The translations under genes were made by a program, and so were the position numbers. Shown here in pieces: positions 1-64,000 of a stretch of DNA of 64,000 bases. The notes below the pieces were generated by a model that saw only the letters and a program-made list of their open reading frames with translations, was not told the DNA's origin and searched no databases. The first letter of the stretch is position 1. The number at the start of each line of letters is the position of its first letter. This DNA comes from a virus. Its lineage: Duplodnaviria > Caudoviricetes. The DNA lies in the IMG/VR virus record IMGVR_UViG_3300042852_000025, positions 8,557-72,556 of that record. One strand, written 5' to 3'.

Positions 1-39
1 ACGGACTGACTGGCAACACAACAATTAGGAGCCAAGCGA

Positions 40-657
40 ATGGCTTTAAATGCGGGATCAGGATTTAGCAAGCTGGCGGAAATGGACTCTCAGATACAGG
101 CGGTGCTAGCTGCCTACGTTGAAGAACCTACCCCCAAACACCAGCCCTTCGTCTCAAAGAAAAAAGAAGCTCGACGCCTGCGTGAGGCCAAGGATCGAGA
201 GCTAGCTGCGCTCCGGGACGCCCCCTTAGAAGAGTTAATTTTTTCCTACACTGCCCCTGATCAGCAGCCCACGCTAGCCGCTAAGCAGCAGGCCGAGCGC
301 GATGAACTTGAGCAGCAGATGCGCTTAGCATTAGGCATCGACAGCATTACTTCCGCTACCGTCACCCCGCCGAAACCTAAAGCGAAAGCCGCTATCAAGC
401 CGCTCGTTGCTAAGCCGAGTGTTCCGGTTACGGTGAAGCCCCGTGTTGAATTTAGTCTGCTCAAACGTAGCATCGAAGTGCTGTTGCGCATCCGCCGGCC
501 GGACGGTCTGGAACTGCCGTTCTTCCACGTAGAATCCCACGGTAGCCAGTTAGAAGCCGAACTGGCAGCGGGCCGCAAGGCGTGTGGCTACGGCTTCACG
601 GTGCTCTCCACGATCCAGATCAGCATCAAAGAAGAACTCTGCGAACACCACGCTTAG
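40..657 (+). CDS. hypothetical protein
   Basis: 205-aa ORF with AGGAG SD upstream, followed by a terminator; no recognised motif. Confidence 0.7.
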   Translation: MALNAGSGFSKLAEMDSQIQAVLAAYVEEPTPKHQPFVSKKKEARRLREAKDRELAALRDAPLEELIFSYTAPDQQPTLAAKQQAERDELEQQMRLALGIDSITSATVTPPKPKAKAAIKPLVAKPSVPVTVKPRVEFSLLKRSIEVLLRIRRPDGLELPFFHVESHGSQLEAELAAGRKACGYGFTVLSTIQISIKEELCEHHA

Positions 658-673
658 TAATCAAATCCTGCAC

Positions 674-704
674 CGGGCTGCCGTTTCGGCAGCCCGTTTT
701 ATTT
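674..704 (+). terminator. intrinsic terminator
   Basis: CGGGCTGCCG-TTT-CGGCAGCCCG 10-bp stem followed by TTTTATTT. Confidence 0.85.
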
Positions 705-723
705 CAGTAGTAAGGAATCGGTC

Positions 724-1092
724 ATGTCTAAAATTGCAGAGTTCCGCGCTGCGGAGATAGAGCTGGGCAAACAACTGGCGGCTTTTGAAGCACTGAGAAA
801 CGACGCCGCGCTAAAGCGTGAGTTAGAGTTTGAAGGCGCCCTTAACCGCCTGCTGGAAGACTACGGGGTTAGCCGGGAAACCTTAGTAAGTCTCTTAGGC
901 TTAGCCCCTCGGCAAGAAGACAGTAAGGCTACCAGCGGCAAACGTAAGGTGATCAAGCGCGAGCCGGCCAAGACGTTCCTTAACCCGCACACCGGGGAGC
1001 GCCTGACGGTCAAACGCCTAAGCCATGGCACGTACAAAGAGTGGGTAGAAAAGTACGGTGAAGTCATCGTGCAAACCTGGCTACAAGACTAA
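724..1092 (+). CDS. mvaT: MvaT/MvaU (H-NS-like) family protein, divergent
   Basis: MSKIAEFRAAE..L..LRND..LKRELEFE oligomerisation domain; NPHTGE...H..KEW..KYG...V..W C-terminal domain. Confidence 0.9.
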   Translation: MSKIAEFRAAEIELGKQLAAFEALRNDAALKRELEFEGALNRLLEDYGVSRETLVSLLGLAPRQEDSKATSGKRKVIKREPAKTFLNPHTGERLTVKRLSHGTYKEWVEKYGEVIVQTWLQD

Positions 1093-1122
1093 TCAAATCT
1101 GTGTCTAACTAAGGAAGTAAAG

Positions 1123-1503
1123 ATGTTTAAAATTGCTCAGTTTGTTGCGGCCGAAATGGCGCTGGCTAAACAAGTTACCGCTCTGGAAGAACTCAAGAAC
1201 GACCCCGAGTTGAAGCGCGAGTTAGAGTTCTCCAATGACCTGGACCAACTGCTGGCCAAGTACACGTTCACCCGGCCGAAGCTGTACAGTTTCCTGAGCG
1301 CCCAGCAGGCGGCGGTCAAGGCTGCGGATAAGAAGGCTGGCGGCGGGAAAAAGGCCCAGTCACAGACCGCGAAAATGAAACTCTGGACCAACCCGCACAC
1401 CGGCGCCACCGTCGAGTCAGCGCGTCGTGACCACGCCACCCTGCTGGAGTGGACCAAGCAGTACGGACTGGAAGCCGTCCTGAGCTGGGCGCAGCCGATC
1501 TAA
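1123..1503 (+). CDS. mvaT: MvaT/MvaU family protein, second divergent copy
   Basis: LEELKNDPELKRELEF N-domain; NPHTG...H.TL.EW..QYG.EAV.SW C-domain. Confidence 0.9.
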   Translation: MFKIAQFVAAEMALAKQVTALEELKNDPELKRELEFSNDLDQLLAKYTFTRPKLYSFLSAQQAAVKAADKKAGGGKKAQSQTAKMKLWTNPHTGATVESARRDHATLLEWTKQYGLEAVLSWAQPI

Positions 1504-1935
1504 ATGAAGACGCAGGATATGCCTTGCCCGCATTACATCCTCGACGGCCACACCCCGGTGCCCACGTATGAGCTGATGGTGTGGGCGAACTGGTACCAGA
1601 CCGCCGAACGCCACGTCGGCAACACCCGGATTGGGCGTATCCGCATCAGCACGGTGTTTCTCAGCATTGACCATGGCTTTGACAGCAACCAACCGCCGGT
1701 GCTGTTCGAAACCATGGTGTTTGGTGGTGGTGTGCTGAACGAAGCGATGCTGCGCTACTGCACCTGGGAAGAGGCCGAGGCCGGGCACAAGGACATGGTC
1801 GAGTGTGTACAGGCCATGGTCGACCGCCTGCAACGCTACGATGCGCTGCGGATGCACGACCCTTACCTGCGCTTCCCTAAACCCAAGCGAGCACCGTTCT
1901 GGCGCCCGAACCCGCTGTTACGAGGGACGTACTAA
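1504..1935 (+). CDS. conserved phage hypothetical protein
   Basis: ISTVFLSIDH...PVLFETMVFGG...RY.TWEEAEAGH motif common in phage accessory proteins. Confidence 0.75.
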   Translation: MKTQDMPCPHYILDGHTPVPTYELMVWANWYQTAERHVGNTRIGRIRISTVFLSIDHGFDSNQPPVLFETMVFGGGVLNEAMLRYCTWEEAEAGHKDMVECVQAMVDRLQRYDALRMHDPYLRFPKPKRAPFWRPNPLLRGTY

Positions 1936-2165
1936 TGGAAATGGATAACTACCTGGCCATCTGGACGGTGTACGACAACCCCAAGGACTTCCCGGGGTTG
2001 TTTGTGGCACGCAAAAGTGAGGCCCGCAAAGGTTTGGTGCTGCACACGCACGAAGTGCTGACCGCTACGACGCTGGAAGAACTGCGCGAGCTGATCCCCA
2101 CCGGGCTGTTTTGCGCGCCTCGCGACCCATCCGATGAACCGCAGATCGTGGAGTGCTGGTTTTGA
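1935..2165 (+). CDS. hypothetical protein
   Basis: coupled TAATG start; [15 protein letters not shown]...DEPQIVECW motif. Confidence 0.7.
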
Positions 2166-2596
2166 ACGACATCGAGGACCTGCTAACCCGTGCCCGCGCC
2201 GCGTTGCAGACGCCAGAACCGGAGTCACAAACCCCCTTCCGGGTCCTGCCCAAAGAGGTGCCGGTGCCGATCCCGCGCAGCAACTACGGCGGCGGAAACT
2301 CCCGTGAAGCGGACAAGTTCGTGGTGCGCATGCCGGACGACATGCGCGAGCGCATGGCGCGCTTCGCCCGCCTGCATTTCCGCAGCATGAACTCGGAATG
2401 TCTGGTGGCGATGGAGTGGTGGATGGACCGGCAGGCGCTGATGTGGACGATGTTGCAGGCCATAGAGCGCGAGCTGACCCTGCAGGAAAGCATCAGCAGC
2501 AACGCCATCGGGGAGACGCTGGACCTCTTGGCCCAACGCCACCCCAACGCGAAGGAAGCGATCAAGCAGCTGCGGGCGCAGCTCCCCGCTGGCTAG
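2162..2596 (+). CDS. amrZ: Arc-family ribbon-helix-helix regulator, AmrZ/AlgZ-like
   Basis: [33 protein letters not shown] matches AmrZ SRTADKFVVRLPEGMR..IA..AR.HHRSMNSE; TTG start overlapping upstream stop, GGAG SD. Confidence 0.8.
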
Positions 2597-2799
2597 TCGA
2601 CGGCGGCGCTGCGTTCCGCCACCTGCGTGCGCAGCGCGTCGGCCTGGTGGTCATTGAGGAAGCCGTGAAACAGCAGGAACTGGATACAGGTCTGCGCCCG
2701 GCCAGTGTTCGAATTACTCTCCCACGCGCCATTGGTGGCGTGCGCTTCTGGCCACGGCTTGACCTTCTTCGCTTGGACAGGGATAGGGGGGTTGCTCAC
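2593..2799 (-). CDS. small hypothetical protein (68 aa)
   Basis: GGAG SD then GTG at 2799; C-terminal [20 protein letters not shown] resembles the 61-64 kb paralog family. Confidence 0.5.
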
Positions 2800-2937
2800 G
2801 GCGTTCTCCAGGCCCGCAACGGGCTCAGCTGAAAAGAGGGAAGGGCACAAGCCCCCCCTAAGTGTGGCAGGGAATCCAGAATCCCAAACCTCTGAACTAC
2901 GCTCAGGTGATCTAAGACGCCCGAGAAGAGGTGCCCG

Positions 2938-3201
2938 ATGCACATACAAGAACTGCGTGCGCTGCTGGAAAAAGGCGTGACCCGCATAATCTTTCTGAAA
3001 GCCGACAACAGCGAGCGCACCCTGCTCGCGACCCTTCACCCCTCCCGCATGCCACCCCCGCCACCGGTTGAAGCCGGCGCGAAACCGGGGCGTCCGATGC
3101 CCGCCGGCAACCTGCTGGTATGGGACACCGAAGCCCAGGCCCTGCGCAGCTTTTGCGTCGACCGCTTGCTGGAGGTGCCGGTACTCATTGAGGAACTTTG
3201 A
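2938..3201 (+). CDS. stand-alone WYL-like (Sm/SH3 beta-barrel, WYL_2-type) protein
   Basis: F.KAD.SERT..ATL...VWDTE....RSF..DRL pattern; GAGG SD. Confidence 0.7.
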   Translation: MHIQELRALLEKGVTRIIFLKADNSERTLLATLHPSRMPPPPPVEAGAKPGRPMPAGNLLVWDTEAQALRSFCVDRLLEVPVLIEEL

Positions 3202-3202
3202 C

Positions 3203-3946
3203 ATGAACGCAATGGAGATCCGCGAGCAGGAACGCCGGCTCGCGGCGCTGACCTTTGACCAGTCGCCGTGCCGGGCCTTCCGGCTCTACCCGGATGACGG
3301 CGACGAGGACGAGTGGATCGACATCAAACCCGGCAAGGATGGGGAAGCCTTCCTGACCTACTGGATGCTCAACGAAGCCCGTCGCCGCTTGCGACTGGTG
3401 GGCCTGTCCGAAGTGGAGCCGGGCGTGTGGACCTTGGCGTTGCATTTCAATGGCGATCGCTGGGCGTCTTACACCCTGCGCGCCGTGGCCTGCAGCAGTT
3501 GGTCGGGTGTGCTGTTCCCGCTGGCGGATATGGTGAAGAATCTGCCGGAGGGGGTGGTGCTGGACCCCGAAGAACTCGACTTCGCCCTGGAGCTGGAGAC
3601 CGATCTGATCGGCCTCGCCCTGCCCGGGGCGAGCTGGACGGTGCTGTGGTTCCTCGCCAGCGAGTACAACGAATACGAAGTGGAACGGCTGGCCAAGAAG
3701 CTGGAGGACCCGTTTCAACGGACGGCCTACCTGCAGGAACGGAGCCCGTTGACCGGACTGCCCCGGCCGGCCCTGACCTTGGAACACCCCAACGCGGTCC
3801 CGCTGGAACCCATTCAGTTCCTGCCGCCGCAACTCGGAATCACGGTCGACCCCGACCAAGCCACCAGCAAGCGCCTGTTCAAAGAACACTGGATCTTGCG
3901 ACTGTTGAACCCACCTGAAAAGGATCACTGCCATGATGCCAAGTAA
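3203..3946 (+). CDS. hypothetical protein
   Basis: ATG 3203 with GAGG SD; typical codon usage. Confidence 0.7.
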   Translation: MNAMEIREQERRLAALTFDQSPCRAFRLYPDDGDEDEWIDIKPGKDGEAFLTYWMLNEARRRLRLVGLSEVEPGVWTLALHFNGDRWASYTLRAVACSSWSGVLFPLADMVKNLPEGVVLDPEELDFALELETDLIGLALPGASWTVLWFLASEYNEYEVERLAKKLEDPFQRTAYLQERSPLTGLPRPALTLEHPNAVPLEPIQFLPPQLGITVDPDQATSKRLFKEHWILRLLNPPEKDHCHDAK

Positions 3947-4385
3947 CGTTCTAAGCCTCGCGGACTTCCGCACCAGACGCGGTTTGCCCGAGGTGTTCCA
4001 GGACACCCGCACGCCGCTGGAACGGGTCGTCGCCCGCTACCGCAAGTTTGACCTGTGCCGTGACAGCCCGGTCCAACCGCTCGCCGCGTTGCGGGTCCTA
4101 GCGGATCGCTGCGCCAAGGCGATCGTCCAGTGGGCCGAACAGGAAGGGCGCCCAGTCGCCGACGCCGCACGCTTCCAGTTCTTCGCCATCGGCGCACAAG
4201 GGGATGAAGTGTTGCAGGTCCGAGTCAGCCGGCTCGGACCTGCAAAAGGACCGTGGCAGGCACTGGAATTTAGAATGGACTGCGACACCCTGCGCGTGGT
4301 GCCGACTGCGTATGCACAGGATGGGGCCGAAGTGTTCAAACCCTTGCTCACGCTGCCGATGTCCGGGTTTTACCGGCTACGCTGA
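3933..4385 (+). CDS. hypothetical protein
   Basis: 150-aa ORF, AAGGA SD, overlaps upstream gene. Confidence 0.65.
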   Translation: MMPSNVLSLADFRTRRGLPEVFQDTRTPLERVVARYRKFDLCRDSPVQPLAALRVLADRCAKAIVQWAEQEGRPVADAARFQFFAIGAQGDEVLQVRVSRLGPAKGPWQALEFRMDCDTLRVVPTAYAQDGAEVFKPLLTLPMSGFYRLR

Positions 4386-4433
4386 AGGTATGCGGCGGAG
4401 GATCACCGTCGCGCATACCAACAGGAAGCCACG

Positions 4434-4958
4434 ATGACCAGAAAGCGCACGCCGTTAAGCGAGTGGTCGAAAGACAACACTCAATTCAAGATCATCAAGA
4501 ACGGGACGCTGGCCTATGAGGCCGTGACCAGCACGAGCCGGGTCCGCGGTTCGTTGGGCCAGCCGTCCACCGTCCTCTACGATTCGATCGCGTTGCGGTA
4601 CAACCAGTGCGAACCGGGCGACCTGTTCCTGATGAGCCTGCCGAACAACCCGGCGCTGTACAACATGCGCAAACATTTCAAGGCTCGCGGGCTGGCGGAA
4701 ACGGACTATCGCGTGTTCCGTCCGTTGTGTGATGAGACGGGCGCACACTTCAAACCCAGCAAGCGCCCGGTCGCGGTTCAACGCCTGACGGCCGCCCGCA
4801 TGAACCCCCTGCAACCCTTCCCGCGAGAAGCCGCGGCGCTGGCAAAAGCCGCCGAGGAACGGGGCGTCGATGCGTTCCTTGTGCAAGATGAAAACCCAGT
4901 AAAACCGGGGCCTGCAGACGAGTTTTCGGCAGGAAATGGGAACGTGGTTAATACTTAA
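4434..4958 (+). CDS. hypothetical protein
   Basis: 174-aa ORF with AGGA SD, followed by a terminator. Confidence 0.7.
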   Translation: MTRKRTPLSEWSKDNTQFKIIKNGTLAYEAVTSTSRVRGSLGQPSTVLYDSIALRYNQCEPGDLFLMSLPNNPALYNMRKHFKARGLAETDYRVFRPLCDETGAHFKPSKRPVAVQRLTAARMNPLQPFPREAAALAKAAEERGVDAFLVQDENPVKPGPADEFSAGNGNVVNT

Positions 4959-5018
4959 GTCTTGAGGGTTAGCGTGCGAGTGACCGGCCCAAGCGAAAGG
5001 CCGGCGCTCGAATTTTAT

Positions 5019-5043
5019 CGCCCGGGAAACCGGGCGTTTTTTT
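5019..5043 (+). terminator. intrinsic terminator
   Basis: CGCCCGG-GAAA-CCGGGCG followed by T7. Confidence 0.85.
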
Positions 5044-5105
5044 CCCTCGACCTTCTGTGCTGGGCACATTGTCCTCCCGTTTTGGGGGGTTGACCGGGGC
5101 GCTTA

Positions 5106-5357
5106 ATGAATCCGCATTTCCTTCCTACGACCGGCGAAAAATTGACTGACGCACAGCGGTTGGACTTCCTCCGTCAAGTCGTCGAAGCACACAATCTCTC
5201 CCACAACGACCTGGCTCGCTTCACCGGTTATGCCCGTGACAGCGTGTCCGGTTGGTTCACGGAAAAAACCTCGCCGCGCCACCGTGCTGTGCCCGTTCGG
5301 GCGTTTGACCGCCTGCTCAACGAACTGCGTTTGGGTACCGTCAAGGGCAGCAAGTAA
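5106..5357 (+). CDS. HTH transcriptional regulator
   Basis: LSHNDLARFTGYARDSVSGW helix-turn-helix; heads the replication operon. Confidence 0.7.
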   Translation: MNPHFLPTTGEKLTDAQRLDFLRQVVEAHNLSHNDLARFTGYARDSVSGWFTEKTSPRHRAVPVRAFDRLLNELRLGTVKGSK

Positions 5358-5371
5358 GCGGGGGCGGGGCC

Positions 5372-8194
5372 ATGTATCACTACTATCAGCGTTCGGAACA
5401 TGACGCCTGGTTTCTGCTCTCCAGTCAGGGTGAAGAGAACCCGGTGGAGCTGGCCAAGGCGCAGGGCGCGAAGAAACTGACCATCCTCGCCCTGAACCAG
5501 ATGGTCAACGACGGTACCGAGGCCGAGCTGCCGCGCAACCGCGACAAGATCGGCTACCGTGGCCCGCTGTATTTCGACATCGACTGCAAGAATGATTTGG
5601 CTCAGGCCATCACCAGCGGCCAGGAACTGGTCGGCAAACTGACCCGCATGGGCGTGCCGAAAGGCTGCCTCGAAATCTTTCTCTCGGGCAGCAAGGGCCT
5701 GCACGTCCTGGTCAACGAAAGCCTGTTTGGTGCCCGCCGTTTCACCCTGCGCCTGCCGGAAATCTACAAGGAAATGGCCCGCGACCTGTTCGTGATCGGC
5801 CTCGACTATTCCGTGTACAGCAGCGGCCGGGGCAACAGTTTCCGCATCGTCAATCTGCAACGCCATGACGGCAAGTACCGGGTGCCGGTGAGCCCCGAGG
5901 AACTGGCCGAGCTGACGGTCGATCGCTACCACGAACTGGTGAAGGCGCCCCGGGTGGTGGAAGTCGACGACCCGCAGGGGCTGGTGGTGCATGAACTCAA
6001 GGCCATGTTTGAAGAGGCCAAGAAGCGCGTCAACGCCAAGCCGAAGTTGGTGATCATTGCGTCATCAGCCGACATGGAAGCGATCCGTGAGCCGGTCCCG
6101 ACCTGCATCCAGATGCTGTGCGACAGCGACTCGCTGAAAGCCGATGCGTCCTACAACCAGGCCGCCACCCAGTTGGCCGCGTACATCGTGCGTGCCGGGG
6201 TGTCGCAGACGGTGAGCGAAAGCCTGGCGGCGCGGCTGGCCAGCAGCGCCAAGTCGAGCAAGTACAACACCGCCAAGTTGCGCCGCGATCACATCGAAGC
6301 GCAGATCCGCTACGTCGAACACACCCCGACGTTCAGCTTTGGCTGCAACGCGATCCGCGCCCTGCTCAGCAAGCGCCCGTGTGAAGGCTGCGCGATCGAG
6401 GCCGGGGCGAACAAGGGTGGCGACCAGGACGCCGGCCTGTGTGCCTTGGTTGAACCGGACGGCTATTACATCCGCCTGGGGGACGGCAAGCGGCGCATCA
6501 GCAACTTCACCCTGTCGCCGATCGACGTGTTCATTGACGTACCGCAGGACGGTACCGCCCCGCGCCGGGTCGGCACCCGGATGGCGGTGATGAAGGACGG
6601 CAACGAGCTGTCCAAGATCATTTTCAAAGAAGCGGCCTTCGCCAGCCGCTCAGCGTTTCTGAAAGAACTGGAAGGCCTCACTGACCTGACGTTTCAGGGG
6701 TCCGACTTGGAGATTCAGAAAATCAAACTCGCAATTTTCCGGGAGGCTCAGGACGTGGGAGAAATTTTCCAGGTCTACACCGCCGGGGTTCACATGGACT
6801 TCGTCGAAGACATCCCGCTGTTCACCTATGTCGAACCTGATATGTCGGTGAACACGGTCAAGGTGCGCGGCACCCACCAGTTCCTCGGCAACCTGGTCGC
6901 CCGTCCTTACTTTGCGCACACCACCATGCCCGAGAGCGGTGATCAGACCGTGGACAATGTGTTGGACAACCTGCTCAGGATCAACCAGAAACACGAAGTG
7001 GGCATGCTGATTGGCTGGTGCATCGCGGCGCATTTTAAGACGCACCTGATGTACCTCTACAGCCAGTTTCCTGTGCTCGCCCTGTGGGGCAGCGCCGGCT
7101 CCGGCAAGTCGAAGACCGCCGGCCTGGTCACCTGGCTCAACGGCACCGACTACATGCTCAAGGACTCCGGGGTTAGCGCCCCGTCGACCTCGCCCTACGG
7201 CATGCTGGATTACCTGTCGAGCACCACCACGGTTCCCCGGATCATTGAAGAATTCAACAAGTCCAAGATGACCAGCCATGCCTACAAGGACGTGGGCGAG
7301 CGGATCAAGCAGGCCTGGAACGCCGAGTCGACCTTGAAAGGCAAGCTCGGCCGGGGCATGGGTCGCACCGGCGCCGAAGCGGTGGCCATCCCCCTGTCCT
7401 CGCCGCTGTTGGTGATTTCCGAGCAAGAGATTGAAATCCCGGCGATCCAGGAACGCAGCATTCGCGTACACCTGACCAAACAGAAGCGCGGCAAATGCCG
7501 CGAGCCGTTCTTTCTGGCCAGCGAAGGGCGCCAGCACCTGCGCCGGCTCGGCAAGGCCATGATGGCCAAGGCGCTGACCACCACGCCCGAGGAAATCGAA
7601 GTGCTGATGCGCAAGGCGTCGGACCTGCTGCCCAAGGACATGGACGATCGCCCCCGCTACTCGCAGCAGGTGGTGTTGGTCGGGCTGTGGCAGTTGCAGG
7701 CGGTGTGTGAAGAACTGCACCTGTTCCAGGCGCTGAAAACGTTGGCGCCAATCATCGACGTGGTGATCGGCCGTTTCGATGCCCCGGACCAAGGTTATGT
7801 GCAGAGCGAAATCGACCTGGTGCTGCAAAAGCTCGCGATCATCGTGGCCATTTCGCGCAGCATGCAGGAAGCGGGGCAGGGCTACGTGCATCTGGTCGAA
7901 GGCCTACACTACGCAGTGACGCCGGAATACCTGATCCTCGACCCGGTGCTAGGTCATGCCGCCTACACCCGCTTCTGCACCGTCGAGGAACGCACCGCGC
8001 CAGTGATCAGCAGCGGGGCGCAGTTCACCAAGTTGATCAACGAAGAACCCTATTTCATCAAGTACGCGCCATTCGCCGGGTTGGGTGGTGGCCGTCCGAT
8101 GCTCTACCTGTCGCTCAAAGAAATGCAGGGTAAGAACATCGACACCAGCCTGCTCGGCTGGGAGGGTGGTTATGACCGCTCCTACACTAGCTGA
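5372..8194 (+). CDS. primase-helicase (AEP primase fused to a P-loop ATPase)
   Basis: AEP motifs LYFDID and SGSKGLH; Cys cluster (C..C..CEGC); Walker A WGSAGSGKS, Walker B IIEEF. Confidence 0.85.
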   Translation: MYHYYQRSEHDAWFLLSSQGEENPVELAKAQGAKKLTILALNQMVNDGTEAELPRNRDKIGYRGPLYFDIDCKNDLAQAITSGQELVGKLTRMGVPKGCLEIFLSGSKGLHVLVNESLFGARRFTLRLPEIYKEMARDLFVIGLDYSVYSSGRGNSFRIVNLQRHDGKYRVPVSPEELAELTVDRYHELVKAPRVVEVDDPQGLVVHELKAMFEEAKKRVNAKPKLVIIASSADMEAIREPVPTCIQMLCDSDSLKADASYNQAATQLAAYIVRAGVSQTVSESLAARLASSAKSSKYNTAKLRRDHIEAQIRYVEHTPTFSFGCNAIRALLSKRPCEGCAIEAGANKGGDQDAGLCALVEPDGYYIRLGDGKRRISNFTLSPIDVFIDVPQDGTAPRRVGTRMAVMKDGNELSKIIFKEAAFASRSAFLKELEGLTDLTFQGSDLEIQKIKLAIFREAQDVGEIFQVYTAGVHMDFVEDIPLFTYVEPDMSVNTVKVRGTHQFLGNLVARPYFAHTTMPESGDQTVDNVLDNLLRINQKHEVGMLIGWCIAAHFKTHLMYLYSQFPVLALWGSAGSGKSKTAGLVTWLNGTDYMLKDSGVSAPSTSPYGMLDYLSSTTTVPRIIEEFNKSKMTSHAYKDVGERIKQAWNAESTLKGKLGRGMGRTGAEAVAIPLSSPLLVISEQEIEIPAIQERSIRVHLTKQKRGKCREPFFLASEGRQHLRRLGKAMMAKALTTTPEEIEVLMRKASDLLPKDMDDRPRYSQQVVLVGLWQLQAVCEELHLFQALKTLAPIIDVVIGRFDAPDQGYVQSEIDLVLQKLAIIVAISRSMQEAGQGYVHLVEGLHYAVTPEYLILDPVLGHAAYTRFCTVEERTAPVISSGAQFTKLINEEPYFIKYAPFAGLGGGRPMLYLSLKEMQGKNIDTSLLGWEGGYDRSYTS

Positions 8195-9704
8195 ATACTT
8201 TCAGCGCGCCGGCATCGAACGGTACCCATCGTTCGCCCCGTTCGTGCAACTCAAGCACACCCCATTCCAGTCGCAGGTCGAAGGCCTGAGCCTGTGCGTG
8301 CATTACCAGTGGTTCGGCCTGCTCGATGAGACCGGTGCGGGTAAGTCTATTCCCGTGGTGGGGGCGGCCCTTCACTACATTGGCCTGGGCAACAAGGTCG
8401 TGGTGCTGACGCTGGCCACCCTGATCTACCAGTTCGCCGAGTCGGTGACCGAAGAATTCCAGGGCGTCGACAAGTACGTGCGCGTCCATGTGCTGGATGA
8501 ACCGCCGGCCAAACGCGCCAAGCTGATCGAGCAGTGGGACAGCGAAGGCTGGCCAGAAATGATGGTCATGAGCTACGAGCTGTTTAGCCACCAGAAGCTG
8601 TGCAAGATCCTCAAGGAAAAGGGCTACGACGTGCTGATCACGGACGAGAGCCAGAAGTGGAAGTCACCGGAAAGCACGCTGGCCAAGCGCATTGGCGAGT
8701 ACGTGGGCGACCCGGCGCAGCCGGACACCGCGTTCTTTCCCATGACCGGCACGCCGATGCACACCTACATGAGCGATTGCTACACCCTGATCACCTTCAT
8801 GAGCCCGGGGGCGTACCTGTCCTACGACCACTTCTGTCGCCGGCACTGCCGTTACAAGCTGATCCGCTTGAAGGTGCCCAAGATCACCAGCAGTGGCAAA
8901 CGCATCAGCCGGGTCAAGGAACTGGTGGGCTACCAGCGGCACGCCGAGTTGTCGGCCAACCTGTATGCCCGCTGCCGGCGTGTGCTGAAAAGCCAGATCC
9001 CGGAACTGCGCGACCTGAAAGAGCCGATCATTACCGAAGTGCCGGTCAGGCTGAGCCCGGCGCACCGCGAGGCGTACCGCAAACTCACCATCGAACGCTT
9101 CATCGACTTCGGCGACGGCACCATTCTCTCGGCCCTGCAGGAGCAGGAGCTGCGCCAGAAGGTGTTGCAGATTGTCACCTGCCCGGAACTGTTCCTGCCC
9201 GAAGGCACCAAGATCGACAACCAGGTGCTCGCCACCTGCCGCGACCTGACCGAGGCGCACACCGCCGATTCCAAGGTGATCCTGTTCGTGAATTTCAGGG
9301 AGACCGTGGCGCGCTATGCCGAGTTCTTCGCGGACATGAACCCGGCGACCATGAACGGTGATCTGTCCGCGACCCAGCGCAAGGCGATGACCGAGAAGTT
9401 CCTGAATGACCCGACCTGCCGGCTGCTGGTGGCCAACCCACGATCGGCCGGGGCGGGCTTCAACTTCCAAGGGGTCAGTCACACGGTGATCTTTGCCGAA
9501 CCGACCGGCTCACCGGGGGAATTCAAGCAGGCGATGGACCGTGTCGTCAGGCCGGGCCAGCTCTGGCAGTGCAACATTTACGTGTTGAAGGCGCTGGAAA
9601 CCCTAGCGCCCAACGCCATCCGCAACATGCTCAGGCGTGATCAGGACATCGGGCAAGTGACCCTCGATCCTCGCACCCTGCGCCACTTTTACAACGTCGC
9701 ATAA
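8172..9704 (+). CDS. SNF2-like superfamily II helicase
   Basis: DETGAGKS, ITDESQ, MTGTP, SAGAGFNFQ and QAMDRVVRPGQ motifs. Confidence 0.9.
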   Translation: MTAPTLAEYFQRAGIERYPSFAPFVQLKHTPFQSQVEGLSLCVHYQWFGLLDETGAGKSIPVVGAALHYIGLGNKVVVLTLATLIYQFAESVTEEFQGVDKYVRVHVLDEPPAKRAKLIEQWDSEGWPEMMVMSYELFSHQKLCKILKEKGYDVLITDESQKWKSPESTLAKRIGEYVGDPAQPDTAFFPMTGTPMHTYMSDCYTLITFMSPGAYLSYDHFCRRHCRYKLIRLKVPKITSSGKRISRVKELVGYQRHAELSANLYARCRRVLKSQIPELRDLKEPIITEVPVRLSPAHREAYRKLTIERFIDFGDGTILSALQEQELRQKVLQIVTCPELFLPEGTKIDNQVLATCRDLTEAHTADSKVILFVNFRETVARYAEFFADMNPATMNGDLSATQRKAMTEKFLNDPTCRLLVANPRSAGAGFNFQGVSHTVIFAEPTGSPGEFKQAMDRVVRPGQLWQCNIYVLKALETLAPNAIRNMLRRDQDIGQVTLDPRTLRHFYNVA

Positions 9705-9789
9705 GACGACGGCACGAATTCCGGGGGACCGGGATAACAAGCGGCGGTAACAGCCGCAATTTGAATGACATTTTGAAGTTCGAAGGGGA

Positions 9790-10581
9790 ATGACAATGCC
9801 ACTGATCAAAGATGGTAGCGCTGTGAGCAAGGACGCGGTGGAAACCGCAGAAGCGAGCGCCGCACAAAACTCCGAAGCCCTGCAGGAAGAGGCCTCCGCA
9901 TTGGAGGAACCGGCTGTCCTGGACCCTGAACCGGCTGCGCAACCTGCGGCTCAACCCACCACCACCGCTGTCGCCCCTCGCGCCGATGCGCCTGCGGCTC
10001 GCAGCAATGGCAGCCAGATGGCAGCCATGCAGGAAATGGAAGACGCCGGTTTTGGTGGCGGTCACATCGACTTCACGTCGTTCACTAACATCGTGCTCAA
10101 GGATGGCGAGTTCCAACTGGTCGGCACCACCAAGTCGTTCTCCGCGACCGAAGGGTTCACCGGCACCATCCTGCAGGGTCGCGCCAAATGGGCGATGCGT
10201 GTGGGCAACGACGACGACGCCGACGTGTGCTTTGCCTACAACAAGGCGGAATTCAACGATGTCGAGACCGAGTCCGGGGCCAAGGTGGCCGAGTGGCGTG
10301 CGGAAAACCTGAAGCCCGAGCTGAAGGAATACGCCGAACTCTTTGTCATGGTCGACAAGATCCACGCCGGTGAATGCAAGGAGCTGGAAGGTGACGCCGT
10401 GGTGGTGCAGGTGTCGCCGATGTCGATCGGTCGCTGGGCGGGCTTTAAGTTCAAGATGCAAAGCCGCACCGGCCGCCTTCCAAACGGCTACAAAACCCTG
10501 TTCATCCGTGGCGAAAAGGTCACGGCCGCCAAGTTCCCGTTCTACCCATGGGATTTCAAGTTTGTTGAATTGAACGCCTAA
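9790..10581 (+). CDS. putative ssDNA-binding/replication protein
   Basis: lies between helicase and polymerase; acidic disordered N-terminus and beta-rich aromatic C-terminus; function inferred. Confidence 0.45.
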   Translation: MTMPLIKDGSAVSKDAVETAEASAAQNSEALQEEASALEEPAVLDPEPAAQPAAQPTTTAVAPRADAPAARSNGSQMAAMQEMEDAGFGGGHIDFTSFTNIVLKDGEFQLVGTTKSFSATEGFTGTILQGRAKWAMRVGNDDDADVCFAYNKAEFNDVETESGAKVAEWRAENLKPELKEYAELFVMVDKIHAGECKELEGDAVVVQVSPMSIGRWAGFKFKMQSRTGRLPNGYKTLFIRGEKVTAAKFPFYPWDFKFVELNA

Positions 10582-10649
10582 GCCTCACGGCTAGCTGTGG
10601 TTTGCCGGCGGGCAGTTGCACGCCGGCACTCTCTCTTGTCGTCCGAGGA

Positions 10650-13600
10650 ATGGGGTGCAACGTGAAACTGAATGGACTGGCTCTGCTCGATGTGCGCGGC
10701 TTGCTGCTGCACGCCTACCACCGGGGCACTGACCCCGATGCCAAACTCAGCCCCCTGACTGACAAGCCGGTGAACTCTGCCGGCTACGGTTTGCGCGGGT
10801 TCCTGGACACCTACATCATTCCCCTGCTGTCTGATTTCTCCCCCCTCAACATCATCGCGGTGTGGGATGGGGGCAACACCTTCCGCGAAAGCCTGTTCGC
10901 GGACTACAAGGCCAAGCGCCACGCCGAGGAAAAAGACCCGGCGATCGAAGCGCAGCTGAAAAAGATGTTCGACATGGCCAAGGCGCTGCTGGCCTATGCC
11001 GGCGCCTTCAACGTGCGCGTCGAAGGTGTGGAAGCGGACGACGTGATCGGCGCCTTCTGCCTGCACTTCCCCGAAGTGCTCAAGCTGGTCCACACCGTGG
11101 ACCGCGACCTGACCCAACTCAACGACGACAACACCACCGTGCTGGTGAAGGCCCTGCCGGCGGACGATTTCGAAGGCTACCCAACCCGCTACGTGCGGAT
11201 CTACAAGTCCCTGGTGGGGGACAAGACCGATGAATACGGCGGCGTGCCGCAGGTCGGGCCGGTGGCGTTCAAGTTCCTGGTCGACACCTACGGCTGGGAC
11301 GGCATCGAGCAGCTGGAAGCCTGCGTGGCCAACAACGACTACGCCTTTCTGCTGGAAGCGGTCGAAGCCACCAGCTGCAAGGTGCTGCGCAAAATCTACG
11401 AGAGCCGCAGCACCTGGCGCCTGATGTACACCCTGGCGGGGCTGCACCCGGAGCTGCTGTACGGCGCGCAGGGCCGCACGATCATCCGCCCGGAGTGGTA
11501 CGTGCGCCTCCCCGACGCGACCAAGGTGCTGGACCTGCTGACCATCGCAGGTGACCCGAGCCTGTTCGAACACTTCGCCCCGCACATGCCGACCATGACC
11601 CTGGTGACGCCGGAGAACTGGCCGCAGGTGCATGCCGCTTACGTCGAAGGCTTGCGCGACACCCCGCTGGCCAGCTTCGACTATGAAACCTACGACAGCC
11701 TCGGACACGACTGGTCGGCAGCCCTGCCGGACACCTCCCGCGGCTACGTCGACGTGCTGTCGCAGCGCCTGACCGGGGGGTCGTTCACCTACGGCAGCAA
11801 CCTGCAACACACCTTCTACCTGCCGGTGCTGCACAAGAACACCGCCAATCTGGACAAGGCGCGGCTGGTGGATCTGCTGCTCGACATCGAAGAGGCGCGG
11901 ATTGATTTCGTTGCACACAACGCGAGGTTCGAAGCGTTGGTGACCAAGCTGGCGCTGAACTTCCAGCTGGAGGGGCCGATCTGTACGCAGATGCTCGGCA
12001 CCTACGTCGACGAAAACCTGGAGCAGGGCTTGAAGGCTCACGCCCGGCACTGGCTGAAGTACGACCAGGTCGAATACAAGGATCTGCTGGCCCAGCACGG
12101 CGCCCGGGACATGCGCGACCTCACCGGCGAGCAGGTGACCCACTACGCCTGTGATGACGCCTTCGTCGCGGCGCGGCTGGCGGTGCTGTTCTTCCTGATC
12201 CTCAAGCTGGAACAGCAGTGGGACTTCGCCTACAACGAGGACCGCTACACCCTGCACCCGTTCAACGACAGCTTTGAAACCGGGGTGCAGCTCGACTACG
12301 CCCGCCTGGACGAACTGGCCGCCGCCGATGCCGCGGTGGTCAAGAACAACACCGAACGGTTGCACAGCCTGCTGGCCGAGCATTGCAGCCAGATCAGCGA
12401 CATCGGCGCCGAGGGCTTGAAGAAGGCCGAGGGCGACAACCTGCTCCGGCTGTACATCCACGACAAGCTGAACCGCTCGCAGGCGCAGGCCAAGGTGGCC
12501 GAGACCTACGAACGCTGGCGGCTGGGTTCTGTATACACCCCCTACAGCGAGACGTTCACCCCGGCCGAGTTCATCGCCACGGAGAAGGGGTTCACCCGCG
12601 TGGCCGAGAAGGTCGGGCTGCCGATCGTGATGGGGAGCGTCAGCGGCAAGGGTGTCACCGCCTGGCTGATGACCAGCCGGCAGCACCTGAAACAGCACGG
12701 CAGCACCGACCCGCGTGCCCGCACGCTGGTCGACCTGGTACAGGAAGCGGCCGGCGAGATTCGCAAGCGTGAAGGCGCAGCGTTCCTGTGCCTGAAAGCC
12801 TTCATTGAAACCGAAGTGCTGCACCTGGACGGCGTGCGCGTGATCGAGGGCGACGAACTCAACCTCAACAGTCCCAAGCAAATGCAGGCGCTGCTGTACT
12901 GCAAGCTGCAACTGCCGGTGCGCCTGCGCACCTTTCCACAGAAGGGCAGCCGGCGGGATGAACTCGGCCTGGAAGGCAACCCGTCGACCAACGAGGACGC
13001 GATGCTGGCCGCGATGGCCGAGGACTGCCCCGAAGGGGATTGGCGCCGCGAGGTGTTGCAGCTGCTGATCGGCACCAAAGAGTGCATGACCCGCCAGTCC
13101 CTGTACTACGCCAAGTATCCGCACTGGCGGCACCCCAGCACCGGCGTGGTCCACCCCGGCACCCGCAACTGTGGCACCAAGACCCGTCGCCCGGCCGGCT
13201 CCAGCCTGAACATCCTCGCCGTGAGTAAAGGGCCGCTGCGCTCGATCTTTCTGCCACGGTTCAAGGGGCATGTGATCGTCGCCCTCGACTTCAGCGGCCA
13301 AGAGCTGCGCCTGACCGGCAGCGCGGCCAACGACCCGGTCTTGATCGAGGCCTACACCGGCGGCGGTACCTACGTCGACGAAGACGGCATGACCCGGGCG
13401 CGCTTCAAGGACATCCACGCCGTGACCGGCTGCACCTTCGCCGCCAACGTGCTGGAACAGGCCATGGGGCCGGAAATCCTCAAGCGTCTGTCGTTCGATG
13501 CCACCGGCAGCATGGACTATGAACAGTTCGTCAGCCTGCTGCAGGAAGGCGAGCACGTCTATGAACTGGCCGGCGACCTGGCCCTGCCGCTGGGCAAAAC

Positions 13601-14228
13601 CATCGTCAAGATCCGCAAGATGGCCAAGACCGTGAACTTCCTGATCATCTACGGTGGCCAGGCGTTCAGCATGGGCATGAAACTCGGCGTTCCCGAGCGC
13701 TTTGCCCAGCGCATCATTGACGGGGTGTTCGCCGGCTACCCGCGCCTGGCTCCGTGGCAGAAGGAAACCATCGACTTGGCCCGCCGGCAGGGCTACATCA
13801 CCACGGCCTTCGGCACGCGCAAGCACGTCGACCCCAACATCCTCAGTCGTGACGGCTCGCTGCGGTCGCGGGCTGAGCGCCAAACCGTCAACCACCAGAT
13901 CCAGGGCTGCGCCGCCGACATCCTGAAAAAGGTGCTGACCTCGGCCTATCACACCCACCTGTACGAAGAAACCCACTCCCACCTGATCGCCCCGGTGTAC
14001 GACGAACTGGTCAACAGCGTGCCGATCGACAACGTCTTTGAATTCGCCTCGCGCACCCAAGACCTGATGAACATCACGCCGCCGGGGCATCCGATCCCGA
14101 TGCTGGCCGAGGTGTCCATCGGCCGGAACTGGTACGACTCGGGGAAAAACGAACTGGGGGATCGACCGTCGCAACGCAAGGTTGAGGCGCTGTTCGACAA
14201 GTGGGCCAAAGAGGGGTGGTTAGCATGA
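10650..14228 (+). CDS. polA: family A DNA polymerase with 5'-3' and 3'-5' exonuclease domains
   Basis: 5' nuclease EADDVIG, DRDL and GDKTD; exo I FDYET; motif A DFSGQELR, B RKMAKTVNFLIIYG, C VYDEL; start 10650 or GTG 10662. Confidence 0.95.
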   Translation: MGCNVKLNGLALLDVRGLLLHAYHRGTDPDAKLSPLTDKPVNSAGYGLRGFLDTYIIPLLSDFSPLNIIAVWDGGNTFRESLFADYKAKRHAEEKDPAIEAQLKKMFDMAKALLAYAGAFNVRVEGVEADDVIGAFCLHFPEVLKLVHTVDRDLTQLNDDNTTVLVKALPADDFEGYPTRYVRIYKSLVGDKTDEYGGVPQVGPVAFKFLVDTYGWDGIEQLEACVANNDYAFLLEAVEATSCKVLRKIYESRSTWRLMYTLAGLHPELLYGAQGRTIIRPEWYVRLPDATKVLDLLTIAGDPSLFEHFAPHMPTMTLVTPENWPQVHAAYVEGLRDTPLASFDYETYDSLGHDWSAALPDTSRGYVDVLSQRLTGGSFTYGSNLQHTFYLPVLHKNTANLDKARLVDLLLDIEEARIDFVAHNARFEALVTKLALNFQLEGPICTQMLGTYVDENLEQGLKAHARHWLKYDQVEYKDLLAQHGARDMRDLTGEQVTHYACDDAFVAARLAVLFFLILKLEQQWDFAYNEDRYTLHPFNDSFETGVQLDYARLDELAAADAAVVKNNTERLHSLLAEHCSQISDIGAEGLKKAEGDNLLRLYIHDKLNRSQAQAKVAETYERWRLGSVYTPYSETFTPAEFIATEKGFTRVAEKVGLPIVMGSVSGKGVTAWLMTSRQHLKQHGSTDPRARTLVDLVQEAAGEIRKREGAAFLCLKAFIETEVLHLDGVRVIEGDELNLNSPKQMQALLYCKLQLPVRLRTFPQKGSRRDELGLEGNPSTNEDAMLAAMAEDCPEGDWRREVLQLLIGTKECMTRQSLYYAKYPHWRHPSTGVVHPGTRNCGTKTRRPAGSSLNILAVSKGPLRSIFLPRFKGHVIVALDFSGQELRLTGSAANDPVLIEAYTGGGTYVDEDGMTRARFKDIHAVTGCTFAANVLEQAMGPEILKRLSFDATGSMDYEQFVSLLQEGEHVYELAGDLALPLGKTIVKIRKMAKTVNFLIIYGGQAFSMGMKLGVPERFAQRIIDGVFAGYPRLAPWQKETIDLARRQGYITTAFGTRKHVDPNILSRDGSLRSRAERQTVNHQIQGCAADILKKVLTSAYHTHLYEETHSHLIAPVYDELVNSVPIDNVFEFASRTQDLMNITPPGHPIPMLAEVSIGRNWYDSGKNELGDRPSQRKVEALFDKWAKEGWLA

Positions 14229-15505
14229 TCCAGTTGAACAGTGACCAGCGCGGCGGCGTCGACCGCATGCTGGAGTTTACCGAGGGTGAGGAACCGTTCT
14301 TCCTGCTCGATGGCCGCGCCGGCACCGGCAAGTCCACCAGTGCGCAGACCTTCGCCCGCGAGACGGACCAGAGCGTGGTGTTCACCGCGCCGACCAACAA
14401 GGCGACCAAGGTGCTCAAGCAGATGTGCGAGACCGAGCTGCAGGGGCTGGTCCCGTGCCGCACGATCTACTCCCTGCTCGGCCTGCGCATGGACAACAGC
14501 GGGGAAGTGCGCAAGGTGCGGGCTGCCGACAACTTCAACCAGGCCCGCAACTACCAGGTGGTGGTGGTCGATGAAGGCTCAATGGCGAACTCGGGGCTGA
14601 TGTACCACATCGAGCGCACCGCCAAGAACGAAGGCGTCAAGTTCCTGTTCATGGCCGACGTGACCCAGTTGCCGCCGGTGGGGGAAGAACGCTCGCAGGT
14701 GTTCGACATCGAGAACCGCTGGCAGCTGGACAAGGTCGAGCGCCACGACAACCAGATCCTGACCTTCGCCACGCACATGCGCGACTGCATCCTGCACGGC
14801 GAGGCCCTGAGCCTGTTCAGCGCCAACGATGAACGCGGCGGGGTTTACCTGCTCGACTACAAGCGCCTGCGCAAAAAGGCCGTCGACGCCTTCAACAGCG
14901 ACAGCTACCGCGCCGATCCGGGCTCGATCAAGGTGATCGCGTGGCGTAACGACACCGTGGCCATGTACAACGGCTTGATCCGGGACGCCATGTACGGCGC
15001 CACGCTGGCCGCCGAGGCACCGTTCCAGCCGGGCGAGCGGGTGGTGGTGTGCCAACCGATTATGTCGGCGGACGGCAAAGAAACACTGATGACCACCGAC
15101 GAGGAAGGCACGGTGTTCTCCATCGACGTGCAGCAGCACCCGATGTTCAGTGAGTTGACCTGCTACCGCGTCGAAGTCCGCCCGGAAATGGATGAGTACA
15201 TGCTGGTGACCTGCTGGGTCATCCACCCCAGTTCCGAACGGGCCTACAAGCGCCTGCTCAACGAGCTGTCGGAACGCGCCAAGACCGGCAGCGGCGGCTG
15301 GCCCGCCTTCTGGAAGGCCAAGGAAGTCATCCACGACGTGCGCCCCAGTCACGCCATCACCGCGCACCGCGCACAGGGGTCGACCTACGAGAGTGTGTTT
15401 GTCGACTCGGCCGACATCCTGCTCAACCGCAACTACATCGAATCCTTACAGTGCCTGAACGTGGCCTGCACCCGCCCACGTCGCATTCTGGCGATCAGCA
15501 AATGA
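14225..15505 (+). CDS. RecD/Dda-like SF1B helicase
   Basis: GRAGTGKS, APTNKA, VVDEGSM, QLPPV and AITAHRAQGSTY motifs. Confidence 0.92.
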   Translation: MIQLNSDQRGGVDRMLEFTEGEEPFFLLDGRAGTGKSTSAQTFARETDQSVVFTAPTNKATKVLKQMCETELQGLVPCRTIYSLLGLRMDNSGEVRKVRAADNFNQARNYQVVVVDEGSMANSGLMYHIERTAKNEGVKFLFMADVTQLPPVGEERSQVFDIENRWQLDKVERHDNQILTFATHMRDCILHGEALSLFSANDERGGVYLLDYKRLRKKAVDAFNSDSYRADPGSIKVIAWRNDTVAMYNGLIRDAMYGATLAAEAPFQPGERVVVCQPIMSADGKETLMTTDEEGTVFSIDVQQHPMFSELTCYRVEVRPEMDEYMLVTCWVIHPSSERAYKRLLNELSERAKTGSGGWPAFWKAKEVIHDVRPSHAITAHRAQGSTYESVFVDSADILLNRNYIESLQCLNVACTRPRRILAISK

Positions 15506-15999
15506 AAACTCCCCAAGAGAAAGGCAAGGAGTTCGAAGAACTGTTTCGGCTGTACCTCAAGGAGCTGATGCAGAAACACCCGCTGGCCAGCGCCCGGTTC
15601 TATGACACGCACTCGGCCGGCACCTACCTGCCGGACCAGCCGGGCGACCTCATCGCCTGTTTCAGGGGGATCTGCCACCTGTTCGAACTCAAGTCGAGCG
15701 AGGTGCATAGCAGCCTGACCGCCGGGCTGTCCAAGCTGCTGGCCAACCACCAGGCCACCCACCTGAAAATTTGGGCGCGAGCCGGCGCCAGTACCCACGT
15801 TCTGTTCTGGCAGCAGAGCACCGGGGTGATCGAGCTGTGGGACGGGGACGCCGTCGCCCACGTCCGCCACGCCCCGCACATGCGCCTCAAACCCGAAGGG
15901 ATCTGCGACAGCTTCCCCGACTTTGAGGCGTTCAAGGCTGCCTTTACCGCCGCACTTTTGCACAACCCGCGGTACACCGCGAAGAAGGTATTCCGATGA
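15502..15999 (+). CDS. PD-(D/E)xK nuclease, Holliday-junction resolvase-like
   Basis: GKEFEE...PGDLI...LFELKS. Confidence 0.7.
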   Translation: MKTPQEKGKEFEELFRLYLKELMQKHPLASARFYDTHSAGTYLPDQPGDLIACFRGICHLFELKSSEVHSSLTAGLSKLLANHQATHLKIWARAGASTHVLFWQQSTGVIELWDGDAVAHVRHAPHMRLKPEGICDSFPDFEAFKAAFTAALLHNPRYTAKKVFR

Positions 16000-17087
16000 C
16001 CGACATCCTTGTCTTCACCGACCCGCACCTGGGCAAGAATCTGGTGTCCCACACCACCCTGGACAGCCGCCGCCGGTTACGGGATGGGATCTACCAGCAC
16101 AACAGTGGGCTGCTCGATCGCTTCCCGCACGCGATCAAGACCTGCCTGGGCGACCTGTTCGACCGCTTCACCAACCCCGAGGACGTGATCTGGCAGGGCA
16201 TGCGCCTGGCCGAGCGGGTGGACTACATCATGGCCGGCAACCACGACCTGGTAAACGACCGGGGCCGCCTCGGCACCTTGCAACTGATGGACAAGGCCCG
16301 CCCGGGGGTGATCCAGCTCACGCCGTTCGGTGAAGCCCGGGGCTTCCTGCACGACGTGCGCCCCGGGGTGTCCTTCCTGTTCGTCCCGCACCACAGCACC
16401 GACGATCTGTTCCACGAATCGCTGGCCGCCGCCGAGAACTGGGTGCGCGGCAAGGTGCCCGGGACCACGGCCTACCTGTGTGTTCACTGCAACTACGACT
16501 CGGGCTTTGCCACCGACGACACCGCGCTGTCACTCAGCCGCAAGCAGGCCAAGCAGCTGCTCGATGCTGGCTTTGATTACATCCTGATCGGCCACGACCA
16601 CCACCCCCGCGAAGACTGGGACGGCCGCGTGGTGATCCTTGGCAACACCCACCCGACCGGCTTCGGCGACATCACCGACAAGCGCGTGATGTTGATCCGC
16701 CCGGACGGCAAGCACGAATTCCACCAGGTGTGGTACCGCAACGACGGCTACCTGCACCTGGACGTGAACGACCTGATCGCCCCGGACTTCGACTTTGAGG
16801 ACGAACCCTCGGCGCAGTTCGTTGAAATCAGCGGCGAGTTGCAGGCCAGTCAGGTGATGGATCTGGCCCGGGCCGTGCGCAAGATTTGGCAGGAGTGGAA
16901 GCCGCTGGCCGTGCGCAACACCGCCGAGGTGATCAAGCCGGGCACCGGCGAGACGCTGGCCGACCACGACTTCCACCAACTGGACATGCAGATCCGCGCC
17001 GAGTTGATCAAGCGCCCGGAGCTGGTCGAACTGTTTGATGCCTTTTGGGCCGACACCGCGCCCTCCCTTCAAGAAGAGGAAGCATGA
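15996..17087 (+). CDS. sbcD: SbcD/Mre11-like metallophosphoesterase nuclease
   Basis: DPHLG, GDLFD, GNHD and GHDH motifs; adjacent to SbcC. Confidence 0.9.
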   Translation: MTDILVFTDPHLGKNLVSHTTLDSRRRLRDGIYQHNSGLLDRFPHAIKTCLGDLFDRFTNPEDVIWQGMRLAERVDYIMAGNHDLVNDRGRLGTLQLMDKARPGVIQLTPFGEARGFLHDVRPGVSFLFVPHHSTDDLFHESLAAAENWVRGKVPGTTAYLCVHCNYDSGFATDDTALSLSRKQAKQLLDAGFDYILIGHDHHPREDWDGRVVILGNTHPTGFGDITDKRVMLIRPDGKHEFHQVWYRNDGYLHLDVNDLIAPDFDFEDEPSAQFVEISGELQASQVMDLARAVRKIWQEWKPLAVRNTAEVIKPGTGETLADHDFHQLDMQIRAELIKRPELVELFDAFWADTAPSLQEEEA

Positions 17088-17374
17088 TGGAAATCGAAAT
17101 CATCAGTGGCCCACGGGGCAGCGGCAAAACCACCAAGCTGCAGCAGATTGCAGCGGATCTGCAGATGGCGGGGCATCAGGTCCTGAACCTCAATTCGGAT
17201 TTCACCCTCGCCGGCATCCGCCGACGCCTGATCCTCGCTGGCCTGCAGGGCTACACGGCGGTGATGCTTGACGACTGCACGTCCGACAAGCTGAAGAAGC
17301 TGTGCAAGGCGAAAAAGGAGATCGAGGAACGCATGGACTTCGACCTGCGCCTCTATGCCGTGGAGGCCGCGTAA
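17084..17374 (+). CDS. small P-loop protein
   Basis: GPRGSGKTT Walker A and VMLDD Walker B in 96 aa. Confidence 0.7.
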   Translation: MMEIEIISGPRGSGKTTKLQQIAADLQMAGHQVLNLNSDFTLAGIRRRLILAGLQGYTAVMLDDCTSDKLKKLCKAKKEIEERMDFDLRLYAVEAA

Positions 17375-19582
17375 ATGTTAGAGCGCCTGGAACTCAACAA
17401 CTTCAAGAAGCATGAGCACCTGGTGCTGGACTTCACCGCTGGGTTGAACGGGGTGACAGGACCAAACTACCGGGGCAAAACCACCGTGCTGTACGGGATT
17501 CTGTATTGCCTGGGCGGGGCACGGCTGGTCCCCGGCTCACGCCTGCAAACCCGGGGCACCAACAGCGGGTTCAAACAAACGCTGTGGCTGACCTTCGGCA
17601 ACATCGGTCGCTACCGGATCGAGCGCACCAAGAGCGGAGCCAGCCTGACCGAGCTGTGCCCGGACGGCACGGAACAGCCGGTGGCCACCGGCACCACGCC
17701 GGTGAATCAGGCGATCGCCCGCCTGCTGGGCATGCCGCTCAAGCGCTTCGCGCAGATCAAATACGCCAAGCAGCGCAAGGCCAGCGCCCTGTTGGAAGTG
17801 GGCAGCACCGAGTTGTTCAAGATCATCACCGAGCTGACCGGGCTGGAGCGGGTCAGTCAGGTGATGGAGCGGGTAGGGGGGCAGCTCAAAACCTGGAAGC
17901 TGCTGCAGGATGAAACCACCCTGACCGACATCGACGAACAACAGGTGCAGGTGATGAACTGGCTGGGAGAGGAAACCCAGCTGGCCATCGACCTGACGCA
18001 GCTGAACAACGAGTTGACCGAGACCAAGCGCCACCGCAGCACCAGCGAAGCCCACGAACGCCGCCTGTCTCAGGCGCAAACCGCTGTCTTCGGCGCCGTG
18101 ACCACGCTGCGCCAGGCCGAGCGGGAGGCCACGGCCAGCACGGTCGCGCTGGAAGAAGCCCAGCAGCGCCTCGCCGAGTTTCGTGGCCATCCGCTCACGT
18201 CCGAAAGCCTGGTCGACCTGGAACTGCAACTCAAGAATCTGCGCGAGCAAATGATGGTCGGCAAGCAGGCGCGCAGCCTGGTCAAGCAGTTGCAGCGGGA
18301 TCTGGAAGAGGCGCAGCTGGAATTGCAGGCAGCCGTCAGGAAGGCCGTGCCCCTGCGCGACGACCTTAAAGACCTGCACCGTGAGGACGACGTTGATCTG
18401 GACGCCCTGCATGCGGCGGCTGCGCAGGCCGAGGCCAGCAAACAAACCGCCGGGGAGAAGCTGGAAGCGCTGATCGAGGCCGGCAAGAATGGCGTGTGCG
18501 GTGGGTGCCAACGGCCGTTTGAAGCCTTCAACCCGCACGACCACGCCGCGCTGGTGCGCGAGCAGCAAGAGGCCTGGCGCGAAAAAATGGCGGCGGCCCA
18601 GCTGGCCAGAGACGCCTTGCAGGCCGAGAACCTTTACCGCAGCAGCCGGACCCAGGCCGAGGACGCCTTGCGCCAGGCCGACAGCGCCGTCCATACCCAT
18701 CAGCGGGTCTGCAACCGACTGAGCGACCAGCTCGATCAGGCGACCCGGGATTCCCTGTCGCTGCCACCCACGGAGGCACTGACTCCACAGATCGAGGCGC
18801 TGGACGCGCAGATCAGCACCGGCCGGCAGGATGCACAGCGCCAAGCCACCCTGCGCCAGGCGCTGGCCGTGGCCGAGAGCAACGCCACGCAGCGCAACCA
18901 GTGGCTGACCAACGCCCAAAACGAACTGCACCAGACCGAAACCCAGCACCAGGTGGAAGGGGTCGACCTGCCTACCGCCCTGCGCACGCACCGCGAGAAG
19001 GTCGAGCTGTACGACAGCCAGATCCGCAGCCTGCAGGAACAGATCGGGGACTGCTCCAGCCATAAGCACGGCTTGCATGAACAGCGGGTCGCCTTGGAGC
19101 GCACGCTGGCCACCGTGGTCGAGCGCAATCGTCAGCACGAACAGGCAGCGCAGAAGGTCGGCCTGCTCACCGAGCTGCTGGGGCATATCCGCAGCAACCG
19201 CGATCGCTACAGCAAGCAGGTGTGGGATGTGTTCATGGCCAGCGCCTCGATGTTCGCCAGCAACGCCACCGGCGGGGTTATCGAGTCGATCAGCCGCGGC
19301 GAAGACGGTGCCTTCACCTTCGTCGAGGACGGTTTCGAAATGGAGCAGGCCGAAGCCTCGGGCGCCCAGCTGGCGATCATCGGCACCGCCGTGCAACTGG
19401 CGCTCGATGCCGCCGCGCTGTCGCCGCTGAACCTGGTGCTGATGGATGAGCCGACCGCCGACATGGACCCGGAGCGCGCTCTGGCCTTCAGCACCCTGCT
19501 CGCCGGCAGCGGCAAACAGGTGGTGATGGTGACGCACCGGGAAATGGACGGCACCGTATTCGACAACACGCTGGAGATTTGA
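17375..19582 (+). CDS. sbcC: SbcC/Rad50-like SMC ATPase
   Basis: GPNYRGKTT, long coiled coil with CGGC zinc hook, ASGAQ signature, MDEPT, VTH. Confidence 0.92.
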   Translation: MLERLELNNFKKHEHLVLDFTAGLNGVTGPNYRGKTTVLYGILYCLGGARLVPGSRLQTRGTNSGFKQTLWLTFGNIGRYRIERTKSGASLTELCPDGTEQPVATGTTPVNQAIARLLGMPLKRFAQIKYAKQRKASALLEVGSTELFKIITELTGLERVSQVMERVGGQLKTWKLLQDETTLTDIDEQQVQVMNWLGEETQLAIDLTQLNNELTETKRHRSTSEAHERRLSQAQTAVFGAVTTLRQAEREATASTVALEEAQQRLAEFRGHPLTSESLVDLELQLKNLREQMMVGKQARSLVKQLQRDLEEAQLELQAAVRKAVPLRDDLKDLHREDDVDLDALHAAAAQAEASKQTAGEKLEALIEAGKNGVCGGCQRPFEAFNPHDHAALVREQQEAWREKMAAAQLARDALQAENLYRSSRTQAEDALRQADSAVHTHQRVCNRLSDQLDQATRDSLSLPPTEALTPQIEALDAQISTGRQDAQRQATLRQALAVAESNATQRNQWLTNAQNELHQTETQHQVEGVDLPTALRTHREKVELYDSQIRSLQEQIGDCSSHKHGLHEQRVALERTLATVVERNRQHEQAAQKVGLLTELLGHIRSNRDRYSKQVWDVFMASASMFASNATGGVIESISRGEDGAFTFVEDGFEMEQAEASGAQLAIIGTAVQLALDAAALSPLNLVLMDEPTADMDPERALAFSTLLAGSGKQVVMVTHREMDGTVFDNTLEI

Positions 19583-19584
19583 CC

Positions 19585-19800
19585 ATGACCGATGCCGCCG
19601 ATGCCGCCGGGAATGAACAGGAACTGATCGAGGACTTACTGTTGCGCCAGCACCGGGCAGCCGCCGCCAGGCACCAGAAGGTGATGGCGGCGTGTACCGG
19701 GGAGTGCCTGAACTGCGAGGCCAAGCTGGAAGTCGGCCGCTTCTGCGATGCCGACTGCCGCGAGGATTACACCAAGCGCCTCAACGCGCAGAGGCGGTGA
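19585..19800 (+). CDS. DksA/TraR-like C4 zinc-finger protein
   Basis: N-terminal DAADAA (DxxDxA) and CLNC...FCDADC. Confidence 0.75.
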   Translation: MTDAADAAGNEQELIEDLLLRQHRAAAARHQKVMAACTGECLNCEAKLEVGRFCDADCREDYTKRLNAQRR

Positions 19801-20227
19801 AGTAGCCCGGTGGCACGAAGTCCTCGGCGTTCAGGCCGAGGGTCGCCTTGCGCGTGGACCAGTGCAACCAGCCGAACGCACGCACCCCGGAATAGATGGC
19901 ATAGCGCTCGGCCTTCGGCACGCCGCGTGACTCCAGCGCGTCCAGGAACACCTGATCGGACTCGGCGCGGCTGTAACGCTGCGAGCTGTACAACCAGTCA
20001 TGCAGCACGGCGGGTGCCCGCATCAGTCCGTTGATGTCGAACACCGCCCGCAACGGCCGCGGGATCGAGGCCAGGTCCGTGATGTAGCCCCGAGGCACGA
20101 TGAGCTTGTCCCCATTCGCCCGCAGGGCAATCAGGGGCTGATCGACGACCCACTCATCCGGTACAGGAAACCCTTTCGGGGTGTATTCCTGCAGGTCCAG
20201 AAGGGAAATGAACTGAAAGGCGCTCAT
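19781..20227 (-). CDS. DUF1353-like phage protein
   Basis: VPRGYITDLASIPR...AVLHDWLY...D.VF..AL...GVRAFG. Confidence 0.85.
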   Translation of the reverse strand: MSAFQFISLLDLQEYTPKGFPVPDEWVVDQPLIALRANGDKLIVPRGYITDLASIPRPLRAVFDINGLMRAPAVLHDWLYSSQRYSRAESDQVFLDALESRGVPKAERYAIYSGVRAFGWLHWSTRKATLGLNAEDFVPPGYFTASAR

Positions 20228-20478
20228 GGTTTGTCGACCCGGTCATCCAGCGCCTTGGCGATCGCGTCTTCGACCACCTCGGTGGGCTTGCGCTCATCGC
20301 GCAGGATCAGGATCAACGACAGGATCAAGGCGACCACCCCCCCAACCGGTTCAAGTGGCACCCCGAAATAGGCTGACACTGCCCCCGCGCCTACCGTCAA
20401 ACCCTGCCAGGTGGACGGCTGGTGCAGGTAACGCAACAGCAGATCCAACAGCTCTTTGCGGCCTTCTGGATTGCTCAT
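20224..20478 (-). CDS. putative holin
   Basis: 84 aa, QPSTWQGL motif, two hydrophobic segments, charged C-terminus. Confidence 0.7.
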   Translation of the reverse strand: MSNPEGRKELLDLLLRYLHQPSTWQGLTVGAGAVSAYFGVPLEPVGGVVALILSLILILRDERKPTEVVEDAIAKALDDRVDKP

Positions 20479-20849
20479 TACTCCCCCTTTGCCGGACGGC
20501 GCCGGCTATTCAACAGTTGTTCGATCAAGGCCTGCTGGACCTGCAGGGTTCTGATCTTCTCGTTGAGCTTTTCCAGCTCTTTTTGCAGTTGCTCCCTGGA
20601 GGTGTAGTCCTTCAACAGGTCGGTGAGCGCGAGCTTTGCCGCGACTTGTTCAGCCTCGATGGAACTGAGTTTCTGATTGGTCGCCACCATGTGTGCCGAC
20701 AGCACGGGGGCCTGCTTGACCAGGTCCTGCACCCCGGAAATAAACCCGGTCAGGATCACCGCTGCAACCGTGGTGGACACGGCGGTGACGACCCGTGCTA
20801 GCCGCGAATACCCGGCCCGGCGTTCTTCAAGGTTGGCTGATGTAGGCAT
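20478..20849 (-). CDS. membrane-anchored coiled-coil protein (lysis-associated?)
   Basis: one N-terminal TM segment followed by coiled coil; adjacent to holin. Confidence 0.6.
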   Translation of the reverse strand: MPTSANLEERRAGYSRLARVVTAVSTTVAAVILTGFISGVQDLVKQAPVLSAHMVATNQKLSSIEAEQVAAKLALTDLLKDYTSREQLQKELEKLNEKIRTLQVQQALIEQLLNSRRRPAKGE

Positions 20850-20873
20850 ACGCGGCGCTCCTGGTGGGTGGGG

Positions 20874-21755
20874 TTACATCAGTACAATCATTCGGGGTTG
20901 TTGGGTCACGGCCACGGCGTTACTGAACGCCACTTCGACCACCAGCTGGCTCAGTAGGACTGTCGGGGAAATTCCTAACGCCACCTCCATGACCGCCTGC
21001 GACAGCACGGCAGCGGGCGCCGATAAGTTCGCCACCTCCATGACCGCCTGCGACAGCACGGCAGCAGGTGCCGCTAAGTTCGCCACCTCCATGACCGCCT
21101 GCGACATTGAAATGGTGGTGCCGGTATTCGAAACATAAGGCGCGGTGTCACCGTTGGTGCCAATCGACAGGAAGTCGACATCCATCGTGCCGCCCGAGTC
21201 GCCGTTACCCACCCCGACCCAACCGGCGGCGCTGATCGCGCTGTCGGTGGTGGTGAAAGTCCAAGCGCTCGGTTCCTCTTCGGTCTCTTTCCAGACCTTC
21301 GCGGAGAGGGTGGTGCCGTTGACGCGGAAGCGCACGTAGTACCAGGTGTTGACGCTGTAGGCATACGTCGCCGTGGTGAGGTTGGTGCTGACCCCTGCCA
21401 CGAACTTGTGCAGGGTCAGCGTTGTGCCTGACCCCATGATGAAGCTGTAGGCGGATTCGCTTGCCGCCGCCCCGGACCCGCGCAGCTGTAGGCGAATCTG
21501 ATCCGAGTTGCTGCTGGAGGTCCTGACCCTCGCCAGGATTTCCGAGTTGGCGCGGTTGGCATCACCATCCACAGCGTCCCACGACAGCAGACGCCGCGCT
21601 GTGGCGGTCGAGGTTTTGCGCAGGACTTTGCCGCCATCCGTGTTGGCCACGGTGGTGGCCAACCAGGTGACGTTGCTGGTGACCCAGCGCGCCGTCCAGT
21701 CCGAGGGTTGCGCGGCAGCGGTGTAGCTGCCGAAGTTGGTGTTGTAGGTGGTCAT
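20874..21755 (-). CDS. virion/tail-associated beta-rich protein with C-terminal repeats
   Basis: Thr/Ser-rich lectin-like region; SQAVMEVA repeats. Confidence 0.7.
   Translation of the reverse strand: MTTYNTNFGSYTAAAQPSDWTARWVTSNVTWLATTVANTDGGKVLRKTSTATARRLLSWDAVDGDANRANSEILARVRTSSSNSDQIRLQLRGSGAAASESAYSFIMGSGTTLTLHKFVAGVSTNLTTATYAYSVNTWYYVRFRVNGTTLSAKVWKETEEEPSAWTFTTTDSAISAAGWVGVGNGDSGGTMDVDFLSIGTNGDTAPYVSNTGTTISMSQAVMEVANLAAPAAVLSQAVMEVANLSAPAAVLSQAVMEVALGISPTVLLSQLVVEVAFSNAVAVTQQPRMIVLM
20979..21106. repeat. 51-bp tandem repeat (about 2.5 units)
   Basis: CGCCACCTCCATGACCGCCTGCGACA at 20979, 21030 and 21081. Confidence 0.9.
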
Positions 21756-21767
21756 GGACGGCGCCCC

Positions 21768-22868
21768 TTACAGGTCGGCCGAAACGCGCACGCCGAACTC
21801 GGCGGCGTTAAACCCGGCCTGCGACCAATCCGCCGACGTGTTGGGGTCCTGCAGCCAGCCTTTAATCATGTACCGCCAAGTCGTTGACAGGGCGTTGTAC
21901 GCGGTAAAGTCCTCCGTCGAGCTGGACCGGCAGAACAGGTCCAGTCCACGGAACCCTGAGTCGTTTTTGCTGGCGTAAGCGTTCAACTGCACCGCCTTGA
22001 TCGCCCCGGAGCCCGACACGTCCTGAAAGCCGTAGGAATCCTTGGTCAGCGCGGTGGCCGAGGACACGTAGTCAGAGGTGTTCGGCGTGGTTTCGTCGAC
22101 CAAGGTGTTGTGCGTGGAGCCCGTGCTACAGGTCATCGCGGTGTAGGTGCCGTCCGCGTTCGGGTAATAGGGCTTGACGGAAATGTCCCCCAGAAACCCC
22201 CCTGATTCAGCGGAACCGCTGCTACCGGTGCGCAGATAGAGGTCATCGAAGTAGCGGCTTTGCGCAACGCCCGATCCGTAGCTTAGGGTTTGCAGGGAAC
22301 TGACCGTGTTCGCCGTTTGGGCTTGGGTGTTGATCCCGGTCAGGTTGATGTCGACAACCCCGTTGACCCGCACTTCAATCTGTCCGGCGCTACTGTCAAT
22401 GAAGACGCGCACTTCGATGTAGTACCAAGTGTTCTGGGTGAACACGGTTGTCCCAGCGCCAAGGTCGGTGGCGCTGGAGGCCCCACCGGCATACGCGCTC
22501 CCGCGCCCCGCATGGAGTTTCCCGTCATTGAGCATGGACAAAAAGACTTGCCCCAAAGTGCCGGCACCGTAGGTGTTGGCTGACGACAGGCCCAGGATCG
22601 AGTGCCCGTTAGACCCGGCTACAGTCGAGTCCGATGGAATGGCGGTGCAATAGTGGCCGAAGCCCAAGCAGATGTTCCGGCTGGGCGTTACCCCTTTGAT
22701 GGCGTATGTCGCACCAGCGGCCGAAATTTTCAACGCCTTGCCAGAGTTGCGGAAAATGGTGGAGTCAATAGTGACGTTGCCCCCAGACGCCACAGCATCC
22801 CACTTCGCCCCAATGTCGGCGGTGGCGTAGTGGTCAAACCCATCGAGAAACGGAACGCCCCAAGTCAT
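21768..22868 (-). CDS. virion structural/tail protein, lectin-like
   Basis: FLDGFDHY N-terminus; WYYIEV...G.IEVRVNG...FDDLY...FLGD pattern; ATG at 22868. Confidence 0.75.
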   Translation of the reverse strand: MTWGVPFLDGFDHYATADIGAKWDAVASGGNVTIDSTIFRNSGKALKISAAGATYAIKGVTPSRNICLGFGHYCTAIPSDSTVAGSNGHSILGLSSANTYGAGTLGQVFLSMLNDGKLHAGRGSAYAGGASSATDLGAGTTVFTQNTWYYIEVRVFIDSSAGQIEVRVNGVVDINLTGINTQAQTANTVSSLQTLSYGSGVAQSRYFDDLYLRTGSSGSAESGGFLGDISVKPYYPNADGTYTAMTCSTGSTHNTLVDETTPNTSDYVSSATALTKDSYGFQDVSGSGAIKAVQLNAYASKNDSGFRGLDLFCRSSSTEDFTAYNALSTTWRYMIKGWLQDPNTSADWSQAGFNAAEFGVRVSADL

Positions 22869-22869
22869 T

Positions 22870-25212
22870 TCAGCGTACTCCTGCAATCGAGAATGAAAAG
22901 TCCGCCAGCGTGGCGTCGGCCGTGCCCGGTGCCTTGAACTGCAACGCATCGCCGACTGCCAGGCTAAAGGCGGAAGCGGCAATGAAGGTCGGCGCCGCAC
23001 CGGCTGCGGCAAAGCGCACGGTGCCCACGGCGGTGACGGCGTGGCCACTGGCGGCGATCTTGTTGACGGTGATGTCGGTCTGCGCGGTAGCGGCGATCAG
23101 GGCGATCCCGCTGGAGCCGGCCATGGCAGCGGCGAAGCTGATGGCGAACGGGGCGACGAACATGCCCAACACCTGGTTGGCTGCCGGCACGCCGTTCCAG
23201 GCCACGCCGATCACCGCCGGTTCGTCATAAAACTCCAGCGCGTTGGCCGCCGCGTTGACCCGCAGCTTCTTGAGCGCCTGCCCGGAGAAGCTGGCCGGTA
23301 CGTCGGTCAGGGCGACGAAGGTGGTCGCGCCGCTGGTGTCGGTGACGAACTCCAGCGCGGTCCCTGCCGAGTTGACCCGGACTTTCTTGAGCGCGGCGCC
23401 GGTGTAGTTGGCCGGTACGTCTGACAGGGAGGTGAAGGCGGTGATGCCGGCCGGCACCGTGACGAACTCCAGCGCCGTGCCGGCACTGTTGACCTTGACG
23501 GTCTTGCTCGCGGCGCCGGTGTAGTTGACAGGCGCGTCACTCAGCCCGGTGAAGGCGGTGACAGGGGCGGCGACGGTGACGAACTCCAGGCCCGAGGCGT
23601 CGGACTTGACCTTGACCGTCTTGCTGCCTTGACCGGTGTAAGTAGTGGGCGCGTCCGTGAGCCCAATAAAACTGGTGGGGGTGGCCCCTGCCGAGAACTC
23701 GATGCCGGTTTCATCCCCCTTGACGGTCACCACCTTGAAGGCGGAACCAGCGTAGGAATCCGGGGTGTCGGTCAGGGCGAGCAGGGTGGTGGTGCTGAGC
23801 GGGGCGAACTCCAGGCCGGTCATCGCCGCGTTGACCCGGAGGAACTTCAGCGCCTGACTGGAATAGGCGTCCGGGGTGTCCGGCAGCTCCAGGAAGTTCG
23901 CCGGGCCGGAGCCGATGGCGAACTCGACAGCGGTGCCGGCGGCGTTAACCCGCAGCACCTTGAGCGCCTGACTGGCGTAGCTGTCGGGCGTGTCGGTCAG
24001 GGCGAGCAGGGTCGACGGGGCCGCCGCGGCGCTGAATTCCAGACCGCTTTCGTCACCCTTGACCGACACCAGGCGGAAGGCCTGGCCGGTGTAGGCGTTC
24101 GGGGTGTCGGACAGCGCCAGGTAGCTGGACACCGGGCTGCCGAACTCAAGGCCGGTCTCTGTCAGGTTGACCACGGGCACCTTGCCTGCTTGCCCGGTGT
24201 AGCTCGCCGGGGCGTCGGTAAGCCCGGTAAACACCGTGGGAGCGGCGGCGCTGGAATATTCCAGCCCGGTCTCGTCGGCCTTGACCTTGACCACCTTGTT
24301 GGCCTGCCCGGAGTAGCTGGCCGGCACGTCGGACAAGCCGGTGAAGGCCGAGGCACCCCCGCCGCCACCGGTGCCGGAGGCGATCGACACCACGTTGACC
24401 CCGTCACAGAACAGCGCGCCGTTGGTGCCGCTGGCCAGTGCCACGCCGGTACCGGACGCGGTCTTGACCGTCACGGCAAACGCGCCGGCCGTGTCGTTGT
24501 CGATGAAATACACCTTCGCCTTGGCCGGCACGATCAGGTTGCGCGCCGCCGTCGGGGTGCCGGTCAGGCGGATCACCCCCTGCTCCATGGCTTCGGCGGT
24601 GGTCAAGGTCACGTCGGCGGTGGTGATGGCCTTGCTCAGCAGGGCGCTAAAGGCTTTTTCCGTGGCCTCAATGCGCTTGTCCGGGCTGGCGTAAGTCAGG
24701 CCCGAGTAGCCGCTGCTGAGCAGGTCGAGCAGATCCTGGTAGCCCGGGGCGTAGGTGGCCAGCTTGTTGACCGAGGTGAACGCCGTGCCCGACCACACCA
24801 CCGAGTACAGCGCGGCAGCGCTGGACGTGTCGCGGTAGGGGATGCCGTCAATGCCCATGCGAATGTAGTAGGTGCCGGCAGCGGCGCCACTGAACGGGAT
24901 CACCGTGGTGGTCGACTTGTACGCCATCTGCGCGGCGCTGGCACTCCAGAAGAAGCCGGGCTGCAGGGTCAGGTTGGTGCCTGACGTGCTGCTGGCGAAC
25001 GAGGTCTCGCCGACCAGCGCCACGGCGATCGGGCCGAACATCGCCTTGCCGATGTTGAACAGGTTGGTCGGACTGGCCGCCGCGCTGCCCAACGTGTCGA
25101 CCGTGCCGGACATCACGTTGATGGCGGCTTCCAGCGTCTCGATGTTGGCGTTGTGTTTGGGGATGTAGGCCGTTTCCCCTGTGGTCGCCAGGCGCTGCAA
25201 AGTAATAGTCAT
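22870..25212 (-). CDS. tail fibre protein with 10 internal repeats
   Basis: 10 copies of F..L(S/T)D.P..Y.GQA.K.V.V...(E/G)(T/S).LEF. Confidence 0.8.
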   Translation of the reverse strand: MTITLQRLATTGETAYIPKHNANIETLEAAINVMSGTVDTLGSAAASPTNLFNIGKAMFGPIAVALVGETSFASSTSGTNLTLQPGFFWSASAAQMAYKSTTTVIPFSGAAAGTYYIRMGIDGIPYRDTSSAAALYSVVWSGTAFTSVNKLATYAPGYQDLLDLLSSGYSGLTYASPDKRIEATEKAFSALLSKAITTADVTLTTAEAMEQGVIRLTGTPTAARNLIVPAKAKVYFIDNDTAGAFAVTVKTASGTGVALASGTNGALFCDGVNVVSIASGTGGGGGASAFTGLSDVPASYSGQANKVVKVKADETGLEYSSAAAPTVFTGLTDAPASYTGQAGKVPVVNLTETGLEFGSPVSSYLALSDTPNAYTGQAFRLVSVKGDESGLEFSAAAAPSTLLALTDTPDSYASQALKVLRVNAAGTAVEFAIGSGPANFLELPDTPDAYSSQALKFLRVNAAMTGLEFAPLSTTTLLALTDTPDSYAGSAFKVVTVKGDETGIEFSAGATPTSFIGLTDAPTTYTGQGSKTVKVKSDASGLEFVTVAAPVTAFTGLSDAPVNYTGAASKTVKVNSAGTALEFVTVPAGITAFTSLSDVPANYTGAALKKVRVNSAGTALEFVTDTSGATTFVALTDVPASFSGQALKKLRVNAAANALEFYDEPAVIGVAWNGVPAANQVLGMFVAPFAISFAAAMAGSSGIALIAATAQTDITVNKIAASGHAVTAVGTVRFAAAGAAPTFIAASAFSLAVGDALQFKAPGTADATLADFSFSIAGVR

Positions 25213-25214
25213 GC

Positions 25215-25727
25215 TTACCTCAGTTCGATCAGAACGCCGCCGCGGAAAATACCGGTCGCGCCATACGGCACGACCCCATAGCCACCGAAGGTGGCGAGTT
25301 CGTCATAGCTCAGGGCGCGGGCAACCAGGCCGACTTCGACGGTAGTGCCGAGGTCGTAGGCGATCGGGCCAAAGTCAGGGTCGGGGATGTGAACCGGGGT
25401 ACGGGTGTACGTGCCGGGGCGGCGCTTCGACAGGCCGGTGACTTCCCAGCGCCCGGTCTCGGAGCGGCGCAGGCGCACGGCGGTACCGGCGTCGGAATAG
25501 ATCAGGTCTCGGCTGTTGGCCGCGATCGGCACGTTGCGCAGCGGCGCCACCACTTCCTCGCCGTTGTTGCTGTCCAGCGACTTGAGGCCCACGTCGACAT
25601 CGCAGCCATAGGTCAGCGACAGGCCGTCAGTCACCAGCAGGGTCGGGCGGGTCAGGATGGTGCCGTCAATCTCCCTGATCGACTGGTCGATTTCGCCACG
25701 GATGAGGTAGGTCAGTAAGCCGGCCAT
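25215..25727 (-). CDS. tail tip protein (hypothetical)
   Basis: coupled ORF within the tail module. Confidence 0.65.
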   Translation of the reverse strand: MAGLLTYLIRGEIDQSIREIDGTILTRPTLLVTDGLSLTYGCDVDVGLKSLDSNNGEEVVAPLRNVPIAANSRDLIYSDAGTAVRLRRSETGRWEVTGLSKRRPGTYTRTPVHIPDPDFGPIAYDLGTTVEVGLVARALSYDELATFGGYGVVPYGATGIFRGGVLIELR

Positions 25728-27193
25728 CAGACGCGGAACCCCTGCACCGAGAGCATGGCAGCCGACCCTCGGGTCAGGTCGCGGGAGAACGTCAGCACAT
25801 ACAGGCGCGAACCGTCCGGCAGTTGCAGAATGTCGCCGCGCTCCAGCGCTGGGTGGTCAATTATGTCGACGTTCCAGGTGATGGCCGACAGGGAGCGGTA
25901 CAGCAGCTCACGCACGGCGATCTGCTGGGCGTGGCCTTCGTTCATCACGAAGTCCGAGTCGAGGCTTTCTTCCAGGCGCATCCATTCCGGGGTGCTGTCG
26001 TTGTAGGCTTCGGTGGTGTTGGTTTCGTGGACGTAGTCGTAAGGCTCGCCCCAAATCTCATACACCCCGGTGCCCAGCGACATGATGATCAGGAAGAATG
26101 CAGTCTGCCCGATGGCTTCGATCACTCGCCCTTCAGGGACGGTGGCGAAAATGGCCACGCCATCAGGGATGGTGGCGGCGTAGATCATGGCCGCCAGCGA
26201 GGCGGTGGCCAGCGTCGGCACCCACACCTTGGTGGTCACGGTGATCTCGCCGCTGAACTCGCTTTTCTGTTCGTAGTCCTCATCACCGACCGGCAGGAGG
26301 CCGTCGTTGACCGATGTGATGGTTTTCATCCAAGTGTTGTCGGCGCGCTGCCGGCGGTCCTCCGACCAATACAACTCGCGTTCTTGCTTGAGCTTGAAGA
26401 ACCCGGCGGTGATCGACTCACGGGCCACCATCTGCGCCTGCTGCAAACTTTTGCTCAGGTTCGGGTCGAGCCACTTGAGAATCACAGCGGTCACGGCTGT
26501 CTTGTTGCGCGAGCCGCTGATTCGCAGCAGCTGGTAAGGCTCCAGCACCAGGTCAGCGGTGCGCACGATGTCGCGGGAGATTGGTTTGAAGCGACCCAAG
26601 GCGTCGACCCACGGCTCAAGGCCAGCGACCTGCAGGAGGTCCGTCAGCATGTCCCATGCCGGCGTGTCCGCCAGTTGGGTGTCGCCATGCACGGTGCTGA
26701 CGCCCAGCACCAGCGAGCCACGGATTTCCGAGGTGGTCAGGCCGATGGCGGTGAGCACGTCCCGGGCGATCACGCCCAGTTCGCTGCCGGCGGGGTAGAT
26801 GTTGCCGACCCACTTGGTCTGTCGCCACAGGCTGTTGCTGTCCCGGCTGCGCACGGTCAGGGACATGGCGCGCTCGCCCCGGCTCTCGCGGTAATCCGCC
26901 AGGTCCTCGATCTGCCCGTTGAACAGCGGCAGGCCGTCGAGACGCACCTGGATCAAGTCGCCGATCTTGGGTTGCGCCACGCCGTACAGTTCCTGGTAGA
27001 ACGTCAGGCCCACGGTCAGGCCGCTCTCGGACTGGGTGAGGTTGTCGGCAAAGGGGCTCAGGTCCTGGTACACGGTGGCGGTGCCGTCGACCAGTTGCGC
27101 CCAGGTGGTACTGGTCGCCTTGAAATGCACCAGCTGGACATTGCGAACAACGTCCTCGCTCGGGTAGCGCAGGTACGGGAATTCCGTAAGCAT
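25727..27193 (-). CDS. tail tip/baseplate hub-like protein
   Basis: hub-like pattern (F.G.I...TVRSRD; W..L.DL.....W.D..G; P.LE.GD...L) downstream of tape measure. Confidence 0.65.
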   Translation of the reverse strand: MLTEFPYLRYPSEDVVRNVQLVHFKATSTTWAQLVDGTATVYQDLSPFADNLTQSESGLTVGLTFYQELYGVAQPKIGDLIQVRLDGLPLFNGQIEDLADYRESRGERAMSLTVRSRDSNSLWRQTKWVGNIYPAGSELGVIARDVLTAIGLTTSEIRGSLVLGVSTVHGDTQLADTPAWDMLTDLLQVAGLEPWVDALGRFKPISRDIVRTADLVLEPYQLLRISGSRNKTAVTAVILKWLDPNLSKSLQQAQMVARESITAGFFKLKQERELYWSEDRRQRADNTWMKTITSVNDGLLPVGDEDYEQKSEFSGEITVTTKVWVPTLATASLAAMIYAATIPDGVAIFATVPEGRVIEAIGQTAFFLIIMSLGTGVYEIWGEPYDYVHETNTTEAYNDSTPEWMRLEESLDSDFVMNEGHAQQIAVRELLYRSLSAITWNVDIIDHPALERGDILQLPDGSRLYVLTFSRDLTRGSAAMLSVQGFRV

Positions 27194-28329
27194 TAGGGCA
27201 CCGAGGTTTCACTAACGATGGAATTTGCGCCAGCAAGTACGCCAGCCAGTTGGACCAACACGACTCCGTTGTTTTCGCTGGCTTTCCTGCCAGGGCTCAC
27301 GGTTGCCGCTGAATCATTCCCTACAGTGTAGGTCAGCTCTTGGCCGACGATCCCCTCGGCCGCGCCGCCGTACACCCGATTGAACACCGGCACGGTTTTG
27401 CCCTTCTGCGGAGAGCGCAGGGGGATCGGCGGCGTCATACCAATGGGCAGCGCCACCGGGTAGTAGCCTTTGACTTTGGTGGTGCAGATGCAGTCCGGCA
27501 GGGTGTCGGGCGAGTTGTAGCAGAACAGCACCCGGCGCATGAACGGGTCCCAGGTGAACGCGGTGTTAGTCCAGGTGAACCCGCCGCTGACCAGCCCGGT
27601 GTGCAGCACACCCAGCACTTCGCCGGTCTCGTAATTGAAGGCGGTCAGGTTGCCGGTGGTTTCCACGGCGTAGGCCACCGGCGGTTCGGCGATGAACAGG
27701 AACTCGATGTTGCCGGCCACGTTGATCGTGCGCAGCCAGTCGCCGTTGGACAGTCGGCAGACCGACAGCTGCGAGGCAGTGTTCCCCTGGATGCGGGTGA
27801 TCACCACGTCGCGGGCGGGGTCGACGGCGAAGGTGCTGGTCCCGGGGAGCGCTCCGGTGCTGCCGATGTTGGCCCCCAAGTCGGTGAGCAGCACCGGGTG
27901 TTGCGTGGTCCGCCAAGTCACCGGGTCGACCTTCAACAACCCGTAGTCGTAGAGGCTGGTGGCCCAGATCGACCCGTCCGGGGCGGAAAACATGAACGCG
28001 ATCGTGAACGAGGTGATGTTCTGGCGCATGCCTTTGTAGACCCCTGTTCGGCCATCCCACACCAGGGTCTGCACGCTCCAGCTCGGCCACGCATCTTGGC
28101 GCATCACGCTCAACAGATGAATCTCAAACTCGCCGGGGTAGGTGGGGTCTTTGATGGTGAACAAGCCCCGGAAAAAATCGATGTACATGGTGCAGGTGAA
28201 AAGGGTTTCGACCGGGCTTGGATAGAAATAGCTGATGCCGTCCGGGAGGATCAGCGCGGTGCGCGGTACGGCCCGCGTGGTCAGCGGGTACACCGCCACG
28301 TCAGACTCAAAAACCTGTTTGATCGGCAT
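27193..28329 (-). CDS. tail protein, beta-propeller-like with C-terminal Ig-like domain
   Basis: propeller-like repeats (APDGSIW, VDP, ETGE) and a Big-1-like C-terminus. Confidence 0.6.
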   Translation of the reverse strand: MPIKQVFESDVAVYPLTTRAVPRTALILPDGISYFYPSPVETLFTCTMYIDFFRGLFTIKDPTYPGEFEIHLLSVMRQDAWPSWSVQTLVWDGRTGVYKGMRQNITSFTIAFMFSAPDGSIWATSLYDYGLLKVDPVTWRTTQHPVLLTDLGANIGSTGALPGTSTFAVDPARDVVITRIQGNTASQLSVCRLSNGDWLRTINVAGNIEFLFIAEPPVAYAVETTGNLTAFNYETGEVLGVLHTGLVSGGFTWTNTAFTWDPFMRRVLFCYNSPDTLPDCICTTKVKGYYPVALPIGMTPPIPLRSPQKGKTVPVFNRVYGGAAEGIVGQELTYTVGNDSAATVSPGRKASENNGVVLVQLAGVLAGANSIVSETSVP

Positions 28330-29288
28330 CAGAGCAGCACCCCTGCGGTGAGGTTGAAGTTAAGGCCGGTGCTGCCGATCGGCAGGGTCACCCGAGTGCG
28401 GGCGTAACCGTCCACGTCGGTGGTCGACTGCGCGATCTGCACCACCCCCGGCGTGGTGCTGGACCAGTCCACCAGCACCCCGGCACACGGCTCGCCGCTG
28501 GCACCGAGCAGGCGGGTGCGGTACTCGACCGAGCTGCCTTGGCCCACGGTGCCGAGCGCTGCGGGCGCGGACAGGGCCGTGGGCACGGGCTCGTCGGCGT
28601 AGATGCTGATGGTGTGATGCACCTCGGGGCTGACTTCCTGCCGCAGCACGAACCAGACCCCGAGAGCGGGGGAGTAGGTCGGGGGGGAGGCGGCGTCGAA
28701 CCCGAGCTTGCGCTGCCAGCTGACGATTTCCCGGTTGACGTGGTCGTACAGCACGGCGGAATCCACCGCCGAAACAAACACCGTGCCGGCGGCGGGGCCG
28801 GGGCTGTAGCTGTAGCCAATGCCCCCAACGTTCATGGTGGGCAGGGTGGCTTCAATGGCGCCGCTACCGGTCTCGCTGTGCAGGCGGCTGCGCAGCCCGC
28901 TGAACAACACCCGTTCCGCCAGAAAGTAGGCACCGTTGGCCAACCAGCTGGGGTCGGCAATCTCGGCCCCTTCGGGGTACAGGGTCACCGGATGCACCGA
29001 ACGCACCAGCGAGTAGGTCATGCCGGCCGCGACTCGGGCGATACCGGTGTTCTGCGTGTCGTGGTAGTAAATGTCATAGGCCGACAACGAGGGATTGCGC
29101 ACCCCGGTAAAGCCATCGACCTGGATCAACGTGCCGCTCTGCATGCTGTCGCCGGTAGGCTTCTTGATAATGGTCACGGCCGCCAACGCCATGAGCGAAT
29201 CAAACCACATCGGCTTTTGAAAGCAGCGTGCATAGTTGCCGTCGATGTCCTTCATCGCGAACGGCCCGGCCAGCAGACGCAAGGCCAT
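28329..29288 (-). CDS. tail protein with C-terminal Ig-like (Big-1) domain
   Basis: GASGEPCAGVLVDWS...STTDVDGYART. Confidence 0.6.
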   Translation of the reverse strand: MALRLLAGPFAMKDIDGNYARCFQKPMWFDSLMALAAVTIIKKPTGDSMQSGTLIQVDGFTGVRNPSLSAYDIYYHDTQNTGIARVAAGMTYSLVRSVHPVTLYPEGAEIADPSWLANGAYFLAERVLFSGLRSRLHSETGSGAIEATLPTMNVGGIGYSYSPGPAAGTVFVSAVDSAVLYDHVNREIVSWQRKLGFDAASPPTYSPALGVWFVLRQEVSPEVHHTISIYADEPVPTALSAPAALGTVGQGSSVEYRTRLLGASGEPCAGVLVDWSSTTPGVVQIAQSTTDVDGYARTRVTLPIGSTGLNFNLTAGVLL

Positions 29289-29289
29289 G

Positions 29290-29832
29290 TCAGGCCACCC
29301 TGCCGACAATGCGCAGCTTGACCGTCACCGGGTATTCCACAAGGTCGGTGCCGACCGATTGCGGGGACATCGTCATCGGCGCACCGCCGACCTCGATGCC
29401 GACGATGATCACGCTGAACTTCAGGCTGGTGACGTAGGAGGGGTGCCATTCGATGTAGCCCACCGCCGGATCGGGTGGGTTCATCCAGAAGGCGATCAAC
29501 GCCTTGAGCATGTCGAGCGGCATCGACAGGCCGGCGCTAGGAATCCAGCGTTCCTCCGGCGCCACGTCGCGCAGGTTGCCAGGCCACAGCGTGTTGGATG
29601 CCGACGACAGGGTCATCTGCGAGGTCCAGATCGGCGCGACAATCGCGTCCTCGGCCATGCTGGTCCATTCGTGCGGGGCCAGCGTGTAGTCCAGGGCGCC
29701 CAGCGTCGGGTGGATCATCCGGCCCTTGCCGGTGCCGGGCGCGGCGGCGGCCACCACCGACAGGGCGATGCTCTCGATCACCGGGCTGGCGTCGAGGACG
29801 GTGAAGTTGGTCGTTGCAGTCAGTAGGGCCAT
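29290..29832 (-). CDS. distal tail-like protein
   Basis: position after tape measure; 180 aa. Confidence 0.55.
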   Translation of the reverse strand: MALLTATTNFTVLDASPVIESIALSVVAAAAPGTGKGRMIHPTLGALDYTLAPHEWTSMAEDAIVAPIWTSQMTLSSASNTLWPGNLRDVAPEERWIPSAGLSMPLDMLKALIAFWMNPPDPAVGYIEWHPSYVTSLKFSVIIVGIEVGGAPMTMSPQSVGTDLVEYPVTVKLRIVGRVA

Positions 29833-29839
29833 ACCCACC

Positions 29840-30061
29840 TCACGGGACGTAGTGGACAGAGACAGTCGGGGTGTCGCCTGCCGTGCCGGGGTTGTAGCGG
29901 GCCAGCGCCACGCCTTGGGCGTCGGTGACTTCGCTGATCAGGGTCAGGGTGCCGGAGCCGGCCAGCGTCCACTGGATCGCCCGGTAGGACGGGCCAGTGA
30001 ACACGATCAGGCAGCTGCCATCGGTGCGCACCAGGGTGCCAGTGAGGGCGCGCAGGCTCAT
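29840..30061 (-). CDS. small Ig-like tail protein
   Basis: W.L.GSGTL...VTDAQGVA.A.Y Big-1-like motif; ATGA-coupled to tape measure. Confidence 0.6.
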   Translation of the reverse strand: MSLRALTGTLVRTDGSCLIVFTGPSYRAIQWTLAGSGTLTLISEVTDAQGVALARYNPGTAGDTPTVSVHYVP

Positions 30062-33000
30062 CGCTTGGCCCTCTCGTTGAGGATCTGCTGATCCAGCCAG
30101 TCGCCCATGCGCATGCGCATTTGCGCCGGGGTGACGTGGACGTTGTAGGTGTCCGTACCGCCGCCTGCGCGCCCGTTGGTGGACACCGGCGCCGCCGGCA
30201 TCGAGCCGGTCAGTTGGGCTTGATCGGTCATCACTGCGCTGGAACGGGCGTTGAGCATCCGCCCGTTGTTCACCGAGTGGATGAAGTCCGCGCCCAGTGC
30301 GGCGGTGGCCTTGGCGTTCAGGATGGCTTCGCCGTTGGACACGCGCAGCTCTTGGTGCTGGCCACTGGGGCCGGTCAGGTAGGCGGGGATCGAGTCCGAC
30401 GTGCCGGTGCCAGGCCCGTGAATGATGCCGCCACCGGCGAAGCCAAAGGCCCCCTTGTAAGTGGCTGCGCCCCCTGCGCCCCCTGCGAACATGCCCGCCG
30501 CCATCGTACCGAGGCTGAACAGGCCGGTCGCCTGCCCAGCGCCGGTGGAGCTGCCCAGCCCGAGCAGCCCGCCGATGTTGCCGAACACCTTGCCGAAACC
30601 GCTGGTGACATTGTCCAGCAGGCCAACGAAGCCCCCGCCCAGCGATTCGAAGAAGCCCTTGCCCTCGGTTTCGACCAGCTTGTCCAGCCCGGGGCCGGCG
30701 GCGACTTTCTTCATTGCCTCGGCGGTTTCTTTCGGCAGGCAGCTGCCGTCTTTCTCGGTCGTAGTGTTGCCGGTCAGCACGCCGACCACACTGTCCATGA
30801 AGCTGCCCGGCTGAGCCGCTTGCGAGGTGGTGTTAGTGGCCTCGCCTGTCTTCGGTGACCCACCCAAGCCGAAGCGGGCGAGCAGCGCAGGGATCGCCCC
30901 CTGCTGCTGTTGCCCAGGCCCCTTGTTGCTGCCGAACAGGGTGCCGGTGAGGCTGCCGATCGTCTCGTTGCTGAGCGTCTTGATCAGCGTGCGCATGGTC
31001 TCTTTGGAGAGCTGCTTGAACACATCGTCCAGGGTGCTGCCGAGGCTTTTACCGTCCACCACGGCATCGGCAAAGGCATCGCCGATACCTTCAATCGCGG
31101 TGACTACATGGTCATTGATGGTCTCGCCGAAGTGCTCAAGCGACGACTCCGATTGTTCCAGAGTGCGCTGGATGAGGTTCGGGTCGAAGGCGCGCTTGAA
31201 CCCCGACTCCCAGGTGCCGGTGACGCGCTCCAGGGCCAGCCCGACTTGCCCAATCTCGGTGTTGGTGCCGGCGATGACCCGGTGCAGGTCGAGAACTTCT
31301 GCCCGCGCCCTGGCCAGCGACTCGGCGATGTTCTTGTTGTACTGGTCTTCTTCGGCTTTCGGCGCCAGGTCGGCAACTTGCGCTTGTGCGATGCCCAGTG
31401 CGTGCTCAGCGTTGGCCCGTTTATCAAGCAACAACCCCTGGTGATCCGTCAGGTAATTACGGCGCTGGGTGCGGTCGCCGGGGATCAGGCCCTTGTCTTC
31501 AAGCCGTGCGTCATTCAGCAGGTTGCCGCTGGTAAGCGAGCGTTCCAGCAGGGAGTCGATTTCGTCGCGGGCTTGACGCTCACGGCGGAACACCAGCTCC
31601 AGGTAGGCCGCTTGCTCTTTGTAGGGTGCCAGCGACTTGCGTTTTTCTTCAATCTCGGCGGCCGACAGCTCGGTCATGGTCCCTTGCTGCTTCAGCTGTT
31701 TCTCAAACAGGGCCAGGCGTTCGGCGTTGACCTTGTCGTACTGCTCGATCGTCGAGTCAATCGTCCCTTGCGGCGTCAGGTTGGTGGCGCTGTCCAGTAC
31801 GCCTTTCAGCCGTGTCGCCTCGCCAGTCTTCTGCCGCTGGCCACGACCGAGTTCGACCTTGGCCGATTCGCGGTCGATTTTCTCCGACTCTTTGGCCTGC
31901 TTTTCTTTCAGCGCGTTGATGCGCGCCTCAGCCTCGACCTGGTCCTTGATCAGCGCCTTGTTTTTCTCCGGGTCCTTGGTAACGTCGGCCGGCATCGCGT
32001 CCTTGGCGTCCTGCAGCTTGCGTTCCTCGATCGCGATTTCAGCTGCCGTTAGCTCGGCCAGTCGGGCTTTGGCCAGGCCAAATTGTTTGTTGGTTTTGGC
32101 GTCGTCGTAGGCTTCGGCGGCATTGGTGCGGCGTTTTTCCAGCGCCAGCTGCTTCTCGGTTTCCTTGGTGGTCTGTTCAACCAGCTGGTCCTGGCGCAAC
32201 TGGACATCGTTGTACTCTTTGACTTTTGCCGCCGTGAACTGGTAGCGCTGGGTGTTGCCCCGGGCTTCCTCTTCTGGCAGCCCGCCGGCACTGATGTCGC
32301 TGAACAGCTGCTGAACGCCGCCGGTCTTCGCGTCCGTGGTCTTTTTCAGATACTCCTTGAACTTGGGGTTATTGAAGGTCTTGGCGATCGTGTCGCCGTA
32401 CTTCACGCGATCGGCCGTGTCCTGCAAGACCTTGGTGGCTTGAGTGTCCAGCGTCTCCTGAATTTTGCCGACCGACAGGGTCAGCAGATTCTTCATCAGC
32501 CCGCCTTTGAGCTGGTTGGACGCATCAAACAGGGCGCCCTGAATTTCCTGCAGGTGACCCACCGCAGCGCCGTCCAGCTCGTGGAAGCGGGCCAGCAGTT
32601 CGGTCACCGCGGCGCGCATGTCCGCTTCGGCGGTGCTCTTGTTGTCGCTGAGCGAAATCGCCTTGATCCGCTGGATGAATTGTTGGGACACCTTCTTGGC
32701 GTTGTCATCCAGCGGGTTGACGGCACCGTTCGCCCGCATCTGATCGGCCAGGGACTGTGCAGCCTGCTGGAGAATTCCCAGCTGCATGTCCATGGCTTCC
32801 TTGCTGGTACCAGCCAGGATCTGTTGCAACGACTCAGACTGCGCCACGATCTGCTGGAACAGCTGGGCTTCCAGCTCCTGATCGTTGCTGGGGGCCGCAC
32901 CGTCCATTTTCTCCAGCGTCTTGCGGGCGTTGACCAGCTTGTTGTTGAGCTGGTCGGTCATACCTTTCAGGGTGCCGCTGACCGTGTTGCCCAGTTCTTC

Positions 33001-36000
33001 AATGGTGTACAGGGCGCGATCGGCCTCGGCCGTGGTCATGCCCTGAATGAGCGCGGCCATTTGCGGGAACTGGGTTTTCAACACCTCCAGCTGATCGGCG
33101 CGCTCACTGGGGGCCAGCTTGGTGTAGCTCTTGACCAGCTCCAGCACCTGCTCGTTGGACTTGCTCAGGTTGGTGCCGAACACATTGCTGATCGCCGCGT
33201 TCAGGTCGTCGGCGGTGCGGCTGGCCGTGAGCAGGGATTCGGCCGTGGACCCCACGTTCTTGCCGAGTTCCGCCATTTTGATGTCCCAGGTCTTGGCGGC
33301 CTGGTCGTACTTCTGGAACTGGTCCTCCTGCAGGTTCAGGAGCTGACCTTGGGCAGTCGCCTGGTCGTCGGCTTCCGCCGCCGCCTTTTCCTCGGCGGAC
33401 TTCCGGCCAAAGGTGTTGTTGTAAGCGAATTGCAAAATCTGGCGAGGGGCGCCCCCCAGGATCAGTTCCCCCGCCTTCGCCAAGCCGCCTTCGCCCGCCG
33501 CTCGCTTCTTGAGGGCGTATTCGTCGAGCTTCTGGATTGCCTTGTCGGCAGAGTCAAACACTGCGGCAAAGAACCCGAGAATGCCCTCGCTACGGTTGTA
33601 GGCAAAACCGGTGATGGTCGATTTCAGACGGGTAAAGCTGGCGTCCAGACCTTTGATCGTGGTGTCCGCGCCTTCCGCGGCGGCGCGGCCAAAGGTGATC
33701 TTGGATTCGTTGGCGGCCAGCTCTTCCAGGTTGCCGATCATTGCCTTGATGGCGTTGCTCGACCGGATGTCGAAGGCCCGCGACAGGGTAGATTCACCCT
33801 CATCGTTAAAGCCCAGGCGCTTCAGTTCAGTCAGTGCCGCCTGCAGCGGGGCGCGGCCTTTGCTGAAAGCGAAGAAGCGCGCCTTCACGGCTTCGGCACC
33901 CATGTCCTCGCCCATGGCGCGGTAGCGTTCCTGCAGCGCCTTGGTCAGCTTGAGGTCCGGGCTGAAAATTTCCAGCATGCCGGAACGCAGGCCGGTGGCT
34001 GCGGTGGAGGCCTTGAGGCCAGCGTTACGCAGGGTGGACACCGCTGCGAGGAACTGTTCGGAGGTCAGGCCGAACGACTTGGCGGTCTGCGCGCCGAGGG
34101 AGAGGATGGTTTTCAGATCCTCGCCGGTCAGTTTGGAAATGTTGATCGCCTTGGCCAGCTGGTTGGCGATCACGTCATCCGACAGTTCCTTGAACACCGA
34201 GCGGGTGGTGGAAATCAGATCCGCCGCGACCTGCAGGTTGGAGCCGGTGGCCGCGGCAAAGTCCGCGGTGGCCTTCAACGTGGTGTTCATGTCCTCGACC
34301 GACACGCCGGCCTGCGCCAGCACCTTGGCGGCCTCGGTCAGTTCGCTGAGCGAGAACTTGCTGTTCTTCGCGACATCGAGCACGGTCTGCGACAGCTTGC
34401 CCATCTGCGCATCGGTGGAACCGGTGACCGCCTGGATGTCCAGGAAGGCGGTCTGCAGGTCGATCACATTTTTGGCCAGCGCACCCAGCGCGGCGGACAA
34501 GCCGTACAGCGCGGCATAGCCTACGGCGTACTTGAGGAACGAGCGCAGGGTCGACTGGAACAAGCCCATGCCTTCGTTGGCTGGGGCGGCAGCCTTGGCC
34601 AGAATCGCCAGTTCATCGGACAGGCCACGGGTCGCAGTTGCCGCCGCCTCAATGTCGGCTTTGCTCGCCCCGGATTTGGACAGCCCCTTGCCGAAGCTCG
34701 CCTGTTCGTTGCGCCGAGCCCGCACGTAATCCCGGGCCTGCTTGGCCTGTTCCGGCTCCAGTTCAGCCAGCCCGTTGGGGTTTTGCCGGGCCGCTTCGTA
34801 GATCCGCTTGCCTTCGGGGTGCTTGTTCGCGCTGTCGAAGGTGTTCAGCTTCGGCATGCTGCGAATGGTGGTCGCCAGGTGGTCGAGGCGCTGGTTGATC
34901 AGGGCGATGGTCTTGGCGAATTCGTCGCCTTCCTTGCGCGCCGTGATGTACTCGCTGCCGCTCGCCCCGACAGTGCGAGCCGCTGATTCCTGCTGCTTCC
35001 GCAGCTGGGTCAACTCGGCGTTGGCGAAGTTCCTGGCTTGGGCGAGGGCACGCCGGTCTGTGTAGCCGGTGAAATCCCCCTTGGCTTCCTCCAGCAGCTG
35101 TTTGCCGTTGGCCAGTGTGAGCGCGTGGCTGCGGCGGCGTTCTTCCGAGGTGCGCACCGCTTCCGCGTGCTTGTCGATCTGTGCCTGGGTGTTGGCCGTG
35201 GCCCCCAGCGACTGGATACGGGTTTCCAGTTTGCGCAGGAACTCGCCATAGCGCTCGACCTCGATCGCCGCTGTCTTGGCCTGGTCGCTGGTGACGCCGA
35301 AGGTGCGCGCATACGCATTCTGCAACTTGATCAAGTCGCCCAGTTCGCCCTTGACGTAGGCTTGGGCTTTCTTCGCGGCATCGACATTGCCGAACCCGTC
35401 GACCCCGGCGCCGATGCCGCCGGCCTGTTCCAGCGCGGTGCGCCCAGGGCGCAGCAGGCGGCCCCGGGTGGCACGGGTCTGCGCCACTTCGGCTTCTTTC
35501 AGGGCCAGCTGATCGGCCTTGCGGTTGTTTGTCTTGCGCAGTTTCTCGACTTCCGACAGGTCAGTGACCCGCTTGGTCAACCCGGCATAGGCCTCCGACA
35601 GCGCCGCCAGCTGGCGACCGGTGCGCTGCGCTTCTTTGGATTCCTCGCCAAAGACCTGTTCGGTCAGGGCGTGGATCTGCTTGCGGGCGTTCAACTCCTT
35701 GAGGGCAAAGGACGCGCCCTTGCTGGCTTCCACCGAAGAGGTAACGGCGGTCAGGTCGCCACGCAGGGCAGAGCGCAGAGCCGCCTTTGCCTCGGGGCGA
35801 TTGCGGCCCTCGATTTCGCTGTCACGGTCCAGCTTGGACTGCTTATTGCGCAGCGCCTCGATTGAGGTCAGCTGGCCAGCGCGGGTGTCGAGGTCGCTAA
35901 ACGCCTGTGCCGAGAGGGCCAGCTTGCGCTCGGCGCGCTCGATGGCACGGGGGTCCTGCACCGGGCGGGAGCGCTCCAGTTGCACCGCCCGTTCTGTGGC

Positions 36001-36669
36001 AGCCAGCGCCGAAGCGGCGAAGGCGCGGCCTTGTTTGGCGCTGGCGGCAGTTTCAATCGCGCCGGTGTTACCGCGGGCTGCGGTGAGGAACGCCTTGCGC
36101 CCTTCCGGCGACTGGATCGCCCGCGTGCGGCGAGCGCGTTCCAGGGTTTCAGCGGTGCGCGCCTGATTTTCCCGCAGGCGCTGATCGCGCACCGTGTCGG
36201 TCTGCGCCTTGCGCACGGCGGTGGCGTTGGCCTTGAAGCTTTTGGTGACGTTGTCGATCAGGGGCGAGATGTTCCTGGAGGTCGCCCCCAGGCTGGCCAT
36301 GATCTTTTCCAGCCCGGTGAGGTGCTGGAACATCGGGACCTGGTTGGCGTTGCCTGCGCTTCGCAGGGTGTTGGCCAGCTTGCCCAGTTGGTCCTGAAAG
36401 GTCTTGAGTCGGCCAAACGCCTCCGGCAGCCGCGCTTGCTGGCCACGGGTCAGCCTGTCCGGGGCGGTGGCCGCCCGGTCCAACAGCGTCTTATCTTTCT
36501 TGACCTGGGTGAGCAGTTTGCCGAGTTCTTTAGCCTGCGTCTTGGCGGGTTTCAGGTCGAACGCCTCGCCGAGTTCCTTCAGAGACGCTTTGGCCTTGGC
36601 CAGGTCCTCCCCTTCGAGTTTGAAACCTGCCCGGATCATTGTTCTGATAATGATATTTTCGCCGGCCAT
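30058..36669 (-). CDS. tail tape measure protein
   Basis: 2203-aa Ala-rich helical protein with TP901-like core (KFSLSELTEAAKVLAQAG...) and C-terminal GGIIHGPGTGTSDSIPA..SNGE motif. Confidence 0.95.
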   Translation of the reverse strand: MAGENIIIRTMIRAGFKLEGEDLAKAKASLKELGEAFDLKPAKTQAKELGKLLTQVKKDKTLLDRAATAPDRLTRGQQARLPEAFGRLKTFQDQLGKLANTLRSAGNANQVPMFQHLTGLEKIMASLGATSRNISPLIDNVTKSFKANATAVRKAQTDTVRDQRLRENQARTAETLERARRTRAIQSPEGRKAFLTAARGNTGAIETAASAKQGRAFAASALAATERAVQLERSRPVQDPRAIERAERKLALSAQAFSDLDTRAGQLTSIEALRNKQSKLDRDSEIEGRNRPEAKAALRSALRGDLTAVTSSVEASKGASFALKELNARKQIHALTEQVFGEESKEAQRTGRQLAALSEAYAGLTKRVTDLSEVEKLRKTNNRKADQLALKEAEVAQTRATRGRLLRPGRTALEQAGGIGAGVDGFGNVDAAKKAQAYVKGELGDLIKLQNAYARTFGVTSDQAKTAAIEVERYGEFLRKLETRIQSLGATANTQAQIDKHAEAVRTSEERRRSHALTLANGKQLLEEAKGDFTGYTDRRALAQARNFANAELTQLRKQQESAARTVGASGSEYITARKEGDEFAKTIALINQRLDHLATTIRSMPKLNTFDSANKHPEGKRIYEAARQNPNGLAELEPEQAKQARDYVRARRNEQASFGKGLSKSGASKADIEAAATATRGLSDELAILAKAAAPANEGMGLFQSTLRSFLKYAVGYAALYGLSAALGALAKNVIDLQTAFLDIQAVTGSTDAQMGKLSQTVLDVAKNSKFSLSELTEAAKVLAQAGVSVEDMNTTLKATADFAAATGSNLQVAADLISTTRSVFKELSDDVIANQLAKAINISKLTGEDLKTILSLGAQTAKSFGLTSEQFLAAVSTLRNAGLKASTAATGLRSGMLEIFSPDLKLTKALQERYRAMGEDMGAEAVKARFFAFSKGRAPLQAALTELKRLGFNDEGESTLSRAFDIRSSNAIKAMIGNLEELAANESKITFGRAAAEGADTTIKGLDASFTRLKSTITGFAYNRSEGILGFFAAVFDSADKAIQKLDEYALKKRAAGEGGLAKAGELILGGAPRQILQFAYNNTFGRKSAEEKAAAEADDQATAQGQLLNLQEDQFQKYDQAAKTWDIKMAELGKNVGSTAESLLTASRTADDLNAAISNVFGTNLSKSNEQVLELVKSYTKLAPSERADQLEVLKTQFPQMAALIQGMTTAEADRALYTIEELGNTVSGTLKGMTDQLNNKLVNARKTLEKMDGAAPSNDQELEAQLFQQIVAQSESLQQILAGTSKEAMDMQLGILQQAAQSLADQMRANGAVNPLDDNAKKVSQQFIQRIKAISLSDNKSTAEADMRAAVTELLARFHELDGAAVGHLQEIQGALFDASNQLKGGLMKNLLTLSVGKIQETLDTQATKVLQDTADRVKYGDTIAKTFNNPKFKEYLKKTTDAKTGGVQQLFSDISAGGLPEEEARGNTQRYQFTAAKVKEYNDVQLRQDQLVEQTTKETEKQLALEKRRTNAAEAYDDAKTNKQFGLAKARLAELTAAEIAIEERKLQDAKDAMPADVTKDPEKNKALIKDQVEAEARINALKEKQAKESEKIDRESAKVELGRGQRQKTGEATRLKGVLDSATNLTPQGTIDSTIEQYDKVNAERLALFEKQLKQQGTMTELSAAEIEEKRKSLAPYKEQAAYLELVFRRERQARDEIDSLLERSLTSGNLLNDARLEDKGLIPGDRTQRRNYLTDHQGLLLDKRANAEHALGIAQAQVADLAPKAEEDQYNKNIAESLARARAEVLDLHRVIAGTNTEIGQVGLALERVTGTWESGFKRAFDPNLIQRTLEQSESSLEHFGETINDHVVTAIEGIGDAFADAVVDGKSLGSTLDDVFKQLSKETMRTLIKTLSNETIGSLTGTLFGSNKGPGQQQQGAIPALLARFGLGGSPKTGEATNTTSQAAQPGSFMDSVVGVLTGNTTTEKDGSCLPKETAEAMKKVAAGPGLDKLVETEGKGFFESLGGGFVGLLDNVTSGFGKVFGNIGGLLGLGSSTGAGQATGLFSLGTMAAGMFAGGAGGAATYKGAFGFAGGGIIHGPGTGTSDSIPAYLTGPSGQHQELRVSNGEAILNAKATAALGADFIHSVNNGRMLNARSSAVMTDQAQLTGSMPAAPVSTNGRAGGGTDTYNVHVTPAQMRMRMGDWLDQQILNERAKR

Positions 36670-36672
36670 GTC

Positions 36673-37203
36673 TTAGAACCCCAGTTTTTTCATGATATCG
36701 ATCATCGAATCCACCGACGCCTTGTCGGTCATGTCGATGTCGTGGACTGATTCGTTCTGGCTGGTCAGCTTCCCGCCCGCGCCGAGTAGACAGGCTTCAA
36801 AGCGGGTGCGCAGGTCTTGCCAAACGTGCGCGGTTTTCAACTCGATCATGGACTTGACCAGGTCCATGTCGACTTCGCAGTACAGGGTCTGAGCCCGCAG
36901 CGGGTCGTAGTCGGCCAGCCACAGGCAGAGCTGGTCGGTCTTCAGTGAATTCAGCCACGCGGTGTACGCCGAACCGTAGCCATTGCCTTTGGGGCCGGGC
37001 TGCGTCGGTGTGGCGGGGGTTTTGTTTTCTTCCAGCAGGCGCTGCGCCAGGGCCTCGATGTTGGGGCAGGGCAGCTTTGCCTGTTCGGCGGCCAGCTCGA
37101 TCGCCACCCACAGAAGCAAGTCGGGTTGTTGCTCGATGAGTTCGCCCAAAATCTCTTTGAACAGCAGGGTGATCTTCGGCTTGCTGACGCGGAACAACGA
37201 CAT
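36673..37203 (-). CDS. putative tail assembly chaperone
   Basis: synteny between tail tube and tape measure. Confidence 0.55.
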   Translation of the reverse strand: MSLFRVSKPKITLLFKEILGELIEQQPDLLLWVAIELAAEQAKLPCPNIEALAQRLLEENKTPATPTQPGPKGNGYGSAYTAWLNSLKTDQLCLWLADYDPLRAQTLYCEVDMDLVKSMIELKTAHVWQDLRTRFEACLLGAGGKLTSQNESVHDIDMTDKASVDSMIDIMKKLGF

Positions 37204-37226
37204 CGCACACCTCCGATCGCTGATGG

Positions 37227-37250
37227 AAAAAGGCCGGGCAGCGCCCGGCC
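37227..37250 (-). terminator. intrinsic terminator/attenuator after tail tube gene
   Basis: GGCCGGGC-GCT-GCCCGGCC followed by TTTTT on the - strand. Confidence 0.7.
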
Positions 37251-37268
37251 CCTGTCGCGTTCCCTGAC

Positions 37269-38072
37269 TTAGCTACCGCCGAGGGCGAGGAAGCCAGTTG
37301 GGTGGGTTGGGATGATGTTGGACAGGTGCGCCAGGTTGGCCCCGACGCCGTACTCAGCCGCTGCCGGCTGCAGGCATTTCAGGGTCATCGTGGTGCTGGC
37401 GAAGTCCGAAGCGTTGGTCGCGTACTCCAGGTTGCCCGAGATAGACGCTTTCCAGAAATTCCAGACTAATGGCCTACCGCTACTATTCTCCTTCTGAACG
37501 ATGGCCGCAGCCATGTAGTTCGTTTGGGAAACCGCACCGATCGCCACCTGCTTGGCGACAAACACCGGATCACCTACCGCCAGGTCGAACAGCAGCGGGG
37601 TGGCGGTGTCCAACGTCAGGGTGTTGGTCGACACCGAAGCCACGCGCAGGATCTGCACGGTCTCCGGGGTGTTGACCTTGTACGACACGATCAGGTCGCT
37701 GCCCGAAATGCCGGTACCGGCAACGAGGGTCAACGAGGTCGCCGCAGCCGAAGCGGCGGTGCCCACGGTGGTGGCCACGTCCGCGACAGCGGTGGTCACA
37801 CCATCACCGATCGCGATTTTCAGGTTGCGGCGCGAGTATTCGCGCAGCACGGTGGACACTTCGGCGGTTTGACGCACCACCGCGCTGTCCATCAGTTGCT
37901 TCGGAAAGCCGCCTTCCAGGTCGACGGATTCTTGGCCGATGGTGACCGAGCAGCTGTCGACCAAGCCCACGGAGTGGGTCTGGAGCAGCTTCATGGCCGA
38001 GGTCATCGGGCCGACCCTGAGTTCCGCGGTCCCGATCTGAAATTTGTTTGTGACTGGCGAGCCCAAAGACAT
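37269..38072 (-). CDS. major tail tube protein
   Basis: synteny; IGTAELRVG...GLV...LREYS..NL pattern; no sheath gene nearby. Confidence 0.75.
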   Translation of the reverse strand: MSLGSPVTNKFQIGTAELRVGPMTSAMKLLQTHSVGLVDSCSVTIGQESVDLEGGFPKQLMDSAVVRQTAEVSTVLREYSRRNLKIAIGDGVTTAVADVATTVGTAASAAATSLTLVAGTGISGSDLIVSYKVNTPETVQILRVASVSTNTLTLDTATPLLFDLAVGDPVFVAKQVAIGAVSQTNYMAAAIVQKENSSGRPLVWNFWKASISGNLEYATNASDFASTTMTLKCLQPAAAEYGVGANLAHLSNIIPTHPTGFLALGGS

Positions 38073-38076
38073 GGCT

Positions 38077-38802
38077 TTATCTCCTACGAAGTAGTTTGGT
38101 CATCTGTTCTTGCATTGCCTTGCCCAGCCTGATGGCCAGTGGTCGCATGAGCGGCCGTCGAACCTCGGTCAAAAACGCACGGTAAACACCGTCCTCCCTG
38201 TTCGTTCTGCCCAGTGGTTCCGGCATAGCCCCACGCCTACCCGCTTCAGCCCCCGCGATCAGCGCCCTACGAAGCGCTTGATCGAGGAAGGCCGGAGACA
38301 GTTTTTTGAAAGCAAGGGGGTGGTCCACTTGGAAATCCCCATTGCTCAGTAATTGGATGCGCGGCTTGGATTTGGTCATCCCCGCCTTACCGGGAACCCA
38401 ACCCGCAAAAGAGTTGCGCAAGGTCCCGGTGTCGAGCCAGAACACCCGGGGGCCGATGCTGCGCAACTTGCCTTTGTAGTTGCCCATTGCCCGTTCCCGC
38501 TTGTTCTCGCGCCAGTCAATGCTGAGCGGCTTCCAGTCCACCGCGACCTGCACATGCCGGCCGCCGGGCAGGCGCACCCGCAGCCGACTGCGTGGCTGGC
38601 TCGCGCCCTGGACCCCGTCGTTCAGCGCCTTTTGGGTATCCGCGAGCGCCGCCTGGTAGAAGTTGGTGCCGATCACTTCCAAGTCAGCCTGCTTGCCCTT
38701 GGCGCGCTCGGTAATCGCCGCCAGAACGCCCTTGTGTTGCAGGACCATGGCGCGCAGCGCGCCCTCATTGAGTTCAAAGCTGACGGTGGTGTTGTTAGCC
38801 AA
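38077..38802 (-). CDS. neck/tail-completion protein
   Basis: W.PLS..W...K and LDTGTLRNS motifs of virion morphogenesis proteins. Confidence 0.6.
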   Translation of the reverse strand: MANNTTVSFELNEGALRAMVLQHKGVLAAITERAKGKQADLEVIGTNFYQAALADTQKALNDGVQGASQPRSRLRVRLPGGRHVQVAVDWKPLSIDWRENKRERAMGNYKGKLRSIGPRVFWLDTGTLRNSFAGWVPGKAGMTKSKPRIQLLSNGDFQVDHPLAFKKLSPAFLDQALRRALIAGAEAGRRGAMPEPLGRTNREDGVYRAFLTEVRRPLMRPLAIRLGKAMQEQMTKLLRRR

Positions 38803-39268
38803 AGTTCACCGCCTTGCCCCGGATCACCGCGTAGCGGATACCGGATTGGCGATCGAACATCTGCGGTGAAATCTCGTTGGAAATCACCCGCACAAAACCC
38901 TTGCTGAATGCGTCCGCTGGCGAGGCGGTGGACAGGATGTAGTTGAACAGCTGGAACTCCTGGTCCGCCCGGAACACATCGCGGATCTGCGACACCAGGT
39001 CGATCAGCGCGTAGTTGCTCGGGTCGGCCACGGTGCGTGCCCCCACCGAAAATTCAATCTCGTACAGCGGCGCCCGCGGGTCCGGGACAAACGACCCGAA
39101 CTGCCAGAGCAGCGCCGGGCCTTGGCCCTTGAACGCGGCATCGGTTTGCAGCATGTCGTCGACTTCGGCCCACAGCAGGCCGGGGTACTGCCCCTGCAGG
39201 GCGGCACACTTGTCGGAAACCAGCTTGTCGATCGTCCCTTTGACGATCAGTGGAAAGTCTTCAGCCAC
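38795..39268 (-). CDS. putative tail terminator
   Basis: synteny and size (157 aa). Confidence 0.5.
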   Translation of the reverse strand: MAEDFPLIVKGTIDKLVSDKCAALQGQYPGLLWAEVDDMLQTDAAFKGQGPALLWQFGSFVPDPRAPLYEIEFSVGARTVADPSNYALIDLVSQIRDVFRADQEFQLFNYILSTASPADAFSKGFVRVISNEISPQMFDRQSGIRYAVIRGKAVNFG

Positions 39269-39866
39269 GGCGTTGGACCCTCGCGGCTGGGATTTCCAGG
39301 GATTGGAAAACCTCGGTGATGTCGAGCAGTTCGTTGTTATCCAACCGGCGCACGTACATGTCGGTGGTGGCGACGACGTTGCGCGGGAAATACACGGTGT
39401 AAATGGTGAAGTCGGTCAGCGGGAATTCCCGCGAGTCCACCGCCGAGTAGCGCGACAAGTTGACCCAGGTGTCAAACAACACCTCTTCGGCACCGGTCTT
39501 GCGCTTGGCCCCGGACTGCAGGGTTTCGACCACTTCCTTGCACACATGCACATGGAACGGCGCCTGGTGCAGGGCGAAGGTGGTGCCGTATACGTCCGCG
39601 CCTTCGATGTCCTTGTTGAGGCTTTCCAGCATGTACACCGTTGAGCTGTTGCCGAGGCGGATCACCGCATAATTAGCCGGCAAGTCCTGATCCCCGGCAA
39701 GGGTCAGGATGCGTTTGCGCTGCCCGAAATCGCGCTCGGTGATAAACCGGTCGTAGACCTGCAGGCGCCCGCGCAGGCCGGTATCGTCCCAAACGCTGGT
39801 CGCAGCGTTCCACCCCAGCAAGGGGGTGTGGGCAAAGCGGCCGAGGGCGCGGGCGAGGTCGGACAT
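39261..39866 (-). CDS. putative head-closure protein
   Basis: synteny. Confidence 0.5.
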   Translation of the reverse strand: MSDLARALGRFAHTPLLGWNAATSVWDDTGLRGRLQVYDRFITERDFGQRKRILTLAGDQDLPANYAVIRLGNSSTVYMLESLNKDIEGADVYGTTFALHQAPFHVHVCKEVVETLQSGAKRKTGAEEVLFDTWVNLSRYSAVDSREFPLTDFTIYTVYFPRNVVATTDMYVRRLDNNELLDITEVFQSLEIPAARVQRRG

Positions 39867-40345
39867 TACTGGATCACCTCGGTCACAGGGTCGGCACCAG
39901 GGGTCGCCACGTTGACGTAGTTGGTGTACGGCGCCACGGTTTGCGAACCGTCGACCGCACCCTGCAACTCGTTCTTGTACTTGGCCACCTTGCTGGCGGC
40001 CAGTTCCGCCACCTTGCTCAGGTCGACCTTAAAGCGGTCGAGCTGGGCCTTGCCGTCCGTGACGATCTGCGGCACGGCGAGCGGGCGGTTGGCGAATTCC
40101 AACGCCACGAACCACTGCGCGTACAGCTTGAGCCGGTCGGCGATCGCCTTGGCGGTGGTGGTCGGCGTGCCCGTGGTGCCGGCGGTGAACAGCGCGGCGT
40201 GCGTCGGCAACCAGCCGTCGAGGTCGAGGCTCAGTTCCAGGGCGACCTGCGAATCCACCATGTAACGATCAGGGCAGTCGTCCTGATCCACACCCAGGCA
40301 ACCGCGCACTGCGTCGGTGTTGGTGTACGAGCCGAGGGCGGTCAT
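39866..40345 (-). CDS. putative head-tail adaptor
   Basis: YT..DAVR..LGV N-terminus; synteny after capsid. Confidence 0.6.
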   Translation of the reverse strand: MTALGSYTNTDAVRGCLGVDQDDCPDRYMVDSQVALELSLDLDGWLPTHAALFTAGTTGTPTTTAKAIADRLKLYAQWFVALEFANRPLAVPQIVTDGKAQLDRFKVDLSKVAELAASKVAKYKNELQGAVDGSQTVAPYTNYVNVATPGADPVTEVIQ

Positions 40346-40602
40346 TAGGCTTCGCCAATCAATTTGGCGGCCATCTGAATCGCCAGCCAGCTGCCTACAG
40401 ATGGCGCAGCGTCAACCCGCACCGCAGCCACCGGGCTGTAGTGGATGTTGGTCACAGGGTCGGTGTAGCCGAACGAGGTCGTCGACTTGAGAAATTTTGG
40501 CCAGTCACTTTTTGCCACAGGCGCAGGTGCAGGTGCAGGCGCAGCGGCCGGTGCTTCGGCGTCGGTTGTTGCTTCGTCTCTTGGCTTATTAGGGCGTGTC
40601 AT
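40345..40602 (-). CDS. hypothetical virion-associated protein
   Basis: 85 aa with AP-rich linker, GGAG SD. Confidence 0.65.
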   Translation of the reverse strand: MTRPNKPRDEATTDAEAPAAAPAPAPAPVAKSDWPKFLKSTTSFGYTDPVTNIHYSPVAAVRVDAAPSVGSWLAIQMAAKLIGEA

Positions 40603-40672
40603 GTCTCTGCTCCGTGTGGGTTGAGGGGTCTTGCGACCCCCCGATTCCGATCACTTGCCTTATAACCAAACC

Positions 40673-41878
40673 TTACAGTGTGAGGGTCATCACCTTGAAG
40701 GCATCGGTATAAAGACTGTGGGTGATTTCGCCATAGTCCACACGGAACGCCGTGGCGCGACGGAGCACGAACTGCTCGATCGCGCTGTACTGGGCGCTGA
40801 TGTTGATCACGCGGCGCAGGGCAAAGCGGGTGTCGAGGCCAACGAACGTGTTGGTCGCGATCACACCGTCATCGACGATCAAAATCCGAGGATCAGGACC
40901 GGTCAGGCTGTCGACGGTGATGCCCTGGTTGAACGCCTCGGCTTCCTTGACGAACACGGTGTCGCGGGTCGGCTTGCCGGAGCGCGCCTCGATCGCCATC
41001 GCGGTGTCCAGGTCGCAGATACCGCCCAAGGTCATCATCTGGCGACGATTCTTGTGCATGTATTTGACCCAGGCTTTGTGCGTCATCTGACCTGCGGCAG
41101 TGATGCCGGCCGGGTCGAGCGAGTCAGCGGTAAAGCTGACCTTGGCGGTTTCACCGCGGTCAACGTCGCCGGCAACGATCGCCGCGATGTCGCTCTCAAC
41201 CATGCGCACACGCTCTTGGCGGGCTTGTGCGGTCATGGCCAGGTTCACCAGGTCCAGAGTCGACGCTTGCGCGGCCTGATCGGAAATCAGCAGGCCGATC
41301 GACTTGGTTGGGATGCTGTTCGAACGTTCCGAGGTGGTGATGCTCAGCATCACGTCCGGTTCAGCGAGCTGCGCGATCGGAGACGACGCAGTGCCTTGTG
41401 GACGGGTGATGTTGATAATCGGTTGATCGAACTTCGGCCCGGTCACGGTCTGAGTTTGAGCGATGAAGCTTGCCCAGGTGCCCAGCAGGTCACCGTAGTC
41501 GTCTCGCAATTTCGACTCGATGGCGCGCATCAGGATTTCCGGGTAGAGCATGCGGCCAGCCACGGTGTGGCGGTCGGAGCCGTCACCACGGGTGATCGAG
41601 CCGAGCTGAATGCCGGTTTCCAGCATTTCCTTCATGCTCGGTGGGCGCATGCCCATGCGGTGGTCAGTGCTGGTCAACATGCCGGAGTGCAGCATGGCCT
41701 GTTGGAGCACGTCGCCGTACTTCACCAGGTCGGTGCTTTCGCCGTACAGCTGGTTCAGGTGCTGCGAAAGGGACAGGCCCTTTTGCGAAGCTTCCGCGTA
41801 CATCTGTACGTGGAACGGCACCTCGATCAGGTTCCCCTCGGCGTTGCGCACCTTGAGGTTGGTTTGAAGGTCGCTCAT
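40673..41878 (-). CDS. major capsid protein
   Basis: 401 aa after protease and decoration genes; HK97-like organisation; GGGGGA SD; followed by GGGGTC-GCAA-GACCCC hairpin. Confidence 0.85.
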   Translation of the reverse strand: MSDLQTNLKVRNAEGNLIEVPFHVQMYAEASQKGLSLSQHLNQLYGESTDLVKYGDVLQQAMLHSGMLTSTDHRMGMRPPSMKEMLETGIQLGSITRGDGSDRHTVAGRMLYPEILMRAIESKLRDDYGDLLGTWASFIAQTQTVTGPKFDQPIINITRPQGTASSPIAQLAEPDVMLSITTSERSNSIPTKSIGLLISDQAAQASTLDLVNLAMTAQARQERVRMVESDIAAIVAGDVDRGETAKVSFTADSLDPAGITAAGQMTHKAWVKYMHKNRRQMMTLGGICDLDTAMAIEARSGKPTRDTVFVKEAEAFNQGITVDSLTGPDPRILIVDDGVIATNTFVGLDTRFALRRVINISAQYSAIEQFVLRRATAFRVDYGEITHSLYTDAFKVMTLTL

Positions 41879-41913
41879 TTCTATTTCCCCCAAAAAGCTG
41901 TGTGGTTGGGCGC

Positions 41914-42411
41914 TCACACGCGCTCAAGCAGAACCAGATCGCCAGCAACGCCGGTGCCCGAAATGATGCGGACCACCTGCCAGTTGTATGGGCTTGGCAT
42001 TGGGATCGTGGCTTCATCCGGGGCAGGTGTTGCATCGACCTGCACCACTACCGCTGGTTTTGGCGCCACCTGCGGATAGCCGGCAGTGCCCAGTGCGGTT
42101 TGGGTGTAGGCCACGACATAGCCGTTCAGCGTCACGGTTTCGCCGGTGCCCACTTGCGCGATCTTGCGACCGCGGCGCTGGACAGCACCGAAGCTGAAAC
42201 CGTCGTTGACAGTGCTCGGCTCGATCGCGGCGACAAAGCCCTCGATCGTGTCGTTGTCCGCGCACAGCACGTAGTTCTGTGCGGTGCCGCGCTTCACCGC
42301 TTTGCCGATGTCGTTGTTACCGAAAGGCGCGGACGAGCTGGCACCCAAAGCCGCCGAAACGGTGTCTTTGAGTGCGTCGGTTACGCTTTCCCCATACACG
42401 AAAGTAGTCAT
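41914..42411 (-). CDS. head decoration/cement protein
   Basis: DIGKAVK...LCAD...IEGFV pattern between protease and capsid. Confidence 0.7.
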   Translation of the reverse strand: MTTFVYGESVTDALKDTVSAALGASSSAPFGNNDIGKAVKRGTAQNYVLCADNDTIEGFVAAIEPSTVNDGFSFGAVQRRGRKIAQVGTGETVTLNGYVVAYTQTALGTAGYPQVAPKPAVVVQVDATPAPDEATIPMPSPYNWQVVRIISGTGVAGDLVLLERV

Positions 42412-42435
42412 GAATCTATCCCCCAAAGTGTTGTG

Positions 42436-43938
42436 TTAGAGCTTCACGCAGTCCGCATTCGGAACGTAGGCCTTGGTCTTCTTGTGGTCGCCAAGGTCGC
42501 TTTCGCCCGGTACTTCGGCCTGCGCGCCGATCTTCATCCGCGAGTTGAAGTCACTGAGCGTGCGGTGGTAGGTACCGATCAGGGTTTCCGCGCTCATGCC
42601 GGTGAAACTGGTAGGGCTACGGCTCAACGGCAATTCCATGCGGTTGATGGCATCCCCACAGATTTTCATCAGGGTGCTCATGCTGGCCGAGCGCTCCGAT
42701 TCACTGGCTTGCAGGCGCTTCACTTCGCCCCGGGCGTCGGCCAGATCGCTGGAGAGCGAAATGATTTTGTCCAGGGTTTGATCGGACAGTTGCTCAGCTT
42801 TCGCGGCAGGGACCGGGGCAGCTTCTGGCTCAGCTTTCGGATCTACCGGAGCCGGTTCAGCAGCGGCGGCGAGCGCAGCAGCTTGTTCCGCTTCCAGTTC
42901 AGCTTTGGTTTTTTCTTTCACTTCTTCGGACAGGGTTGGGTCAGCCAAGGCCAGCTTCTCCTGCATCCCCGAAGCGACGGCCGCTTGGCCCGCGTCAGTC
43001 AGTTTGCGCTTCATATCATCCACACCTAAGTAGGTTGAGGGGGTGAGTACAGAGACCTGTGGCTGTCGATCGCCCACCAGTTTCATCACGGCGGAAACCG
43101 CCTTGTCGAAGGTGGTGATGCCATCTACTAGCCCCACTGCTACGGCGTCGTCTCCCATGAAGACACGCCCTTCGGCAGAGGTTTCGATCAGCGCCGGTAC
43201 GGCGATGCCTCGGTGCGTAGAGACGTGCGAGAGGAAGAGGTCGTAGAACTTCCCCATGCGTGCCTCGATGTCGGCCTTGGCCTTGTCGTCCAGCTTTTCG
43301 TAGGGGGAGCCCAACGCTTTGAACTCGCCCTGGCGAAGCATGGTTACGTCGATACCCTGTTCCTTGAGCATTCGGACGTAACTGAAATGTGCGCTCACGA
43401 CGCCGATGGACCCGTTAACGGCCATCGCGGAGCTGAAAACTTTGCGGCCGATGCAGCCGACCCAGTAGCCGGCGGACAGCATCTTGGTGCCGGTGTACGT
43501 GTAAATCGGGAGCACGCTCTTATCGAACTCGGTCAGGAAGTCCGTCAGTTCGCCGATGCCCTCGGCGCTGCCGCCGTTGGTGTCGATGTCGAGCAGCAGG
43601 CCGCGGCAGCCGGACTCGGCCGCGACGATCGCGGCGTTGCGCACTTCCTGGTACGAGCACAGCCCGACATAGCGGTTGTAGAAAGTTTCCTTGCTGACCA
43701 TGCTGCCGCTGATGTTTAACACCGCAATGTCGCCGTGGCGGGCGAGCATGTAGCCGTACTCGGGGAACCCGTCGAAGGTTTCGTCTTCGTCATCGCCGCC
43801 GGCATACATCTTGGGGTCGAGCGCGGTCAGTTGCGTCAGGCTGGTGCGGGCGGACAGCATGCTGTCGTCGTCGCCATACCAGATGTCGCCGAGCTGCAGG
43901 TTTTGGCCACGGGGCGACTTGCTGCGTTTGGCGGTCAT
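42436..43938 (-). CDS. S49 prohead protease with C-terminal scaffold region
   Basis: LDIDTNGG, SAGYW, GSIGV and GRVFMGDDAV.VGLVD S49 motifs. Confidence 0.9.
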   Translation of the reverse strand: MTAKRSKSPRGQNLQLGDIWYGDDDSMLSARTSLTQLTALDPKMYAGGDDEDETFDGFPEYGYMLARHGDIAVLNISGSMVSKETFYNRYVGLCSYQEVRNAAIVAAESGCRGLLLDIDTNGGSAEGIGELTDFLTEFDKSVLPIYTYTGTKMLSAGYWVGCIGRKVFSSAMAVNGSIGVVSAHFSYVRMLKEQGIDVTMLRQGEFKALGSPYEKLDDKAKADIEARMGKFYDLFLSHVSTHRGIAVPALIETSAEGRVFMGDDAVAVGLVDGITTFDKAVSAVMKLVGDRQPQVSVLTPSTYLGVDDMKRKLTDAGQAAVASGMQEKLALADPTLSEEVKEKTKAELEAEQAAALAAAAEPAPVDPKAEPEAAPVPAAKAEQLSDQTLDKIISLSSDLADARGEVKRLQASESERSASMSTLMKICGDAINRMELPLSRSPTSFTGMSAETLIGTYHRTLSDFNSRMKIGAQAEVPGESDLGDHKKTKAYVPNADCVKL

Positions 43939-45386
43939 TGGCTCGCGCCTCCGGCTTTTTTCGGTTCGTTCGATTGCAGGGCGCGGCCCTGCGGGTCGGC
44001 GTTCGGGCTGGCGTCGTTGGCATTGATGCCGCCGCTGCTCCGGCGGAAGCCGGTGCCGGCGAGCGGCGGGGCACCCGGGGCGCGTGGGCCAGTGCCGAGG
44101 TCCCAAGCCGCTTCGTCGTCGGTCAAAAAGCCTTCGGACAACAGTTCAAGGGTCCGCGCCTGGCGCATGGTCTTGAACGCTTCCAGCTCCAGATCCGGGC
44201 GCAGGTTGATCGGGTCGAAGCGGAATTTGATGTACACGTCGGCGCCGTACAGGCGGGCGGCCAAGGTGAGAATGCGCGAGAGGTTGGTTTCGACCGGGCG
44301 GCGGGCGGCGTTGGCGATCTTGAGGAACACCAGCGATTCGGTGTTGCTCAGCGATTGCGAGCCCTGCATCCGCAGGCCGAGCATCGACGGGTTCGATTTG
44401 AGCGAGGTGGCCAGCAGGCCGGACAGGGTTTCGATCAGCGGCACGTAGTCGCTTTTCTCGCCTTGGGCCTTGAGCATGTCCGGGGTCACGGTGTCGTAAA
44501 TGACTAACGCATCCTCGGGGTTCATGCCTTTCAGGTTCTCTTCAATCTTGGACTTCACCGCATCGAGCGCTTGCTGCAACTTTTCCTTGTCCGCCTTGAT
44601 TTCAGGGGGCAGGGCGGCCATCACTGTCTCAATGGAAATCTTGAGCACCAGGCGGCCGTGGCCTTGGCGGCGCACGGCGCGGCGCATTTCTTCCAGAAAC
44701 TCGCCGTAGGTGTAGGTGTTGTTAACGCCGGCCGAGAGCATCGAGTCGGAATAGGCGCGGTTGGCCTGACGATGCAGCTCGCTGATGAACACCGTGGGCA
44801 CATCGAGCAGCACCGGGTCGCCTTGACTGCGGTTCTGCTGCGGCACCTTCTTCGCCTTGGGGCCGCTGCCGACGTTCTTCCAGTCGATCGTCTCAAAGGG
44901 AATGGTGTTGATCTTGGTCGGGAAGCGCGCCTTATCCAGCACCAGCTCTTGGCACAGGGCGCTGGTCAACACCACTTCCAGCAGGGACTGTTCCAGCAGG
45001 CTTTCAAAGCTGGTCTTGTCGCCGTAGCCCTGGCTGTAGTCAAACAGGGTGTCGAAGCCGGCGATGATTTGCCGAGCCATGAGGCTGCCGGCCAGATCGA
45101 ACTGCCCGGTTTGGGTGTTGTAGGCCTTTGCGCTGTAGCCACTCAGGGCGACTTCGACAAAGCTGAAGGCCGCCGACGAGAACGTCCCTTCGCGGGAATA
45201 CAGCTCGCGGATCGAGCCGATCAGGCTGTTCCGTGCCCGACTGGCGCTGATCGCTTCGTTGACCGTTTGGCGGTTATCTCGCGGCACAACCTGGTCCGCC
45301 CCGGCGCGATCAAAGACCGTTTCAGTCACGGCTTTGTTCACGAGCGAGCGCGGCAGAACAATAGGTTGCGAGATTGCTGAAGGCAC
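43935..45386 (-). CDS. portal protein
   Basis: 483 aa between terminase and protease; helical portal-like size and organisation. Confidence 0.8.
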   Translation of the reverse strand: MPSAISQPIVLPRSLVNKAVTETVFDRAGADQVVPRDNRQTVNEAISASRARNSLIGSIRELYSREGTFSSAAFSFVEVALSGYSAKAYNTQTGQFDLAGSLMARQIIAGFDTLFDYSQGYGDKTSFESLLEQSLLEVVLTSALCQELVLDKARFPTKINTIPFETIDWKNVGSGPKAKKVPQQNRSQGDPVLLDVPTVFISELHRQANRAYSDSMLSAGVNNTYTYGEFLEEMRRAVRRQGHGRLVLKISIETVMAALPPEIKADKEKLQQALDAVKSKIEENLKGMNPEDALVIYDTVTPDMLKAQGEKSDYVPLIETLSGLLATSLKSNPSMLGLRMQGSQSLSNTESLVFLKIANAARRPVETNLSRILTLAARLYGADVYIKFRFDPINLRPDLELEAFKTMRQARTLELLSEGFLTDDEAAWDLGTGPRAPGAPPLAGTGFRRSSGGINANDASPNADPQGRALQSNEPKKAGGASQ

Positions 45387-45505
45387 TTGTGTTGGCCCCC
45401 CAAAGGCCCGGCGGTTATGGTGAAACCCGCTCTTATTCGTAAAGCGTAGACGTGGTTTCCGAAACGGTGGTTGCGGAGGTCAAAAAACCCGCAATACTTA
45501 GGGGT

Positions 45506-47314
45506 TTACCGTTTAAAACCGGGTGGCAGCCACAGGCCGGTTTCGTCCTTTACGTCTTCTTCGGACTTGAGCCGCACCACCCCGAGGGTCGGGATGTAAG
45601 GCACATCCAGTTCTTTCGGCGGTACGGAAATGATCCGCCGCGCCACATCGGCGTAGCCCAGCGAGTGGGTGTAGTGGTCGTCCGCGGTGGCCACCCACTG
45701 CACGATGGTTTCCCCGGATTCCTGGTCGTGGGTCTCGATCCGCTTGAAGGCCCGCAGGTGGGCGCGGGCCAGCTCGTATTCCGAACTGTTCTTCGTCAGG
45801 CGCGTATGGCCTTTGTTGACCCGGCGCACCAGGTTGTCGTAGAGCGCGGTGCGGTTGACCGTCACCAGGCCTTCGACTTCGTCGCGGGCAATCAGTACGT
45901 CGAGGGTCTTGAGGGATTTCGCCGGGCCGGTGTGGTAGCGGCAGGCGTAGATCAGGCCGCCACCTTCCTTGACCAGGTGCTGGGCCAGCGTCGAGTCGGG
46001 GCCGGAGTCGACCACCCCGCAGACGCAGCCGAACAGCTTGAACAGCAGCATGGTGCGCTTGCCGACATAGTTATCACCGTCCTGGCGGATACGTTCCTGA
46101 TACAGCACATCCTCGCCGCCGCGATCGTTGGGCAGGGTGATCGTCAGCCAGCAGGTCTTGCCCACGTCGAGGCCGAGGTAGGTGCCCGAGGTCAGGCGCA
46201 GGCCACTGAACTCGGCGTCTTCGGGGCGCGGCATGTGCAGGGTGGTGGCGTAGTTGACCATTTCTTCGTCGAGGAACGACGACTGCGCATCCTCAAACGG
46301 TAAGCCTAATTTGAAGTTCACCCAATCCTTCTTGTTCTCGTACTCGCCGAGCAAGGCCAGCGTGCGCGCCAGTGGGTTGATCGCCGGCACGTCGATCGGG
46401 ACGACCTGGTAGGAGTGCTTGTCGGTGCGCTCGGGGAAGGTATGAATCCACTGCCGGCGGGCCGGGTTCATGAAGTCGCGGTGCTTGAGGCTGTGCCGGC
46501 ACAGCGAGCAGAGGAAGTAGGCATCTTGAATGTTGACCGCCGGGTTCAGCAGGTCGGAGCGTTCGAAGTCCCGCAGCGAGCCGTCGTAACCGGGGATGAC
46601 CACGTCGCGAAAGTAGTCGAGGGTCATGTACTGGTGGCAGTGCGGGCACTTGGTGGCGTAGTGCGCCTGGCTGCCCTTTTCGAACATCAGGTTGATTCCG
46701 TAGCGGAACACCGTGGGGGTGGAGAAACTGCGCTTGAGGCCTTCGCCTTCCTTGCTGTGACCAAGCCGTGAATCGAAGGTGGTCAGTACCCGCTGGTTAC
46801 AGAAATCCACTTCGTCACGGAACAGCGCCTGCGCCGGTACCGAAATCGCCGACACGCTGCCGAAGGTGCCGCTGATGTACAGAAGCGAACGACCGATGCG
46901 TTTTTGTTCGTTGTTGTTCAGATCCTTGTCGATCATCGCGCTCAGGGTCCGCGAGTCGGTCAACACCGGGTTGATCCGCCCTTGGGCGAAGCGCTTGGCC
47001 AGCGCCGAGGTCGGCATGATGTAGATGATCGTGATTTTCTTGGCGATCGCCATCATCGCCAACATCATGCGAATCCAGATTTCCGAGGCGCCGACCTGGC
47101 TGCACTTCTGCATCGACACGTCTTCGGTGGTGTCGGCCAGAATCTCCGGCTGGTATTCGTGTTCGTGAAAGGTCCACGGCCGGCTCGGGTCTTTCGGGTC
47201 GGTGGTGTGGTTGGTCAGCCACTTGGGAATGCCGCTGAAATCCCGGGCGTCATAAGCCTGCATGCGCAGGCGCTCCAGATAAACTTCCAGCTCGGGGCGC
47301 AGGCCACTGCTCAT
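45506..47314 (-). CDS. terL: terminase large subunit (lambda gpA-like)
   Basis: KCSQVGASE Walker A variant, DEVD, STPT, CPHC..CSLC zinc ribbon, GLDVG nuclease, DHYTH. Confidence 0.9.
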   Translation of the reverse strand: MSSGLRPELEVYLERLRMQAYDARDFSGIPKWLTNHTTDPKDPSRPWTFHEHEYQPEILADTTEDVSMQKCSQVGASEIWIRMMLAMMAIAKKITIIYIMPTSALAKRFAQGRINPVLTDSRTLSAMIDKDLNNNEQKRIGRSLLYISGTFGSVSAISVPAQALFRDEVDFCNQRVLTTFDSRLGHSKEGEGLKRSFSTPTVFRYGINLMFEKGSQAHYATKCPHCHQYMTLDYFRDVVIPGYDGSLRDFERSDLLNPAVNIQDAYFLCSLCRHSLKHRDFMNPARRQWIHTFPERTDKHSYQVVPIDVPAINPLARTLALLGEYENKKDWVNFKLGLPFEDAQSSFLDEEMVNYATTLHMPRPEDAEFSGLRLTSGTYLGLDVGKTCWLTITLPNDRGGEDVLYQERIRQDGDNYVGKRTMLLFKLFGCVCGVVDSGPDSTLAQHLVKEGGGLIYACRYHTGPAKSLKTLDVLIARDEVEGLVTVNRTALYDNLVRRVNKGHTRLTKNSSEYELARAHLRAFKRIETHDQESGETIVQWVATADDHYTHSLGYADVARRIISVPPKELDVPYIPTLGVVRLKSEEDVKDETGLWLPPGFKR

Positions 47315-47901
47315 TGCAGGTTCTCCAGCCGCACCCGCAGGCGTTCCAGGAACTGCTCTTTCAGCTCGTCCTTCAGCTCGACCAGGATGTCCACGGTCGC
47401 CGCTTCGACAGCGCGCATGCGTTCCATCGACATGATCCGGGCGTGGTTGTCCATCAGGGTCTTGATCATGATGTTGCAGGTGGTCAGCACCTCTTTCGCC
47501 TCCCGCACGTTGCAGCCTTCGCGCAAGTGGCCGTTGGGAAAAACGTGCTGCCGCAGGTTCTGCACCGCGACGATCTGCAAGCCCATTTCATCCGCCAGCG
47601 AGAAGTCGGCGCCGTAGCCTTGGCCGGTCACTTCCAGGGTGCCGGCGGGCAGGGCGGACACCAGCTTGTGCAGCTGCTCCTTGTTCAGGCGCGGCAGGAA
47701 GTCGTGGATGAACACGCTCAGACCGGTAGCGGTGCGGCCCATGTCGGTCTCGGCGAACATCGCCGAGCGCGGGCTGATGCCCACGATCGGGCCGTCCATG
47801 GCGTCCAGGGCGTCCGGCATCGGCTGCAACCCTTCGGCCTTGGGCGGTTCCGGCGGCGCTTTGAGCACGGCCGGCGCATCGAAATCAGACAATCTGCTCA
47901 T
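47311..47901 (-). CDS. putative terminase small subunit
   Basis: ATGA-coupled upstream of terL; helical C-terminus. Confidence 0.55.
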   Translation of the reverse strand: MSRLSDFDAPAVLKAPPEPPKAEGLQPMPDALDAMDGPIVGISPRSAMFAETDMGRTATGLSVFIHDFLPRLNKEQLHKLVSALPAGTLEVTGQGYGADFSLADEMGLQIVAVQNLRQHVFPNGHLREGCNVREAKEVLTTCNIMIKTLMDNHARIMSMERMRAVEAATVDILVELKDELKEQFLERLRVRLENLQ

Positions 47902-47902
47902 G

Positions 47903-48253
47903 TCAGCCCCGCCGTAGAATTTTGCTGTCGTAGATCCGAACTTCGTCCGGGTCCAGGCCGGTCGACTGCATCAGCAGCACCGGTTGCGGTTCGACGGTGT
48001 AGGCAATTTTTGAGCGGACCATGATGGTTTCGCGGGTCAGTTCGAAACGCACCCAGCCGCAGGTGGTGGCCTGTTTGATGAACTCGGCGGGGCCGCGGCC
48101 ATCGGCGGCCATGCCGTCCGTGACCAGGCTCAGCCCGGAGAGGATTTCCAGCCATTCCGCAAACGCCCGCCAGCCACACAACACGGCGGGGTTGAAGGGC
48201 AGTTTGATCAGGCTGGCGGCGAGTTTCTGGAACGCTTCTTCTTCGGCAGACAT
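47903..48253 (-). CDS. hypothetical protein
   Basis: ATG at 48253 (MSAEEEAFQK); ends 2 nt before putative terS. Confidence 0.55.
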   Translation of the reverse strand: MSAEEEAFQKLAASLIKLPFNPAVLCGWRAFAEWLEILSGLSLVTDGMAADGRGPAEFIKQATTCGWVRFELTRETIMVRSKIAYTVEPQPVLLMQSTGLDPDEVRIYDSKILRRG

Positions 48254-48397
48254 GCCGGAGCCGCGCCCCGTGCGAGAGATCACACTGGTTTGAGACAAGG
48301 TAGAGCCCCCAAGGTCGCAAAACCCGAGTGCTACAGTGTCCATGTGGACGACGGGCCTGTAATCAGGCCTCTGGCTGTAACCTGCACCCGGCTTGAC

Positions 48398-48417
48398 TTG
48401 CCTCAAATACGAGGCAA
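48398..48417. promoter_or_regulatory. palindromic operator TTGCCTC-N6-GAGGCAA
   Basis: perfect 7-bp arms in a divergent intergenic region; 18/20 copy at 53712-53731. Confidence 0.65.
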
Positions 48418-48470
48418 GGTATCTCCCAGTATAGGTGCGGTTGCGTTTTACTCGGTCCAGGAGGGCTGAA

Positions 48471-48725
48471 ATGGGAGAAGTGCGGAAACCCGACACGGTG
48501 GTTCGGGTTCGGCGTAACGGCAGCGCCACCAAGATTGAACTGTTTGCAGCGCTACAGTTTCCGACCGAAGAATTTGATAACTGCGACGGCGAGCCCGTCA
48601 TCCTGAACCAGCGCGGCCGGTACTACCGGGTACGGATTGACGGGGTTTGGATGCCCCTCGGTTCAAAGCGGTTGTACACCCAAACCCAGTGCCACGAACT
48701 CATCAGAGGGGCAATGTTCGAATGA
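48471..48725 (+). CDS. hypothetical protein
   Basis: GGAGG SD, 84 aa. Confidence 0.65.
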   Translation: MGEVRKPDTVVRVRRNGSATKIELFAALQFPTEEFDNCDGEPVILNQRGRYYRVRIDGVWMPLGSKRLYTQTQCHELIRGAMFE

Positions 48726-49111
48726 GAATCAGCGACTATGTGGCACTGAAAATAGCGGTGCCGGGCTGTGGGTTGTTCAAGGCCTGGCGGACCATGGTGT
48801 GGGCCATTTGGGCGCTGCTGGTCAAGTCCGAAAGCTTTCGGGTGGAGGGGCAGGAAGAACCGATCGAACTGGGGGCGGGCGGCGGGCAGGTGTGGCGTTT
48901 GCTTAGCGGGCTGTTGGGGGTCGTGATGGGCGCGCTCAAGGCCGTGAGCGCCGTGTTCGGCATTGCCTTGCTGCTGGTTTACCTGACGCTGTCACCCTTG
49001 GGTATGGTGCTGATGCGCCTGACGGCGCGGTACCTGGTATGGCGCAACCAGCGCCGCCGCGCCAAGCTGTTGGCCAAGGCGCGGGAAGGGTTGGAGCCGC
49101 GTCAGTCGTAG
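48722..49111 (+). CDS. membrane protein
   Basis: ATGA coupling; long hydrophobic segments. Confidence 0.65.
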   Translation: MRISDYVALKIAVPGCGLFKAWRTMVWAIWALLVKSESFRVEGQEEPIELGAGGGQVWRLLSGLLGVVMGALKAVSAVFGIALLLVYLTLSPLGMVLMRLTARYLVWRNQRRRAKLLAKAREGLEPRQS

Positions 49112-49113
49112 CC

Positions 49114-49141
49114 ACAATTCATAATTCACAATTCACAATTC
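49114..49141. repeat. heptamer tandem repeat (A[C/T]AATTC)x4
   Basis: ACAATTC ATAATTC ACAATTC ACAATTC between convergent genes. Confidence 0.9.
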
Positions 49142-49153
49142 ATGTTCTGTGGT

Positions 49154-49522
49154 TCAGTGCCCGGTCTGCCCTTCGGGGCGGGACATCAGATGGGCAAGGC
49201 GCTGCGAGGCGTACTGGTCAATTTCAGTCAGGATCGCGTCGATCCACTGTTGCGGCGCATCGCCGCCCTCGTTGAACTTGTTCAGCATCACTTTCATCAG
49301 CGTCTGACAGATCGCGTACTGCGCCTGTTCGGTTTCGCGGACCTGGTCCGCCGAGGCGTTGGGTGGGATACACCCCGCCCGGTAGGCGGCGATGAGGTCC
49401 GCGATCGACTGCGCACCCGCAAGTATCCCTTGCATCTGGTTCATGCGGCGCAGCGTTTCGGGGTTCTGCGCCGCGCTTTCGCGTATCCGGCGCAGCATCG
49501 CTTCTTTGTCTTCTAGATCCAT
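49154..49522 (-). CDS. hypothetical protein
   Basis: 122 aa, AAGGA SD; IP.NAS.DQV.ET..A.YA motif. Confidence 0.7.
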   Translation of the reverse strand: MDLEDKEAMLRRIRESAAQNPETLRRMNQMQGILAGAQSIADLIAAYRAGCIPPNASADQVRETEQAQYAICQTLMKVMLNKFNEGGDAPQQWIDAILTEIDQYASQRLAHLMSRPEGQTGH

Positions 49523-50085
49523 GTGGGTCGTCCTTTGCAGGTATGTGCGCCCGTCTCAGCCCCCGCTTTACGGCTGAGCCAAGATCCGTAGGAGGCCCTA
49601 TTGTCACACTGCTCCTTGCGGGTAGCCCAGTGACAATTTCCGGGTTCGTAGTTTTTGGAGCTGTTCTTGCGGTCTATCGAATAACCCGGGCCTGGACAAC
49701 GCCCCACGTCCTCCAGAAAAGCCTCAAAGGAATTCGCCCAGCGCTCACACACAGAAATACCTAAGTCGCCCCAGTATTTCGCGGTGGACCTGCCCGGCTC
49801 ACACCTGCTTTTCATGTTTTGCCATGAACTGTACTCGGGGCTTATTCTTCGTGCGCCGGTTGGGTGTCCGTGCCCGTGCGTTGTTTTGGCGGCTCTCGCC
49901 CTTTCGACCTGGTAGCACCCGCAACTTTCGGTATGCCTCGCCTTTAAATGGCATGCTGCAACTTCAGGGAGCGCACCACATCGGCACAGGCAAACCCAAA
50001 TAGCGTTCCCACTCTTTGTTGCCGAGTAAGAAATGGCCAGTAAGTGGCCGAATATTTTTCCGCTCAAATCAGCTCGCACCGGCAT
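49513..50085 (-). CDS. HNH-type free-standing (homing) endonuclease
   Basis: DLSGK.FG.L...W.C.C.CG...SCGC; W..MK.RC; SIDRKN...NYEPGNC.WAT..EQ..NR; lower GC. Confidence 0.85.
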   Translation of the reverse strand: MPVRADLSGKIFGHLLAISYSATKSGNAIWVCLCRCGALPEVAACHLKARHTESCGCYQVERARAAKTTHGHGHPTGARRISPEYSSWQNMKSRCEPGRSTAKYWGDLGISVCERWANSFEAFLEDVGRCPGPGYSIDRKNSSKNYEPGNCHWATRKEQCDNRASYGSWLSRKAGAETGAHTCKGRPTWI

Positions 50086-50098
50086 GTCAAAGCTCCGT

Positions 50099-50680
50099 TT
50101 AAATCGCCACCCGGTTATTGATCCACCCAAAGATAAACGCCTTATTTTTGGCTCTCGCCTCGGTGCGGCCGAGGTAATACACCGCCTGCTGGGAGTTGAT
50201 CAGGGCCAGCAGGCAGTGTTCGCCCTGTGCCTTGCGCAACGCCAGAAAGGCGTCCAGGGCAATAAAACTCTGCGGCCCCAGGTTGCCGTCCGGCTCCAGC
50301 TGAGGGTAGTTTACCTTACCGTCGCCGTCCGGGTCGTTCAGTGCGTTGAGCGCACGCTGCAGGAACGTCGCGGCCTGACCCGGCGGCAGGTTGACCTCGA
50401 TTTCAAACAGCTCGGCGGCCAGTCGGTGGCTGCGCAGCAGCACCTCGTCGAAGTGCGGCTTGACGAAGTAGTTGCGCAGGTACAGCAACTCGGCGCTGTC
50501 GCGGGGGTAGTCTTTCATCGCCCCCTTGTAGCCGTCAGCGCGGGCCACTGCCTCGGTCACGCCGAATCTCGTTGAACCCCCGGCGTCATTCGCATCAATC
50601 TTGCCGCCGCCGTCCCCCTCGATGCCGATCAGCTCGGCAATGATCTTGTCGATTTCCGGTGTGCGTGTGATCAGTGCCAT
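50099..50680 (-). CDS. endolysin, glycoside hydrolase family 108 with peptidoglycan-binding domain
   Basis: EG...D.GG.T.FGVT; LQRALN; DG.LGP.S; F.FGW..NR. Confidence 0.9.
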   Translation of the reverse strand: MALITRTPEIDKIIAELIGIEGDGGGKIDANDAGGSTRFGVTEAVARADGYKGAMKDYPRDSAELLYLRNYFVKPHFDEVLLRSHRLAAELFEIEVNLPPGQAATFLQRALNALNDPDGDGKVNYPQLEPDGNLGPQSFIALDAFLALRKAQGEHCLLALINSQQAVYYLGRTEARAKNKAFIFGWINNRVAI

Positions 50681-50707
50681 GGTGTCGCCCCTTTCTTATT
50701 GTTTTGG

Positions 50708-50992
50708 TTATTGCACGATCGCGATTTCAACCCACTCGCTGCGCAGCTTCACGTCAGGCCCGAACTCGATGACGACCTGTAGCCAGTAGCTGCCATAGAG
50801 CGGCATGTCCCCGACTTTTGTGGTGTAACGCACCACCCCCGTTCCCGCGTTCAGCACCGTCAAAGCGGACGTAATGGTCACTCCTGCGGCATCACGAATG
50901 TCCAGGGACAGTGCGGTCTTGTCGGTCAGATCCACCCCCACTGTGATGTCGATGTCGATGCCGTAGGTGTTGCGAAAAATCCTGATAGTCAT
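50708..50992 (-). CDS. small Ig-like virion protein
   Basis: DLT....L.I...G.V.YTT..GD....G.Y.LQ pattern. Confidence 0.65.
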   Translation of the reverse strand: MTIRIFRNTYGIDIDITVGVDLTDKTALSLDIRDAAGVTITSALTVLNAGTGVVRYTTKVGDMPLYGSYWLQVVIEFGPDVKLRSEWVEIAIVQ

Positions 50993-51004
50993 GGGGCGCT
51001 CCAC

Positions 51005-52708
51005 TTAGGCGATGTCGACCGTGACGCTGAAACCGGCGCTGGTCGTCGTGCTAACAACGAGGGGGAGGACTGGCACGGCCCCGGCCACGGCCACTGACGT
51101 GAGCACACCCGCAGTAGCTGTGAATTCGGCAGGGGGCAGCACCACCAGAGCGGTGAGCCTGGCTGTCACTGCGTTATGGCTGTAAGGGTTGCTCTTGAGT
51201 GCGATCCGCGTGGTCAAAACGGCCGCAGCCCCTGTCTGGTCCAGCAGGGCGGCGCGCAAACCCGCGATCGCCGCCGCCAGCCTGGCAGTCGCCACGCTTT
51301 GGCTACTGGCGTCGACCTTGAGCAGGATCTGCGTGCCGAGGCTTGCCGTTGCATTGGCTTGGCCAGCCAAGGCCGCGAGCAGCCCGATCTGTGTGGTGAG
51401 CCTTGCGGTCGCGGCGACCTGCGCACTCACCGTGGCGACCATGTTGTCGTGCGTGGTGAGGCGGGCCGTGGCTGCACTGACGCCGGAGGCACTCGCCTGC
51501 AGCGGAATCGCGGTGGTGAGCGCGGCGCCCACCGACACTTGGCCAGCGGCGGCGGCCTTTGGATTAATCACTGTGGTGAAGGCGGCACTCACCGTTGTCG
51601 AGCTACTGGCGGCGGCTTTCGGACGGATCGCCGTGGTGAAGGTTGCGCTAGCCGTTGTCGAGATACTGCCGTCAGCCTTGGTGTGGATCGCGGTGGTGAT
51701 GGCAGCACTGGCCGTCGCCGTACTGCTACCGGCGGCCTTCGGACGGATCGCCGTGGTAATGGCGGCGCTGAGAGTGGCTGCACTGCTACCGTTCGCTTTC
51801 GGACGGATCGCGGTGGTGAAAGCGGCACTCACCGTTGTCGTGCTACTGCCGTTCGCCTTCGGGTGGATTGCCGTCGTCAACGCCGAAGTTGTGGTTACGT
51901 GACCGGCAGCGTTCGCCTTCGGACGGATCGCCGTGGTCAACGCCGAAGTTGCGGTCACCTGGTCGGCAGCGTTGGCCTTCGGGTGGATCGCCGTGGTCAG
52001 CGCCGCCGTGCGCGAACACACGCTGCTCAGCGCCGCCGCCAAATGGGCGGCTGTGGATTTGAAGCTCAGGTTGTCGTCGAGGTCGAGGAAGCTCGCGTGG
52101 TTGCTGACCGTGGCGTTCAGCGTGGCGTTTTCTGTGGTGCCGTCGAAAAAGAAGTTCGCCGTATAGGCCGCGGCAGTGCCTTGCAAAAGCGCCGGCCATA
52201 CCTCGCAGATCAGCACATCGCCGTCGAGTGCGCTGACCGTCGTGCCGGGCGAGGTGGCAGAACCCCAGTCGACTTTCTCGGTGTTGGCTGCAGAGGGTGC
52301 TGCAGCGCCCGAGACAGCCGTGGTTGTCCCGGGACCGTCAAACAGCATTCCCACCACCGCACCGGTGGACGGGCGCCACACGTACAGGCAGGTAGACAGG
52401 TACTGGCCCAGGTTCATCTGAGTGTTTGACTGGGTTAACGCGACGTTCAACCGGAAAACGCAGCTCAAGGTTTGGTTGCCGTTCAACGGGGGGCTGGTGA
52501 ATATCCCCATGAACGGCAGTTGCAGGGAGGTGTTTGCCAGCGAGGTGCCGGACAGCGATGTCTGCGCGGTGCCGATGGTGGTATCCATCTTGCGCAGGGT
52601 GCTGGCGCCGGTGGCGCTCCAGCTCGGCGTAGCCGAGGACTGCTCACCTGTCGGAAAGGTGCCCGTCAGGGCGTGAGAGGCCGCGTGCAAATACAGTTTC
52701 GTTGTCAT
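51005..52708 (-). CDS. Ala/Thr-rich fibre-like virion protein with 20-aa repeats
   Basis: repeated LTTAI(R/H)PKA.. units. Confidence 0.75.
   Translation of the reverse strand: MTTKLYLHAASHALTGTFPTGEQSSATPSWSATGASTLRKMDTTIGTAQTSLSGTSLANTSLQLPFMGIFTSPPLNGNQTLSCVFRLNVALTQSNTQMNLGQYLSTCLYVWRPSTGAVVGMLFDGPGTTTAVSGAAAPSAANTEKVDWGSATSPGTTVSALDGDVLICEVWPALLQGTAAAYTANFFFDGTTENATLNATVSNHASFLDLDDNLSFKSTAAHLAAALSSVCSRTAALTTAIHPKANAADQVTATSALTTAIRPKANAAGHVTTTSALTTAIHPKANGSSTTTVSAAFTTAIRPKANGSSAATLSAAITTAIRPKAAGSSTATASAAITTAIHTKADGSISTTASATFTTAIRPKAAASSSTTVSAAFTTVINPKAAAAGQVSVGAALTTAIPLQASASGVSAATARLTTHDNMVATVSAQVAATARLTTQIGLLAALAGQANATASLGTQILLKVDASSQSVATARLAAAIAGLRAALLDQTGAAAVLTTRIALKSNPYSHNAVTARLTALVVLPPAEFTATAGVLTSVAVAGAVPVLPLVVSTTTSAGFSVTVDIA
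51280..52010. repeat. degenerate 60-bp tandem repeat (coding)
   Basis: TTCGG(A/G)(C/T)GGAT(C/T)GC(C/G)GT(G/C)GT recurs every 60 bp. Confidence 0.8.
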
Positions 52709-52747
52709 CCCTACACCTCGACGGCCCCTCGACGAAGGTGGAGTGGA

Positions 52748-53188
52748 TTAGTTGTCGATCTGGAACGTCAGGTCGCCGATGGCAAACACTGGAGCCGGGT
52801 CACCGTTGTTGACCGTCTTGCTGACCGTCAGTGCGCTGTAGAACAGCATGTTGCCCGAGGTCGACGCATCCATCACGGCCATACCGGTCACCGTGCCCCA
52901 GTTGGCGGTCGGTGTCGGAAAGGTGATCGCGGCGTTGTTCGACGTGGTGCCGCCGGTGCCGCTGGACGCGGTCGTGCTGCCCGCACTTTGCGTGCCGGCC
53001 CAGTTGGCCAGGCTGTTGGTCACCGCGACTCGCGCATAACTGCCGCCGGTGGCCTCGGTGCCCCCCGAGGTATCGGTAGGGTTCGCTGTAAACAGGGCGA
53101 TGTAGAGCGTGCTCGGAAAGGTGTAGGCCTGGTTACGAAACAGCTGGTCGATCAGCTTGTTTTCCAGGTAGTCGGTCATTGCGCCCAT
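52748..53188 (-). CDS. phage virion (fibre-associated) protein
   Basis: DYLENK..D..F...YIALFT..P...E..GG.YARV...ITFP.PT..WGTVT...DA.T.GN.L motif. Confidence 0.8.
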   Translation of the reverse strand: MGAMTDYLENKLIDQLFRNQAYTFPSTLYIALFTANPTDTSGGTEATGGSYARVAVTNSLANWAGTQSAGSTTASSGTGGTTSNNAAITFPTPTANWGTVTGMAVMDASTSGNMLFYSALTVSKTVNNGDPAPVFAIGDLTFQIDN

Positions 53189-53319
53189 GAAGCACCCCAA
53201 AGTAGGTCGTGTGAAGAACGCGGTCCTACGTTGGGGCCGCTTGCATTAAAGCGTAGGTTACGACCCCGGATTTCGCTTAAATTTCATAGCGCTAGGGGTC
53301 TAAACCAGCACTCTTGGAC

Positions 53320-53610
53320 CTACGCCGCGTGTTGCGCAGTGACCACCGCCGTGAGTTGGCCAACCCGTTCCGCCAGGCGGGACAGGCGCTGCTCAAAGAT
53401 GTGCTCAAACTCGCCTTTGCCTTCCTCGCGCAGGGCGGTCAGGGCGTCGGCCATGGTCATCGGTACGATCAACGCATGGGTGCTGTCAGGCAGGCTGGCC
53501 AGGTGGGCCTGGGCTTCGTCGCGGTGGGTGTAAACCCCCGCCACCACAACGGATTGACGTACTTCGTCCAGCCGGTAAAGCACCAGCGCTTCAAGGGTGA
53601 TTTCGCTCAT
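53320..53610 (-). CDS. hypothetical protein
   Basis: 96-aa ORF. Confidence 0.6.
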   Translation of the reverse strand: MSEITLEALVLYRLDEVRQSVVVAGVYTHRDEAQAHLASLPDSTHALIVPMTMADALTALREEGKGEFEHIFEQRLSRLAERVGQLTAVVTAQHAA

Positions 53611-53711
53611 GGGGAGACCTATGCGGATAATCAGCTCGGCCGTCTTCGGTTAGGTGAAACACTCGCGGCCTTGGGTTAAAGACTAGGCGAGGATCGCGAA
53701 AAAATTTTACG

Positions 53712-53731
53712 TTGCTTCGTTTTTGAGGCAA
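53712..53731. promoter_or_regulatory. palindromic operator (second copy)
   Basis: TTGCTTC-GTTTTT-GAGGCAA. Confidence 0.6.
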
Positions 53732-53902
53732 CAGAGGCCTCAAAAGCGGGTGTTTTGCCCCCCTTTGAAACTTTTTTCACTATTTTTTCGATTGTGCTGG
53801 GAACCTTTCCTGACAAGGCTTTGGCGCCATGGATTGTCCGACAAACGGTGTTTTTCGATGGCACTTTTGTGAATGTCAAGGGGGGTAAAGACGGATGCTT
53901 GG

Positions 53903-53932
53903 TTGTCTTTTTACCTAAATGCTCCGTATCCT
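53903..53932 (+). promoter_or_regulatory. sigma70-type promoter (candidate)
   Basis: TTGTCT-18nt-TATCCT. Confidence 0.5.
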
Positions 53933-53944
53933 ATTGACCGTAAA

Positions 53945-54057
53945 CGAAAAAGCCCCCGCTGTTTAGGCGAGGGCTTTTCGGACTGGTGGGTATTGCAAGT
54001 ACCGCCAGCCAAGGTCTCGGGGAATTCTGCTTAAACGGGCGGGATACGAGACCGGGT
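53945..54057 (-). ncRNA. putative ~110-nt antisense RNA
   Basis: promoter at 54093-54064; three stem-loops; ends in GCCCUCGC/GCGGGGGC-UUUUU terminator. Confidence 0.6.
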
Positions 54058-54063
54058 CTAAAA

Positions 54064-54093
54064 AGTATACGCGAAAATTGATCGCGTGTTCAA
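54064..54093 (-). promoter_or_regulatory. sigma70 promoter of antisense RNA
   Basis: TTGAAC-18nt-TATACT on the - strand. Confidence 0.65.
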
Positions 54094-54662
54094 CCATGCC
54101 CGTCTCACCCCCGTAACCCTTCCATTGCGCGTCTGGATCAAGATGGGGCGTTCGTTCGCCTATTGGGCCGCAGTGCGTAAAACCACCCACAAGGGGATCT
54201 TCTCAGGGTGGTCGGTATAGCCGGGAGGTACGAACCTGGAAACAGGTCGGGAAGGCAATGGCAGGGCGGCGTATTACCCAGACACAGGCGCCGTCGACTG
54301 TCCCAAAACCTACCCCCGCCGTGCGCCGAGAAGGGCCGAGGGCGCTTGTAACGCATAACCTCGAAAGCGCGGAACGCCAGCTGGGAGTGGGAGCCGGGAA
54401 ACCGGGATTTCCCCATTGCGTGGAGTTGTGTGAAAGGCCTTTTTTCAGGGGCTGGACGCAGGGGCTCGCACGCCAGTGGGAGCAAGAAGGGGGCCAGCTT
54501 TCGGCGGCCCTTGCAAGCGCTCTAACCCCCACCTCGGGGAACGAACAGGGGTCTGAACGATTTAATAATATTACGGTTAGCATCTGTTCAGATTTGTACG
54601 AGAAATGTAACGTGCTGTGCCCAGTACCAGGACAAATCCCAAAAACAACAAGGAGAAGGACA

Positions 54663-54857
54663 ATGTTGATTCTGACCCGCCGCATTCACGAAACCATCAT
54701 CGTTGGCGACGACATCCGCATCACAGTGCTTGGTGTCAGCGGCCTGCAGGTGCGCATCGGCATTGATGCGCCCAAGGGCATCGAGGTCCATCGCGAGGAA
54801 ATCTACAACCGCATTCAGGCCGAAAAAGCTGAACTCGCGAATGTGGACCTAGACTGA
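54663..54857 (+). CDS. csrA: CsrA/RsmA translational regulator
   Basis: [47 protein letters not shown]. Confidence 0.95.
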
Positions 54858-54887
54858 ACGGATAGCTTCATCACAGGGAGTCGCCGC

Positions 54888-55496
54888 TTGAACACGCCTA
54901 CCCAACACAGCACCCCGAAAGGGCTGTACCAGTACGTCGGCAAAGACGACACCTACGAGTTGCTGGGTGACTGCATTGGCGCCGGTACCGATCGGGGCCA
55001 CGACACCAAAATCTACCGCAACATCCACACCGGACAGTTGCACAGCCGGTTTGCCGATGACTTCGAAAACCGTTTGGTTCGTATCGGTGAGCGGGTTGAG
55101 TTTTCCTACAGTGAGGCTCCCCAACCCTACAACTCCGGTCATCAGATCGAAGGGGTGGACCGCTGCCACACCGTGCAGGAAATGATTCACTCCCTGCTCG
55201 ATGCACACCCGGCGGTGCTGAAATCGGGAGCCGCCCCGTTGATCGAGCAAGCCCGCACGGCCATCTTTCAGGCCCATCAGCTGATCGGTCTGATGGACGA
55301 CACCGTCGTTTCCAGCGGTGAAGACGACACCGATCTGCTGCGCGAAGCGCTTGAGCTTTTCGAGTACGTCACCTGGCACGATGGCCGCTACCGTCAAGAG
55401 TCCAGTTTGAAGTTTCAGACCCCGGCGCAGAAGTTGGTGAGCCGGCTGGCCGAACGCCTCGGGGTTGTGCCGTATCAGTCGCTCAAACAAGAGTAA
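54888..55496 (+). CDS. hypothetical mosaic protein
   Basis: GGGAG SD, TTG start; appears to join several small phage domains. Confidence 0.65.
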   Translation: MNTPTQHSTPKGLYQYVGKDDTYELLGDCIGAGTDRGHDTKIYRNIHTGQLHSRFADDFENRLVRIGERVEFSYSEAPQPYNSGHQIEGVDRCHTVQEMIHSLLDAHPAVLKSGAAPLIEQARTAIFQAHQLIGLMDDTVVSSGEDDTDLLREALELFEYVTWHDGRYRQESSLKFQTPAQKLVSRLAERLGVVPYQSLKQE

Positions 55497-55507
55497 GGGA
55501 CTACGAC

Positions 55508-55954
55508 TTGAAATCACTTCGCTGGTTTTTCACCTCGCATATTTTCTTAGCCCTGATCGCGGTCCAGGTTTTCGTCCAGGTGTGGTCGAAGGTCGTGGAC
55601 ATGCCGATCCTCGGGCTGTTCCTCACCCTCTGGCTGTCCTGGAAGCTCGGCTGTTTGGCGGGCTGGGCCGATTTCCAGCAACGTGGGATCGACCATGCGC
55701 GCTTGGTGGCCAAGGACATCGCCCAGCTGCAGGAGGGCTTCGAGGGTCAGCCCGAAGACGTGCGCCTGGCGATGGCCGTGCCGCATTCCCGGGCGCTGGA
55801 GTCGCTGACGTGGCTGCACCAACGGCTGGTCGCGCAGCTCAACACCCCCTACGTCCCCACGCGATTGCGTGACGTGCTGCCGTCGCCCACCCGTTGGCTG
55901 GCCCGCCGCCGCGAGCGCCAGATCATGGCGACGGACAAGGTGCAGCACCCCTGA
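55508..55954 (+). CDS. membrane protein
   Basis: two N-terminal TM segments. Confidence 0.6.
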   Translation: MKSLRWFFTSHIFLALIAVQVFVQVWSKVVDMPILGLFLTLWLSWKLGCLAGWADFQQRGIDHARLVAKDIAQLQEGFEGQPEDVRLAMAVPHSRALESLTWLHQRLVAQLNTPYVPTRLRDVLPSPTRWLARRRERQIMATDKVQHP

Positions 55955-55987
55955 ACCACGGACACAAAAAACAACAAGGATGCCCCC

Positions 55988-56392
55988 ATGGCTTTCAAAG
56001 TCCCCGAGCGTTTCCGCGTCACCGCCGGCATGTTGGCCAGCGCCAAAGCCACCCACGGCAATAACGGCGCGTTCATCATTCCGCTACGCGACCCCGCCAC
56101 CCAAGCCGTGTTGCAGGCGCGGGTGATTGCCTCCGATCAGGAATCGTGGGAACACGTCAGCGTCAGTTTCCCCAGCAAAACCCCGTCCTGGGACGTGATG
56201 TGTACGGTTAAGGACCTGTTTTGGGGGCCAAATGATTGGGTGCTGCAGTACCACCCGCCTGAGCGTGAGTATGTGAATTTTCATCCGCACTGCCTGCACA
56301 TGTGGCGCCCGATCGGCCAAACGTGCCCCGTCCCGCCAAGCCATCTGGTCGGCCCGCTGGCCCGCCGTACCCCTGAACCCAAGGAATCCTGA
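55988..56392 (+). CDS. conserved phage protein
   Basis: WEHVSVS...PSW..MC.VKDLFW...QYHPP..EYVN.HP.CLH.W. Confidence 0.8.
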   Translation: MAFKVPERFRVTAGMLASAKATHGNNGAFIIPLRDPATQAVLQARVIASDQESWEHVSVSFPSKTPSWDVMCTVKDLFWGPNDWVLQYHPPEREYVNFHPHCLHMWRPIGQTCPVPPSHLVGPLARRTPEPKES

Positions 56393-56394
56393 TC

Positions 56395-56844
56395 ATGGGC
56401 AACTGCACCGTATTCCACGATGAACTGCGTTTTCTCGTAACCGACCCCGACGCCCTGCATGTGTACGTGTTCCTGCGCGCCGAGGGGGATTGCCCGTTCA
56501 TGGTCAACGGCTGGCACTACAAGGAATTTCCAGCCTCTGTGACGACTTTCGATGTGTTGAAAATGATGGGTGACGGCAGTGAAAAGCCGATCAACTGGGA
56601 GCGCCAAGCACCAGGGCCAGTATGCACGGACTCCATTTTCAGCCCGAATGAATACGTGCCGGTCCTCGCTAAAGAGCTGAACGAATGGCAGCTCAGCACC
56701 GTCGCCGACGACCGCCTTAGCCCGGTGGATATTGCCGATCAGATGACCGCTCGACTGACCTCATCGCCAAATTGGCACAAAGCCTGCCCGCACTGCCGGG
56801 CGCACGACATGCTGATGCAAGCGCAAATGGCGCCGCGGGAATGA
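56395..56844 (+). CDS. hypothetical protein
   Basis: 149 aa, AAGGA SD, C-terminal CPHC. Confidence 0.6.
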   Translation: MGNCTVFHDELRFLVTDPDALHVYVFLRAEGDCPFMVNGWHYKEFPASVTTFDVLKMMGDGSEKPINWERQAPGPVCTDSIFSPNEYVPVLAKELNEWQLSTVADDRLSPVDIADQMTARLTSSPNWHKACPHCRAHDMLMQAQMAPRE

Positions 56845-57299
56845 ACCAACCGCCCGACACTTGGGCCGCTGAAATGCAGGCCCTGCAGGACCAGATCGAG
56901 CAGCTGGGGCTGGAGCTGGAGTGCGCCAGGCGCAACGAGAACGCCGCCACCTACTGGCAGGGGCAGGACGATGGGGTTAAGGGGGCAGCGGCCCGCTGGG
57001 CGGAAGCTTTGACCTGTGCGATCCCCAAGGCCGGCACCATGCAAGAGCCGCTGGAGTCGCTGTATCGGCGCACCGAAACGCTGCGCCTAGAGCGGGACAC
57101 CGCAGTCAGCGACCTCGCCTTGGCGCGGGGCCAAAACGACGGCTACCTCTACCTGCTGCACGCCGCGATGGCGGTGATCGAGAAGCACTGGGCGCCGCAC
57201 GATCCCATTTCGTCAAACGTGCGCGACGAACTCCTGGAACGCTTTGGCAAGTCGGCCGGTGCGGCGTGGGAGGCGGTGGCAGCGGGGCTGCGACGGTGA
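56841..57299 (+). CDS. hypothetical coiled-coil protein
   Basis: ATGA-coupled ORF. Confidence 0.6.
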   Translation: MNQPPDTWAAEMQALQDQIEQLGLELECARRNENAATYWQGQDDGVKGAAARWAEALTCAIPKAGTMQEPLESLYRRTETLRLERDTAVSDLALARGQNDGYLYLLHAAMAVIEKHWAPHDPISSNVRDELLERFGKSAGAAWEAVAAGLRR

Positions 57300-57517
57300 A
57301 CTACGCGATCGAGCAGCGCCTGCGCCTGATTGATTTCCTCCTGGAGCACTACGGCCACGTCGGGCGCCCCGAGCTGTGCGCCTATTTCGGGATCAGCCTG
57401 CCGTGCGCCTCGTTGGACCTCACGATGTACCGGGAGGCCAACCCGGGGAACATCGACTACGACTTCAAGAGCAAGCGGCGGGTGCGCAGCGCGACGTTCA
57501 AACCGCGCTATTCCTGA
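57296..57517 (+). CDS. CapW-like winged-HTH domain-only protein
   Basis: EQRLRLIDFLL..YGHV.R..L..YFGIS...ASLDL..Y....P.N..YD......FKP; no WYL domain. Confidence 0.8.
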   Translation: MNYAIEQRLRLIDFLLEHYGHVGRPELCAYFGISLPCASLDLTMYREANPGNIDYDFKSKRRVRSATFKPRYS

Positions 57518-57549
57518 CCGGCAAGACAACTATATAGAAGGAAGCGTCT

Positions 57550-57822
57550 GTGGAGACTGACACCGTCAAGGTGGGGCTGACCCCATGCGGAAGACCAAAG
57601 TTGACCTATGCCATGGAACAGCGAATGCGCTTCATCGACTTCGTGCTGTTCCACTTCGGCCACATCACCCGCAAACACCTGATCGAGTTCTTCGGCGTGA
57701 CCTCGGCCACTGCCACCCGCGATTTCGCCCTGTTTCATGAGCTGTACCCGGGCATGGCGCGGCTGAATCACATCACCAAACTGTACGTTCCGACCAAGGA
57801 GTACAGCCGCATTTTCCCGTAG
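57550..57822 (+). CDS. BrxR/CapW-like winged-HTH domain-only protein
   Basis: EQRMRFIDF.L...G.I.R..L...FGV....ATRDFA.F..L.P; no WYL domain. Confidence 0.8.
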   Translation: METDTVKVGLTPCGRPKLTYAMEQRMRFIDFVLFHFGHITRKHLIEFFGVTSATATRDFALFHELYPGMARLNHITKLYVPTKEYSRIFP

Positions 57823-57855
57823 TCCCGACACACCAACCATGCAAAGGAATAAGAC

Positions 57856-58146
57856 ATGGCAACGCGCATCTGGAAATGGCCCCTGCAAATGACCGCCCTG
57901 CAAGACATTGACCTGCCGATCGGCGCCAAGTACCTGGACGTGCAGCTGCAGGGCGACGAGCCGCAGCTGTGGTGTCTGTGCAATGCCAACGCGCCGCTGG
58001 AACCGCGCCGGCTGATGATCCACGGCACCGGCAACCCCATGCCCGACGACCCGGGCGCGTACCTGGCCACGTTCCAGACCGGCGCGTTCGTATGGCACCT
58101 GTTTGAAGTTCCACACCCCACCATCGAGCAAAGGAATGAAGCATGA
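57856..58146 (+). CDS. conserved phage protein
   Basis: IWK.PL...LP.GA..L.VQ.Q....LW...GTG..P....Y..T.Q....VWHLFE. Confidence 0.8.
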   Translation: MATRIWKWPLQMTALQDIDLPIGAKYLDVQLQGDEPQLWCLCNANAPLEPRRLMIHGTGNPMPDDPGAYLATFQTGAFVWHLFEVPHPTIEQRNEA

Positions 58147-58793
58147 ATACTGAAATTCTCGCGATACTCGACCGCAGCGGTTCCATGTGCAACATCGCGG
58201 AGGACGCGATCGGCGGCTACAACACCTTCCTCAAGGACCAGCAGGGGATCGAGGGCGCAGCGCGGATCACCGTGGTGCTGTTCGATGACCAGTACGAGCT
58301 GCTGTACGCCGCCACGCCGTTGGCCGAGGCCCAGCCACTGACCTCTATGACCTTCGTGCCGCGAGGCGGTACGGCGCTGATGGACGCCATCGGGCGCACC
58401 CTGCAGGTGGAAGGGGCACGGATCGCGGCCGAGGGCTGGGCCGAGAAAGTCATCGTCTGCATCACCACCGATGGTGGCGAGAACATGAGCAAGGAATTCA
58501 CCGCGCCGATGGTGCGCGAGCTGGTCACGGCGGCCGAGGCCAAGGGCTGGGCGTTTGTGTTCCTCGCGGCCAACCAGGACGCCTTCGCCACCGCGCAGTT
58601 CTACGGCATGAGCGGTGCCCACGCGCAGACCTTCACCGCCAACAGCGCCGGGGTGGGGCAGGCCTACGCCAGCATCAGCAACGTCACGCGCAGCTTGCGG
58701 TCAGGGCCGGAGGCCGCCGTGGAGGACGTGCTGGCGTTGCGCGATACAGCGGCCACCCCGAAGAAGAAAGCCAAAGCGCAAAAAGGTGCGTAG
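58143..58793 (+). CDS. von Willebrand factor A domain protein
   Basis: MIDAS DRSGSM, GGTALMDAIG, ITTDGGEN, FVFLAAN. Confidence 0.9.
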   Translation: MNTEILAILDRSGSMCNIAEDAIGGYNTFLKDQQGIEGAARITVVLFDDQYELLYAATPLAEAQPLTSMTFVPRGGTALMDAIGRTLQVEGARIAAEGWAEKVIVCITTDGGENMSKEFTAPMVRELVTAAEAKGWAFVFLAANQDAFATAQFYGMSGAHAQTFTANSAGVGQAYASISNVTRSLRSGPEAAVEDVLALRDTAATPKKKAKAQKGA

Positions 58794-59035
58794 TGAAGGC
58801 GCCCACGCGCTGCGGTTCGGAGTTGCGCAAGCTGATCGAGTTCGCCAAGGAGCTGGGCTTTACCTGCGAAACGACCGGCAGCAACCAGCTGTCCTTTCGC
58901 CGTCCGCACACGCGGTCGGTGTGGGCTTCGTGTACCCCGAGCTGTCACCACGCCCGCAAGAACACTCGCCACGACCTGCTGCGGGCCGTGCGCGAGGCGG
59001 AAGAACCAACCAACAACCAAGGGAATGAGCAGTGA
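58793..59035 (+). CDS. HicA-like protein
   Basis: LI..A...GF.....GS.....R....V..S.TPS...A..N....L.R. Confidence 0.6.
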   Translation: MKAPTRCGSELRKLIEFAKELGFTCETTGSNQLSFRRPHTRSVWASCTPSCHHARKNTRHDLLRAVREAEEPTNNQGNEQ

Positions 59036-59304
59036 GCGGGACCAAAGCATCACCGGAAATCGAATACCTGGGGCAGTTCCTGTACGTCCAACGCAAGGCC
59101 CTGCGCCTGACGTTGGACGAGGTGGCCACCGGAGCCGGCACGTCGAAATCCTACCTGTGGGAGATCGAGCACGGGCAGGCGTCACCCTCGTTCATGTTGG
59201 TCGCCCGCTTGTGCCAGGTCTTGTGCCTGGACATCGGCGGGCTGGCCGCCGGGGCGTTGAAAGTGGCTGAGGTGTGCGGGGAGGTCGAGCCGGTTCAACC
59301 ATAA
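59032..59304 (+). CDS. XRE-family HTH regulator
   Basis: LTLDEVA..AGTSKSYLWEIE.G...PS. Confidence 0.9.
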   Translation: MSGTKASPEIEYLGQFLYVQRKALRLTLDEVATGAGTSKSYLWEIEHGQASPSFMLVARLCQVLCLDIGGLAAGALKVAEVCGEVEPVQP

Positions 59305-59384
59305 ATCTCTCCCTGATACCCGTAAACATTGGGCAAAACCCACGTTTAACCGCGAATCTGTCCCTGATTGCCCCTTGAAAACCA

Positions 59385-59420
59385 CCCCCATTTTCCACGC
59401 TGAAACGTGGAAAATGGGGG
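59385..59420. repeat. perfect 15-bp inverted repeat
   Basis: CCCCCATTTTCCACG-CTGAAA-CGTGGAAAATGGGGG. Confidence 0.85.
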
Positions 59421-59532
59421 TTCCGACGTGATGAATCACATGAAGAACGCCCGATAGCGTATTAAAAACATACGCATACTTATGATCACATCACTTTGAT
59501 TCGGTTGGGGTTTTTTCCGGGGGAAAACCCCC

Positions 59533-59541
59533 TGTGGATAA
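59533..59541 (-). promoter_or_regulatory. DnaA box
   Basis: TTATCCACA consensus adjacent to iterons. Confidence 0.85.
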
Positions 59542-59542
59542 C

Positions 59543-59624
59543 ACCGCGAATCTGTCCCCCTTTGACCGCGAATCTGTCCCCTTTAAACCGCGAATCTGTC
59601 CCCTTTAAACCGCGAATCTGTCCC
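59543..59624. repeat. replication-origin iterons (4 x 22-bp period)
   Basis: ACCGCGAATCTGTCCC at 59543, 59565, 59587 and 59609; fifth copy at 59349; AT-rich DNA follows. Confidence 0.95.
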
Positions 59625-59718
59625 TGTACTTCGTAAAAAACCGTTATAAATCAATCTGTTGCGACGGCGAAAACAAGGTTTAAAACAAGAAAAACAAGCT
59701 CTAAAAGGACTGCTCGGG

Positions 59719-60429
59719 CTACACAATCAGTTCCAGTTGCTGTTCGCAGCTGGCTTTGGGACGGATTGTGAAGAGGAATCCGGCGATGGCGCGGCCATTG
59801 CGTCGAGGTTCTACGGTCACGGTCAGATCCGTGTGGCAGTTGACCTCTTCGATCGCCGGGTCCAGCACCCGTTTACGCAGGTCCTTGACGTTGGGGTACT
59901 TGTCGCCGAGGTCGAGCATGCCCCGCAGTTGCTCCAGGGTGCATTCTCGTGCTTTGAGCCGGATAAACTGGGCCATCAGCTCGTACAGGCGAATCGCGTA
60001 GAAGGTCGAAAGCTTGCCGATCTGACGCAACTGATACGAGGTGAATTCCTTGTTGAGCATGGTCAGGTGCGGAACCACCTGCGGGGAAAACCCCAGCTGG
60101 ATACAGCCGCGCCCTTCCATGTAGTCGCACAGGTAGACCCAGCGCATGCGCTTGACCAGCTTGCCGCCTTTGTAGTTGCGGATGTCCCGTGCATAGAGGC
60201 GGTTTGCCGCGTCTTTCATGGCGAAGTAAGTGCTTTTCGGGTCGGTCCCAAACACCTCAGAGAACACATCGGCCCGTATCATCAGCACCCCGTCCTTGGG
60301 CAGCGGTTTTCGGGGGTCGAGCATGGACGCGGCGAGTATCACCAGCCGCTTTTCATTAAGGGTCAGGGTGTGGGCGGCTTCGATCAGCCGGTTTGATTGG
60401 GTGACGATGTTGCGCAAGGCGGTGCTCAC
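59719..60429 (-). CDS. repA: plasmid replication initiator (Rep_3 family, pPS10 RepA-like)
   Basis: VTQSN.LIE..HTLTLNEKRLV..AAS..D.RKPLPKDG; FTSYQL..IG.LS.FYA.RLYEL..QF. Confidence 0.95.
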   Translation of the reverse strand: MSTALRNIVTQSNRLIEAAHTLTLNEKRLVILAASMLDPRKPLPKDGVLMIRADVFSEVFGTDPKSTYFAMKDAANRLYARDIRNYKGGKLVKRMRWVYLCDYMEGRGCIQLGFSPQVVPHLTMLNKEFTSYQLRQIGKLSTFYAIRLYELMAQFIRLKARECTLEQLRGMLDLGDKYPNVKDLRKRVLDPAIEEVNCHTDLTVTVEPRRNGRAIAGFLFTIRPKASCEQQLELIV

Positions 60430-60602
60430 AGGCGCTCCAGATCCGTAGGTAGATCCGGTAACGGTAGACAGGGACAGGGTCTAATGCAAGCCCCTACACC
60501 TAGCCGGAATTTCTCCCTGATCGACGCCCGTTTGCCCCAGCAGAACCGGGGCGTTCACGCACCATGCCGGATTCTCTCCCTGATAGAGGGTAGGGGAAAC
60601 CC

Positions 60603-61001
60603 CTACACCGGCCCCAGCAACACCGCCAACGCCTGCGCACAGCGGGCCTGAAAGGCTTGCTCCCCCAACGCCTTGCGCAGCTCGCGCAGCAGCACCAGGT
60701 CGACGCTGTTGGCCTCCAGCCGTTCGGCCTTGTGCAGCTCGGCGACATGGCGCAGCAGGCGCTGCTGGTCACGGCGCAGGTAACGCAGCTTGGCGGTCGC
60801 CCGGCTGTACCACTCGGAATCGGCAAACACCTGGTCGATCGCGCTGCGCCGGCGCACCACGTCGAGCTTGTTGCTCAGCTCGATGATCGTCGAATCCAGC
60901 TCGACGCGCAGGGTCTCGCACGCGGGCAGGGTGGCCGGCATTTCCAGCAGGTCGGGGCGGGGGCGTAGGGCGGGGTTGGCAGCGGGTGCTTGGGCATTCA
61001 T
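60603..61001 (-). CDS. hypothetical coiled-coil protein
   Basis: 132 aa; D.EW..RA..KLR motif. Confidence 0.7.
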   Translation of the reverse strand: MNAQAPAANPALRPRPDLLEMPATLPACETLRVELDSTIIELSNKLDVVRRRSAIDQVFADSEWYSRATAKLRYLRRDQQRLLRHVAELHKAERLEANSVDLVLLRELRKALGEQAFQARCAQALAVLLGPV

Positions 61002-61052
61002 GCGGGGGTCTTCGCTTTTGGTGGATGACCCCCTTGAGTTTAGGTCAGGTTC

Positions 61053-61322
61053 TCAGGCCTTCAGTGCATCCGGCACCAACTGTCCGCCCAGCGCTTCCCA
61101 CTTCCCGGGGTGCGCCTGTTCGACGGCGGCGTACAGCGTGCGCACTTCCATCACCGCTTCCTCGGCGCTCAGGTAGTCGTGAATACGCATCGCACCCAGC
61201 GCGACGATGTGCAGTTCGAGCACCAGCGCGGCGGCTTCCTCGCTGCTGTCGGGGAGGAAGTCCAGGCCGCGGCGCAGGTTGGCCAGGGTTTGTTGTTTGA
61301 GTTCTTTTTTGGTCAGGGTCAT
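61053..61322 (-). CDS. small helical protein (paralog array)
   Basis: AAGGA SD; shared ..HP motif. Confidence 0.7.
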   Translation of the reverse strand: MTLTKKELKQQTLANLRRGLDFLPDSSEEAAALVLELHIVALGAMRIHDYLSAEEAVMEVRTLYAAVEQAHPGKWEALGGQLVPDALKA

Positions 61323-61350
61323 TGCGGGGTGTCCTTGAGTTTAGGTCAGG

Positions 61351-61722
61351 TCAGTGGATCGTCCTCAAACCGCGATCACGGAATTCACGCAGTGCGCCTT
61401 TGGCCAGCTGCACCAGCTCGGCGTCGGTCTGCGGGGCACTGAGCACCTTGGCGATCACCTCGTTGAGAATCGACAGGTCGCCGCTGAGTGCGGTGTCGAG
61501 GCGCGGGTGGGCCGCCTGAAACGCCGCCACCAAGGCCGCCCGCATCCCTTGCGCCTCGGCCTCGGCGAGGTCGCCGTCATCACGCATCACGCACAGGGCG
61601 CGCAGGCCCATGTCCAACAGGGACACCGCCCCGACTTCGGTGCTGAGGGGCAGCAGCCGCAGGATCGAGGCCAGGCCTTCGTGCATCTTGTTTTGGTGTT
61701 CGGTGCGTTCGGCGGGGGTCAT
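61351..61722 (-). CDS. small helical protein (paralog array)
   Basis: ATG 61722, AAGGA SD. Confidence 0.7.
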   Translation of the reverse strand: MTPAERTEHQNKMHEGLASILRLLPLSTEVGAVSLLDMGLRALCVMRDDGDLAEAEAQGMRAALVAAFQAAHPRLDTALSGDLSILNEVIAKVLSAPQTDAELVQLAKGALREFRDRGLRTIH

Positions 61723-62156
61723 GTCGGGTCCTTGGGCGGCAGGCCCAGCGCGGCGCGGTTGGTCTGCTCCAGCGCCGAGCCGGGGTAGCCACCGTGTTCG
61801 TCGTAATTCTGGTGCCATTCGTGGTTGTCGCGCACCGCGTCTTCCAGCCCGCGGATGCGGTCCAGGTATTGGTTGGCCTCCCGCGCCTGCTCGACGATTC
61901 GCCAGCCCTGCCAGAGGTTGTGCTGCTGCAAGGTGGCCAGGTCCGGTGGGTCAGGCACGCGGCGTGGTCCGAAGTCCGGTCGCTCGCCCTCGCGGTCGTA
62001 GCTGTCCTGCAGGACGTTGACGCAGGCGCTGTCGCCACAGGAGGCGCAACTGGTCAGGCCGAACCAGGTGGTGGCTGGCTTGCCACAGCCGGCATCGCAG
62101 TGGCCGGTCACCGGCATTTTGTCGAAACCGGCCCGCCAGTTTTCGTCTTGGGTCAT
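61719..62156 (-). CDS. hypothetical zinc-finger protein
   Basis: CDAGC...CASCGDSAC. Confidence 0.65.
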   Translation of the reverse strand: MTQDENWRAGFDKMPVTGHCDAGCGKPATTWFGLTSCASCGDSACVNVLQDSYDREGERPDFGPRRVPDPPDLATLQQHNLWQGWRIVEQAREANQYLDRIRGLEDAVRDNHEWHQNYDEHGGYPGSALEQTNRAALGLPPKDPT

Positions 62157-62425
62157 TGTCCTGGCTCCGGCGGCCGGGTGTCGCGCAGCACCTGCTGGGT
62201 CAGGGCGTCGATCCGACCCACCGTGGTGGTTTGCAGCTCGGTCAGCAGGGCGTTGGCCTGATCCTCGGTGAGGGCGCCGGCCATGTGCAGGCCCTGGAGC
62301 AGCCCGAGGACATTGAAACGGCGGTTGCTCGCCGCCTGCGGGTTGTCGGCCAGGGTGACCAAGCGGATCTGCTGCCGCGCCTTGGCGTGCAGCTGGGTGC
62401 GTTCGTGGTCGGTGTATTCAGGCAT
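62153..62425 (-). CDS. small helical protein (paralog array)
   Basis: MPEYT start; GLLQGLHMAGALTEDQA. Confidence 0.7.
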   Translation of the reverse strand: MPEYTDHERTQLHAKARQQIRLVTLADNPQAASNRRFNVLGLLQGLHMAGALTEDQANALLTELQTTTVGRIDALTQQVLRDTRPPEPGQ

Positions 62426-62735
62426 GGCTGATGCTCTCCACATGCGTGCGCAGGGTCGCCACCAGGCCGCGCACCGGCACGGTGTCATAACGGGGGTCGA
62501 GGTAGGTGTCGAGGATGCCGGCCAGCAGCAGGTCGAGCATCTGCCGGGCCTTGTGCGCGTCCTCGGGGACGAACACCCCCAACTGCACCAGCACCTCCAG
62601 GCGGCCCTTGAGGCGGGCGGCTTCAGTGATGGCCAACAGCGGGTCTTTGAGGTCGGCGAAGGCGTGGAAGCGAGCGCCAAAGGTGGCCAGCGCCGCCAGT
62701 TGCGGGGCGGTGAGGGTCGGGGTGAATTCAGGCAT
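62418..62735 (-). CDS. small helical protein (paralog array)
   Basis: MPEFT start; GRLEVLVQLGVF.PEDA. Confidence 0.7.
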   Translation of the reverse strand: MPEFTPTLTAPQLAALATFGARFHAFADLKDPLLAITEAARLKGRLEVLVQLGVFVPEDAHKARQMLDLLLAGILDTYLDPRYDTVPVRGLVATLRTHVESISHA

Positions 62736-63033
62736 GGCTGAGACTCTCCAGCAGGCCGGGGTGTTCCCGTTCGTAGGCGCGGGCCAGGTCGGCCAGGCCG
62801 AGCTGGAAGCGTTCGTCCGTCAGCAGGCCGATGCCCCATAGCGCTTCCAGGTGTTTGACGATCTGCGTGTGCAGGTGCAGGGCGGCGTCGGCCGGGCGCA
62901 GGTGCAGGGTCTGCAACTGGCGGACGATCGCCACCAGCACCGCGGCGCGGTAGTCGGCGGTGCTGAGCGGGTCGCTCAGGTCAGGGGCGGGCAGTTGGGC
63001 AATGGTTTCGTCGAGGAACAAGACGCTCAGCAT
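62728..63033 (-). CDS. small helical protein (paralog array)
   Basis: LEALWGIGLLTDE..LGLADLARAYEREHP. Confidence 0.7.
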   Translation of the reverse strand: MLSVLFLDETIAQLPAPDLSDPLSTADYRAAVLVAIVRQLQTLHLRPADAALHLHTQIVKHLEALWGIGLLTDERFQLGLADLARAYEREHPGLLESLSHA

Positions 63034-63035
63034 GG

Positions 63036-63347
63036 TCAGTCGTCCAGGTCAGGGAGTAAGTCCAGCAGCGCGGGCTGGGCGCGCTCGTAGTGGCGGCGCA
63101 GGTCGGCCAGGCCGAGGTCGAGTTCGACCCGGGTGAGCATGCCAGCGTAGTGCAGGGTATAGAGGTGCATGGTGACCCGGGTGAACAACGCCAAGGCGTC
63201 CCGGGCGCCGAACTTCTCCAGCAGCAGCAGGCGCGTGGTGATCGCCAGCAACACGCGGTTGCGATACACCCTGCAGCCTCGCGGGGTGATCAGGTCGGGG
63301 CGGCCGAAACTTTCAATGTCGGCGTCGAGGGCGTCGCTGGGGGACAT
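63036..63347 (-). CDS. small helical protein (paralog array)
   Basis: AAGGAG SD; LYTLHYAGMLT..ELDLGLADLRRHYERAQP. Confidence 0.7.
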   Translation of the reverse strand: MSPSDALDADIESFGRPDLITPRGCRVYRNRVLLAITTRLLLLEKFGARDALALFTRVTMHLYTLHYAGMLTRVELDLGLADLRRHYERAQPALLDLLPDLDD

Positions 63348-63637
63348 GGCAGTGCGCTCCTTGCGGATGGTGGTGCGGAATAGGTGGGGGCCTGTGTCAG
63401 CGGTGAGGGAACCGACACGGCCGCCCGGGACGTACCTGCCTGGGGGTCGACCAGGCGAACGGCAGCGTCGGCGCACGGTAGCACGCGGGTTGCGGGGTGT
63501 GGAATAGGGGGCTTTGACTTGGTGCAGGGGGAAGGGTGAGTCGCCCGCCGGCCCGGAAAAACCTGCGGGCGACTCGCGGGGCCAGCGATCTGCCAATGCA
63601 CTGGCCCCGGTACGGCGACGTTAGCACGGGCGGGGAT

Positions 63638-63985
63638 TCAGGCAAAGGGCACTTCTTTCTTCGACGGCAGCCGGTCCATCAGCGTCGGGTGGTGGCGGTC
63701 GTACAGCGCCCGCAGTTCGCCCATCAGTCCGAGGGTCAGTTCGCCACTTAACAGGTCGTGGTTGTACAGCCGCAGCAGGCGCCCGCGGATGGCCTGGTAG
63801 AGGTCCAGCGCGGGCTGCTCGGCGAGGGTCGGCAGGTCCAGCAGGTCGAGGGCGGTTTGCGCCAGGTGCATGGTGCGGAAGTCGGAGCGGCCGAGGGCGC
63901 AGCCGCCTTCTTCCAGGTCGCGGGTGGCCAGTTCGTCGACCATCAAGGCGAGTAGGTCGCGGGTGGCGGGGTTGGGGATATCCAT
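63638..63985 (-). CDS. small helical protein (paralog array)
   Basis: GGAG SD; LLRLYNHDLLSGE..LGLMGELRALYDRHHP. Confidence 0.7.
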   Translation of the reverse strand: MDIPNPATRDLLALMVDELATRDLEEGGCALGRSDFRTMHLAQTALDLLDLPTLAEQPALDLYQAIRGRLLRLYNHDLLSGELTLGLMGELRALYDRHHPTLMDRLPSKKEVPFA

Positions 63986-64000
63986 GGGGGCGACTCCGGG

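Follow-up and report, generated by a model that had tools for sequence, protein, structure and literature searches.

Can a large phage carry an origin of the ColE1 kind, in which one RNA primes DNA synthesis, a second, antisense RNA holds it in check, and no initiator protein takes part? The question is raised by an ORF-free stretch in the window, by which we mean the whole 64,000-nt piece of DNA analyzed here (Caudoviricetes record IMGVR_UViG_3300042852_000025, positions 8,557 to 72,556). An earlier note on this DNA had seen a module resembling ColE1 RNA II/RNA I at 53903-54600 and had offered two readings, a second, RNA-primed origin of a phage-plasmid or an antisense-controlled leader of the csrA operon. 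Computational analysis established the homology and boundaries of the RNA unit, its structure with covariation, its distribution, and the gene content of the phages that carry it. On these data, window positions 53920-54486 are probably a Rep-protein-independent, RNA-primed, antisense-controlled origin of the ColE1 functional type, used for plasmid-state replication of a phage-plasmid. Judged by sequence, it has its homologue in the replicon of small plasmids of Pseudomonas, with the Rfam motif PAGEV as the core of RNA II (Table 1).

Table 1. Features of the RNA unit and of related genes in the window (positions are those of the window)
Feature	Positions	Strand	Basis or remark
Phage Pol I-like polymerase, 5'-3' exonuclease plus family A polymerase	10602-14228	+	Pfam DNA_pol_A 7e-54, 5_3_exonuc_N 2e-20
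Predicted RNA II promoter, TTGTCT-18-TATCCT	53903-53932	+	Sequence; transcript would start at ~53939-53941
Conserved ORF-free unit	53920-54486, 565 nt	+	Homology limits 53920/53942 (start) and 54483/54486 (end)
Predicted RNA II preprimer, ~545 nt	53940-54486	+	Homology with plasmid and phage copies; putative primer
Predicted antisense RNA I, ~114 nt, three stem-loops, U-tailed terminator	53944-54057	-	Rfam RNAI, fold, covariation
Stem-loop 1	53948-53978	both	Inverted repeat; RNA I terminator on minus strand, first RNA II hairpin on plus strand
Stem-loop 2, candidate specificity (kissing) hairpin	53983-54009	both	10 of 11 helix 2 pairs changed on both sides
Stem-loop 3	54013-54053	both	Helices 3 and 4; outer stem conserved, inner stem and loop variable
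RNA I promoter, TTGAAC-18-TATACT (or TGAACA-17-TATACT)	54064-54093	-	Promoter scan, 9/12
PAGEV motif (RF03037), structured RNA II core	54127-54379	+	80.3 bits, gathering score 61.1, E 9e-18, full model 1-185
Unit 3' end: U-rich hairpin 54436-54453, AGGGG, terminal hairpin 54464-54483	54436-54486	+	Homology stops here
csrA homologue, 64 aa	54663-54857	+	Pfam CsrA 85.5 bits; syntenic in clade records G001, G002, G003, and G005
Five 22-bp iteron-like repeats beside Rep_3	59327-59624	-	Direct-repeat family
Rep_3 initiator gene	59722-60429	-	Pfam Rep3_N 1e-31, Rep3_C 2e-20

The two opposing promoters described in the earlier note are both present. The plus-strand promoter agrees with the consensus at 8 of 12 positions; it is weak by that measure, and it was missing from our scan list because the scan threshold was 9/12. 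In the eight aligned phage-borne copies (seven from the clade plus locus L030), its TATCCT was invariant and the TTGT of the -35 element was kept, with a variable spacer. The minus-strand promoter was recovered by the scan, and its aligned place in plasmid copies reads TGGACA-17-CAGAAT. Altogether, the scan gave 3 promoter-like sites (0.7 ± 0.8 in shuffles), and a repeat search revealed no direct repeats in the RNA unit. The predicted start of RNA I, near 54057, is 117 nt from that of RNA II. This is the geometry of ColE1: a preprimer of ~550 nt whose first ~110 nt are overlapped by RNA I, with neither an initiator gene nor iterons in the origin. The module is shorter than the earlier note had drawn it, since the conserved unit stops near 54486 and not at 54600. 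Protein coding by the unit was considered and rejected because no ORF frame is conserved (stop-free stretches vary in frame and extent among copies) and because indels in the aligned copies are not multiples of three.

Does the predicted RNA I have the structure expected of an antisense regulator? The three 5' stem-loops of the earlier note are there, the second of them ending at 54009. The region folded at -53.5 kcal/mol on the sense strand (z -4.65) and at -42.5 kcal/mol on the antisense strand (z -3.31), and on each strand 0 of 200 shuffles folded as well. Each of 19 homologues folded individually gave the same three-hairpin layout over 111-119 nt. On the minus strand, stem-loop 1 would be the U-tailed terminator at which the antisense RNA was said to end, for a predicted length of ~114 nt. 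Covariation in the RNA I region, counted on a covariance-model alignment, which leans towards the model, was extensive: 95.1% of cells were paired and 26 of 37 pairs had changed on both sides, values reached by 0 of 500 shuffles, while slid controls gave 31-49% paired. For the helix of stem-loop 1, 99.0% of cells were paired and 6 of 10 pairs had changed on both sides; the outer stem of stem-loop 3 was paired in 97.6% of cells in a structure-blind alignment. RNAalifold failed on these sequences: on the whole 616-column alignment, long-range pairs broke stem-loops 1 and 2, and on the 126-column MAFFT alignment only 17 pairs were retained, with the inner stems out of register. We therefore used the covariance-model alignment for RNA I and the structure-blind count for the RNA II body.

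The Rfam RNAI model was covered in full at the predicted RNA I with 28.4 bits (E 0.0082), below its gathering score of 47; ColE1 itself scored 73.8 bits. In the reverse direction, covariance model R1, built from the RNA I region of the unit, found the ColE1 RNA I locus with 29.5 bits (E 3e-4 in 370 kb). By covariance models, then, the two RNAs find each other reciprocally, though weakly. Variation within the RNA I overlap was also informative. Stem-loop 2 exists in two allele-like forms, one in the window, L015, and G003 and the other in G001, G002, and G005, a spread discordant with overall similarity. Of the 21 columns in which the window differs from G001, its nearest relative, 15 fell inside the 114-nt overlap (Fisher p 5e-7); between the window and G003 the figure was 10 of 122, and the clustering holds for some pairs only. 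Together, the clustered differences and the two forms of stem-loop 2 look like variation in specificity.

Downstream of the RNA I overlap, PAGEV was the sole gathering-level Rfam match in the 64-kb window. Among the relatives, it scored 80.3 bits in G001, 87.1 in G005, and 66.6 in G002, with no match in G003 at E ≤ 0.1. The earlier note had listed six hairpins in this part, and they fared differently. Hairpin 54182-54212 is PAGEV helix P2, in which 6 of 7 pairs covary, and an inner helix of PAGEV accounts for 54265-54295; the window also contains 54234-54247 and 54394-54405, but the MAFFT columns preserve these two poorly, and 54489-54512 and 54552-54592 lie outside the conserved unit. The P2 loop was identical in the 22 other aligned copies and altered in G002 and G003, which could reflect drift in some phages. 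The first PAGEV helix carries a 14-nt insertion relative to the Pseudomonas plasmid copies. In a structure-blind alignment of the RNA II body, 89.7% of cells were paired and 22 of 49 pairs had changed on both sides; 0 of 500 shuffles reached the observed values on 4 of 5 measures. The Rfam search and the test for covariation across homologues that the earlier note had proposed both gave results in favor of the module. The stretch GCGTGGAGT (54418-54426), singled out in the same note, was identical in 18 of 24 aligned copies, all Pseudomonas plasmid copies among them. The 3' end of the unit is a candidate region for the switch from RNA to DNA. Its "AGGGG plus hairpin" is common to the unit, to the PAGEV loci of Vibrio, and to a second phage lineage; the fold of 54436-54486 alone was not unusual (z -1.51).

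Where else is this unit found? The plasmid search matched 12 records, all from Pseudomonas, and the best match, pLKYC.ZH, aligned with window positions 53942-54483 at 70% identity. Twenty-four copies of the unit align collinearly, and full-length nhmmer matches support collinearity of the whole unit with the Pseudomonas plasmid replicons, in which PAGEV scored 105-114 bits. The plasmid records L001 and L002 (three copies) repeat the arrangement of the window, with an RNAI match below threshold ~60 nt upstream of PAGEV and on the other strand; pPMA4326D (L003) had no RNAI match at E ≤ 1. On the P. fragi NL20W plasmid (4,480 bp), the match lies inside a 1.5-kb CDS-free gap, and none of the 8 annotated CDS is a Rep, a statement that rests on plasmid annotation incomplete by the collection's own description. 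We do not claim absence of Rep for pA22BJ2 and its close relative pA4J1, because "REP" is listed among the modules of pA22BJ2 (PMC6896180). A pattern scan of genome contigs returned 57 loci, mostly by chance; nhmmer confirmed the unit in 11 only (10 Pseudomonas and one labelled Pedobacter), and PAGEV was absent at the pattern site in L060, L064, L072, L097, and L098. One genomic copy sits on a 2,179-bp contig with a stated coverage of 4565. PAGEV was also present in 10 of 151 Vibrionaceae genomes. The Rfam family is defined as lying on plasmids of Gammaproteobacteria, whereas the record here, which has terminase, capsid, protease, and tail genes, is that of a phage.

We then asked about the phages themselves. 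The unit is present in all five records of the clade (G000, G001, G002, G003, and G005), whose genomes are ~82-84 kb and which are all metagenomic. In G003, the most diverged, only 53920-54484 matched (80%) and the intergenic flanks had no match; the unit appears to be kept in these phages by selection. The unit is also carried by another phage lineage, which is unrelated to the clade and has Terminase_3 and an SU10-type portal; locus L030 retains only the RNA I part. By TerL, the clade has no close cultured phage relative (best identity, 33%), and none deposited as a plasmid, since the sole TerL match in PLSDB was a Methylobacterium record at 25% identity; among cultured phage genomes, blastn with 53600-54670 as query gave no match. 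Metagenomes containing parts of the stretch came from soil, rhizosphere, root, and wastewater only, with a share of ≤0.31.

Gene content gives the clade the makeup of phage-plasmids, with virion and packaging genes as well as plasmid replication and partition genes and no integrase. The record encodes TerL, capsid, an S49 protease, and a tail fibre. A tyrosine integrase was found in 0 of 5 clade records, and the only serine recombinases were small resolvases (ORFs of 201-268 aa), present in 3 of 3 complete genomes. A ParA-like gene, not adjacent to the unit, was found in four of the five; neither a ParB nor a parS was identified. The Pol I that the earlier note had ascribed to the phage has the Pfam domains of a Pol I-like polymerase, and PolA is found in 4 of 5 records; this polymerase is a candidate for extending the RNA primer. 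RNase H of family PF00075 was found in 0 of 5. The unit had been called a "second" origin. Our counts reverse this order: because the RNA unit is present in 5 of 5 records and the Rep_3/iteron replicon in 1 of 5, namely, this one, the RNA replicon is core and Rep_3 with its iterons is accessory. The presence of so close a copy of a plasmid origin in all nearest relatives suggests that these phages persist in the host as plasmids.

How might such an origin work? A ColE1-type sense/antisense replicon in a phage-plasmid, as the earlier note had proposed, is supported by PAGEV, RNAI, plasmid collinearity, covariation, and gene content, from which we infer transcription, priming, antisense control, and a plasmid lifestyle of the phage. 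The plus-strand promoter would initiate an RNA II of ~545 nt, the first ~115 nt of which would fold into the three stem-loops and the remainder into the PAGEV structure. At the conserved "AGGGG plus hairpin" at its end, the transcript would remain hybridised to its template, where host RNase H would cleave the hybrid and a Pol I-type polymerase, either the host's or the phage's own, would extend the cut RNA. The opposing promoter would yield RNA I. Kissing contacts between its loops and the complementary ones of nascent RNA II would block maturation of the primer, and this block would determine copy number and incompatibility. For the phage clade, the most likely role of the unit is to replicate the prophage in a plasmid state. 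Four sequencing runs were compared as assembled contigs, which carry no information on strand, start, or level. Contigs of X19, the one run that is clearly RNA, covered 52332-53233 and resumed at 54568, with nothing over 53336-54504, and assembled contigs of wastewater runs labelled "RNA?", which may be DNA, covered the unit at 88-95% likeness.

Could the unit instead serve virulent growth? As a lytic origin, RNA II would prime leading-strand synthesis by the phage Pol I-like polymerase at the start of the lytic cycle and would have no part in maintenance. We regard this as unlikely. Several features would suit it: the unit is located where the late and early gene blocks diverge, the clade encodes a PolA with 5'-3' exonuclease, a primase-like protein, SF1 and SNF2 helicases, and Mre11/Rad50-like proteins, and the lineage with the SU10-type portal likewise carries the unit. 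In addition, the nearest cultured phages (33% TerL identity) are not known to be lysogenic. A negative antisense regulator with allele-like variants, however, is a device for copy number and incompatibility, for which a lytic burst has no need; the homologues on 4-10-kb plasmids are probably maintenance origins, and a plasmid state is what the absence of an integrase, together with the ParA-like gene and the small resolvase, would indicate. The lytic and plasmid-maintenance roles are mutually compatible and do not exclude each other.

The second reading of the earlier note, that of a csrA leader, stood in one part: csrA follows the unit in all five clade records. Unit and gene are both on the plus strand, with no strong plus-strand terminator predicted between them, so that the plus-strand RNA could be the csrA 5' UTR, its read-through or stability controlled by RNA I, and neither RNA would take part in replicating the phage DNA. 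The position of csrA is at odds with the conservation of the unit, which stops at ~54486, 177 nt short of the gene, and the intervening stretch is unconserved in G003. GGA motifs are of the kind bound by CsrA proteins, and they were not enriched (20 versus 15.9 ± 2.9; 62 of 500 shuffles were as high). As the unit occurs alone on small plasmids with other neighbors and in the second phage lineage, outside any csrA context, a csrA leader is not its general role, and we consider it very unlikely that this explains the unit in the phage. Hardly more credible, and if anything less so, is a captured plasmid module that is dispensable for phage replication and whose RNA I, or the whole unit, displaces or excludes small plasmids or superinfecting relatives of the same replicon type: the ~70% identity to co-occurring Pseudomonas plasmids, the tendency of some pairs to differ mainly within the RNA I overlap, and the role of RNA I as the incompatibility determinant of MRB and ColE1 plasmids (PMC3035462) would fit it, and L030, with its RNA I part only, would suit it better, but the whole 565-nt unit is conserved, PAGEV body and 3' hairpin included, beyond the RNA I gene, and 3 of 4 full or near-full genomes have no other recognisable plasmid initiator.

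With the unit read as a plasmid-state origin, the orphan Rfam motif PAGEV gains a concrete candidate function as the structured core of a ColE1-like primer RNA, and a probable origin is identified for a set of small Pseudomonas plasmids without annotated Rep. A survey of ColE1-like plasmids reports only one in Pseudomonas and adds that distant variants could not be ruled out (PMC8683028). Origins of prophages that rely on RNA only would be extended from mycobacteriophages to phages of Gram-negative bacteria, in two lineages; elements of this kind would escape phage-plasmid surveys based on Rep proteins. For Pseudomonas vectors, a protein-free origin of only 565 bp, with compatible variants already present in nature, would also be a useful part. 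A wider and more doubtful idea, which we put forward only tentatively, is that the PAGEV-type unit is a portable, protein-free origin cassette that unrelated phage lineages have acquired repeatedly to become plasmid-prophages, with RNA I loops that diversify through exchange of alleles and so let related phages and plasmids coexist in one cell. On the same idea, the combination of a ColE1-type three-stem-loop RNA I with a PAGEV body as in Vibrio MRB-like replicons would be a missing link that makes ColE1 and MRB one ancient superfamily rather than convergent, and the adjacent phage CsrA might be a Rop-like regulator acting on the RNA II loops.

How does the unit compare with known systems? Most parABS cluster A mycobacteriophages that lack an integrase rely on an RNA-based origin for the prophage (Wetzel et al. 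2020, PMC7157519). In these temperate phages, the lack of an integrase is combined with a partition system and a Rep-less, RNA-expressing origin for an extrachromosomal prophage, the combination proposed for the present clade, and the minority that carry RepA instead parallel the Rep_3 in one of our five records. In contrast to the clade, their hosts are Actinobacteria, their sequences are unrelated, and the parts of that paper dealing with the origin describe no antisense RNA I/RNA II pair; the origin here is homologous to a known plasmid family, and its ParA gene is not adjacent.

With ColE1, which has an origin of ~550 bp (PMC8683028) and an RNA I of ~110 nt (PMC3035462), the unit shares the lack of an initiator protein, a predicted sense RNA of ~550 nt, and a predicted three-stem-loop RNA I of ~110 nt starting ~110-117 nt inside. 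Despite its length and stem-loops, the RNA I scores under the Rfam cut-off of the ColE1-type RNA, no rop gene was noticed, and no similarity to ColE1 could be detected in the body of RNA II; PAGEV had no match in ColE1 at E ≤ 10. The echo of ColE1 that the earlier note had heard at the 5' end is real but weak: in nhmmer, ColE1 matched a 22-copy profile of the unit with only 2.6 bits (E 0.038), at ColE1 positions 627-676, the 5' end of RNA II.

The MRB (marine RNA-based) plasmids of Vibrionaceae, to which they are reported to be restricted, were described by Le Roux, Davis and Waldor in 2011; their origins of ~500 bp replicate autonomously with no Rep, and RNA I represses replication (PMC3035462). 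The unit resembles them as a putative ORF-free origin of ~500 bp with two overlapping RNAs predicted on opposite strands. In MRB, the small RNA also sets incompatibility, and small sequence changes yield compatible variants. The MRB RNA I is ~68 nt long with two stem-loops, versus ~114 nt with three here, which sets the unit apart from that group. Upstream of PAGEV, the Vibrio loci have an A-run/terminator hairpin, one more stem-loop, and an opposing promoter, the two-hairpin form; going by the published description of MRB RNA I, we infer that these loci are MRB replicons. Intermediate in form, the unit is relevant to the question of common descent or convergence of ColE1 and MRB replicons.

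The closest counterpart is the replicon of the Pseudomonas plasmids (P. fragi NL20W, pLKYC.ZH, and pPMA4326D); for PAGEV itself, a role in replication is only suggested in the account of Weinberg et al. 2017 (PMC5737381). The setting differs, in that the unit here lies in a phage genome of ~80 kb beside csrA and has different -10 and -35 hexamers. The two are nevertheless collinear over ~545 nt at ~70% identity, with the parts in the same order: the RNA II 5' end with the RNA I terminator, the three stem-loops, the opposing promoter, PAGEV, the U-rich hairpin, AGGGG, and the terminal hairpin.

A search of all 64 kb at Rfam gathering thresholds returned one match, to the PAGEV motif (RF03037), at 80.3 bits (cut-off 61.1). 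It falls in an ORF gap of the window, whose source record (IMG/VR, 72,556 bp) is 89% complete. A permissive Rfam scan of 53400-55000 revealed a match to RNAI (RF00106), the ColE1 antisense RNA, that spans the model from end to end but, scoring 28.4 bits (E 0.0082), does not reach the cut-off of 47; it sits exactly where the earlier note had placed an antisense RNA. We call the predicted plus-strand preprimer RNA II and the predicted antisense RNA over its 5' end RNA I. The unit holds no iteron-like repeats and no reading frame conserved among its copies. A stretch ahead of PAGEV shows 12-nt long-range complementarity (11/12) to the conserved GCAATGGCAGGG block, which could be an alternative RNA II pairing.

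Positions of the unit, its parts, and neighboring or replication-related genes (window coordinates unless stated)
Feature	Position	Strand	Detail
ORF gap	53611-54662		1.05 kb, between leftward structural genes and csrA homologue
Rightward promoter	53903-53932	plus	TTGTCT-18-TATCCT
RNAI match	53944-54060	minus	
Opposing promoter	54093-54064	minus	TTGAAC-18-TATACT
Long-range complementarity	54117-54128 and 54255-54266		
PAGEV match	54127-54379	plus	
Covarying PAGEV helices	54182-54212 and 54265-54295		
Poorly conserved hairpins	54234-54247 and 54394-54405		
Hairpins beyond the unit	54489-54512 and 54552-54592		
csrA homologue	54663-54857	rightward	Pfam CsrA, 85.5 bits
Iteron-type replicon	59327-60429		
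Rep_3 initiator	59722-60429	minus	WH1 and WH2 domains
DUF932 protein	locus L005, contig 2428-3285		upstream of window, early region; 1.5e-48
ParA-like ATPase	locus L005, contig 4221-4943		upstream of window, early region

The three stem-loops proposed for the first ~115 nt of RNA II fold on both strands, with z-scores of -4.65 (sense) and -3.31 (antisense) and 0/200 shuffles as good for either; on the minus strand, the first of these hairpins doubles as the U-tailed terminator proposed for the antisense RNA. The opposing promoter scored 9/12 in a promoter scan. For the rightward promoter, the -10 hexamer is invariant and the TTGT of its -35 is kept in eight phage-borne copies, across which the spacer varies, but it reaches only 8/12 and is unlisted by the scan. 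Of the six downstream hairpins that the earlier note had listed, two are covarying PAGEV helices, two exist but are poorly conserved, and two lie beyond the limits of the conserved unit.

Folded singly, 19 homologues each formed three hairpins over 111-119 nt with unlike stem sequences. A covariance model of this region, built from nine copies, had 29 matches across 370 kb of loci. In the model-based alignment of the RNA I region, 95.1% of cells were paired and 26/37 pairs had changed on both sides; 0/500 shuffles reached these values, and sliding the partners by 1-3 columns reduced pairing to 31-49%. That alignment was fitted to the model and so is biased toward it. When the whole unit was aligned with MAFFT, blind to structure, the PAGEV helices together with the terminal hairpin and the outer stem of stem-loop 3 had 89.7% paired cells (35-44% in slid controls), with 22/49 pairs changed on both sides. 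On four of five measures, 0/500 shuffles equaled or exceeded the observed value; on the fifth (further pair types), 138/500 did. The loop of PAGEV helix P2, CAAGGGGATCT, is identical in all 22 other aligned copies and altered in two related phages (G002 and G003), in which the stem still pairs and no compensating change was found elsewhere.

Where else does this unit occur? Cultured phages gave no blastn match to the region, and plasmids gave 12 records, all from Pseudomonas, with every match lying where no gene is annotated. The top match, pLKYC.ZH, aligns to 53942-54483 at 70% identity. Eight CDS are annotated on the plasmid of P. fragi NL20W (4,480 bp): a RelE/ParE toxin, a CopG-family protein and hypothetical proteins. 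None is a Rep, and the match falls in a 1.5-kb CDS-free gap. PAGEV scores 105-114 bits in Pseudomonas plasmids. Three module copies on two of them (L001 and pLKYC.ZH) have a sub-threshold RNAI match ~60 nt upstream of PAGEV on the opposite strand, as in the window; in pPMA4326D no RNAI was found at E <= 1. The entire unit is collinear among copies: an RNA II 5' end that is also the RNA I terminator, three stem-loops, the opposing promoter (TGGACA-17-CAGAAT in plasmids versus TGAACA-17-TATACT in the window), PAGEV, a U-rich hairpin, and AGGGG followed by a terminal hairpin, where similarity ends. Genome assemblies hold further copies on small Pseudomonas contigs, one of 2,179 bp with a recorded coverage of 4565. 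The 9.2-kb pLKYC.ZH (NZ_CP141900) carries two RNA replicon copies (433-1069 and 5186-5822), which suggests a cointegrate formed from two compatible variants.

Differences between copies can cluster where RNA I overlaps RNA II. When the window is compared with G001, its closest relative, the 114-nt overlap holds 15/21 differing columns (Fisher p 5e-7), and several changes there are compensatory; between the two pLKYC.ZH copies, the figure is 19/39 (p 5e-5). Not every pair shows this: between the window and G003, no part is better conserved than the overlap (10/122 differences). Stem-loop 2 has two forms, one in the window, L015 and G003 and the other in G001, G002 and G005, a distribution that cuts across overall similarity and would be expected if incompatibility determinants were exchanged.

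A TerL search identified 20 related viral loci, and five related records were examined. PAGEV scores 80.3 bits both in the window's record (72.6 kb) and in G001 (81.7 kb, terminal repeats, 100% complete, TerL identity 97%), 66.6 bits in G002 (84.4 kb, terminal repeats, 100%, TerL 96%) and 87.1 bits in G005 (44.6-kb fragment, TerL 86%). In G003 (83.9 kb, 100%, TerL 83%) the Rfam model failed, and window 53920-54484 matched at 80% DNA identity, with no match to either intergenic flank (53611-53919 and 54485-54646). Conservation in phages therefore stops where similarity to plasmids does, as one would expect if selection acts on a discrete unit. The unit is absent from G004, a more distant phage (TerL 44%). 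Contig L030 (IMG/VR, TerL 85%) keeps the RNA I part alone: at 2128-2336 the promoter and three-stem-loop region are retained and the downstream sequence is unrelated to PAGEV. L030 has either another RNA II body or just a remnant holding RNA I. Four IMG/VR contigs (L009, L017, L018 and the 4.4-kb L020) carry a third subtype (PAGEV 90-98 bits). Two encode a Terminase_3 large subunit, one of these with an SU10-type portal (3e-115); the other and a third contig encode a virion structural protein. The unit lies a few kilobases from the Terminase_3 and SU10-type portal genes. L020 apart, these contigs represent a phage lineage different from and unrelated to the window's.

No tyrosine integrase and no RNase H (PF00075) were found in the five records. 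A ParA-like ATPase (62-73% identical) and a Pol I-like polymerase with 5'-3' exonuclease each occur in 4/5, and a small resolvase (ORFs of 201-268 aa) in 3/3 complete genomes; if placed as in G001, the resolvase gene of the window's phage would lie just past the record end. Neither ParB nor parS was found. A small ORF after parA, without Pfam match, could encode a ParB-like adaptor. Rep_3 occurs in the window's record and in 0/4 others, adjoined by five 22-bp iteron-like repeats (three tandem and two further, just beyond the 3' end), so the RNA unit is the clade's constant replicon, and the iteron-type replicon, which is complete, is an extra that looks like a recent acquisition. There is no close cultured relative (best TerL identity 33%) and no close relative deposited as a plasmid; a Pseudomonas-like host is inferred solely from the plasmids that share the unit.

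The unit belongs to the PAGEV-type plasmid replicon group. The best-supported reading is that it is probably the plasmid-state origin of a phage-plasmid; the earlier note's finding is real, and its main interpretation, a ColE1-type RNA replicon in a phage-plasmid, is supported. A lytic origin is an unlikely alternative. A leader of csrA, the gene next downstream, is less probable again, and an interference module marginally less than that. Sequencing runs were compared as assembled contigs without strand information, and in the only clear RNA run no contig covered the unit. A literature search, with most subscription journals and supplements outside it, found no published account of a unit of this kind in any phage of Gram-negative bacteria.

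The window's clade, with its constant RNA unit and, in one record, an extra Rep_3, mirrors the parABS mycobacteriophages, of which 105/110 are described as being without RepA and using an RNA-based prophage origin (PMC7157519). From its sequence, the unit is predicted to work like ColE1. The three-stem-loop model matches ColE1 (NC_001371) over its full length at 643-744 (29.5 bits, E 3e-4), in the same place as RNA I per Rfam (645-749, 73.8 bits); together with the RNAI match in the window this is reciprocal, though weak. In contrast, the RNA II bodies are dissimilar: PAGEV has no match in ColE1 at E <= 10, and ColE1 aligns to the whole-unit profile at the RNA II 5' end only (2.6 bits). By RNA II homology and the RNAI cut-off, the unit is not a ColE1 member. 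PAGEV exceeds its cut-off in 10/151 Vibrionaceae genomes, mostly on small contigs; one Vibrio match (G006:C1:1328538-1328743, 82.7 bits) is embedded in a >1.3-Mb contig and may be an integrated replicon. Upstream of Vibrionaceae PAGEV are an A-run/terminator hairpin, a second stem-loop and a promoter facing the other way, with a predicted antisense RNA of ~66-68 nt. These loci fit the marine RNA-based (MRB) plasmids as described in print. In MRB plasmids, an ORF-free ~500-bp origin is reported to suffice for replication, and a 68-nt RNA I of two stem-loops to repress replication and set incompatibility (PMC3035462). Le Roux et al. argued that the similarity of MRB and ColE1 is convergence (PMC3035462). 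The unit has a PAGEV body together with an RNA I of ~114 nt and three stem-loops, and is thus an intermediate form, which bears on the question of MRB/ColE1 convergence.

Follow-up and report, generated by a model that had tools for sequence, protein, structure and literature searches.

The phage element analysed here carries two adjacent genes, wHTH1 and wHTH2, each encoding the N-terminal winged helix of the CapW/BrxR repressors as a stand-alone protein. WYL repressors (CapW, BrxR and relatives) govern many defence systems and are freed by single-stranded DNA. We estimate at about 40% the probability that these ligand-blind heads, made by the phage, sit on CapW/BrxR-type operators and keep defence islands repressed; repressor action and operator identity are what we infer here, and dimerisation comes from a structural model only. 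The two genes and their neighbours in the window (the whole 64-kb stretch of DNA analysed, part of a 72,556-base viral record) are:

56772..57299, + strand: upstream helical ORF, matching no known family; probable start at residue 24 (about 56841)
57296..57517, + strand: wHTH1, 73-aa stand-alone CapW/BrxR-type winged helix; CapW-like recognition helix ISLPCASLDL
57550..57822, + strand: wHTH2, 90-aa stand-alone CapW/BrxR-type winged helix; 16-aa N-terminal tail; BrxR-like recognition helix VTSATATRDFA
57856..59304, + strand: downstream co-directional block, which accompanies wHTH2 in relatives
57856-58146, + strand: DUF7352, first member of the downstream block
58143-58793, + strand: vWA-like ORF of the downstream block
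58793-59035, + strand: 80-aa ORF of the downstream block
59032-59304, + strand: XRE-type HTH of the downstream block

An earlier note on this DNA had reported tandem ORFs of 73 and 90 aa, and both are present (57296-57517 and 57550-57822). They are paralogs (22/51 identical residues, 43%; E 1e-17) and sit within a co-directional operon; an immunity locus of the CI/Cro type, with divergent promoters and repeated operators, is absent there. The upstream helical ORF is translationally coupled to wHTH1, whose GTG start at 57296 overlaps the stop of that ORF as GTGA. The longest-ORF rule gives a start at 57266; GTG 57296 was preferred, since most homologues start with MNYA... or MSxNYA.... A ribosome-binding site (GAAGGAAG) lies a few bases 5' of the GTG of wHTH2. 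Phage replication, tail and terminase genes were confirmed on the element, and the ORF at 3068-3946 (a possible parA) had no PHROG match.

Searches of the PDB with phmmer returned five matches for each protein, all of them CapW/BrxR chains. The E values were 3e-9 (7tb5), 3.6e-7 (7tb6), 1.3e-6 (7qfz), 3.3e-4 (9c5g) and 0.2 (7t8k) for wHTH1, and 2.6e-6 (7qfz), 2e-5 (7tb5), 3.3e-5 (7tb6), 0.074 (7t8k) and 0.13 (9c5g) for wHTH2. The part of the chains that aligns, about residues 4-92, is confined to the N-terminal winged helix. AF2 modelled wHTH1 with a pLDDT of 94.6. In a Foldseek search of the PDB with this model, a comparison proposed in the earlier note, the top 12 among the matches listed were all BrxR/CapW (TMq 0.87-0.96, rmsd 0.6-0.9 Å), and the match after this set was a generic winged helix (E 1.6e-2). 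The presence of a complete CapW/BrxR winged-HTH in both genes, as first claimed from the letters, is borne out by the exclusively CapW/BrxR matches.

CapW, the wHTH-WYL-WCX repressor of CBASS (7TB5 from P. aeruginosa PA17, 7TB6 from S. maltophilia and 9C5G from R. leguminosarum), has the same N-terminal winged helix as wHTH1 (36% identity and TMq 0.94 for 7tb5). BrxR, the WYL-type regulator that controls BREX and defence islands (7QFZ from E. fergusonii and 7T8K/7T8L from Acinetobacter), gave the top Foldseek match of wHTH1 (TMq 0.96) and the best PDB sequence match of wHTH2 (7qfz), with the helix pattern A-T-x-D-F-A in both; the Acinetobacter chain 7t8k matches both proteins weakly. Unlike CapW and BrxR, wHTH1 and wHTH2 have no WYL/WCX and hence neither the ssDNA sensor nor the domain-swapped dimer. 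No match to the WYL domain (PF13280) was found across the whole 72,556-base record, with a search that finds PF13280 in 7/14 control genomes. No WCX domain was found either: both chains end at the winged helix (residues 73 and 90), and the next ORFs are wHTH2 and DUF7352. These results agree with the clean end at the domain boundary, free of any WYL/WCX remnant, that had been described. Also unlike CapW, the two genes are phage-encoded and away from any defence operon: PADLOC, run on the two proteins (0 matches) and 10 neighbours, found none beside them, its sole match being a generic XRE HTH (HTH_VI 3.4e-9, capH 2e-7).

For both proteins, the sole Pfam match was HTH_DeoR, which at 0.025 did not pass its cut-off; this result is uninformative because the copy used did not include PF26109; the protein database records PF26109 on every homologue. 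PHROGs gave nothing useful (0.2), and NCBIfam gave only weak Rex and UlaR matches. At the DNA level, near-identity searches with window positions 52000-64000 had no matches among cultured phages or plasmids.

The two recognition helices differ, one CapW-like and the other BrxR-like, as the earlier note had proposed. ISLPCASLDL of wHTH1 is nearest to ISVPQASLDI of P. aeruginosa CapW (common pattern IS.P.ASLD), and VTSATATRDFA of wHTH2 to VAPSVATQDFA of E. fergusonii BrxR. Each helix has 11/15 positions in common with full-length representatives of a single helix class, and that of wHTH2 is invariant in 4 orthologues. According to the available part of PMC9122588, R32A and an S42/Q45/S47 triple mutant of S. 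maltophilia CapW abolish detectable binding. R32, S42 and S47 align to R24, S34 and S39 in wHTH1 and to R, T and T in wHTH2, and R24 is kept in 67 of the 76 stand-alone representatives; the DNA-contact residues of CapW are largely retained in both proteins. The position of Gln45 is occupied by Cys in wHTH1, unlike in CapW, and by Thr in wHTH2. This position is Q in 22, A in 3, N in 2, S in 1 and Cys or Thr in none of 28 full-length representatives (a sample skewed to those most similar to the stand-alone profile); of the 76 stand-alone representatives, 9 have C37 and 16 have T37. With Cys/Thr at this position, the two proteins may have specificities that no resident regulator has. Both full-length helix classes reappear within the stand-alone clade; in a tree with the helix columns left out, architecture accounted for 3 changes and helix class for 16; these counts are rough, as the trees were built from 63-75 columns and left most forks unresolved.

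The stand-alone clade was located in 40 viral-contig loci, 7 bacterial genomes and 1 cultured phage, so the survey of HTH-only homologues suggested earlier did reveal a phage association. Among the 61 best profile matches, 57 stop no more than 12 aa from the domain and none is full-length; the ORF halts directly after the domain in 47 of 48 fetched loci, the other one (L048) being full-length. Differences between stand-alone and full-length proteins in alpha1 and beyond are Y3/W, R10/E, L15/R, H18/W, Y19/E, R64/A and R70/P. The alpha1 signature of the clade (Y3, R10, L15, H18, Y19) reads Y, R, L, H, Y in wHTH1, whose alpha1 surface is altered compared to CapW, and Y, R, V, H, F in wHTH2. Twelve pairwise comparisons gave dN/dS values of 0.16-0.51 overall (0.16-0.51 for wHTH1 against three orthologues and 0.16-0.42 for wHTH2), in support of the conclusion that the two genes remain intact and evolve under purifying selection. 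Judging from its sequences, the stand-alone clade is an old, separate and selected lineage, not debris.

In cultured phages, tblastn found the family in 1/50,697 records. Gp088 of Stenotrophomonas phage Sonora (hypothetical protein, 75 aa, 59.7% identity to wHTH1) belongs to the same stand-alone clade; its helix (ISTPQASDDL) resembles that of S. maltophilia CapW (ISAPQASADL), and its gene lies within a long array of small co-directional genes. Unlike wHTH1/wHTH2, it is a single copy and comes from a cultured phage, of the family Mesyanzhinovviridae. No protein of at least 159 aa sharing words with wHTH2 reached E <= 1e-3, which is weak evidence on longer relatives of wHTH2.

The homodimer model scored 0.57, compared to 0.14 for the best control; this mark was reached by 20/30 proteins solved as one-chain pairs and by 1/23 solved as single chains. 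At least 90% of the contacts agreed between runs, and the partner pLDDT was at least 90. The predicted interface (residues 11, 14-15, 17-19, 25-26 and 29-30) takes in the class-specific positions 15, 18 and 19, and alpha1 is remodelled at positions that the model places in the interface. The pass may stem from the model's memory of solved CapW/BrxR dimers, in which the heads lie side by side (PMC9122588, in the part available). The caveat that the loss of the dimerisation domains may weaken binding stands in a softened form, as the homodimer model passed its controls.

A resident full-length regulator was present in 2 of 7 lysogens, in a defence island in both cases. In one of them (G002) it adjoins PsyrT (4e-274), PsyrA and a type I RM, and an A.A[TS]RD[FL] helix is found in both the resident regulator and the prophage copy. 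In the other (G005) it adjoins E1-E2/JAB and a NERD helicase, both proteins have a GIS.PQASLDL helix, and a 17-bp perfect palindrome lies 27 nt upstream of the resident gene, with no second occurrence genome-wide at up to 3 mismatches. Full-length homologues were not found at E <= 0.01 in the remaining 5/7 lysogen genomes, some of which are incomplete MAGs.

Family genes occupy accessory or early arrays and are surrounded by varied phage genes (RVT_1 x3, integrase x3, three kinds of DNA methylase, ParB, RdgC, D5_N, NinX and others). The neighbour scan, run with a crude home-made gene caller in 34 non-redundant loci, covered 65 upstream and 62 downstream ORFs with a minimum length of 90 aa; 14 of the 48 loci had been dropped beforehand as near-duplicates, close relatives or, for L048, full-length. 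A conserved partner gene was rejected: besides the family, no cluster was present in more than 11 loci, a count that leaves out a 31-locus cluster which covers the wHTH gene itself on the other strand and was taken as its antisense shadow. The clusters of the downstream block are common to 8-9 sources (the window plus loci). Recurrent palindromic 7-nt half-sites in the 64-kb window numbered 1, compared to 0-2 in 10 shuffles that preserved 2-base blocks rather than exact dinucleotide content, and the operator-like repeats near the wHTH genes were single inverted repeats only; these negatives are weak, as imperfect or single operators would escape. Promoter-like sites in the window showed no excess (3 vs. 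2.0 in shuffles).

We propose that wHTH1 and wHTH2 would be functional, ligand-blind DNA-binding proteins that stand alone in phages. Each would most likely pair with itself via helices alpha1/alpha2, as modelled, and, in the manner of CapW and BrxR dimers, the resulting dimer would offer a pair of recognition helices to a palindromic operator (about 20 bp). Since neither protein has a WYL/WCX sensor, they would not be released by single-stranded DNA. The phage would make them to occupy CapW/BrxR-type operators of WYL-controlled defence islands, in the host chromosome or in other mobile elements, and these islands would stay repressed under conditions that normally derepress them (DNA damage, prophage induction or infection), the two paralogs covering both helix classes of the full-length family. 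We advance only tentatively the general form of this proposal, namely that phages possess a family of ligand-blind CapW/BrxR heads, dedicated and diversifying, which, as homodimers, would hold CBASS, BREX, PsyrTA-type and other systems off when ssDNA would free the resident repressor, with tandem paralogs widening the operator range. The earlier interpretation is supported in part, and its reading of the pair as super-repressors of host defence operons is plausible. Our literature search found no paper describing sensor-less stand-alone CapW/BrxR heads or the super-repressor reading, in line with the earlier statement that such a mechanism was not known to be described.

Operator occupation is favoured by the CapW/BrxR-specific homology and fold, the retained contact positions, the separate and selected lineage, the class-specific alpha1 changes, the homodimer model and the recurrence of both helix classes in the stand-alone clade. 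The resident regulators of G002 and G005, which lie in defence islands and match the prophage copies in helix class, point the same way, as do the palindrome unique in the G005 genome and the scans that found neither a conserved partner nor, in the window, a recurrent half-site. Against it stand the five lysogens without a full-length homologue, the Cys/Thr at the Gln45 position, the search for wHTH2 relatives of at least 159 aa, the single cultured phage record, the possible model memory behind the homodimer pass, the usual action of small phage HTHs on phage DNA, and an in-frame fusion in one locus (L006), which hints at partner-dependent function in this lineage. A strict mimic is also opposed by the report, in the available part of 10.1101/2025.11.13.688357, that derepression of WYL-controlled BREX is not required to block a first infection.

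Alternatively, wHTH1 and wHTH2 may be the phage's own small constitutive repressors or activators acting on phage operators and timing early or accessory genes (e.g. the DUF7352-vWA-XRE block), with only ancestry in common with the CapW/BrxR head; this is possible, if somewhat doubtful. The small phage HTH proteins characterised to date act, for the most part, on phage DNA. Aca-type and Cro/CI-type repressors are likewise small, phage-encoded and without a ligand sensor, but they belong to HTH families unrelated to wHTH1/wHTH2 and act on phage promoters; no homology to them was detected. A role on phage DNA would agree with the persistence of the family in the five lysogens without a resident full-length homologue, with the recurrence of one downstream block next to the wHTH2 type, both in the window and in its relatives, with the C37 and T37 contact variants specific to stand-alone proteins, and with the location of the genes inside co-directional operons. 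However, the window has no recurrent palindromic half-site and only single inverted repeats near the genes, no neighbour is conserved beyond close relatives as a regulated target, and the genes are away from a divergent-promoter immunity locus.

It is unlikely that, in this lineage, wHTH1 and the upstream helical ORF make up a two-part protein, with wHTH1 binding DNA and the helical ORF supplying oligomerisation or a new input that replaces WYL/WCX, in which case the pair would not be truly sensor-less. This idea arises from the GTGA overlap and from L006, where an open frame of 250 aa, sharing 58% identity with the upstream helical ORF across 160 aa, continues in frame into the winged helix. 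However, the fusion occurs in 1/6 related tandem-pair loci (the N-terminal extension of L001-L003 is out-of-frame junk), and L006 itself retains an internal ATG just before the domain, with which a separate product is still possible. Moreover, most family members have no such neighbour, and the upstream ORF belongs to no recognisable family: nothing in the PDB matched it better than E 0.63, and the Atlas clusters closest to it (0.89-0.90, within the chance range) consist of unnamed viral proteins.

The same alpha1/alpha2 interface could, in principle, let wHTH1/wHTH2 poison resident CapW/BrxR dimers by head-to-head pairing, since the heads of those dimers adjoin (PMC9122588, in the part available); host defences would then be derepressed, which could shield the lysogen from superinfection. 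We consider this very unlikely, as positions 15, 18 and 19 are systematically L/H/Y compared to R/W/E in full-length proteins, which favours self-pairing, and 5/7 lysogens have no resident full-length homologue to serve as partner. Decay of a full-length capW/brxR gene, suggested by the truncated architecture only, is ruled out for practical purposes by the dN/dS values, the stop position common to 47/48 loci, the distinct clade signature, the 72.5-kb record free of a WYL remnant and the confident predicted fold.

To our knowledge, known phage counter-measures target defence proteins or their signals, not the transcriptional switch. If operator occupation is true, wHTH1 and wHTH2 would represent a new class of counter-defence, working at the level of transcription by regulator mimicry. 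The mimic idea fits a report on priming (10.1101/2025.11.13.688357, in the part available) in which derepression primes survivors against inhibitor-carrying phages: blocking priming would benefit both the phage population and the inducing prophage. The helix variants would then reveal, as a natural read-out, the operators that matter, and the proteins would offer a simple means of locking off WYL-controlled islands. If they regulate phage genes instead, the CapW/BrxR head would still function alone with a remodelled alpha1, which would bear on the evolution of WYL regulators.

The two genes lie within a densely packed run of small genes on the same (+) strand:

57296-57517, + strand: wHTH1, 73 aa, with a GTG start overlapping the stop of the upstream open reading frame in GTGA
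57550-57822, + strand: wHTH2, 90 aa, with a GTG start preceded by a GAAGGAAG ribosome-binding site

The proteins are paralogs (22 of 51 residues identical, E 1e-17). The family libraries searched (a Pfam copy without PF26109, PHROGs, PADLOC and NCBIfam) gave no name for either, and the precomputed family PF26109 was found on every homologue in the protein database. Sequence search of the PDB matched five chains per protein, all of them CapW or BrxR, bacterial repressors of defence operons; the nearest were P. aeruginosa PA17 CapW for wHTH1 (7tb5, 3e-9) and E. fergusonii BrxR for wHTH2 (7qfz, 2.6e-6). The known regulators are chains of ~290 aa, whereas wHTH1 and wHTH2 align with their N-terminal winged helix alone. 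The AlphaFold2 model of wHTH1 (pLDDT 94.6) has three helices and a two-strand wing; its best 12 among the Foldseek PDB matches listed were all BrxR/CapW (TM 0.87-0.96, rmsd 0.6-0.9 Å), followed by a generic viral winged helix (E 1.6e-2). The viral record containing the window (72,556 bases, 89% complete by CheckV) encodes primase, helicases, DNA polymerase, an SbcC-like protein, tail proteins and the large terminase, and no WYL domain was found in the whole of it. The earlier note had described two tandem genes of 73 and 90 aa encoding CapW/BrxR-family winged helices, with differing recognition helices (ISLPCASLDL, CapW-like, and VTSATATRDFA, BrxR-like) and no WYL remnant beyond. This observation was correct in all details that were checked, and it is confirmed because these PDB and Foldseek matches were all CapW/BrxR, the record lacks a WYL domain and phage genes (primase, tail, large terminase) are present in it.

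Word-indexed searches found 33 clusters of wHTH1 relatives (72-92 aa) and 15 of wHTH2 relatives (69-91 aa). The profile A1, built from 33 stand-alone sequences and scored against 1.84 billion representatives, gave 2137 matches at E <= 1e-3 and 531 at E <= 1e-10. The best 150 of the 2137 comprised 76 stand-alone proteins (ending at most 12 residues past the domain), 28 full-length proteins (at least 150 further residues, ~290-305 aa) and 46 intermediate ones, mostly fragments. Among the top 61, 57 stop at the domain end and none is full-length; the first full-length protein ranks 65th. Pattern scans confirmed by tblastn placed the family in 40 loci of viral contigs and 8 of species-representative bacterial genomes. 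The open reading frame terminates directly after the domain in 47 of the 48, and the remaining locus encodes an ordinary regulator of 304 aa. Three of the eight genome loci share identical winged-helix sequence and gene map with three viral-contig loci. The tandem pair also occurs in six close relatives (L001-L006), and loci L012 and L019 carry two copies each. The sole member among 50,697 cultured phage records was Stenotrophomonas phage Sonora gp088 (75 aa). It is part of an array near the genome's right end (L058:1-9961), in which about 27 small genes share one direction and nearly all are annotated 'hypothetical protein'. A BFVD structure search gave one match at E <= 1e-3, a Pantoea phage protein. 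Neither stand-alone CapW/BrxR heads in phages nor transcription-level counter-defence through them was described in the available main text of the literature searched, including PMC9122588, PMC9122601, PMC12839542 and 10.1101/2025.11.13.688357.

Column counts of the 76 stand-alone and 28 full-length representatives (from the best 150 of 2137 A1 matches) showed R8, I12, D13, G20, R24, F31, S34, Q37, A38, S/T39, D41, Y45, P50, N52 and Y62 common to both groups. These columns include the equivalents of R32 and S42/Q45/S47 of S. maltophilia CapW, whose mutation abolishes detectable DNA binding according to the available text of PMC9122588. Seven positions differ systematically (stand-alone/full-length: Y/W 3, R/E 10, L/R 15, H/W 18, Y/E 19, R/A 64 and R/P 70). 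On a tree without recognition-helix columns (63 columns only, poorly resolved), the stand-alone/full-length label required 3 changes (shuffled mean 24.9, 0 of 500 shuffles as low) and helix class 16. On this tree, the architecture looks old and stable and the DNA-reading helix often switched. Both full-length helix classes, PQAS.D and A.A[TS]RD, are present among the stand-alones. wHTH1 and wHTH2 have one class each, and the helix of either matches full-length representatives at 11 of 15 positions.

The caveat in the earlier note was that the dimerisation domains go missing with WYL/WCX. A two-copy model scored 0.57 against 0.14 for the best control. Among proteins of solved structure, 20 of 30 same-chain pairs and 1 of 23 single chains attained the model's mark; contacts agreed by at least 90% across three runs and partner pLDDT was at least 90. 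The modelled interface (residues 11, 14-15, 17-19, 25-26 and 29-30, on alpha1/alpha2) contains three clade-specific positions (15, 18 and 19). The model supports self-pairing, short of proof, and eases that caveat. Its pass may partly be memory of structures, as there are already solved CapW and BrxR dimers in which the heads adjoin (PMC9122588, available text). wHTH1 and wHTH2 probably self-dimerise and bind DNA.

Our main reading, to which we give a probability of about 40%, is that they bind operators of WYL-controlled defence islands and would hold them repressed. In a whole-genome profile search of seven bacterial genomes with a stand-alone member, a full-length homologue was also resident in two, both times in a defence island:

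L063:7905-11389: Dechloromonas island headed by the WYL regulator, followed by PsyrT (4e-274), PsyrA and a type I RM system
L062:3465-10592: Frateuria MAG island headed by the WYL regulator, with an E1-E2/JAB protein and a NERD-helicase as its neighbours
L056:1407-1423 (= G005:C15:73463-73479): perfect 17-bp palindrome CGTATAGTCACTATACG in the Frateuria MAG, a candidate operator 27 nt 5' of the start of the resident full-length gene

In both genomes the helix class of the prophage copy is also that of the resident regulator, with an identical helix core (GIS.PQASLDL) in Frateuria, and no further copy of the palindrome was found in the Frateuria genome at up to 3 mismatches. BrxR is reported to need just one repeat for binding and repression (PMC9122601, available text), so that a smaller protein occupying the operator is easier to envisage. 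Against this reading, five of the seven lysogens had no resident homologue, Cys/Thr at the Gln45-equivalent position was found in none of the 28 full-length representatives (best 150 of 2137 matches), cultured phages seldom carry the family, and WYL-mediated derepression is unnecessary for stopping a first infection, as the available text of 10.1101/2025.11.13.688357 reports.

Binding to the phage's own promoters is an alternative that is only a little less probable. Palindromic half-sites did not recur above shuffles in the 64-kb window, which thus shows no evidence of a regulon within the phage; operators that are imperfect or single would escape this count. The island, helix-class, palindrome and half-site points lean towards operators of WYL-controlled defence islands, anecdotally (two genomes, two common helix classes).

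It is unlikely that the role of the wHTHs depends on a partner, the upstream helical protein. In L006:5470-6222 its homologue and the wHTH1 orthologue form a single 250-aa in-frame open frame with an internal ATG immediately 5' of the winged helix; in the window (56772-57517) the two are in different frames with the GTGA overlap. No constant partner gene was found across 34 non-redundant loci, where the neighbours are assorted phage genes. Of the 65 ORFs called on the upstream side of the stand-alone gene in these loci, 3 contain a reverse-transcriptase domain (RVT_1).

The window order is a CsrA-domain ORF, DUF7694, two family-less ORFs, the upstream helical ORF and the pair, then DUF7352, a vWA-like protein, an 80-aa ORF and an XRE-type HTH. 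The longest ORF (54258-54857) contains the CsrA domain (Pfam 2.8e-23) at residues 136-187 alone, so the real gene is probably short and csrA/rsmA-like, near 54660-54857. The only PADLOC defence-model matches among the 10 neighbours were generic HTH ones, from the XRE protein (90 aa, 59032-59304; HTH_VI 3.4e-9, capH 2e-7). CapH belongs to the CapH/CapP pair of defence regulators, in which it acts as a cleavable repressor. The scanned neighbours included no gene recognisable as CapP-like, and the capH match may reflect generic XRE similarity. The gap 3' of the XRE gene holds a perfect inverted repeat of 16 nt with 6 nt between its arms (59384-59421), a possible terminator or operator.

Poisoning of resident CapW/BrxR dimers by the wHTHs is very improbable. 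Decay into pseudogene fragments, raised in the earlier note, was excluded by dN/dS values of 0.16-0.51 for wHTH1 and wHTH2 in orthologue comparisons.

The first reading of the pair is partly supported. The two proteins are best regarded as a new, sensor-less form of the CapW/BrxR DNA-binding domain carried by phages, and the cultured phage Sonora is a ready system for tests of the family.
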